Below are positions 1 through 54,077 of a stretch of 54,077 nucleotides of DNA, piece by piece (positions within the stretch are counted from its first letter, which is position 1; each line of letters opens with the position of its first letter). A model generated the notes under the pieces. The model made no database searches. It was not told where the DNA came from and saw only the letters and a list, made by a program, of their open reading frames with translations. The position numbers and the translations under genes are program-made. The stretch comes from Nemertoderma westbladi (taxonomy: Eukaryota; Animalia; Xenacoelomorpha), in assembly GCA_032718475.1 (NCBI GenBank), contig JAUCBJ010000051.1:1-54077 (forward strand). The letters are read 5' to 3'.

Positions 1-2882
1 ATCTTTCTCTACAGACATGCTTCTCTCGTGGACTCACCGGATATCTTTCTCTACAGACATGCTTCTCTCGTGGACTCACCGGATATCTTTCTCTACAGAC
101 ATGCTTCTCTCGTGGACTCACCGGATATCTTTCTCTACAGACATGCTTCTCTCGTGGACTCACCGGATATCTTTCTCTACAGACATGCTTCTCTCGTGGA
201 CTCACCGGATATCTTTCTCTACAGACATGCTTCTCTCGTGGACTCACCGGATATCTTTCTCTACAGACATGCTTCTCTCGTGGACTCACCGGATATCTTT
301 CTCTACAGACATGCCTCTCTCGCGGACTCACCCGATATCTTTCTCTACAGACATGCTTCTCTCATGGACTCACCGGATATCTTTCTCTACAGACATGCTT
401 CTCTCGTGGACTCACCGGATATCTTTCTCTACAGACATGCTTCTCTCGTGGACTCACCGGATATCTTTCTCTACAGACATGCTTCTCTAAAGGACTCACC
501 GGATATCTTTCTCTACAGACATGCTTCTCTCATGGACTCACCGGATATCTTTCTCTACAGACATGCTTCTCTCGTGGACTCACCGGATATCTTTCTCTAC
601 AGACATGCTTCTCTCGTGGACTCACCGGATATCTTTCTCTACAGACATGCTTCTCTAAAGGACTCACCGGATATCTTTCTCTACAGACATGCCTCTCTCG
701 TGGACTCACCGGATATCTTTCTCTACAGACATGCCTCTCTCGCGGACTCACCGGATATCTTTCTTTACAGACATGCCTCTCTCGCGGACTCACCGGATAT
801 CTTTCTCTACAGACATGCTTCTCTCGTGGACTCACCGGATATCTTTCTCTACAGACATGCCTCTCTCGCGGACTCACCGGATATCTTTCTCTACAGACAT
901 GCTTCTCTCGCGGACTCACCGGATATCTTTCTCTACAGACATGTTTCTCTCGTGGACTCACCGGATATCTTTCTCTACAGACATGCTTCTCTCGTGGACT
1001 CACCGGATATCTTTCTCTACAGACATGCCTCTCTCGCGGACTCACCGGATATCTTTCTCTACAGACATGCTTCTCTCGCGGACTCACCGGATATCTTTCT
1101 CTACAGACATGTTTCTCTCGTGGACTCACCGGATATCTTTCTCTACAGACATGCTTCTCTCGTGGACTCACCGGATATCTTTCTCTACAGACATGCTTCT
1201 CTCGTGGACTCACCGGATATCTTTCTCTACAGACATGCTTCTCTCGTGGACTCACCGGATATCTTTCTCTACAGACATGCTTCTCTCGTGGACTCACCGG
1301 ATATCTTTCTCTACAGACATGCCTCTCTCGCGGACTCACCGGATATCTTTCTCTACAGACATGTTTCTCTCGTGGACTCACCGGAATCTTTCTCTACAGA
1401 CATGCTTCTCTCGTGGACTCACCGGATATCTTTCTCTACAGACATGCCACTCTCGCGGACTCACCGGATATCTTTCTCTACAGACATGCTTCTCTAAAGG
1501 ACTCACCGGATATCTTTCTCTACAGACATGCTTCTCTCGTGGACTCACCGGATATCTTTCTCTACAGACATGCCTCTCTCGCGGACTCACCGGATATCTT
1601 TCTCTACAGACATGCTTCTCTCGTGGACTCACCGGATATCTTTCTCTACAGACATGCTTCTCTCGTGGACTCACCGGATATCTTTCTCTACAGACATGTT
1701 TCTCTCGTGGACTCACCGGATATCTTTCTCTTCAGACATGCCTCTCTCGCGGACTCACCGGATATCTTTCTCTACAGACATGCTTCTCTAAAGGACTCAC
1801 CGGATATCTTTCTCTACAGACATGTTTCTCTCGTGGACTCACCGGATATCTTTCTCTACAGACATGCTTCTCTCGTGGACTCACCGGATATCTTTCTCTA
1901 CAGACATGCTTCTCTAAAGGACTCACCGGATATCTTTCTCTACAGACATGCTTCTCTCGTGGACTCACCGGATATCTTTCTCTACAGACATGCCTCTCTC
2001 GCGGACTCACCGGATATCTTTCTCTACAGACATGCTTCTCTCGTGGACTCACCGGATATCTTTCTCTACAGACATGCTTCTCTCGTGGACTCACCGGATA
2101 TCTTTCTCTACAGACATGCTTCTCTCGAGGACTCACCGGATATCTTTCTCTACAGACATGCTTCTCTCGTGGACTCACCGGATATCTTTCTCTACAGACA
2201 TGCTTCTCTCGTGGACTCACCGGATATCTTTCTCTACAGACATGCTTCTCTCGTGGACTCACCGGATATCTTTCTCTACAGACATGCTTCTCTCGTGGAC
2301 TCACCGGATATCTTTCTCTACAGACATGCTTCTCTCGTGGACTCACCGGATATCTTTCTCTACAGACATGCTTCTCTCGCGGACTCACCGGATATCTTTC
2401 TCTACAGACATGCTTCTCTCGTGGACTCACCGGATATCTTTCTCTACAGACATGCTTCTCTCGTGGACTCACCGGATATCTTTCTCTACAGACATGCTTC
2501 TCTCGCGGACTCACCGGATATCTTTCTCTACAGACATGCTTCTCTCGTGGACTCACCGGATTTCCTTCTCTACAGACATGCTTCTCTCGTGGACTCACCC
2601 GATATCTTTCAGACATGCTTCTCTCGTGGACTCACCGGATATCTTTCTCTACAGACATGCTTCTCTCGTGGACTCACCGGATATCTTTCTCTACAGACAT
2701 GCTTCTCTCGTGGACTCACCGGATATCTTTCTCTACAGACATGCTTCTCTCGTGGACTCACCGGATATCTTTCTCTACAGACATGCTTCTCTCGCGGACT
2801 CACCGGATATCTTTCTCTACAGACATGTTTCTCTCGTGGACTCACCGGATATCTTTCTCTACAGACATGCTTCTCGCGTGGA
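1..2882 (-). repeat. 42-bp tandem array (~68 copies in window, runs off the left edge); unit = 3' end of PSMC2 exon 5 + GTGAG donor
   Basis: Minus-strand unit GTGAGTCCACGAGAGAAGCATGTCTGTAGAGAAAGATATCCG versus exon end TCCACGCGAGAAGCATGTCTGTAGAGAAAGATATCCG|GTGAG. Few variants; 1-nt deletion near 1386 and 5-nt deletion near 2610. Confidence 0.98.
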
Positions 2883-3003
2883 TTTTAAATATATTCGTTC
2901 GCCCGTCCAGGTCTGGGAGGTTGAACTCAATCTTCCTGTCTAGACGACCGGGTCTCAACAGTGCAGGATCCAGTGTGTCTGGTCGGTTAGTCGCCATTAG
3001 CAC
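2846..3003 (-). CDS. PSMC2: 26S proteasome regulatory ATPase RPT1, coding exon 5 (gene continues beyond window start)
   Basis: [53 protein letters not shown] (AAA second region of homology); acceptor tttacccag, donor CG|gtgagt; 158 nt, phase 0 to 2. Confidence 0.96.
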
Positions 3004-3960
3004 CTGGGTAAACGAACAAATAAACGATCGATCGTTTAATACCAACGCGTGTCGATTTTGGTAATTGTTAAACTGGATGACATTTATTTATGTTTGGCAA
3101 TGGAACTTAAAATAGCGCATTTGAATAAAATACAAGTGGGAACCTAACAGAGAATTTTGAACTCCTGACATGAATTACAAATATATACAGGGCCGGATTT
3201 AGGAAAGGGCATCGCCCATGGACATTGACATCCATTGGGCCTCCACCACCGCATCATAGCTGGGAACGATACGCCCTTGGAAAATTTCAAAAATATCCAG
3301 ATCAAATATTGCCATTTTGTAAAGAAAACTTGAGTAAAAAATAATTTAAATAATTTATGAATTTAATATTCACACAATAAATAAAAAAACATGTACCGGG
3401 GGGGGGGGGGGGGCTTTGGGGGCACTGCCCCCCCCCCCCCCCCCCCCCCCCCAGACAAGACCCACTGCCCCCCCAGTCATGTCTTGTTCTATCGTCTTGT
3501 TTTCACAATTAATTAATAATAATATTGTTGGTAATCAATATTATTGGATTCACATACTAATTCTACCCACTGACATGACCTGACTCCGCCACCATTCTAT
3601 TTGGTCCAATTATAATGGCACTGGCACTGCCAGAGCCTGTGCCGAAATACATTGTATGGTGTACCGTTATGTATTTTTTCTATGTTGCTACTCACAACTC
3701 AGGGCTGGAAAGCTTGTTGGCAGACCGCATCTCTTTATAGATTTTGATAGCAATTCAAGATTGCAGTTCATATAATTACTAAAAATACACAAAAGCTCCA
3801 GGTTCTCTCATTGGCTACCAGGGCAGGAGTTGTTCGCTGTTGACCTATTGTCTGCAGTTTGGGATCCAGCTTGCAACTAATAGTAATAGGCTAGACGCTG
3901 ATGATTGTTTGCGCTGGTAAACATATATCTAAAATTTTATTTTTTGTAATTTTAACCTTA

Positions 3961-4130
3961 ACTTTTGTACTTATTTAAGCTTACAAATTTTAAACTCGAG
4001 AGGTTTAATTAAATCCGACAAAGTTATTGGCATGTCAAAATCGTAACAACAACAACTAATTGCTATTGTTGGCCCACTCCCTTAACAGTGCCAGTTCGAC
4101 AAGGGTCCTCCAACTTCGTGGCTCGCCCCA
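3961..4130. mobile_element. Partial copy of the interspersed element at 37171-37673
   Basis: taaatccgacaaagttatt(g/a)gcatgtcaaaatcgtaac...ccaacttcgtggctcgccccaca shared with ~37510-37675. Confidence 0.8.
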
Positions 4131-4924
4131 CACACTCTTCAACAATATTGATTTTTCTTTACGTACGAAATTAACTCTCACTTTGCTGTATGCCCCCCAA
4201 ACCCAGTTATGGGTTTGCCCCCCCAGATTTGGCCTCTACCCCCCCCCCCCCCCCCCCCAGATATAATGGTCACCATACGGGCCTGGTTGGAGAACATGGC
4301 TGACTGCATTTTCTCAAGTTGGTTCTGACACGTGTAACGAGTGTGGATGGCGGAGGAAAGCGAACACAAATTTTATCAATAACCATATATCGTAGAAACA
4401 AGTAGAAACGTGATTGGCTTATGTTTGTGATAAAGCCCAAAACTGGGGTCAAACCTGCCTCTCCGATCAGCTGACCGTCGTCGGCTGACTACTGCTTGCA
4501 TGCGACTTCTAGTATCTATCTAGGTTATTTTACTTGTTGGTTTTTACAAACCAACAGAAAGTTGCTTAATCTTTCTTGGCAATAAAATACATAAAGTAAT
4601 TATCCAGGACGCATCTCTGCCTTGCATCCTTAAATAGTAGCTAATGAGTATGTATGGAGTTTCATTGGGGAGTATAGTTCTGGGGGGGGGGGGGGGGACG
4701 CACTGGAACTAAGCCGTAAGACTTTGTGCGTAATCCCGGGCCTATAACTGTGCAGTAAACATTTTACTTGTTTTACGATAAGAAACTCATCCACTCCTAA
4801 TTTAATCGTTAACATTCATTCAATTTGTTTATTATCAATATGGTGGTCTAAATAATAAAGTAAGTAAGTAATATAAAGCAGACTTGCGTTGTATTGACAA
4901 GGATTATAAACAAATAGGGAACTA

Positions 4925-5155
<231 letters not shown>

Positions 5156-5661
5156 TTACACATACAAATAAAGTAACACTTTATATGATTATATTTACCC
5201 AGACGAGTATGAATAATGTATTAAATAAAGTAATATAATAGGTGGTAGGTAATACCATACCAGCACACTATTGACGTTTCACTAAAGGTCTGTACCAACC
5301 ATATGGTCTACAGGTAACGCAAGCCGCATAGGGGCAACCCTGAATGTACTTTGTCGTCTATCCCAAAATATAGTGTGATTTAACAATAAAGGGTCTGAAA
5401 TAAATAATACTCGATATATACAATTTTTGGCAGTAGCACAATACAATAGACCCTCAGAGAAATGAGACTGAGTGTGGGTATATTTTTATTTAACCCAATA
5501 TACTTATTTTAGATTATTATTAACTCTTCCTTTAACACTTTTGAGTTTGACATATAATTGTTAAAAAGTAGTGTTTGCATTGACAATTAGGAGACTGTGA
5601 TGACCTGAATTGCAGATATACAACATATCAGGTGATATTTTCCAGGTCAACATTTTATCAG

Positions 5662-5725
5662 AGCCGCCATCGGAATGGTTAGAGCGCTAACCTGGAGGTC
5701 ACCAGTTCAATCCCACCTGGCCGCC
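5662..5725 (+). other. Degenerate tRNA-related (SINE head-like) fragment
   Basis: A-box-like TGGTTAGAGCG and B-box-like GTTCAATCCC with shortened spacing; no full cloverleaf. Confidence 0.3.
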
Positions 5726-5848
5726 TTTTGTTCATTGAGATACTATTTTACAAAAATGAAATAATATCAGAAGAAATCTGATTTGGGGAACATGGGGGTG
5801 GGGCTTTCTTTAGAAACAATAAGTGTAATTGTTCAGTCTCTTAACACA

Positions 5849-7068
5849 TCACCAACACCTTCCTATAATGTGGATCTTAACAGATTGCCTAAATTTGGGA
5901 ACAAATAACAACATCAAATAAAAATTTAAGAAGTAAGCAGAACTGAGGAGTATGAGGTCGACAGTAAGGAAACGAATTCGGAAAAGTTCTATATCGTAAA
6001 AATATGTTAGTTGTTGCAGAGTAGTGAGCGGACCAAGTTCTTTTTATGATAATGAGTTGCATATTCCACAGTCATCAATACCAAATAACTTAATTCTCCC
6101 AGGACCAGCAATGTACTAACAATAAGGAATGTATACACGGCGCTGAATATGCGTTTATGTGATGATCTTGTGGCCGCCATTATCCGGATTTTGTAGACAG
6201 TGAGACAGTTTATTACAAGAGTAACGACGAATTGAATAACAGTTCGAACAATCTTGAAATACTCTAGGAAAGAAGTGGCACCATCTATCGCCGCATTACC
6301 TCCGGTATATTCATGTCCCCAAAATTCAACTGACTCGTTGACATATCTGACTTCTGGTATCCAAGCACAGTACTGTGGCCAATAAACAGCTGCTGTATAT
6401 ATAACCAAACATACCGTGATTGGGTATATCATTTTCTTATCCTTAAGTTTTGTTCGTTTATACCAAATTGGAAAATATAAAGCAGAAATTCTCTCCACCC
6501 CCATTAGTAACGATAATGAAATAATAATTTCCTTACATTGGCTAGAAAACAGTTTATAGTACATTTGGAATAACCAAAATATGAGATTGGGTGATTGAAA
6601 CGAGAATTCTATGTTTGTAAGCAAATGTGACTGAGATATCCACCAATCGTCGTTAAATCCGTAGAGTAAAAAGTTACCAAATAACTTACACGGTTCGAGA
6701 ATTGAGTCCAATATTAACATTCGATAAAATAACGTCGTCATTGTCGGATCCAAAATGATAGTTGCAATAATTAATGAACTACCAATAATACTAGCCACTA
6801 AATATATACAAGTCAATGGCAGCAAAACCTTTTTGCTTATAATTGTAAACTCAGTGCGTTTATTCGCAAAATTGTTGAACATTTTGTCGAATTCATCTTT
6901 TGTGATTGTCTCATAAAATTCGTGATACTCCTGGTTGGAGTCATTGAGATCTGGCTTAATGTCTTGGCTAGAGATCCGAGCTACTGGTGATGAGACGGAG
7001 TTGATGGAAATCAGCAATATAAATAGGATAAGTTGAGGTGAATATATTGAAAACATAATGGAATTCAT
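5849..7068 (-). pseudogene. Intronless rhodopsin-like 7TM GPCR nested in PSMC2 intron 3, 1-nt frameshift before TM7 (pseudogene or assembly indel)
   Basis: ORF 6007-7068 has a hydrophobic N-terminus, about six TM segments and a DRY-like GVERISALYFP. Adding one base in the T5 run at 6041-6045 continues into ...FLTVDLILLSSAYFLNFYLMLLFVPKFRQSVK...CW* (TM7/helix-8-like), stop at 5849-5851. Confidence 0.75.
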
Positions 7069-7165
7069 TCCAGTAAATTTAAGGTCTCGTTAAATTATAT
7101 TTTCATCACAATACGAAATGGTTATATTTAAGTTGTAATGGGTTAAAATTACAAGGACACGTTTG

Positions 7166-7377
7166 TAGAATGTTAAAACCATAATAAAAAGAGTTTACAG
7201 TGCAAGAATGGACGTTTCGTTATTTAATAATAACATCATCAGCATAATTAAGCGACACAAACAGATAATATAAAAGTGATTTAATTAAACCTACTACAGG
7301 ACTATAATATAAGTTCAAAATGACGAAACGTCTGCACTTGCACTGTAAACTCTTTTTATTTTGGTTTCAACGCTCTA
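7166..7377. mobile_element. MITE-like element with ~60-bp imperfect inverted repeats
   Basis: aaccataataaaaagagtttacagtgcaag...gacgtttcgttattt inverted against aaatgacgaaacgtc...cttgcactgtaaactctttttattttggtt; no clear TSD. Confidence 0.65.
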
Positions 7378-8759
7378 CCAACTAGTTTTAGTAATTTTAA
7401 CTCTATTACGACTTAGAATCCCACCAGGGACCTCGTTAACTTCAGTCTTCCAATCATGGTTAGATTTTACGAATAAATTTTCGACAATTTCGTAGGAGAA
7501 TATAAGAATACAATAGCAATCGAATAATGATATATAATATATAAAGGGAATGTTATATGGGAATGGAGCGGTTATATTAAACAAAACGAAAAGAACCTTA
7601 TCTATTTATTTATCAATATTATGTTATTAATTAAGTGACTTTTTACATTTACTTAGGATGAACTGATCATGTATGTGGACATGGACGACATAAGCTGCGA
7701 CTATTAATTAGGTTATCAGCGATAAGGTATTGTTGGAATGTAGGCAGCAAATTATATGGAAAAATTACATTTAAATGTAAATAAATAATAATTAACGAAC
7801 GATGTGATAGGAAAATAATGACTCATTGACAACAATAATACGAAATACGACAGAAATATCCAGATAAAATCGGAATTTCCTTTTATATCTGACTTGTAAA
7901 ATTGCAATTTCGGTTGTTGAGAATTTCTGATTTTGATTCTTTTCTGATTCATATTTTATCTTGAGGAAAATCAATCTAATAACAGCTGATTGATAACCCG
8001 CAAAATATAAATGTAACCTGTGCTATTGACTTTCGTGTATTGTTTTTGTTAGAATATTGTGTCACCTTAACCTGATCCTTTACCGCAATTGTTATCATTG
8101 ACGATATTATTTCGCCGAGATGGGATTTGCGTCAAGCAATACATACTAAATATGGTACATTCTCACCAAAATTGGCCAAAATGTGTGTTTTTTGCTTTTC
8201 CAAAATTTTTTTTAACCAGAATAATAGTAAACCCATATATTTTTGTGAAATTGGAATTGAAACACTATTATTTCAGTCAGAAGCTAAAACTTTGTAGCCA
8301 TGTGTAGCAAGTAGTCACTATATTCAGTGAAAACAAATAGGTAGAGTAAATTGGATCTATAGGACTTTTCGTCCCAGATATCTAGCCTATGGACTGGACA
8401 TCTACCACTCACTTTTAGTCTCAAAAAGAAAATGACTAAATTACAAGTTCCCATAACATTGTTCATGAAAAATAACATATAAACACAATATACAATAAAC
8501 AATAAACACACGCTAATACAAATCGTTAAAATACCAGTCAACCTATGAAACTACTATAGGACTAGCATCTAGTAGTTTCGTAGGTTTAATACCATTTTTT
8601 TCCTTCAGATCAGCAATAAAATTCTGGGGATGAAAAATCCATGACAAAAATTCCCGGGACGCGAAAATACGGAGTAAATTAAATAGTCAGACAGTCACCG
8701 AATGTAAAGCCTGAAATAAATAAATAAACAGTATAATTTATTTAATACCGGTAAAATTA

Positions 8760-8954
<195 letters not shown>

Positions 8955-9270
8955 TTAAAAATTAACTGAGTCAGATATATTTTTATTCTTAACTTCTGTC
9001 CCGAACTTTACGTTATGTTTTATGATTCAAGATTGCAATTTTTGTCGCAGCGGGGGAAAAATACTCCGATTACATTAAAACTGCTATCAATTAGCAACTG
9101 TTAGATCACATAACAGCCGTTGATCAATGTTGTACAAGTACTGAATTTCATACTGCAGTAAGAAAGTATCTGTTAGCCCACACCTGTACAGCAAATGTTG
9201 GTCCCCAAAAGAATTATAGTCCAGCAGAATCAGACCAGACACCCCACCCTCCCCCCGGATAAATATACCG

Positions 9271-14965
<5,695 letters not shown>

Positions 14966-15268
14966 TTAAAGTATCTCCCTTTCAATACTCCATTACCCGA
15001 AACCGTACATTTTTTTTAGTGCAAGGGGGTTCTTCCACATTTTCGAAGGAGCACGCACTGTCTAACTATAATCCTACAAATTGCAAGATTATAAGAATAG
15101 ACATAAATATAGTCATTCATTATATAATATTATATCTGGCAACCTAGTGCCCGGGATAATCATATAATTAATTGGTATTAAAAAATTTGCTCGTACCAAG
15201 AGAGATACATCCTGGCGAATGCATCCCCCCCCCCCCGTGTATCTACCTGTCTACTGCTTCTAACTCAC

Positions 15269-15671
15269 CCTCCTCGATGTCTGTGGGCGCAACCTGATCG
15301 CTGAGATCTACAACGAACTTCGCGAATTGTTTCACGTTTATTATATATTTAGGGTCGTCTGAATCAGCGTTAATAATTTTCGTACACCGAGCGACTTGTA
15401 GAGGTTGTTCGGACTGAAGAGCCTGTTTGTCTGCGGCGAGGTCCCATAATGCCGGTAATGCCAGCCCAGTATCCGACTCCTTTATACCAGTAAGTTCGTT
15501 AACTCTCTTCAGAGTATCCTGTATATCAGTTTCAACTTGTTTAATAAACTTTGTATATTGCCCTTGCCCGTAGGTCTTTAACAAGGCAATGTCTCCTTCA
15601 TCCAATGATTGTATCGGTTTGTCCTTGTCTTCCTTCTCAGTTTCCACAGGTTTGCGTTGAGAATCCGCCAT
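15269..15671 (-). CDS. PSMC2: RPT1 coding exon 1
   Basis: MADSQ...[15 protein letters not shown]...[10 protein letters not shown]...WDLAADKQ...[13 protein letters not shown]...[22 protein letters not shown]; donor G|gtgagt; 403 nt; phases join all five exons in frame. Confidence 0.96.
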
Positions 15672-17574
15672 TTTGCCAATTAACTAAATATATTAACTAT
15701 ATTAATAGGCCTATTATTCAACTTATTGTGATTATGCCTGTCCTAAGATCAGTAACTAGTTCACAAAGCATTAAACATGACTTAAAGTACGGTATGCCTG
15801 ACCTACACCCACACACCTCACCCTGGAGTTGTTGAGCAGTAATGCCCACAGGCACACCTGTACTGCAATTGTATTTAAAAAAAAAAAGGTTAATTTATGT
15901 AATTATGATGATAGGGGATCGGTTTGCATTTCACTAAGGTGCAGTGCCGGAGGACCAAGAAACAAGTCCCTAAAAGGTGCCACCCTGCTCCAGCTCCATA
16001 GCCCGGGAAATTCAAATGAAATTAATAATTTGTAGGCCTATTGGTAATGGTGACAGATCAAATCTGCCACCTATCAGCAGATAGGTATGATAGGCAATAG
16101 GTAGGTAGGATGATAGGCTGATAGGCCTATCACTGATATACGGTAGGGTTAACCCGTTAGCTATACCAACCAATTCCGGACAAAATATTGAATTTCCCTC
16201 TCTTACTTCAGTTTGACCAATCATAAGACTGCAAATTAAGTTTTTTCTTTACATTACATTCTTCAGCTTCAAAATAAAACACTAACATCAATTGCCCAGT
16301 GCCACCTTGTGGGTGGGACTGGGCATTCTTTTTGTTGAGTCTGGCTTGTCCGGAATTGGTGTACCAAGCACAATTCCGGAAATAATGGTAGGCAATGCAG
16401 ACTCAAAAGTGGCTCCGATCAAAATAACCAATTATGTTGCACCAATTCCAGACAGAGAATGAAAGTGTTACCAATGTGCTATGTCTGTGAAATGAAGGTT
16501 TCAACCTATTTCTTTTTTGCAAACAATGTTATATTCATATTTTGTACAAACTATGACTGCAAACCTACAGCTGTACAGTCAAGCCGGCCACCTGCTGAGC
16601 TATTACTGTGTTGCCGTTCCTTGTTCTTTCTGTCTTTCAACCTATCCTCGTTTTTTTAGACTACTTCCATTCTGCACTTGGCACTTGGCTGCTTGGCAGT
16701 AGGGAACATACCCTTAAATAAGCTCCAAAAGTGGGTTCTTATTTAAGGAAAATGGCTCTTATTTAGGGGTTTTTGGGCCTTTTTTGGATATTTTTTCGAC
16801 ATAACATGCAAGAACTTGTTTCAGTAAAAAATACCGCATATTTTTATTTCACAATATAAAAGTTGGTTCTTTCTTGAACATAATGCAAAAAACCAGAAAA
16901 TATTTCACCGTCCGGTTTTTTTTCTACAAGCGTTTTAAAATTGCATCAAAAATACGACCAGTTCCTAAATAAGAGCGATTTTTTAAATTTACCTTATTTA
17001 AGACATCGAAATTGTACACATAAATACTAAAAGTCCTTAAATAAGAACTTTCTGACATGGGTTTCTTATTTAGGTATACAATTTCATTCCAAAATCTGCA
17101 TACTCCTTACAGCCTTAAATAAATTAAATATTTCTCATTTCTCACAGAGAGTAGAAGCAGTTCCGCGACAATAATAATATTGCCCCTCAAAAGAGGGCCC
17201 TTACTGCATCAGGGACGCGTTTTTCGGCAGAGCCCCGTCAGCTGAAACAGCCAGTGCCGCTAGTCGATGGGGTTGACTTGTTGACGAGAGGCTATTATGA
17301 CTTATGAGGCGCAATGGGATACGCATCGCGTATCTCCTTCTGTCAACCAATACTGGCCTCATTTCTCATATATTAAATTAAATAAATTAAATATCCTTAT
17401 ATAATGTCTCTTATAACCTTGTCTCCCAGCACCGTCCTCCTTCTGCCCTTATCTGCTTATGACAGTTATGATATGACCTCCTACCTGCCTAACCTTGACA
17501 GGACATTGCAAGATGCAGAGATAACTGGATAAGGGATCTTCTGAGCTTAATTGGATAGGTGCAAAAATGCACCA

Positions 17575-20500
17575 CGAGCAACAATGACCTACAATAAGCA
17601 ACAACGAGCAACAAACGAACAATGAGCTGATGAGTAACAAAACAACGAGCAACAACGAGTAACAATGAGTAACATTGAGCAATAATACTGTAATAAAGTA
17701 CAACAACGAGCAATAATGAGGAACAACGACTGAACGAGCAACAATGAGCAACAACGAGTAACAATGAGCAACAACGAGTAACAATGAGCAACAACGAGTA
17801 ACAATGAGCAACTACGACTACTACGAGTACCATTGAGCAACAATGAGAAACAATGAGCAACAACGAGCAAAAATGAGCAATAATAAAGTACAACAACGAG
17901 CAACAATGAGCAACAGCGAGAAACAACGAACAACAATCAGCACTAATGAGGAACAACGACTGAACGAGCAACAACGAGCAACAATGAGCAACAATGAGCA
18001 ATGACAAAGTACAACAACGAGCAACAACGAGAAACAGCGAGCAACAATGAGGAACAACGACTGAACGAGCAATAATAAAGTACAACAACGAGCAACAATG
18101 AGCAACAACGAGTAACACTGAGTAATAATGAGCAACAACGAGCAACAATGAGCAACAACGAGAAACAGCGAGCAACAATGAGGAACAACGACTGAACGTG
18201 CAATAATAAAGTACAACAACGAGCAACATTGAGAAACAACGAGCAACAATGAGCAATAATAAAGTACAACAACGAGAAACAACGAGCAACAATGAGCAAT
18301 AATAAAGTACAACAACGAGAAACAACGACCAATAATTAGGACATGAGGAACAACGAGTAACAATGAGCAACAATGACAATGAGTAAGAACGAGTAACATT
18401 GAGCAATAATAAAGTATAACAACGAGTAACATTGAGCAACAATGAGAAACACTGACCAACAATGAGCAATAATAAAGAACAACAACGAGCAACAATGAGC
18501 AACAACGACTGAACGAGCAACAACGAGTTATATTGAGCAACAACGAGCAATAATAAAGTACAACAACGAGAAACAACGAGCAACAATGAGGAACAACGAT
18601 TGAACAAACAATAATAAAGTACATCAACGAGCAACAATGAGTAACAATGAGCAACAACGAGCAATAATAGAGTACAACGAGCAATAATAAAGTACAACTA
18701 ACGAGCAACAATGAGCACCAACAAGCAACAATGACCAACAATAAGCAACAACGAGCAACAAATGAACAATGAGCTGATGAGTAACAAAACAACGAGTAAC
18801 AATGAGCAACAACGAGTAACATTGAGCAATAATAAAGTACAACAACGAGCAATAATGAGGAACAACGACTGAACGAGCAACAATGAGCAACAACGAGTAA
18901 CAATGAGCAACAATGAGAAACACTGAGCAACAATGAGCAATAATAAAGAACAACAACGAGCAACAATGAGCAACAACGAGCAATAATGAGCAACAACGAC
19001 TGAACGAGCAACAACGAGTTATATTGAGCAACAACGAGCAATAATAAAGTACAACAGCGAGAAACAACGAGCAACAATGAGGAACAACGATTGAACGAAC
19101 AATAATAAAGTACATCAACGAGCAACAATGAGTAACAATGAGCAACAACGAGCAATAATAGAGTACAACGAGCAATAATAAAGTACAACTAACGAGCAAC
19201 AATGAGCACCAACAAGCAACAATGACCAACAATAAGCAACAACGAGCAACAAATGAACAATGAGCTGATGAGTAACAAAACAACGAGTAACAACGAGCAA
19301 CAACGAGCAACAACGAGTAACATTGAGCAATAATAAAGTACAACAACGAGCAATAATGAGGAACAACGACTGAACGAGCAACAATGAGCAACAATGAGTA
19401 ACAATGAGCAACAACGAGTAACATTGAGCAACAATGAGAAACAATGAGCAACAACGAGCAATAATAAAGTACAACAACGAGCAACAATGAGCAACAGCGA
19501 GAAACAACGAACAACAATGAGCAATAATGAGGAACAACGACTGAACGAGCAACAACGAGCAACGATGAGCAACAACGAGTAACATTGAGAAACACCGAGC
19601 AACAATGAGCAATGATAAAGTACAACAACGAGCAACAATGAGCAACAACGAGTAACATTGAGCAACAATGAGCAACAACGAGCAAAAATGGGCAATAATA
19701 AAGTACAACAACGAGCAACAATGAGCAACAGCGAGAAACAACGAACAACAATGAGCAATAATGAGGAACAACGACTGAACGAGCAACAACCAGCAACAAT
19801 GAGCAACAACGAGTAACATTGAGAAACACCGAGCAACAATGAGCAATGATAAAGTACAACAACGAGCAACAATGAGCAACAACGAGTAACATTGAGCAAC
19901 AATGAGCAACAACGAGCAAAAATGGGCAATAATAAAGTACAACAACGAGCAACAATGAGCAACAACGAGAAACAGCGAGCAACAATGAGGAACAACGACT
20001 GAACGAGCAATAATAAAGTACAACAACGAGCAACAATGAGCAACAACGAGTAACGCTGAGTAATAATGAGCAACAACAAGCAACAACGAGCAACAATGAG
20101 CAACAGCGAGCAACAATGAGGAACAACGACTGAACGAGCAATAATAAAGTACAACAACGAGCAACATTGAGAAACAACGAGCAACAATGAGCAATAATAA
20201 AGTACAACAACGAGAAACAACGACCAATAATAAAGTACAACAACGAGCAACATTGAGAAACAACGTACAACGAGCAACAATGAGCAATAATAAAGTACAA
20301 CAACGAGAAACAACGACCAATAATTAGGACAGGAACAACGAGTAAGTCGAGTAACAATGAGCAACAATGACAATGAGTAACAACGAGTAACTTTGAGCAA
20401 TAATAAAGTATAACAACGAGTAACATTGAGCAACAACGAGCAACAATGAGCAATAATAAAGAACAACAACGAGCAACAACGAGAAACAACGAGCAATAAT

Positions 20501-20940
20501 GAGCAACAACGACTGAACGAGCAACAACGAGTTATATTGAGCAACAACGAGATATATTGAGTAACAATGAGCAATAATAAAGTACAACAACGAGCAACAA
20601 CGACTGACCGAGCAACAACGAGTAATATTGAGAAACAACGAGCAACAATGACAATGAGCAATAATAAAGTACAACAACGAGAAACAACGAGCAACAATGA
20701 GGAACAACGATTGAACGAGCAATAATAAAGTACAACAACGAGCAACAATGAGTAACAATGAGCAATAATGAGCAACAACGAGCAATAATAGAGTACAAGT
20801 ACAACGGGCAACAACGAGCAATAATAAAGTACAACTAACGAGCAACAATGAGCACCAACAAGCAACAACGAGCAACAATGACCAACAATGAGAAATAATA
20901 AAGCACAACGAGCAGCAATGAGCAACAACGAGCAACAAAC
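17575..20940 (+). repeat. Complex CAA-rich satellite (gagcaacaa(c/t) ~10-bp subunits with higher-order blocks) inside the TIR element
   Basis: Recurring gagcaacaat/gagcaacaac/gagcaataataaagtacaacaac; blocks recur at ~234-bp and ~491-bp offsets. Confidence 0.93.
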
Positions 20941-20990
20941 TGCGTCGAACCGGATTGAATGTGGGGGAGCGGAGCGGGAGAGACATATTC

Positions 20991-21281
20991 AAGTGAGCGA
21001 AGCCTTAGCATATGGGTGCTATTAACGAGTTGTCTGTCGTCGTTGTAAATTTTTTATCGTTAATAACTCGGTCATTCCATGATGAAATTAAACGAAACTT
21101 AGTATGTATGTAGTCTGTCAAAAGATTAGAAATAATCTGAAGTTTGGTAAAAAACAAACGAACGCAATGAGGCAAATTAAGGAGACGAGTATTGTGTTGA
21201 ACGACCTCTGACTAACGAAAGACAACATGTTAATGGGGTGGGGCCCCTATCAGATAGGGCTAGCTAAGGCTTTGCTCACTT
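20991..21281. mobile_element. Small element with 19-bp inverted repeats and a hairpin (HINE/MITE-like)
   Basis: aagtgagcgaagccttagc / gctaaggctttgctcactt (1 mismatch); hairpin ccctatc-a-gataggg just inside the right repeat. Confidence 0.55.
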
Positions 21282-22802
21282 CATGCTGCGCAAAGGTCCC
21301 ACGAACGTGTCCCACTCCCGCCTGAGTCAGTTGAGCCAAAAAACGTCATCCAGTCATCATCTTTAACCTTCATAACGTCTATCAGCTGCCCGACGGAACC
21401 ATCTTTGTGCCTATTGACATGACATTGACATTAGTTTTTCACTTTTTTCACACCTTTCAAGTTCAACATTGTGGACAATCCATATAAGTGGGGCGTAACG
21501 CGGAGCAGAAGAGGAAATGCAGGACACAAGTTAGTTTTTCGAAACTGTGCGGCGTGTCCAGTTACTTGAGTCATGTTTCATCGAAATACGTGACAATGTA
21601 TGTGCGCTCAGATGGGCGATGGGCTATTCTTTTGAATATCAATGGGCTATTCTATGCTACCGTGTGAGGTAAGAATGCCAGTGCTAGCAACTTCATTATG
21701 ATACGATATTCTATAGAGGATTTATAGAGTGCAGTGCAACCATTGTCCTTATCCTTAACCCAACAATTAGCAATATACAGACTGACATAAATCAAAGAAT
21801 TATGAAAGAAGTGTAACACATACTGTAAGGAATAAGGAATATTTATTTTATTTAAGGAATGTGCAGATTTTGGAATACAATTGTATTCCTAAATAAGAAA
21901 CCCCGGTCAAAAAGTTCTTATTTAGGGACTTTTAGTATTTATGTGTACAATTTCGATATCTTAAATAAGGTAAATTTAAAAAATCCCCCTTATTTAGGAA
22001 CTAGTCGTATTTTTGATGCAATTTTAAAACGCTTGTAGAAAAAAAACCGGACGGTGAAATGTTTTCTGGTTTTTTGCTTTATGTTCAAGAAAGACCCAAC
22101 TTTTACATTGTGAAATAAAATTATGCGGTATTTTTTCCTGAAACAAGTTATTGCATATTATATCGAAAAAATATCCAAAAAAGGCCCAAAAACCCCTAAA
22201 TAAGAGCCATTTTCCTTAAATAAGAACCCACTTTTGGAGCTTATTTAAGGGTATGTTCCCTACTGCTTGGTACGTGCCGTACGTCAGTACGTGTTCAGAA
22301 GACAGGAAGACTCCAAGAAGCTCGTAAAATAGTGTTACAGTCTCACAGTATTACTTTATTCCGTTATTATAAAAGTGGCCCCTGGTTTCCCATGCCAATA
22401 GCCTGACCATCGCGTTACTCAATGGCCTGACTGCCCGATGGCATGCCCTGATCTGAACTGTTGCGCATGCAGTATCAGCCTTCAATTTTCATGCAGCATC
22501 TGAGCATGCTGCATGCAGTGCACAAAATGCTGATGACAATTGTCAAAATATACCAGTCTACACTCTACAACTTCTGAACTTCTAATAATCTGATAATACC
22601 TGCCTTAGCTTTCAGGCTTTGGCTGCCTAACAACTCAAGCCATCACCTTGCACCAGTCTGCCAGTCTGTCTGTTCTGTCCTGGTTATGCTTAACCTTTTA
22701 ATGTTTTGCTTACCTACTGTCTACTGACCTATCAGCCTATATCAGTATATACTGTAGGGCAGTAGGCAGGTAGGGGTAGGCAGTAGGCCTATTAAATACA
22801 GT

Positions 22803-24658
22803 CAGTCGGTGAGAAGTCAAAAATTGGACTTGAGTCCAAAATTGGACTTCGACTCCAGTTCAAGTCCAAAATTGGACTTCTGTGAGTCCAATATTGGACT
22901 TCAAATCAGCCAATTGTTCCAGGGCCTTCGGTAATTGGATCGGGCGGGATTTTTTTCTTTTAATCGAAAATATATCAAAAAATAAGAGTTTTGAACAGGG
23001 GGACCTGAAATTCACCAGGGGGAACTTTTTTATAAGGCTTTGAATTTTTACAAAAGTCCAATATTGGACTTTACGTCCAATTTTGGACACGACATTGAGA
23101 ATCTAACTTAAATGTACATGAAGCATAACAGATGAGAGACAGCCAGACAGCTATTAAGTTATGGAAAGTTACCTTTGCAGCTCTCTGTATGTATCTTCAA
23201 TGTAACTGTACTTAGAATATAATGGTACATTCTAGCATTCTAGTTCTAGGTACTTTGTACTTTACTTTTAGCATATTGTTTAGTTTACATTCATGTTATG
23301 TCTAACCTTACAGCCTTATGTACCCAGGACTTTAGAGTCTTTAGGACTAGATTAGATTATGCTCCAAGAAATTTTTAATTACAAATTATATTTGGTGGAA
23401 ACTGGTAGCAATGCCAGGTTTTCCAACTGCAGCTGCTGCTAGGGCTTACTACAGTACACGCTACGATTTCGTCTACGCTTATGGGACCCCTATCAGAAAG
23501 AAATACTACAAGTTGATGCTACCACCATCTCTTCTAATTTTTCCATACATCAGGGAGGGTATTTGAAATCGAATGGATAATGAAACGGGATTAACTGATT
23601 AACGTGTTGGGGTCTCCACATAATAAGTAGCCTACAGAAGTAACACACGTCATAAACCAATGGAGGGAAAGGGACAGGTTACAGACAGACAGAGTTAGGC
23701 TTTTCTAACTAAAACAATAAACGGCCACTTTTGACTTTACCAATTGAGGGAGCCCTATCACCACATACTACTAACTACAATCCAGCAATCGGCATGCTGC
23801 ATTGCAGCTGCATTTTATATATATAGGCCCTATTAAGAATGCTGTGCCGGCTTATTGACAGAAGTGCGCCTCCACAACTCCCTTTACACTCTTACAGCCT
23901 TATCACCCATGACATTTGCTATCAGATCATCCGCATCTTCAAGGCCAGTGTCCTTTGAGACAGTAAGAAAGACTGAAAGATGCGTCTCAAGAAAGTCATG
24001 GGCTGTCCACCATGCTTATTTACTCCATGAGGTGCACTGGCTGGTCCTCATGACGAAAGCAATGTCCTGCAAATCGGAGGCGGCTTTGTTCTAGTGTCAA
24101 GCTTGGGGGAACTAATGAGACACCTCCAATGTTATATAGTGTCTGGTTGGAGATGTGTGCATTGTACTTGACACAGTGAACCCAATCAAAACAATTAGCC
24201 AATAAACATTAACTCAATAACATAATAGGTTACAGTTTACAGTAGTCTTATTTTTGCCATACGAAAATACCACAGGTATGGGTATGTATGAACTATACAG
24301 CTATAACTCAACTACCGCTACTGCGGTATACACCACTAAGGCAGTAAGGCTACCGCAAAGCCATACCACTACCGCAAAAAGTAACTACTGATGTCTGACT
24401 GTTACGTGTGCGATCTGCGATCCCTGCTTATAATACTTATAATAATTAATTTGATCATTAAAATGATGTTGCATTGTAATTATGTAATATATATGTACTG
24501 ATACGGGATGCAGTTTTGATTGAAATACCGATATACAGTATGGCAGCATGGGTACACTTAGAGTTGTACTAAAGTCCAATATTGGACTTTGGAGTCCAAA
24601 ATTGGACTTGAAGTCTAAAATTGGACTTGAAGTCCAATTTTTGACTTCTCACCGACTG
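22803..24658. mobile_element. Non-autonomous TIR element with CAGT termini, apparent 5-bp TSD ACAGT and palindromic subterminal repeats
   Basis: acagt|CAGTCGGTGAGAAGTCAAAAATTGGACTT ... AAGTCCAATTTTTGACTTCTCACCGACTG|acagt; repeated AGTCCAA(A/T)ATTGGACT at both ends. Confidence 0.85.
23930..24200 (-). mobile_element. Degraded 3' fragment of an RTE-type non-LTR retrotransposon (related fragment at ~40560-40720)
   Basis: Peptide SRLRFAGHCFRHEDQP; gcatcttcaaggccagtgtccttt...aagaaagtcatgggctgtcca shared with 40640-40697. Confidence 0.5.
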
Positions 24659-25485
24659 ACAGTACAGCAGTATGGAGTATATTAACATATAGCAAGGGCC
24701 TAGCTGCCTAGGCCTATCTGTATATTACAGTCAGACAGTATATATTCCGAATTATATTAAACTGTTAAAAGTATTACAGTATTACCGGTATACTAAAATA
24801 CTTCACAGTCTGACAGTACCGGCCACTGCGCTGTACCGGCCACTGCGCTGTACCGGTATAACACTGTCTGACTGTTATACGACCGGTACTGTTATAATAA
24901 CAGTACAGCAGTAGGCCTACAGGCAGTAGGGAACATATGCTTAAATAAGCAGTACGGGTCGCACTTCTTATTTACAGATCGCACTGCTTATTTAGGCAGT
25001 TTTACTCTAATTTTTGTGTTGTTTTGATGGTTTGACAGGTAGCAAATCAAAAGGGCCCCAATTTTTCTCCTCCAATGGGAACGTTTGTATACCCTGAGTC
25101 ATATTTTGAAATCAGCAATTAATTCTGTCGTGTAGAAGTCAATATAATAGGCTTCTACTATGAAGCAGTAGTTCCAATATCTCCTGGAATACTTTCTGAC
25201 GAGGCGCACTTCCTAAATAAGAGTTTTGGCTTGTTTAAATAAGCAGTGCGATCTTAACCAAGTTTGTAGTTACTTCTTAAATAAGCAGTGCGGGGTTGTT
25301 ATAACTTCCGGTTACTTCTTAAAGAAGCAGTTTTTTATCTACTCACTCGTTTTTTTATCTACTAACTCATACCTATGAACCTATCTGACTAAAATAGTTA
25401 AATTATGTGTATCAAATAAACCTGTCAGCCTGTACCGGTAATACTATTGTATATGTGAGTCGCCCATTGCTTGTAAATTGTAATA

Positions 25486-28068
25486 ATGGATGAAACACCC
25501 CCTGAAAGCGAAGCCTCGACAAAACCAAAATTTAAGAAGCAGTGTGGGTCGTGTTCTGGTACCACTGGACTTATTAATTTAAGTTCTTCGAAAACTCATG
25601 GAAGATTTCAGAAAACTGTGATCAAGTATATGATAACGAATAGAAAGATTTCAACACGTAACAAATTTGTTTGTGATAAATGTTATGAATTGTCAAGATC
25701 TCAAATTCATACTGAAATTGACTCAGACGTAGATGCGGCACTTTTCTCAATTCCAACACCAGCTGCTGAAAGTGGCACCGCCACTCATTCTGACCTTCAA
25801 ATCTTAAAGTCCTCAATTATGTCAACAGCCAAGTCGTTGAAAGGTAAGTATCGTGAATTTCTCACTTCAAGAGAGTGTTTAGAATTTGTTGACAAGAAAG
25901 TTATGGATTTCTGTTGCTCTTTGAGTAATTTAGAAAACCTTGATGAAGCTAATGATTTGCAATGCTTCTCGATATTAAAAACTATAGAGCAGCTTTGTTA
26001 CTTGTCAAATAAAACCTTTGTGGGTCCAATGTCATTTCAACAGAACTTTAACATGTATGTTATCTCGCATTGTAAAACTGCAATTCAGATAAATAGTTGT
26101 GGCACCCCAAATGGAAGTCTTACATTAATTAAGAACATAATAGAAGAAAAGGCTGTTAGTGTTCCTTACAGCAATGACAATTTGTGCGGTGATATACAAG
26201 TTGCTGTAGACAACAACCAAGTTTACTCGAAGACTTACCATATAATTTACAAAGGCGTCACTGTTTCAAAGACCACGAGTGTGATGAGCATACTACATAA
26301 AGCTATTGACTCACAACCTTTGCAATACAGTGCTCTGTCATTTCTTGAGATTCATGATAGTGAGATAGAAACTGTTATAAAACAATTTAGCGATCGGTTT
26401 AATGACACTTGTGAGAAAATTCGGCATTCATACTTAGAAACAATTTTAAAGTCTGTTTTAGATCAGTGCAATTCTAGCGTTGATTTAATTGAGGATTGCA
26501 TCCAGAAGCAAGATAGTGACTCAGCCAAGCCCACCTGGAGAGAAAAACGGTATGATCTGGTAGATGGAACTGCTATTACTATTGACAATGTTAATGTCAT
26601 AGAACAGATCCATGATCCTTATCCTGGTGACCCAGGATCACAAGCTGCTGTACAAGAAATACTGCATAAACTCGGAAATGATTTTTTAGTAGGTGACCGA
26701 AAATGGATCGTATTAGTAGTAGATGGTTCTCCATACCATATGGCTAAACCGATCATAAAAAACGACGACGTTTTAGCTAAACAGATTCTTTTGAAACCAG
26801 GTTTTGGCCATGTACATCATACCATGTTGAAAGCTTTAACCAAAATATTATGGGTACCCTTTGTCAAGACGTTTGCAACATCAGTTGCCATGTTTAAGAC
26901 ACCAAAAGCGCAAATGGCATTTTTCAATTGCACTGATCACCACAAAGCTGACCAATCATTCAATGTCATGTTAGAGGGGAATATGATGGAGATCGTGCGA
27001 TTAGCTGTGTATGAGCTAACTACAAAGGGATCCAATTCACTTCAATGTATTGAAACAAAAGACATTATTGACTGGGCTAATAATATAAGAAATCCTTCCC
27101 TCAAGTTTTTGTTTGAGTGGTCATACGGACCCATTCTGTCTGCTAAGCTTTTTAAAGAAGCTGTTCGACATAATAACTCACTAGCCTTAGATGGTTTTTT
27201 TTTCAAGTTTGCTCCTGTTTTTTTTGCCCATGTGAACCACATTTACAGGCAAATAGCTGCGCACTATTTTGCACAGAAAATGATGATGACTGAAAGTGTA
27301 AAGTTATTTTACGAAAACGACAGCTACACCAAGGACCTTTTGTGGAGAGGAGAAGCGCTGGATTACCTATTAGAAGAGAAACATAAAAAAATAAAATGGA
27401 TAACCGATTCTGGTTTACCTACATGGAAGCGATGGGTCACTGGTTACAGAACACTAAATTTCAGTTGGGATGTGAGAAATACTTTGTACAACAATACAGC
27501 AGTGAATGACCCTGCTTTATTGAGTCGCCATGATGCCAAGGAAATTAGTCTTGAGCCACTAATATTGCACTACAGAACATTACTTCGACAGTCACACTTC
27601 GCTATTGACGATTCACAGCATGTTCCCAGTAATATTAATCCATTGGGGTTGAAAGGAGAACTCAGCAGTCTCAGTTCTGACTTTCTGAAGATTGGCTTTG
27701 CCACTTTTAATGAATGTTTGAAAGCTGAACTCCACAATTGTCCTTTCCCGAAAATAACTCCAGTTCCTATTACCTTGGCTCAGGAATCGCTTATGAAACT
27801 TCCAGAATATCAAACAATATCAAAGTTACATGATACAATATCATGGTTTATCAAGAAACTTTCAAGCCAGTCAATTTCAAAAACATTTCAGTTGCAATTA
27901 TCTAGTAGCCGAACTAAATCGCAATATGTAAACTTATACCACAAAATATTCGAAATTCCGGAATTTCAAGAGCTTATAGATGAATATGTAGAAAGCAGTT
28001 CTGGCAACCCCTCGGGCTCGGCCTCTCACTCTGACTCTACTTCCAGTAGTGATGACGAACATTTATAA
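25486..28068 (+). CDS. Putative DDE transposase, 860 aa (Academ/DUF6589-like motif pattern)
   Basis: Inside TIRs; N-terminal CxxC...CxxC; ordered motifs VAVDNNQ, LVVDGSPY, PGFGHVH, ALDYLLEEKHKKIK resembling DN / D / GxxH / DxxxE of Academ-type transposases. Family call by eye. Confidence 0.75.
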   Translation: MDETPPESEASTKPKFKKQCGSCSGTTGLINLSSSKTHGRFQKTVIKYMITNRKISTRNKFVCDKCYELSRSQIHTEIDSDVDAALFSIPTPAAESGTATHSDLQILKSSIMSTAKSLKGKYREFLTSRECLEFVDKKVMDFCCSLSNLENLDEANDLQCFSILKTIEQLCYLSNKTFVGPMSFQQNFNMYVISHCKTAIQINSCGTPNGSLTLIKNIIEEKAVSVPYSNDNLCGDIQVAVDNNQVYSKTYHIIYKGVTVSKTTSVMSILHKAIDSQPLQYSALSFLEIHDSEIETVIKQFSDRFNDTCEKIRHSYLETILKSVLDQCNSSVDLIEDCIQKQDSDSAKPTWREKRYDLVDGTAITIDNVNVIEQIHDPYPGDPGSQAAVQEILHKLGNDFLVGDRKWIVLVVDGSPYHMAKPIIKNDDVLAKQILLKPGFGHVHHTMLKALTKILWVPFVKTFATSVAMFKTPKAQMAFFNCTDHHKADQSFNVMLEGNMMEIVRLAVYELTTKGSNSLQCIETKDIIDWANNIRNPSLKFLFEWSYGPILSAKLFKEAVRHNNSLALDGFFFKFAPVFFAHVNHIYRQIAAHYFAQKMMMTESVKLFYENDSYTKDLLWRGEALDYLLEEKHKKIKWITDSGLPTWKRWVTGYRTLNFSWDVRNTLYNNTAVNDPALLSRHDAKEISLEPLILHYRTLLRQSHFAIDDSQHVPSNINPLGLKGELSSLSSDFLKIGFATFNECLKAELHNCPFPKITPVPITLAQESLMKLPEYQTISKLHDTISWFIKKLSSQSISKTFQLQLSSSRTKSQYVNLYHKIFEIPEFQELIDEYVESSSGNPSGSASHSDSTSSSDDEHL

Positions 28069-28529
28069 TTACTAATTAGGTATATATATACCGGTTTTTT
28101 TAATAATTTGAGAATTTAATAATTTTCATCAGTATATTAATATTATAAAAATTCATGCTAAATATATAATATATATATATATACAGTATATAGTAAGATT
28201 CAGTTTAAATCAATTTAAAAAAATCAATTACTGTAGGTAAATCAATTTAAAAAAAATTAAAATACAAATAACATTGCCAAATTATTCATAAAAAGTATTG
28301 CCAAATTGCACATTATAGGGAAGTTCTCAAAAGAATCAAAATAACATTCAACTCAAATTAAACATATTATATAATTAGCTATAAAAGAGTACAAAATATC
28401 ACAATCAATTAGGTTAATCAATTAATAAAAATTGCCATTTAAAATTACAGCAGTATAATATATAAAAATATATAGATAAAATAAAATATATAGATAAAAT
28501 ATATATATAAAAATATATATATATATAAG

Positions 28530-29678
28530 TTACTTTTTTTTCGACCGTGTACGGTATCTTGGTGGTGCTGCTGCTGATTGGCTCGTTGAGGCATCACCAT
28601 CCTGTGTCGTTTCCGTCATGGCAACAACACTCTGCTCCCCAACAAAGTCAACCCTATGTGCCTGGCAATACCATGGGCACATGGTCCTTCCCTCAGCAAT
28701 GGTCAATGTTGGAAACCCAACACAGAAGCTGTGTACCCATTGTTGGCAATTCAGGGCCTGGCACCCTAGCACTGTGCCTGAAATGTCTCCAATAGCATTA
28801 AAGATTCGATAACAAATCGAGCACCTCGCCGCAGGATTGCAAAGACCCACACGTCGCCGCAAAAATATATCCACAGATGGCAACTGAGGAGTTTTTGATG
28901 GTGTCACAACGTTTGGTGCTTGTAGATCCTGGTCACCTGCCAACTCAATTGGTTCGCCCGATTCAACTCTGTCCACCACAAGGCCAGCTCCAATCTGGAC
29001 TGCCTTGATGAATGCCTCAACTGCCTCACCTTTGGTTGAAAACAGCTTATTCTGGATAGGATTGATATCTATCCCACCTAAAATTGATCGCGAATTAGCA
29101 GGTGAAGGCTCCTCCTTGTTGGTGCTGCAGGATGAACGTATATTAAGTCTATATTTCTCCCCCCCCCTATCATGTCGCATGTTCAAAAAAATTACATCGG
29201 ACCCGGTGTGAGTCAAAGTTTCTAGTTCCTTAAGTTTCTCGTGTATTCCATCTCTACGCTTTGAATCCATAGATGTTCTATAATTATCGTTCTTTTCAAA
29301 CGCTGCTTCCGACTTCCTCCTCCTCTTCTTAATAGGGTCTGCCGATGATCGTCCGCTATCAGACACAACTCCACTGACACCAGATACTGGTGAGTAGTGC
29401 GAATCAGACTGTGGTGCACCTGTGCTGTGTGTACTAGTTAATATCGCTAGTTCGTTGTCCTCGTAATCGTTAGGATCTATAGTTAGAAGTGTTAGCGGTA
29501 CCTCGTAGTTGGAACTACCCGGATCATATAGGCCTACTGTTCCACTAACGCTCGAGAGGATGTTCGATATTGACTCCTGAATTTCCGCCTCAAGAATTCC
29601 ATCGCTTTGTTGAGGTTGTTGTTCTTCCTCTTCCGGTATTTGAAGATCCCGTTCTTCTTGGTCAGTCTCTTTATCCAT
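28530..29678 (-). CDS. Transposon accessory protein with C-terminal PHD-type zinc finger, 382 aa
   Basis: CSIC-x16-CQALNC-QQWVHSFC...WYCQAH (C4HC2H-like PHD); acidic N-terminus; basic KKRRRK NLS-like motif. Confidence 0.75.
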   Translation of the reverse strand: MDKETDQEERDLQIPEEEEQQPQQSDGILEAEIQESISNILSSVSGTVGLYDPGSSNYEVPLTLLTIDPNDYEDNELAILTSTHSTGAPQSDSHYSPVSGVSGVVSDSGRSSADPIKKRRRKSEAAFEKNDNYRTSMDSKRRDGIHEKLKELETLTHTGSDVIFLNMRHDRGGEKYRLNIRSSCSTNKEEPSPANSRSILGGIDINPIQNKLFSTKGEAVEAFIKAVQIGAGLVVDRVESGEPIELAGDQDLQAPNVVTPSKTPQLPSVDIFLRRRVGLCNPAARCSICYRIFNAIGDISGTVLGCQALNCQQWVHSFCVGFPTLTIAEGRTMCPWYCQAHRVDFVGEQSVVAMTETTQDGDASTSQSAAAPPRYRTRSKKK

Positions 29679-31084
29679 TAAAAATAAAATCAGAAAAGTA
29701 TTATTTTACTTTACTGTATTAGGCTAGGTGCTAGGTTTAAGAAACGCAGTCTTAATTATCATATTAGGCCTACTGGAATTAAGTCGTCAGACTGATAATG
29801 AATCATGACCCTTTAACAACTTATTGGGGCACTGCTTATTTAAGAGATAGGTCTACCATTAACTAGAGGTTACAACAACCCCACACTGCTTATTTAAGAA
29901 GTAGCTATAAACTTGGTTAAGATCGCACTGTTTATTTAAACAAGCCAAAACTCTTATTTAGGAAGTGCGCCTCCTCAGAAAGTATTCCAGGAGATATTGG
30001 AACTACTGCTTCATAGTAGAAGCCTATTATATTGACTTCTACACGACAGAATTAATTGCTGATTTCAAAATATGACTCAGGGTATACAAACGTTCCCATT
30101 GGAGGAGAAAAATTGGGGCCCTTTTGATTTGCTACCTGTCAAACCATCAAAACAACACAAAAATTAGAGTAAAACTGCCTAAATAAGCAGTGCGATCTGT
30201 AAATAAGAAGTGCGACCCGTACTGCTTATTTAAGCATATGTTCCCTACTGACAGGCTACAGCTGTACAGGAGTAGACAAACAGGCATACACCAGTACACA
30301 CACTAGGCTGCTAGGCAGATTCTACCAGGTTTTTCCGGAATTGGTGCAGGCTGTCCGGTAAATTGGTAAATTCCGGAATAGGTATAGACGGTACCTACCT
30401 ACCTCTGTACCTACCTGCCTACTGGCTACTGCTACTGCTGTACTGGCTGAATGGCAACGACAGGACAGCAGGAATGATACTGCAGTATTCTGGTATTGGC
30501 AGTCTGGTACCGGCAGACCGGTACACACCGATACACTAAAATTCTATCAGAATACCGGCTCCGGCTGACCGGCAGACAGGTACTGAGGTAGGTACGGATT
30601 ACGGACTACATACAGACGGATACAGCCAATCCTGTCTGCCTGTACAGCTGTAGTACTGTAGTACAGCAGTATGCTCATGCTGTTACAGCTGTAGGCTGGT
30701 AGGCCTATAGTGTTTTATCAGCAAATTGGGCTTTATATTTTAAATTTCCCTCTAACAATATGTTACACAGCAAAATGTGCTCAATATCTCAGACACTCGC
30801 ACTTTCAATTCGATATCGTACAAAATTACAGCGCACTTTTTACAATTCTGAACACAAGGCTGCAAGGCCAGAAGACGTTGTTACTGTATTTCTAACTAAA
30901 TTCTAATTTCTAACTAATTCAAACTAACTAATATTTAGGTAGTCTGGTACCATAGTATTTGCTGTACTGCAGTTGTGTTGAACCGGCCAACAGGAATATT
31001 TGAAAATGGAAACATGGGCACAATGAGGAACGTGCTGTGTTTAACGTCTCCTTCTAAGTTTACCCGGTTCTACTGTAATTACAC

Positions 31085-32430
31085 CCTCTGTATGAAAAGA
31101 ATAGTAAAGTAGAACCCTGTAATTACAGACCTGTTAGTATGTTAAGTATTGTATCAAAAATTCTAGAACGTTCTGTTTTTCTACAGCTGGAGGCACATCT
31201 TAGTAGGCTAAATCTGATCTATGAACTTCAGTCCGGTTTTCGTAAATCATATTCTACAGACACCTGCCTTATTAACTTAACTGATACAATTAGATGTAAT
31301 AACGCAAAGGGTTTATATACTGGTATGGTAATGTTGGACCTACAAAAGGCTTTCGATACTGTAGATCACGAAATTATGCTTGGTAAGTTAGGCCTGATGG
31401 GTGTAGGTTCTATAGACTGGTTCAAGTCCTACCTTTCAGACAGAGGTCAAACTGTAGTCATTAGCAAATCGCAGTCTACTGTACAAGAGATTACCTGTGG
31501 TGTACCGCAAGGTAGTATATTAGGTCCTCTGCTATTTGTATGCATGTAAATGATATGATAAGTAGTATAGATCCCGATTTTAAACTCATTTTATATGCCG
31601 ACGACAGTGCTCTTATTTTCTCTCATAAAGATCCTATCCATATTTCCCAAAAGTTAAGTGCAGTTCTAGAATCCTGTAATGAGTGGTTGGTTGATAATAA
31701 GCTATCCATTCGCTACGGTAAGACTGAAAGTATTTTGTTTGGTTCCAAAAGAAAGTTAAAGAAGGTAACTAAGTATGAAGTCACTAGTAATGGACATAAG
31801 ATTGAAAATAAAAAGGAAGTTAAATATTTAGGCGCCACATTGGATAACTGCTTATCAGGAGAAAGCACAGTGAAAAATATTTTCTCGAAAGTTAACAGTA
31901 GGCTTTGGTTTCTATACAGAAATAAAAATAGTTTAAACACCGACTCCCGCAAGTTACTTTGCTCTTCTTTAATACAGTGTCACATGGACTATGCGTGCTC
32001 TTCTTGGTATGAAGGCTTAACCAAACAGCTTAAATGTAAATTACAAGTAGCTCAGAATAAAGTAGTACGATTTATTAAAGACTACAAACCTAGGCACCAC
32101 CTAACTCCAGATGACTTTTCTGAATCTGGACTACTTAACTTAGATAGTAGAGTTAAGCAGCTACGCCTTAACCATGTGCATAAAGTGTATAATGGTAAAT
32201 GTCCCAATTACCTAAAACAAAAATTCAACAGAGTACGCGATACACACTCTTACAATACCAGAGCTAGTGCTTCAAACTTCTACCTCCCGAATTGTAAATC
32301 CTTCGAATCTGATACTTTCTTTTTTAACGGCATTAAAAATTGGAACGCTCTGCCTAATGAAATTAAAAACCTAGATAATCAACATTCTTTTACATCTGCA
32401 GTTAAATCTCACCTCCGTGTGCAATGTAAA
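31085..32430 (+). mobile_element. 5'-truncated, frameshifted non-LTR retrotransposon RT (CR1/L2-group-like)
   Basis: [46 protein letters not shown], then frameshift near 31545, VND...LYADD, KYLG, HSYNTR, WNALP. Confidence 0.92.
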
Positions 32431-35400
32431 AATAGACATGGCAAGAATGGCTACATGGGGATGGGCACATTGAGGAACGAACGATTACACCCCTTACTTC
32501 GCCATCTGTTATTGTTTTTGTACCCAATTTAACCATAAAAGATTTATGTTAACATATGATTGGAATTTTATTGTGGCACGCCATTAAGAATAAGAATTGT
32601 TTTTACCCAATAACCATAAAAGATATATTGTATACTAACATATAATTTGAATTTTATTGAGGCGCCATGCAAATACTGTAGGAACAAAGTAATGGTTGTT
32701 CGCTGGTAACTCATACTGAGTGAGATGTGACAGATGTGCAAAATAGTCATGAGTCTATGTCTAGGTGAATAAAAGATATAATGTCGGGTAGTGCAGTGAA
32801 AATATCAGAAGTGAGTGTTTATCTCTACCTGTACAGTACTGTATATCATTATAGTAGAGTGTGCTGGTACGTATAAATTTCATAAAGTCTGTAAACATTC
32901 ATTGACATATTTTAATTAATCAATATTGAGGTACGTTTGTAAGTATAATAAAGTATCGTGCTTGTTGCTAGGGTGATGGTGGGGGGGGGGGGGGGGGGGG
33001 GGGAGGGTGAGCGAGAAAAAAATAAGGAGAAAAATAAGCTCCCTGTGTCGTGAATAAATACAAGTAGGCCTACTGTAACATCTTCGGTAGTTTTGGTCTG
33101 GAATGAAATATTGTCATAATCTCTAGGCAAGTACGATTGAACTTGAAACAGACTTTACTTCGATTCTGTCACTACTGTACAGTCATTCCTATCAACAAAA
33201 CTCGTACCTACAGTATACGTTGCAATAGCCAAATTTGACTGCAACTGTAGGCCTACATCTTTCTGATAATTTTTACTACCACTTCCAACACTACCATACT
33301 GTAGGTTTGCCAGCCCATTCTTTACGTTGTAGGCCTACTCCGACACATGACCTTTGCTTACGATATTCGACGGAGAGACGCATAGTCGGATTGTCACGAT
33401 AATAATTGTATTGACTATCAATTTCAGATAGAAAAAAGACGGAATTGTCATGATTACGGACTTCTTCTGTATATCATCAGTTATAAGTTTTTTGCCGTGA
33501 CTAATAATTATTGACTGCTAATATAATAAAATCTATATTAATTATTATCTTATCTTATAAAACATCCACAGCTTTAAACACAAATTCCTGGAATTATGAC
33601 TTCAGCACTACGATTAACTATCATTTACTTAATTTGTTTTGGGATGTTCATGTTGACATTTGCAGACGATTTGCAGCAAAGGTAGAGTAATACAGTAGAG
33701 AGAATAATACATACAAACAATAATACATAGTATAAACAGGTAGGGGGGGGGGGGGGAGGTAAACTGGACGCAATAAAAATTCATCCTTCTCCAGGGGAAA
33801 TTCGACGAAAATAACTGACTGATTATTCTCAAAAATAAAACTGTATCCTGTTCTATTGTGCTTAGTTAATTGTTTTGGATAAAATAACGTGCCACTGTAA
33901 CGTGCTCCTTTCCCTAAATTGAGAATTTAACATTGAGGTGGGATATTAATTCGCCAAGATGGGATTTGCGTCCAGATCCCCCCCCCCTGTCTCAGTATAA
34001 CGGTGCTAGGCATACAGTATGCCTATATACAGTATACTGTAGTATGACAACTACAAGGAATGATCGGATTACTGTCAAGGCCTTGATTACAGTGCAACTC
34101 AGGTAGGTCCTGGCGCCACCGAGCCACACCAAATCAGCCTGTCAACCGTAGTCTATTTGTTGCGATATATGGCGTTGTGTGTAAAACAACCCATCATACA
34201 GTATAGAACAGATTAGATAAGCGTATTAATGTATGACCGTAATATAATTAGATAGGGTAAATAAAATCAACAGGTTCATTTATATTCATTTAATTTTTAT
34301 ACAGTATGTAGTCTCAATTACGTAAATTTTATAATAAAACCCTAGTATATTAATTTGCGGTGACAAACTTCTATAAAACTAAAATTTGAATTTGCCGTTT
34401 TCTAATATCTACCGAATCTATAACATATTTGTGCTAATTTCGTTTACATTCTATATAAATCAATATTTGTGTTAAATTAACGTTTGAATTGTGCTTTTAA
34501 TAATTTCCGAATTAATTTAAGGCGATTATGCGCTTCTGCTCGCTGGTTGGTCAAGAGCCCAGCTGACAGAACCCTGGATCTGGCCTGATCATGTGAGATA
34601 TTGCGTCATTCTTACAGTTTAACAGTAGCCATATTTATTATTTTATTTGCACTTCCGTTTTGATTGTAAATTTGCTGATTTCTGCTATAATTTGTGACTT
34701 TGAATAATGATTACTGCTTGACCTGACTCTTGATTTGATTTCTGATTGTTTAATTATAATTCGCAATGTAGTAAACCTAAATCAACGTTTGTTTCTTCAA
34801 ACTGTCTGACCTGTTTTGCTATGTTTTACGCCGTTACGGTAACCGCCCGCTTTAGCATGTTGGGCTAAGGGTAGGCGTCGCGGGCTCACTATTCCGAAGC
34901 GACAGAAGGAGAGTTGGAGGATCCAATGCACAGCAGTACCGGCGGGGCTGGTAGCTTATTAGTAGCGTAGTTATTTTCTGTTTCGGCTTGTTCTTAGGAC
35001 AATTAGCTTGGTATGTTATAGTTTTATTAACCCTTTTGTTTCATTCGAAAATACAAACATATCAAAAGGAAGAATCCCCTTTGAGATTTCTTTAACACTA
35101 TTCTTTCGCAGACATTCTGGGAGAGTTATTGACTCGCCCCCATTTATGCCACGTCCAAACTGCGTTTACAATTTTCCAAAAGGGCCTACTTGCAAGTGGT
35201 TTCATGCCATGTGGTGGTTATACTGTACACACATCAACCCCCATCGTGTTTAGTAATTTCAGTATTTTTAGTAAGTTCAGGCTAGTAATTATTTTTATTA
35301 GCTACTGTAGGCCTACATTAGTACTGGTAGCTAGTAATTATTCACTATCCAGGCTATTACTTTTTCATATAAAATATCTTTGATGTCAGAAATATATATT

Positions 35401-37170
35401 ATTTATTTATTTATATGGAATTAATTTCGCACTACCATATCGCCAGGGCGATGTATTTTCCAGCTTTATATCGCAGTGCGACATTATTTATCTGTAGGCC
35501 TATGTTCCTACGCCATACATTTACTACAGTATGTATTTCCATTTTGGTACTAAATATTGTGAAATTATTTTTATATTTTTCTGGAGTTTCTAAATCTGAA
35601 AACCGCTTTTAATAGCTCTTTTAGTTTACAAGTTATAACAATTTCCATTTAGGGAGACCTATTGAAATTAGTATTACTACTGTATGTATAATGGAAGGTC
35701 GATTATCTCCAAATATTTTTTTTATGAAATTGTCCATTTCAAAACCATACTACTTCTACAATTTTTGACCAATTATTCTGAAAGTTTCTGTGGGTGTCTA
35801 CTGTACATGCAAGCGTGCATAAAACTATCAGATAACTTTTGAAATTTTTAGTTAATAAAATTAACTTTTTATATTAGTTAATTATTATTATAAAAAACAT
35901 AAATTTGTTGCCCCATCATAGTTCTATCATGTAAAAAACCTTTCATGTGATTAGATGTTAAAAGGTAAAAGCCTTCGGGTTTTAAGCGCAACCAAGTTTT
36001 TTTCATTATTAACTAGTATTAACAAATATTAAATAGCGAAAAATAAAATTTTTCTCATTTCTTATTTAGAATAGCATCTAAGGTAGGACTACCTATATTC
36101 CAAATTATAGCCAAATCCAAACAATCTTGAAGCGCGGGGAGTTATAAATCAAGAGTTGTCCGAAATGGTGTACTCCCATTAAAACTTTTATGGCTAATCG
36201 TCGAAACATAATATTATTATTTACTCGCTAGTTTGTGAGCGAAGGTGTATTATAAAATAGGTTTATGAAGATAATAAAGTTTAAATTTCTGTAGGCCAAC
36301 AGTACACGAGTAGCGCAGTTACGTAATGTTATTTATTCTATATTTATTTTTACTGTTTATAGATACGACGATGCACCAATGGAGCTACTAGAAATAAAAT
36401 CGATCCAACGTTGTTCCAATTCGAGTTGCAAGGAGAAGGAGTTGTGCGCTTTGTGTCGTGGGAATTGTTATATGATCTATTGGAAGGCACAAACTTCTTG
36501 CATTTCCAACTGCATTCCGAGGCATTGCTATTAATTAAGATGAAATATAGACGGAAATTCCTTCCTTTTTTACGGTTTATGTATTAGTGAAATGTTATAT
36601 GTATTGGCCTACTCACGGTACTGTTATACATAGTCCATGGGCCAGCCAGCATAGGGGATACTTTTTGGTAACCATCTGGAACTTATATTTTTGGGAAGAC
36701 CTAGCTTCTGGCCATTCATTTTGATATGATAACAAATCTGAATCGGTAGCTGACTTGGTGATATCACCGGTTATCATGGAAATGGTAAAACAACAAACAT
36801 GCTGTAGTATTCTAATAACTCGATATAAATTCATCGCATCTTTTGAAAAAGATAGCTACTGGTCTAACAATTCTAAATGTGACATAAAATTCTGGAATAT
36901 AATTATTGTTACCATGGGAACGCTGCTAAATAAAAACTGACATATTTTAGAATAATAGCTACCATTCTAGAACAATAGAATTATTTTAAAAACAAATTGC
37001 CACATTTTGTTGAATATTAGTTTTGGAAAATTTTGGTATACTGAGAGCTAATCATGTTTTGTTATAATGGTGATATATGGTTCCAAAGATATACCCATAT
37101 TTGAAATATTTTTATTTTTCATCAATTTATCTCATTCCACTCTGTTTGAAAATAATGACTTTATATAACA

Positions 37171-37561
37171 CGAAGTGGGGACTTCGCGCAGCACGAAGTT
37201 GGCAGAGCCTTAGCGAATTGACACGGTTAGGGGGTAGGTCAATTTATGCAAATAGTCACGTTGGCCCTCTAGCGGCAGACTGGAGAACTGCAGATGGATT
37301 CGCCTCCTTTGAAAGTCACAGCTAATGGTCTAATACATATCTGCCAAGTTTCAGCTTAAACGGATTAAAAGCAAAGAAATGGGAGGGCATTTAATGTTTA
37401 GACATGTGGCCCTCTAGCGGGAGACCATTGCACTGATGGTGTCTGAAAGTCTCTCAAAAATCTCAACTTTTGCTCATATTGATATCTACAAATTTTCAAC
37501 TTGGCAGCTTTAAATCCGACAAAGTTATTAGCATGTCAAAATCGTAACGACGACGACGACA

Positions 37562-37592
<31 letters not shown>

Positions 37593-37673
37593 CGACAACT
37601 ATTTGCATAAATTGACCCACCCCCTAACAGTGTCAATTCGCTAAGGCTCCGCCAACTTCGTGGCTCGCCCCAC
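37171..37673 (-). mobile_element. ~500-bp insertion with subterminal inverted repeats, terminal hairpin and (GAC)n tract (Helentron/HINE-like)
   Basis: Absent from the mirror arm (empty site ~41345-41358); no TSD; IR cacgaagttggcagagccttagcgaattgacac / gtgtcaattcgctaaggctccgccaacttcgtg; hairpin cgaag-tgggga-cttcg at one end. Confidence 0.75.
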
Positions 37674-38214
37674 AATATTTATGCCAATAAAATACAATCA
37701 AGATGTGACTACAAATCACTTTAAAATGAAAAGTGACATCTAAATGGCATTTCAGACAACACTCATTCACAGGTTACCATGACTACCACTACAGATGCAA
37801 TTGAAGATGACTCAGATATAACACAAACAAATGACGTGACACCTACCACAAAAGAGAGGTTAGTTCTTTTAATATATTCACTTCAATTTATATATTTATC
37901 ATAATTTTTCCTAGATGATTTCTGCAAAGATGATTCCATCGATAATAACATTTTTGTATACTAAATCCTCTTTAATTAATAATAAATACATAATTATGTA
38001 TGTACGTATTCTTAATTGGTATGCGATGATGTCATCCGAACAAATAGAGTATTCTTAGTCGAGTAGGTAATGTATGTGATACAATTATTGCTGTATTAGA
38101 AATCATCTTCATCATCTGAGGTGTCAATTGCATCAGTTCATTCCAATTCCGCCTCCTTCCATTTGGTGCATTACTTGAATTTGTACAACTCAATGCAATG
38201 AAGTTTATTTTGTA

Positions 38215-38264
38215 GGCAGATACGTTAGTGGTTTACATGACGTAGTACAATTTCAATACAGCAG

Positions 38265-38311
<47 letters not shown>

Positions 38312-38570
38312 GATGGAGCTGGAAGAACATGCATCCAATCAGGTATTATCATATCCTCCTCATCTACAGACAGACCTACAGTATAATGGGAGAAGGTACA
38401 TTGATGATGGATACTAAACTTTTTTCCAAATATACGCTTGGTAGTTGGCTTTGGATATAGGTGTATAAACAATACGTACAAGGTGGCAGCAAGGTTGACT
38501 CGATTTCTCCACTTTTTGAGATTAAAAGACGACACTGAAGCACGTTCACGTCATTAATATCTGACCACCT
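38215..38570 (-). pseudogene. Relic of Academ-type transposon protein C-terminus (copy 1)
   Basis: DVNVLQCRLLISKSGEIESTLLPP and IPDWMHVLPAPSSILSL in different frames; interrupted by (AG)n. Confidence 0.5.
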
Positions 38571-39204
38571 GAGATATAATTGGCATATAAAACTTTCTAA
38601 ATCTCTAGATACGATTCTGATAGTTGCCAATGTTCGCCAATGATGAATATTAAGTGCAGAGGCAGGTTTCACTGAAAGGGGTGGTGTGGGGGGGGGGGGG
38701 GTGTATCCAATAACCAATAGGAAATCTTAGTACGAAAGTACTGGAGATGGGTGCCAGAAAGGGAGCACAGCACGAAAACTAACATGGCCATGTAAATGGC
38801 GTTTGCGCTGTTGGATAACCCATTAAATTTTAGGAAAAGTCAATAATGAATATTAACATGTGTTGGAAGGTTATGAATAATATAGACATAAGTGCAGAGG
38901 CAGGTTTCACTGAAAGGGATGGTGGGGGTATATCCAATAGCAAACGCCAAAGACTGGTTCAAGTATGTGACATTCATATTCGAGATGATAATGAGGGTGT
39001 CGGCAATAAATGGACACAAATAAATGCCATCATGACCTTCAACCAACTCAAATAGATTACAAGGGATGAAAACGATGTCCTGAAATTCCAGGTTTATCAA
39101 AAGTGTGGATCTCTAAGTAGAATAACGCATTGTAACATAAACACTATCTATATCAGCTAATCTTGGACCTGACTTATGCATAATACTTATTGCTTTACAT
39201 GAAT

Positions 39205-39490
39205 GTCAGAAGTTAATGACGTGAACGAGCTTCGGTGTCGTCTTTTCTGTTCAAAACATGGAGAAATCGAGTCAACCTTGCTGCCAGAGACACCTATCCC
39301 GAGCCAACTACCAATTGTATATAAGCTTAGTACCCATCATCAATGTATCTTCTCCCATAGGTCTGGGATGGCTGTTAGATGAGGCGGATATGGTAATACC
39401 TGATTGGATGTATGTTCTACCAGCTCCATAATCTATCCTCTCTCTCTATCTCTGCTGTATTGCAATTGTAAACCACCAACATGTATCTGC
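39205..39490 (+). pseudogene. Relic of Academ-type transposon protein C-terminus (copy 2, inverted)
   Basis: DVNELRCRLFCSKHGEIESTLLP...SPIGLGWLLDEADMVIPDWMYVLPAP*...YCNCKPPTCIC, leading into a Cys-rich segment. Confidence 0.55.
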
Positions 39491-39491
39491 C

Positions 39492-39732
39492 GGTTGAGTA
39501 CAAAACAAAGACCCAACACTTTTCTGCCTGTTCTGTACAAAACAAAGAGGTGAAGTCGCGCTAGGTCCATAAGAGCGATAAGTCCCATTGCTATTTAAAG
39601 GAGCGGGTTAGTAAAGGAGCACGTTACTGAGGCGTGTTGGGGGAACCAAAACAATAAACGAAAGTTAACACATGTTAGATGATTATGCACGTCTTTATAA
39701 TTGTGTGTTGAGTCTTTGTTTTGTACTCACTC
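39492..39732. mobile_element. Mutator-like MITE with 10-bp TSD TGTATCTGCC
   Basis: TIR tgagtacaaaacaaagacccaacac / gtgttgagtctttgttttgtactca; TSD at 39482-39491 and 39733-39742; single-copy empty site in the paralogous segment near 38215. Confidence 0.85.
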
Positions 39733-42689
39733 TGTATCTGCCTACAAAACAAACATCAACATCATTGCATTGAGTTATGCAAATTCAAGTCATGTACCAA
39801 CAGGAAGGAGGCGAAATTTGAATGAACTGAAGCTCTTGACGTGATTTTTGACTAACATATTTGCACTACTTATTTATTCTTACCCCAGGCGACACTTTAA
39901 AAATTACCAAAAAATTTCACCAATATTGCAGTTCTATAATCGCTTTCAGCATCCAAAAAACCGCTATATATCGCAAATAAATTAATTTTAGTGAATTATG
40001 AAAACTATTGAAAATCTTAGTACGAAAGTACTGGAGATGGGTGCCAGAAAGGAAGCACAGCACGAAAACTAACATGACCATGTAAATGGCGTTTGCTCGT
40101 TTGGATAACCCATTAAATTTTAGGAAAAGTCACGAAATCTCGGTTTTCCAAACAAACCTTACTCAAAGATACAGATTAATTACAAAATTAAGCCGGGCAC
40201 GTATTCCCAATCCTTACACTCCTAGGAACACCTCTTGCATTAACACCTGGGATTGGTTAATGAGTTATTATTTGATTGGACGTTGAAATCATGTAAGAAA
40301 TGGAAAGAGGGGTCTAACTTGTCTCAGGTTTTTATAAAGTGCTCCAAACGCTCCAAATAAAATAAACTCTTAAAACCTCTAGACGTCTAGATGGCGCGCT
40401 AGTGCAGTAGCAGACGGACTATTCATAAGCAATTACTACTGTACAGTACTATAATCGGCCTGCTGCATTGAAACTGCACATTGAGATGCTATGCCAGTTT
40501 GGCAAAAGTATTTTGTCACCTCCATGCAATCCACAATTGGCAAGCCAAATGCAGCGTACGTTAAGAATTATATGCCGGCTTATCAACAAAGCTGCACCAC
40601 CACAATTCCCTATCCCCCATAACTTTCGTGAGATTAGCTGCATCTTCAAGGCCAGTGTCCTTTAGGAGGCGTCTTAAGAAAGTCATGGGCTGTCCATCAT
40701 GCTTATTTTCTCTATGGGGCTGCCGAAGCACAATATTGTACGCAGTGTGGTCCTTATGTGTGGGGGCAGCGCATGCAGCCCTGTATAAACCATAACCCAA
40801 TGTTCTACTGCCTAGAATAATATCAAATGTTAAGTCTACTCATCTAATACTGTTGGTGTTGCTGTAATAACCCTTACATGATTTCACCCAATTTCTCCAT
40901 TCCTTACAGCGTTTGGAACATTTTCTACTGTACCTGCAAACTGAGTATAAAACTCTTACACTAGTTCGACCCCTATCTCCATTCCTTACATGATTTTTTC
41001 CTAATAGTGTAAGGTTTGGGAATACGCCCCCCGGCCCAAGTAGGATTAAATAGAGGATTTAGTATTCAAAAATGTCATTATCGAAGGAATCGTCTTTGCA
41101 GAAATCATCTAGGAACAATTATGATAAATATATAAATTGAAGTGAATATACTAAAAGAACTAACCTCTCTTTTGTGGTAGGTGTCAAGTCATTTAAGTTT
41201 GTGTCATATCGGAGTCATCTTGAATTGCATCTGTAGTGGTAGTCATGGTAACCTGTGAATGAGTGTTGTCTGAATTGCCATTTAGATGTCACTTGTCATT
41301 CTAAAGTGATTTGTAGTCACATCTTGATTGTTTTTTATTGACATAAATATTTGTTATAAAGTCATTATTTTGAAACAGAGTGGAATGAGATTAAATTGAT
41401 GAAAAATAAAAATATTTCAAACATGGGTATATCTTTGGAACCATATACAGTATCACCGTTATAACAAAACAGGTTTAGCTCTCAGTATACCAAAATTTTC
41501 CAAAACTAATATTCAATAAAATGTGGCAATTTGTTTTTAAAATAATAGTATTGTTCTAGAATGGTAGCTATTCTTCTAAAACATGTCAATTTTCATTTAG
41601 CAGCGTTTCCATGGTAACAATAATTATATTCCAGAATTTTATGTCATATTTAGAATTGTAAGACCAGTAGCTATATTTTTCAAAAGATGCAATGGATTTA
41701 TATAGAGTTATTAGAATACTACAGCATGTTTGTTATTTTGCCATTTCCATGACAACCGGTGATAACACCAAGTCAGCTACCGATTCAGATTTGTTATCAT
41801 ATCAAAATGAATGGCCAGAAGCTACAGTAGGTCTTCCCAAAAATATAAGTTCCAGATGGTTACCAAAAAGTATCCCCTATGCTGGCTGGCCCATGGACTA
41901 TTAGTACTGTACGCGGTGGGTAAAATCAATAACTCGACATATTTATTGTTCGTATGCATGTTATAAAAATAATAGAGAAGAATCAATTAAATGGTGGTTG
42001 GTGGATCCATTTTGGGTAACTTCCGAATAAACACGAAATATATACAGTAGGCCTATATTGGGTGATACTGTAAAACGACAAGAGATTGCCAGCGAGAGCT
42101 GGCAATATGGACGGATCCATTGCTATCAATATTGTTGTAATAAATTACGCGCATAAGCAGGGCAGCCTAATAAGTAATAACGAATGAGAACCCAATAGTT
42201 GTCAATGTGGAGCAGACAGCTATCTCAATTACAATTATTACACTGCTACTTACCTCCACACTGAACCTCCAATAGGATGTTGTCTTGGCAACGATATTCG
42301 GGATTGGCTAGCCAGTATGATATTGTTATATATAATATAGTATAATATTGTAGGGCCTATGTTAAAACACACTGTTTGTTAAAGAACACTTTGTTAAATG
42401 TATCTTCTCCTACAATTCTAAACGAAATAAAGCGAAATTTTGCAAAAAGCATGTCCAATACAGTAGGTGCTTTGATTGAGTGGATTCTACGTTTATTATG
42501 GGTCATTCTAGAATTAATTTCACTGTTGCTAGGCAACCAACAGGTCCCTCGCAACAAAAACCTTGCATACACAACTAGGTACGATAATGAACCTATCAAC
42601 AAAGTTTCATCCAATTCCATCAACAGTAAGTGCCAGAAGTTGTGTGTACAAACAAACAAAAAAAAAACAAACACGTGTGAGAAATAAGG

Positions 42690-44730
42690 ACATCCACTTC
42701 TTTGATCCGTCCAACATCCACTTATTGTATCCGTCCAACATCCACTTCTTGGATCCGTCCAACATCCACTTCTTGGATCCGTCCAACATCCACTTCTTGG
42801 ATCCGTCCAACATCCACTTCTTGGATCCGTGCAACATCCACTTCTTGGATCCGTCCAACATCCACTTCTTGGATCCGTCCAACATCCACTTCTTGGATCC
42901 ATCCAACATCCACTTCTTTGATCCGTCCAACATCCACTTATTGTATCCGTCCAACATCCACTTCTTGGATCCGTCCAACATCCACTTCTTGGATCCGTCC
43001 AACATCCACTTCTTTGATCCGTCCAACATCCACTTCTTGGATCCGTCCAACATCCACTTCTTGGATCCGTCCAACATCCACTTCTTGGATCCGTCCAACA
43101 TCCACTTCTTGGATCCGTCCAACATCCACTTCTTGGATCCGTCCAACATCCACTTCTTGGATCCGTCCAACATCCACTTCTTGGATCCGTCCAACATCCA
43201 CTTCTTTGATCCGTCCAACATCCACTTCTTGGATCCGTCCAACATCCACTTCTTGGATCCGTCCAACATCCACTTCTTGGATCCGTCCAACATCCACTTC
43301 TTGGATCCGTCCAACATCCACTTCTTGGATCCGTCCAACATCCACTTCTTGGATCCGTCCAACATCCACTTCTTGGATCCGTCCAACATCCACTTCTTGG
43401 ATCCGTCCAACATCCACTTCTTGGATCCGTCCAACATCCACTTCTTGGATCCGTCCAACATCCACTTCTTGGATCCGTCCAACATCCACTTCTTGGATCC
43501 GCCCAACATCCACTCCTTTGATCCGTCCAACATCCACTTCTTGGATCCGTCCAACATCCACTTCTTGGATCCGTCCAACATCCACTTCTTGGATCCGTCC
43601 AACATCCACTTCTTGGATCCGTCCAACATCCACTTCTTGGATCCGTCCAACATCCACTTCTTGGATCCGTCCAACATCCACTTCTTTGATCCGTCCAACA
43701 TCCACTTATTGTATCCGTCCAACATCCACTTCTTGGATCCGTCCAACATCCACTTATTGTATCCGTCCAACATCCACTTCTTTGATCCGTCCAACATCCA
43801 CTTATTGTATCCGTCCAACATCCACTTCTTGGATCCGTCCAACATCCACTTCTTGGATCCGTCCAACATCCACTTCTTTGATCCGTCCAACATCCACTTC
43901 TTGGATCCGTCCAACATCCACTTCTTGGATCCGTCCAACATCCACTTCTTGGATTCGTCCAACATCCACTTCTTGGATCCGTCCAACATCCACTTCTTTG
44001 ATCCGTCCAACATCCACTTCTTGGATCCGTCCAACATCCACTTCTTGGATCCGTCCAACATCCACTTCTTGGATCCGTCCAACATCCACTTCTTGGATCC
44101 GTCCAACATCCACTTCTTGGATCCGTCCAACATCCACTTCTTTGATCCGTCCAACATCCACTTCTTGGATCCGTCCAACATCCACTTATTGGATCCGTCC
44201 AACATCCACTTCTTTGATCCGTCCAACATCCACTTCTTGGATCCGTCCAACATCCACTTCTTGGATCCGTCCAACATCCACTTCTTGGATCCGTCCAACA
44301 TCCACTTCTTGGATCCGTCCAACATCCACTTCTTTGATCCGTCCAACATCCACTTATTGTATCCGTCCAACATCCACTTCTTGGATCCGTCCAACATCCA
44401 CTTCTTGGATCCGTCCAACATCCACTTCTTTGATCCGTCCAACATCCACTTCTTGGATCCGTCCAACATCCACTTCTTGGATCCGTCCAACATCCACTTC
44501 TTGGATCCGTCCAACATCCACTTCTTGGATCCGTCCAACATCCACTTCTTGGATCCGTCCAACATCCACTTCTTGGATCCGTCCAACATCCACTTCTTGG
44601 ATCCGTCCAACATCCACTTCTTTGATCCGTCCAACATCCACTTCTTGGATCCGTCCAACATCCACTTCTTGGATCCGTCCAACATCCACTTCTTGGATCC
44701 GTCCAACATCCACTTCTTGGATCCGTCCAA
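42690..44730 (+). repeat. 24-bp tandem array (~85 copies), unit CCAACATCCACTTCTTGGATCCGT
   Basis: Highly homogeneous units; recurring variants ttctttgatcc and ttattgtatcc. Confidence 0.98.
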
Positions 44731-45982
44731 TTAACCCAATATACTGTACTTTATGGTGCAACGGAAACATACGCTCGGGGAAGAAAATATATAAATAAAG
44801 AAAGAAACCGCTAGGTGGCGTTATGAAAAGTAAGTCACATCACTCACTGCTTAGTGCTGATTAGGGCTACTGTAGAAGTCAACCAACTAATCAGTTAAAC
44901 AATCTATTCGGATTTGCAGGCAGCCGTTAACTTATGGTCGACGCAAATGTTTAAATATGTTCCTGGCACTTCCATAAAAAATAATTTTTCATTTCTGCCA
45001 GAATTAAAGTAACTTAATGATGGATAAGAATTGGTGTTTCAAAGATAACAAGATAAAAGGTAGAAATTATTTTCTCATTATTGCATCTTGGCCACAGACA
45101 GGGAACTGACAGTCATGACCTACTAGATACGACCAGCCAAGCTGAGGTCCTTAAATTTAGTGGGCCAGTTATTTCTCTTAGATAGAACCCCTGAAACAAT
45201 AGGTCTAGCGCATCGAATGTACTTGGCCCTAACTAAAATTATATCATTGTCTATAACTCTTTCCCGAAAACTAATTTGAGTTTGACACTTATAATATAAT
45301 GATATGATAATAAATCAGGTAGAGTTACTGTATTGTGATGTTATTGGTGTTATTGAGTTCATACATTTTCAATTACAAGAATTGGTAGTTACTCACGAGA
45401 ATCTGCCAAAAATAAATAAAATAAAGTTAATCTTTGTATAATAATTATTATAAAGTGAAAAAACCAATGTGTTAATAAAACAGAAATCAAGTAATATAAC
45501 ATACCGGTATACAGTGCATCTGCATAGCATAGTTAATACAAAATTTATTACAAAATAATTAAATTGTACAAATTGATTCACAACCTGACTTGTTATATAC
45601 AAAAAAACAAAACATATTGGTTACTATAATACTGTAGGCTACTAAGTACTCAATAATAAAAGAAAACCTAACACAAATTACAAAATATACTGAATAAAAT
45701 AAAGTGTGAAACAATATGTATATAATTACAATAAAAGCACACTACAATGGCATACAACAATATACAATATTCATTCTTATGCATTATGGATGTAATTATG
45801 TACATATGATACTTACTATACAATATGAATATACAATTTCAGATTGCAAAAATTTTAGCTGCATATTCAAGAAAAGAAATATGAAATCAATCAATATAAA
45901 AATATATTTATAATTTTGTATTTTAATGAAAATAGAAAATTTTTATATGGAGGACGAATGTAAACCAAACTTCCTTCAATAT

Positions 45983-48900
45983 TCAGGTGGTGGTCATCAG
46001 CTGATCAGTTTGCTGTGCTAATTCCATTAGGCGTCGCTGCAACTGAATCTGCTTATCTTTACTCTCTTCCATTTGTCGCCGCAAATCTGCGACATAGTTC
46101 TTGGGGCCACTGAGACTGAATCTATCCCCTGCACCACTGAGACTCAACCTGTCATCCATTGTACTGACACTCAACCGATTATCAGTTGTACTGACACTCA
46201 ACCTATTATCAGTTGTGCTGACACTCAACCTATTATCAGTTGTACTGACACTCAGCCTACCGGTACCCCCAGTACCGCTGAAACAAAAACTTTCATCCGG
46301 CCCAACTTCAGCATCACACTCCACCCCACTCTGTGGCACAGTGAGTTCTTCACGCCTAGCCGTTGTATTAAACGACACTCGCTGTTTATCGAGAAATAAA
46401 CTCAAGTCCTCCGTAGACTGCGGGACCATATCCTCGTCTATATAACTCGCCTCCGTAGGCCCATCGTCGTACACTTGGATAGCAGTCAGTAAATCAACAT
46501 CGCTAGAATTACTAAGATTTAATGAAATATCGTTTAAGGGAGTCGTTTTATCATAACTAATTCCAATTGGAACTTTCGATGTACTTCGCCTTGAGTTTAG
46601 AAGTTGAGATTTCTGTTTCGATTGATCATTTTCACTCTTCCGAATATCTTTAACTCGACGTCCATTTACTGGGACCGCTTTGTGTGAATTCCCCCTTCCT
46701 ATAGGAATTTTGCTTTGCGGTCGACATTCTTTTTTTCCATCACCATTACCCAATGAAACATTTGGTGTTGACGGCTTATATTGTGGCCTGCCAGATTGGT
46801 GTTCAACTTTGCCGCCATTTCGCCCACTACTAACAAGGTTATCAGAATAGTTTTTATTCATTGATTGAAATAAAACAAGATCGTTGAGCGAACGACGTAC
46901 TGTATGAGTTACTGAACCCCCTGCTACGGGTGTATTATTACTAACTTCTACTTCAGTGTCGCTATGAAATTCATGTCTCTCCAAATTATTCAACATGGGT
47001 TTATAAATTATTGGAAGATTTTGACTTTCCAAAACATTGATCTCCGACCCATTACCCACAACACCATCACCATTACACGACTCATTGTAACGCGTTACTG
47101 AAATAGAATCCCCGGAAGACATACTCTGGGAAGATAAACCTTGGATTTCTACATTGGGAAGAACTTCCGACTTGCCAACTAATTGAGATTCGTCATCTAG
47201 ACAAACCTGAACTTCTTTTTCAACTTTTGCTATATTTTTCACACTAAGCTCATGTTCCAATGCAATTAATTGTCTATTTGAATTGGCTAATTGTTCTTGG
47301 AGTTTAAAAACTGCTTCATCAGAAGTCAGTTTATATTCAGTGGCTGAGTTTTTAAGTTTAGCGAGTTCGGAATTGTGTGAACCCCGAATCGATCTGAGTT
47401 CTTGGTGGTGTTGCTGCTTCACCACTTCGAGTTGTTCCTTAACAGCAGTAATGCCTGCACGACACTGATCCTCAATATCATCCCTCTCCTCTCTAACAAA
47501 GTTAAGCTCATCCCTAAGCCGACCCAAGGCCTCATCAGTTTCCCTTAGTTTAGCCTCGCTGCTATGCAATTTATCACTGATAGCGGATTGTGTCCCATCG
47601 TACGCTTCTATGGACGATTCAAGTTCACCAATAACCTTCACGTACTTGGCTATCTGTTCACGAGCCAAACATAACTCGTCGCTTTTCTCACTCATGTTGC
47701 TTTCACAGAGTTGTGTACTGCGTTTAATTGAATTCAGTTCAGTTTCCAACTGTATAATCTTCGCGTTCTTTACGGCAACATCTTGGGCTGCGCAATCCAG
47801 TTTAATAGATGCCTCGTCCGCCTTGTAACTGTAGTCATGCGCCGTCCGTTTCCAATAGGATAAGTTCTCATTGAGTGTTAGATTCTCCTTGCTGCCCCGC
47901 TGTAAATCTAATGTTTGCCTTTCTATTTTGGAAGACAATTGAAATATTTCCTTTTGTAGAGTTGAAACTTTACTTTGAAAATCCATTTCCAATTGAGTAA
48001 TGTATGACATTTGTTTGGCAGCATCAGATGCGGTATCTGTAATAGTTTTCTCTTGCTGAATACATTTATCATTAATTACTTTATACTCTGTCTCCAGAGT
48101 CTTGATTTTTTCCGATGAAACAAGAGACTCCTTTTGAAACACAGAATTACTTTCCCTAACCGCTAACATTTTTTGTTCGAGTTCCTTGGAATAACTCTCA
48201 GCATCAGCAATTTTTGTTCGCAGACTGGATTGTATTTCTTCATTTTTCTTATTATCTTCACGAATATCAGCCAGCTGAATTTCCAATAACTTATCCTTTG
48301 CTTTACGCTTTTCAACTTCATTATTTGACTGATTCAAATCGGCCTGCAACTGGTTAATTTTCGCCTGAAAGTTAACGTTTTCAGACTTGAGATTGCTAAT
48401 TTGTTTCTCCAAATGTTCAGCCTGGACGTGGTATTCCTTCAGCCCAACTTCTGTGTTCCTCAACACCTGTCGGAGATGACTAGCTTCCTCGGATTTCTTC
48501 GTCAATTTATCCCAAATTTCTTTCACATCATCTACAGCGCGTGAAACAGTGGTTTCTTTATCGCGTTTAGAATCAGCGATACCATTTTGCAATTGCGAGA
48601 TTTTAAGCTCCATTTGTGACACCAAATCCTCCAACTCGGCAACATGAGTTCTACTGGCTATCAGATTCTCTTGATTTTCAGACATCTCATTAGTAAGTTC
48701 AGATATTTCATTTTCTTTGACTGCAACTTGTAAAACACACTTCTTATTATCTTCTAGCAACTCTACAATCTTGTCCTCAGCGCTATCAAGTTGAGTTTGA
48801 AACTCAGCTTTAGCATTCTCCAAAGATGCTGAAAATAATTTAATGTTTGTATTTGACTTTGAAAATCGCTCTTCCAACAATGCAACTTTATTACATTCCT

Positions 48901-50707
48901 GTGTGTATTTATCTTTCCAATCCTGTACGGTTTGTTCTGAATCATGTAATTCCTTTATATTGACATTATAGTTGTGGCGTAAATTAATGACTTCTTTGTT
49001 AATTTCAGTCGCTTCTTGTTTGAGTTTAAGAATAAGATAGTGTGCGGAATCCAATTCAGTGAGCTTAGACTTAAGAGATGAATTCATTTGGCTATTGGCT
49101 TCCTCGAGGCTTTCTTTTTCTTTCATGTATTTATTATTTAATACAGTCAATGCAATTCTTTCTTCCTGAAAGCTAGCCTTCATATTATTATTGGCTTCTT
49201 TTGCATCCTTCAACTCTTTTGTTTTATTCGTTATTCCATCAACGAGCTTTTGATAGGTTTCCGATTTCTGAGATAATAATGAATCTTTCTCCATGACCTG
49301 TTTTTTTAAAGTATTGCACGATTTTTTGAAGTTTCCAAGATCAAGGTTTGACTTTTCTAACTTCAAATAACAATTCTCTAATTCTTTTTGAAGAGCCTCC
49401 AAATGGTTTTCCCTAAACGTTGCACTCTTCTCGAGTTGATTTAGATGATAATCGCGAGAGGAAACCTCTTCTGTTAAGTTGGATACCTGATGAAGAGATT
49501 CCTTTAGCTTCTCATTCAATATTTCGTTTTCACTTCTGATGGTTTCGCATAAATCGCATGTTTTTGGTTTAGATAATTGAGAAACAAGATCTCTAACCTT
49601 CAAGTTCAACTCCTCCAACTGTTGGGTCTTCATTGTTAGCCGGTGGTTGAGATCCTGAATCTCCAGGTTTCTTTCAGTTATTCTTGGCTCCTTGGCCTTC
49701 AATAAGTCACTCTCGAGTTCCATAACCTTGAATTTATATTCATTCACAGTTTCTCCGCATAAATCGAGTTTCTTGCTGACAGTTATATATTGGTCTTTCA
49801 AATGTTTACTTTCTGCCAATAAAAATGACTCTGCATCCTTTTTCTCATTGTAATCATGCAACAGTTTACGAAATTCCGATTTATTTTTAGATAATTCTTC
49901 CTCCAATGCTCGTAGTTTATTCACATGTTGCATTTTCTCCGATTCCAAATAGTCTAACTGCTTTTTTCCAGCATCAGATTCCTCTGCCAAAGCCATAATT
50001 TGTAGTTTAAGAGTTTTAACAATGTCCCCCAAACGTGGATCAGAGTCAGTGACACTGGACATACTTCTATTGGCGCATAATGAGGTCATTTTCTCTAAAC
50101 CATTTAGAGCATTATCGCGCTGTTTCTCAACCCGGATTCTATGCTCAATCTCCAACTCCAGACTGGCTTTGTAATCCTCCAATTCTTCGCACCGACTTAT
50201 CAACTCATTATCTCTCCCAGAATATAAATCCTTGTATTTGTTTAAGCATTCTTGTTGCCTACCCAGAGCCTCTTTGTGCATTGCTAGTTCTTCTTCCAAT
50301 CGATATGCCTGCTGACCTATAGTTTGGCAATTATTATGAGTTGCCAGCTCATCCGTCACCAACTGTAACCGCTCCTTTGTACGGCTATGTATTTCATTGG
50401 ATATACGAAGGCTATGTCGTAATTTCTTGTTTTCTGAACAAATCTTCACAGTTTCCCTTTGGAGATTCGATTCTCCTGGGTTATTTATGAGTTGCTCACT
50501 TATGGAGCTAGTATTTGAAGGAGAATCATCTATTAATATATCAGCATCCCGCAATGAAGTTAATTTCCGAAACAATTGGGATAAACTTGCCGCATGTTCC
50601 TGTTCCAATTGAATGTTATCGCTACTTGACATAGAGTTGTTATCTCCGAGCGATGATCTGTTCGGAATTCCGAGGGCACCAAAATGTACATTTTCCTGCT
50701 TCTCCAT
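45983..50707 (-). CDS. Large intronless coiled-coil protein, 1574 aa, family not recognised
   Basis: 4.7-kb non-repetitive ORF, E/K/L/Q/S-rich heptad character over ~aa 80-1160, low-complexity C-terminus and short terminal coiled coil. Confidence 0.85.
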   Translation of the reverse strand: MEKQENVHFGALGIPNRSSLGDNNSMSSSDNIQLEQEHAASLSQLFRKLTSLRDADILIDDSPSNTSSISEQLINNPGESNLQRETVKICSENKKLRHSLRISNEIHSRTKERLQLVTDELATHNNCQTIGQQAYRLEEELAMHKEALGRQQECLNKYKDLYSGRDNELISRCEELEDYKASLELEIEHRIRVEKQRDNALNGLEKMTSLCANRSMSSVTDSDPRLGDIVKTLKLQIMALAEESDAGKKQLDYLESEKMQHVNKLRALEEELSKNKSEFRKLLHDYNEKKDAESFLLAESKHLKDQYITVSKKLDLCGETVNEYKFKVMELESDLLKAKEPRITERNLEIQDLNHRLTMKTQQLEELNLKVRDLVSQLSKPKTCDLCETIRSENEILNEKLKESLHQVSNLTEEVSSRDYHLNQLEKSATFRENHLEALQKELENCYLKLEKSNLDLGNFKKSCNTLKKQVMEKDSLLSQKSETYQKLVDGITNKTKELKDAKEANNNMKASFQEERIALTVLNNKYMKEKESLEEANSQMNSSLKSKLTELDSAHYLILKLKQEATEINKEVINLRHNYNVNIKELHDSEQTVQDWKDKYTQECNKVALLEERFSKSNTNIKLFSASLENAKAEFQTQLDSAEDKIVELLEDNKKCVLQVAVKENEISELTNEMSENQENLIASRTHVAELEDLVSQMELKISQLQNGIADSKRDKETTVSRAVDDVKEIWDKLTKKSEEASHLRQVLRNTEVGLKEYHVQAEHLEKQISNLKSENVNFQAKINQLQADLNQSNNEVEKRKAKDKLLEIQLADIREDNKKNEEIQSSLRTKIADAESYSKELEQKMLAVRESNSVFQKESLVSSEKIKTLETEYKVINDKCIQQEKTITDTASDAAKQMSYITQLEMDFQSKVSTLQKEIFQLSSKIERQTLDLQRGSKENLTLNENLSYWKRTAHDYSYKADEASIKLDCAAQDVAVKNAKIIQLETELNSIKRSTQLCESNMSEKSDELCLAREQIAKYVKVIGELESSIEAYDGTQSAISDKLHSSEAKLRETDEALGRLRDELNFVREERDDIEDQCRAGITAVKEQLEVVKQQHHQELRSIRGSHNSELAKLKNSATEYKLTSDEAVFKLQEQLANSNRQLIALEHELSVKNIAKVEKEVQVCLDDESQLVGKSEVLPNVEIQGLSSQSMSSGDSISVTRYNESCNGDGVVGNGSEINVLESQNLPIIYKPMLNNLERHEFHSDTEVEVSNNTPVAGGSVTHTVRRSLNDLVLFQSMNKNYSDNLVSSGRNGGKVEHQSGRPQYKPSTPNVSLGNGDGKKECRPQSKIPIGRGNSHKAVPVNGRRVKDIRKSENDQSKQKSQLLNSRRSTSKVPIGISYDKTTPLNDISLNLSNSSDVDLLTAIQVYDDGPTEASYIDEDMVPQSTEDLSLFLDKQRVSFNTTARREELTVPQSGVECDAEVGPDESFCFSGTGGTGRLSVSTTDNRLSVSTTDNRLSVSTTDNRLSVSTMDDRLSLSGAGDRFSLSGPKNYVADLRRQMEESKDKQIQLQRRLMELAQQTDQLMTTT
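46105..46258 (-). repeat. In-frame 27-bp coding repeat (RLSVSTTDN, ~5-6 degenerate copies)
   Basis: ttatcagttgtactgacactcaaccta repeated within the ORF. Confidence 0.85.
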
Positions 50708-53568
50708 ATCAATAATGTGGCAAGTTATTAATTAAGTTCCCAATTAACTGATTAACAGATTAAAATACAGGGCAGGTATATAATAAAAGTGACAATTTAG
50801 GCATATATCCTCTGATCCTTGCCGTGCCGTAGGCCTATCTTTATCCCACTAACTGTCCATCCCTTGGCTTGCCTATTACAGTATTACCTACTGCAAGCAA
50901 TGATAGAGATGCTGCAGTTGGCGCGATTTTTGAATTAGTGACGTAGCTTTGCACCAAACTGCCAACTGACCAGGCCGATGTAACAGAGAATTTTCACTCT
51001 CCACACAAAATACCACCCAGCCCCCCCCCCCCCCCCCCCCCGGTTAAAATTAACTAGGCCTACCGGTATTGTATTCTCACTCCCGGGGTATATACTATAT
51101 AGTCCCTAGCAGCCTAGTGTATTTTAACCACCTCCAATGAAAATTCACCCCTGCATTTATCAATTTTCACTCTGTACAAATCCATCCACGGTTAAATTGC
51201 CCTAGTGCTGTAGTGTATTCTCACTCCCGCTCCCAGTCTATTTTTTTTACATCTTATACAGTACTTTACTTGTTACTATATACAAATCTCCAGCGTATGT
51301 TTGTCTGTGTACTAGAGGTATCTGTGGTCGTCTGTTCGCTTAACAGCTTAACTGTAGGCTTATAACGAATTTGAATTATATTGATTGATTGATATATAAT
51401 TTGCCTCAAAAAAGTTCGCTCGCCTGCTCGCGTTTCTTTGCTTTTTGAGGTTTGGCATTGTCAGATTGCTCAAATGTCTAAATTTCGCTCACTTTGACTT
51501 ATGCTCGCGTTTCTTTTTCATTTTGCAATGCTAATGAAAAAATTTGGCTCGCTTCGCTCGCGTATGTTTTTAGTTTTTTTTTTTTTAAATGAGGTGTGCG
51601 CGTTTTTTTCGGTGCATGCGCGGTATATTGTCCAATATTGCGCGGCTGAAAAATTGTGCGCAGGCGTTGTGCGTGGTTCAATGGTGGTTTGCAGGCCGGG
51701 GGGAAGAATACACCGAGGGTGAGTGGGTTAAATTTCACTAAAACCTGAAAACCCAGAGTACAGACAGATGACAGAGTAGTTTCACCCCCGGTTAAAATAC
51801 CCTAACAGTCTAACCGGGCACCGGCACCTGACTACAGCACATATATTTTAACGTTGAAGTTGAATTTTTAGGGGGGTGGAAATTCTCAGCAACACCAGCG
51901 CATGAATTTTTGTACTTGGCGCCGCGTTCGGCGCTGAAAATAAAACTTTTCAATCAGTCAATATAGCAGACTGGCAGAACAGAATAGGCAATAGGGCAGT
52001 AGGCACAGGCAGGTAGAGCTACGGTGCCGGTACTCTTACACAACAACCAAATGATAATCGCGGTCAGGCGGTGGAGCCTTACAACATTAAATGATTAAGG
52101 ACAACTTAGTCATGACTCATGGCAGCAAGGCCCTTCCTTACAGCCTTACAGCCTTACGGGGTTTGATGATAAAGCACGTCCCGCTCTCCCGCATGTATTC
52201 GAGTATTCGTACTATCGTATGCATTGGCAGATTGGACACGCAGACAGTCTGACAGTACCGTTAGCAGTTCTGCAGTTAGGCAGGTAGGATACAGGGATAG
52301 GAAGGATAGCTATCATACTTCGTATCGTATTTCTATAGTATTTAGATCAAGCGATTTTGCATTTGAGTCAATCTTATTCTATTTGTAAATCTATCTGTAT
52401 AGGCCTAGGCCTACTGTCAGACTGTATATGACTGCAGGACTGTCTGATGTCTGATGTTCTGATTATGTTTGCGGGTTTGTCAGTTTGTGTTAGCCTACAT
52501 CCAGCCAGACATCTGTACATGCTTGCTTATGCTTACATCCCAGCATCCTGACATCTCCTGACTGCAGGGACTGGGACTGCTGACCTCACAGTAGTCTGCC
52601 AGCTGCCAGCTTAGGCCAGTAGACTGTTAGGGTTTGGTATCGGCTGATCGGTTCGGTATGATCTACAGTAAAACAGCGAAATAGATACCTACAGCAGTCC
52701 TACTGGCAAGTCTGCAAGTGGCATGGCAACTGATGTGAACTACTCTCAGTCTGCTGCTGCACTAGTACCGGTACTGCAGTACTGTACTGTAGGTACTGTA
52801 CAGTATGCAGTATTACAGCTGTACAGTACCGGTACAGCTACAGCAGTACCGTACTGCAGCAAGGTCCGTCTAAATACCCAAATCACACAAAATTGACCAA
52901 ATCACACAAAATCACAAAAAATCACACAAAAAATTATAATTTTTATTTTTTTCTAATCGTTTATTGTTTTGGTTCCTTGTTAAGGACACGTAATAATTCA
53001 CTTTATTACTCTTATCTCCTAGCAGCCTAGTGCGTCATCCTTCTACACACCATCATCATGGTCGGTTGCAACGAGATTCGTGAAGTAAAGACGAGTTTCA
53101 TAAATTGAAACTTGAGTTTGATCAGAAATTTGCATACTACTGTAATCATTTTTCCGATCTACATCTATCCTACAGTAATTAGGTTTAAGCCCATGTTTTT
53201 TTTAAATAAACCACGGCAAAGATAGGTGGAATATTTTGTAGTAATTAATGGGGTATTATGCAAGGCGTACTATATACAAGGCCATGCCCAATGCCATCGA
53301 GTTAACTATGGGGGCGGTGAGTGGGAGCAAGATTTTTTTTACAACAATTTGATATTTTGATATGGGGAGAGTTCTATAAATTTTCATTTGCTGCAATTTG
53401 ATTAACGGACATACTTGAAGCCTCCTCGTTAAGTAATAAGATACAAAATTGTATGGTAACTAGTGTTTTAGGTAGGTTTAGCTAGTAATATCGACACTGG
53501 TTCCGACATCCTACTTCCTTCTATAAATATTTTGTAGTAGCTAGTTCTTATTACTATTTCTATAGAAA

Positions 53569-53917
53569 ATGTTCCAGAAGATGTTAGGTATTCATTTTTA
53601 AAAAAATTTTGTTCTAGAACAAATATTTTTTGTTCTAGAACATTATTTTAGAAAAAAATCGGAATTATATTTAAAACGCATGCAATCGTTCTAAAACGTG
53701 TTTAAAATCAATAAAAAAAATTGTGAAAAAAAAATATTGTGAAAAAAATAAAAAAAAAATTGTGAAAATTTTTTTATTGATTTTAAACACGTTTAAGAAC
53801 GATTCCATGCGTTTTAAATAGAATCCATATTTTTTTCTAAAAAATGTTCTAGAACAAAAAATATTTGTTCTAGAACATAATTTTTTAAAAATGAGTAGCT
53901 AACATCTTCTGGAACAT
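53569..53917. mobile_element. AT-rich MITE-like palindrome, ~150-bp arms
   Basis: atgttccagaagatgttag...aaaacgtgtttaaaatcaataaaaaa inverted against ttttttattgattttaaacacgttt...ctaacatcttctggaacat. Confidence 0.8.
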
Positions 53918-54077
53918 ATTACGTAAGATGAGAGTGCCTTGAAAAATAATCTTAGGAAAATATTCTTAGGAAAATATTATTACTGTATTTACAGTAGAGG
54001 TATAGGTTCACCACTAGTCCTACCATATACGTAGCGTACAGTTAATATCGGGAAGGTTTTTTTTGACTAATGGACGT

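Follow-up and report, generated by a model that had tools for sequence, protein, structure and literature searches.

An intact two-gene transposon of Nemertoderma westbladi with Academ-type catalytic motifs and a convergent PHD-finger partner

The window analysed here, a 54,077-nt stretch of contig JAUCBJ010000051.1 (assembly GCA_032718475.1), carries what is with good confidence an intact cut-and-paste transposon, likely still or recently mobile, with Academ-type catalytic motifs and likely a branch of its own, marked by CAGTAG termini, a 5-bp target site duplication, a convergent PHD-finger partner and no nuclease or helicase. Set against the descriptions of AcademX and AcademH, the element is probably a divergent, third Academ lineage.

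Architecture and mobility of the element

The element spans 24924–30250 and is bounded by terminal inverted repeats (TIRs) identical at 382 of 391 positions, with all nine mismatches past position 276. Its termini are CAGTAGGG...CCCTACTG. The features of the element and of a sister element in the same window are as follows.

16697–22265, no strand: non-autonomous sister of the main element (5569 bp), sharing its termini and flanked by a separate 5-bp duplication
24919–24923, no strand: left target site duplication, ACAGG, single copy at the empty site
24924–25314, plus strand: left TIR, 391 nt, beginning CAGTAGGGAACATA, with six TAAATAAG subterminal motifs
25486–28068, plus strand: ORF1, 860-aa Academ-type DDE transposase with a predicted RNase H fold and conserved motifs
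28069–28529, no strand: AT-rich spacer separating the two stop codons; contains (TA)n runs and, on the plus strand, two AATAAA (28424, 28480)
28530–29678, minus strand: ORF2, 382-aa partner with an acidic N-terminus, a basic segment and a PHD-type finger
28656–28823, minus strand: PHD-type finger of ORF2, aa 286–341, Trp314 retained
29184–29345, minus strand: basic segment of ORF2, aa 112–165, weak MADS/SRF-like match
29860–30250, minus strand: right TIR, 391 nt
30251–30255, no strand: right target site duplication, ACAGG

ACAGG is the sole direct repeat flanking the element when lengths of 2–12 are tested. A 6-bp duplication, ACAGGC, was rejected, as it spoils the symmetry of the TIRs and does not fit the sister element, and a TAG terminus 3 nt further in was rejected on the empty site, which lacks CAG/CTG. 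In runs X2 and X3, both from one other sample, empty-site contigs read from the left flank straight into position 30251 through a single ACAGG; their loose sides, which like all loose ends from the read runs represent a mixed consensus only, measure 17 and 10 letters, below the 31-letter bridging rule, and match window positions 24902–24918 exactly. Companion contigs end at 24924, as predicted by the empty allele. Five joints that skip large internal segments occur across runs X1–X4, and TIR contigs are far deeper than interior contigs (164.6 versus approximately 25 in X1), depth not being equivalent to copy number. Recent mobility of the element is supported by the empty site and the deletion derivatives. 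The sequence-only reading had described an intact, possibly recently active two-gene DNA transposon with near-perfect long TIRs, an exact 5-bp duplication and two uninterrupted tail-to-tail ORFs (860 aa, plus strand; 382 aa, minus strand), and each part of that description holds.

The sister element shares 25 of its first 27 nt with the main element, has TIRs of its own (413 nt, 391/413 identical) and is flanked by a second 5-bp duplication, CTTGG, at 16692–16696 and 22266–22270. The chance of two such 5-bp flank matches is approximately 1.4e-6. Extending its TIR by one base was rejected, since no duplication would be left. Its interior comprises a tandem array (17576–20938) and is non-coding, with no transposase match. 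The sister element contains 14 TAAATAAG motifs, and 26 of the 30 copies in the window fall inside the two elements; these motifs are likely candidate binding sites for the transposase. The ORF1 enzyme would bind them in the long TIRs, excise the element and insert it through an attack staggered by 5 nt, and the non-coding family represented at 16697–22265 would be moved by this enzyme or a close sister.

The transposase and its relation to Academ

The ORF1 product, P0001, is predicted to be a DDE/RNase H transposase with catalytic residues D, D and E. Its AlphaFold model (pLDDT 86.3, pTM 0.83) shows a predicted RNase H fold interrupted by a large helical insertion; in the model, a strand carries D242 (26209–26211), a strand end D413 (26722–26724) and a helix E630 (27373–27375). 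An RNase H fold was what the sequence-only reading had expected of the 860-aa ORF; the fold is predicted, and the three residues are conserved. Among rows with a letter in the 105-row family alignment, conservation amounts to 76/79 for D242, 100/100 for D413, 101/102 for H442, 88/90 for D626 and 86/88 for E630, the further motifs being G439xxH442 and D626xxxE630. The N-terminus carries a zinc finger (C20/C23/C63/C66). At two positions P0001 differs from the family, with E444 in place of H and N446 in place of T, and its activity is not assured because of these differences. It lies on a long branch (1.8) in the family tree; the family trees were built without Academ reference sequences and do not give clade placement.

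By VIA-align, the model is closest to the P-element transposase (Z 11.2, rmsd 6.3, 359 aligned residues), followed by Hermes (Z 9.0) and HIV integrase (Z 8.3, rmsd 3.1, 122 aligned). The P-element (PDB 6p5a) and Hermes hAT (PDB 4d1q) transposases resemble the model in having an RNase H core, a large helical insert in that core and an xxxH motif past the second aspartate. However, identity to them is 8–9%, the rmsd is 6–8 Å, and neither ORF has a THAP or BED match in Pfam. P-element and hAT families make 8-bp duplications.

Sequence searches returned 365 clusters of ORF1 relatives (E ≤ 0.001), one of them in Mercenaria. DUF6589, which we take to denote Academ, matched 20 of 38 relatives at E ≤ 0.05, five of them above the cut-off. 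P0001 alone matched no transposase family in Pfam (one irrelevant weak match). No solved relative of the Academ transposase was detected by sequence in the PDB, where P0001 gave no match and the family profile 13 weak ones of zinc-ribbon type at E ≤ 10. Foldseek with the ORF1 model and a BFVD fold search gave nothing at E ≤ 0.001; ESM Atlas rows, all below 0.9, serve as leads only, one having DUF6589 in 12% of its members. Of 61 pattern matches in a viral_contigs scan, none was confirmed.

The portion of the published Academ profile considered here contains D3-N4, g220xxH223 and D450xxxE454 (PMC5751038 File S1). A by-eye, unscored comparison with the family alignment, covering the first motif, GxxH and DxxxE, shows D-N, GxxH and DxxxE in the same order and at similar spacing. 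The first motif reads D-N-x-Q in 68 of the 82 rows with letters, as against D-N-x-D in that profile. The sequence-only reading had held that the element fits no superfamily that can be named; this was not supported as put, and the element is best classified as a divergent lineage of Academ because its catalytic motifs match those of the published profile.

The AcademX nuclease is of the XPG type, and in AcademHP a PHD finger lies within the transposase. The little-studied Academ superfamily, with AcademX and AcademH, was reportedly described by Kapitonov and Jurka in 2010 and Kojima in 2020. In its passages on target site duplications, Kojima (2023) names only two lengths for Academ, 3–4 bp in AcademX, with an encoded nuclease, and 9–10 bp in AcademH, with a helicase, a difference thought to arise through the accessory enzymes. 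The present element resembles Academ in its D-N first motif, the GxxH after the second aspartate, the DxxxE last motif, the DUF6589 matches of its relatives and its length (approximately 5.5 kb; bivalve Academ mean 5565 bp). It differs from Academ as characterized in the relevant part of PMC10045372 in its termini (CAGTAG rather than TAG) and duplication (5 bp rather than 3–4 or 9–10 bp), and also in its D-N-x-Q motif, the absence of a nuclease or helicase, and the PHD finger in a separate convergent gene. With respect to AcademX, the duplication is 5 bp at two elements and at the empty site, and no nuclease family was found; with respect to AcademH, the duplication is again 5 bp, and there is no helicase. 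In place of the TAG terminus of described Academ lineages, CAGTAG is found in the main element, the sister element and a distant related locus, L003. That neither XPG nor helicase is visible, as first noted from the sequence, was corroborated by Pfam, which finds no such family in ORF1, ORF2 or 38 relatives; helicase motif I is absent from 151 proteins, in which one chance DEAD tetrapeptide occurs.

It is unlikely, though conceivable, that Repbase or Dfam already lists this lineage, for instance as the class 'Academ-2', and that the main element is only a new member. Two publications, a preprint on bivalves and a paper on a fungal genome, use that label in their annotation tables without defining it, and curators may already know so widespread a family (365 clusters). 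However, Kojima (2023), as far as its treatment of Academ duplications extends, gives just the two lengths above, and of the 100 Academ consensuses in a curated library for bivalves, the first 14 begin with TAG (13) or TAC (1), whereas the library's five entries starting with CAGTAG are labelled hAT or TcMar. The literature searched contained no element combining an Academ-type transposase, CAGTAG termini, a 5-bp duplication and a PHD partner. More doubtful still is that the element stands outside Academ, in a sister superfamily of its own. Termini, duplication length, partner and first motif all differ from Academ, and the low number of relatives above the DUF6589 cut-off points the same way; against this, the three motif blocks compared with the profile agree in order and approximate spacing, and the two duplication lengths that Kojima (2023) links to different accessory enzymes already coexist within Academ.

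In ProtoRAG the two genes are convergent. Transib and RAG-like elements are described, in the part of PMC8355894 drawn on here, as having a 5-bp duplication and CAC heptamer termini, with a PHD finger in RAG2. The present element shares the duplication length with both, and with ProtoRAG the convergent pair of genes of which the second has a PHD finger; in addition, the RAG1 N-terminal zinc-finger family is found in 10 of 38 relatives, and RAG1 and HzTransib are present in the fold list. A Transib/RAG-like assignment is nonetheless highly improbable and largely refuted: the termini are CAG rather than CAC, the TIRs are long (391 nt), RAG1 (Z 5.7) and Transib (Z 6.6) score below the P element and Hermes, no RAG1 or Transib chain is among the 13 PDB matches of the family profile (E ≤ 10), and no RAG1-core or RAG2 Pfam match occurs in ORF1, ORF2 or 38 relatives, in keeping with the initial observation that RAG1 motifs are missing. 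ORF2 gave no match to a RAG2-type six-bladed propeller in Pfam or the PDB, and its own model has a pLDDT of 32.6.

The PHD-finger partner and related loci

The finger of ORF2 has Cys4-His-Cys3-type spacing, with ligands C286, C289, C306, C311, H316, C319 and C334/C338/H341 and with W314 ahead of the histidine. Its Pfam PHD score (22 bits, E 1.7e-4) is below the cut-off of 24, although ligand spacing and W314 bear out the earlier assignment of a convergent PHD-finger protein. The basic segment resembles a MADS domain weakly (Pfam SRF-TF, 18.7 bits, cut-off 26, E 0.0011), and the top PDB matches of ORF2, MCM1 and SRF, are likewise weak (E 0.07–0.3). ORF2 is mostly low-complexity, two protein searches returned no relatives, the ESM Atlas gave no usable match, and the fold model is too poor for fold comparison.

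L003 encodes a transposase approximately 20–27% identical to ORF1, from a different subclade, with CAGTAGGG 763 nt upstream of the transposase ATG, followed by subterminal repeats; its sequence lacks the right end and the duplication. The convergent PHD ORF of L003 has a finger that matches that of ORF2 (score 88, reached by 0/5000 shuffles), whereas the N-terminal segments of the two partners are not significantly alike (936/5000 shuffles reach the score), and the L003 partner searched alone has no MADS match. A PHD partner is found at one of nine related loci, seven of which have less than 700 nt downstream. At the frameshifted locus L006, with 2323 nt downstream, none was found. A CAGTAGG at position 449 of L005 was not counted as a terminus, as it lies more than 5 kb from the transposase fragment.

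ORF2 may tentatively be read, at close to an even chance, as an accessory subunit whose PHD finger would read methylated histone H3K4 while the MADS-like helix contacts DNA; it would in this way guide or license transposition within open chromatin. Somewhat short of an even chance, it could instead be captured cargo or an anti-silencing factor outside the transposition reaction, as the missing partner at L006 and the low-complexity, relative-free sequence of ORF2 would suggest; yet the fact that L003, with so divergent a transposase, has a homologous PHD partner that is likewise convergent argues for long retention. The broader reading, which combines the accessory-subunit role with an undescribed, widespread animal lineage of RAG-independent, two-subunit design (a DDE transposase that leaves 5-bp duplications, joined by a convergent PHD, MADS-like partner that targets it to H3K4-methylated chromatin), is doubtful.

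Implications

A third Academ form with neither helicase nor nuclease and with a 5-bp duplication would offer a direct test of the accessory-enzyme account of duplication length, and may reveal the cut spacing of the bare transposase. The intact, polymorphic copy makes a transposition assay possible and, if the two-subunit reading is true, would be a reagent for learning how an accessory subunit alters Academ target choice and duplication length. A third form would also help annotators to classify many unclassified CAGTAG elements. The two-gene layout is reminiscent of the transposon ancestor of the antibody-gene recombinase, and should the PHD protein prove to be a genuine subunit, it would be an independent parallel to RAG1/RAG2 and bear on the origin of RAG2-like helpers.

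Termini, layout and genomic setting

The main element is bounded by terminal inverted repeats (TIRs) of 391 nt with 9 mismatches, none of them within the outer 276 nt, and it starts with CAGTAGGG and ends with CCCTACTG. ACAGG stands on either side as the sole flanking direct repeat at the lengths checked (2–12 nt), and the two reading frames converge with 461 nt between their ends. The long near-perfect TIRs, 5-bp target-site duplication and two uninterrupted frames of the sequence-only reading are thus borne out. The 12-mer TAAATAAGCAGT occurs 14 times at ≤1 mismatch (0.54 expected), with 12 occurrences inside or adjoining the TIRs.

Features of the window
24924–30250, main element, 5327 bp
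25486–28068, + strand, ORF1, transposase P0001, 860 aa, uninterrupted
28530–29678, − strand, ORF2, partner, 382 aa, uninterrupted
16697–22265, second element, 25/27 terminal letters common with the main element, own 413-nt TIRs
22799–24662, third TIR element, CAGTC termini, TA flanks
31139–32532, non-LTR retrotransposon reverse transcriptase fragment in two frames (Pfam RVT_1)
1–2882, 9271–14676 and 42690–44730, very homogeneous tandem arrays (units of 42, 36 and 24 bp; 96–97% matches), several open frames in each
45983–50731, − strand, single coiled-coil-like frame of 1582 codons, no Pfam match at E ≤ 0.001
6007–7089, − strand, seven-transmembrane receptor encoded in one exon (Pfam 7TM_GPCR_Srx, E 3e-6), in an animal host

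The second element is flanked by the duplication CTTGG and carries 14 copies of the motif TAAATAAG, which it has in common with the main element. No transposase match was found within it, and its interior (17576–20938) is a degenerate GAGCAACAAT tandem array. The third element, with palindromic subterminal repeats (AAGTCCAA..TTGGACTT) and very deep in the sequencing runs, looks like a non-autonomous Tc1/mariner-type element; 13.6 kb of the window houses all three.

Empty site and mobility

Parts of the main element are present in five of six sequencing runs, from three studies. In runs X2 and X3, contigs on the right end carry 17 and 10 loose letters ahead of 30251, which equal window 24902–24918 and 24909–24918. 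Left flank here meets right flank with one ACAGG, an empty site, seen in the one sample behind both runs and with loose sides shorter than the 31-letter bridging rule. Companion contigs end at 24924, the point where filled and empty alleles diverge; run X1, which has the filled allele, may come from the same source as the window. The 5-bp duplication is verified twice beyond the main element's flanks, by the empty site and by the second element.

Five joints in the runs skip large internal segments (25495>28786, 25529>26890, 25810>29518, 26133>29019 and 27210>29090), and deep, short contigs differ at 2–3 positions across the last 27–33 nt; deletion derivatives and related non-autonomous families therefore exist. 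Together with the empty allele, these derivatives support the recent activity proposed earlier, and the element is mobile in the population.

The transposase and its relation to Academ

Pfam assigned no transposase family to ORF1. A word-index search returned one relative. With a full HMMER search at E ≤ 0.001, the family grew to 365 clusters, of which 128 reach 1e-10 (identity 22–35%); one of ten looked up was named, an uncharacterised Mercenaria protein. In an alignment of P0001 with the 104 longer sequences of 150 relatives listed, D242, D413, H442, H486, R561, D626 and E630 are nearly invariant, the conserved triad among them, and four N-terminal cysteines are conserved. The AlphaFold model (pLDDT 86.3, pTM 0.83) gave no Foldseek match at E ≤ 0.001 (top, P-element transposase, E 0.008). 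VIA-align Z-scores were 11.2 for the P element, 9.0 for Hermes, 8.3 for HIV integrase, 8.2 for Tn5 and 7.5 for ISCth4, with 6.6 for HzTransib and 5.7 for RAG1. This model and these comparisons lead to a predicted RNase H/DDE core interrupted by a large helical insertion; the earlier reading had proposed a check for this fold.

Among 38 long relatives scanned, DUF6589 matched 20 at E ≤ 0.05 (5 above cut-off) and no helicase or XPG family was found. The RAG1 N-terminal zinc-finger family (PF12560), a domain common to the P0001 clade and RAG1, matched ten, nine above cut-off (P0018, P0032, P0045, P0046, P0053, P0068, P0069, P0084, P0121 and P0143).

The comparison with an Academ profile from the literature (PMC5751038, File S1) was made by eye, at motif level and without a score, on 5 of its 94 parts (1, 9, 10, 18 and 19). 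The profile has D3-N4-x-D6, g220-x-x-H223-x-e and D450-x-x-x-E454 with K462; P0001 has D242-N243-x-Q245, G439-x-x-H442 and D626-x-x-x-E630 with K637/K638. The first motif is D-N-x-D in those profile parts, whereas the family has D-N-x-Q (68 of 82 alignment rows with letters). A C/DxxH signature is given in PMC9587614. In Kojima 2023 (PMC10045372), duplications are 9–10 bp in AcademH and 3–4 bp in AcademX, linked to helicase and nuclease, in contrast to 5 bp here. A curated bivalve library (PMC10294476) has 100 Academ entries, the first 14 of which begin with TAG or TAC; the five library entries located that start with CAGTAG carry hAT or TcMar labels.

The earlier statement that the element fits no superfamily does not hold in that form: Academ-type motifs are present. 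The marks of both described branches are absent. We consider it probable that this is a real, intact Academ-type transposon failing the defining marks of both. That the lineage is already catalogued is unlikely. The literature searched yielded no element with this combination, but a class label, Academ-2, occurs undefined in the available parts of two papers.

The partner gene and its possible role

ORF2 contains a PHD-type finger (aa 286–341, Pfam E 1.7e-4, under cut-off), in which Trp314 aligns with a Trp of the ING2 finger, and a weak SRF/MADS match (aa 130–158, Pfam E 0.0011) whose top PDB matches are MCM1 and SRF (E 0.07–0.3). Two protein searches found no ORF2 relatives. A metagenome contig scan with a 12-sequence subclade query reduced 275 pattern hits to nine loci. 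One, L003, encodes a related transposase, interrupted by an inverted duplication and in a subclade apart from P0001, whose own tree position is unsure; CAGTAGGG lies at 123, and eight GTATACTA repeats come after it (8-mer expected 0.009). The PHD finger of its convergent frame clearly resembles that of ORF2 (0/5000 shuffles reach the score); the basic N-terminal segments, taken alone, are not significantly similar (936/5000). Downstream sequence is under 700 nt in seven loci. L006 has 2323 nt, in which no PHD partner was found; a short, frameshifted Cys/His-rich frame (2631–3076, − strand), convergent on the family transposase, could represent another kind of partner.

By DDE chemistry, the transposase would bind TAAATAAG motifs in the ends, excise the element and insert it with a 5-nt stagger, after which the gaps would be repaired. 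ORF2 could equally be a helper that reads H3K4 methylation, steering or licensing transposition, or else, on the rival account, cargo or an anti-silencing factor. Transib and RAGL elements (PMC8355894) share the 5-bp duplication length, with CAC ends and a RAG2 composed of a propeller and a PHD finger. A RAG-independent two-subunit design, in which a PHD/MADS-like partner would target the transposase to H3K4-methylated chromatin, is a tentative and rather doubtful reading of this lineage.
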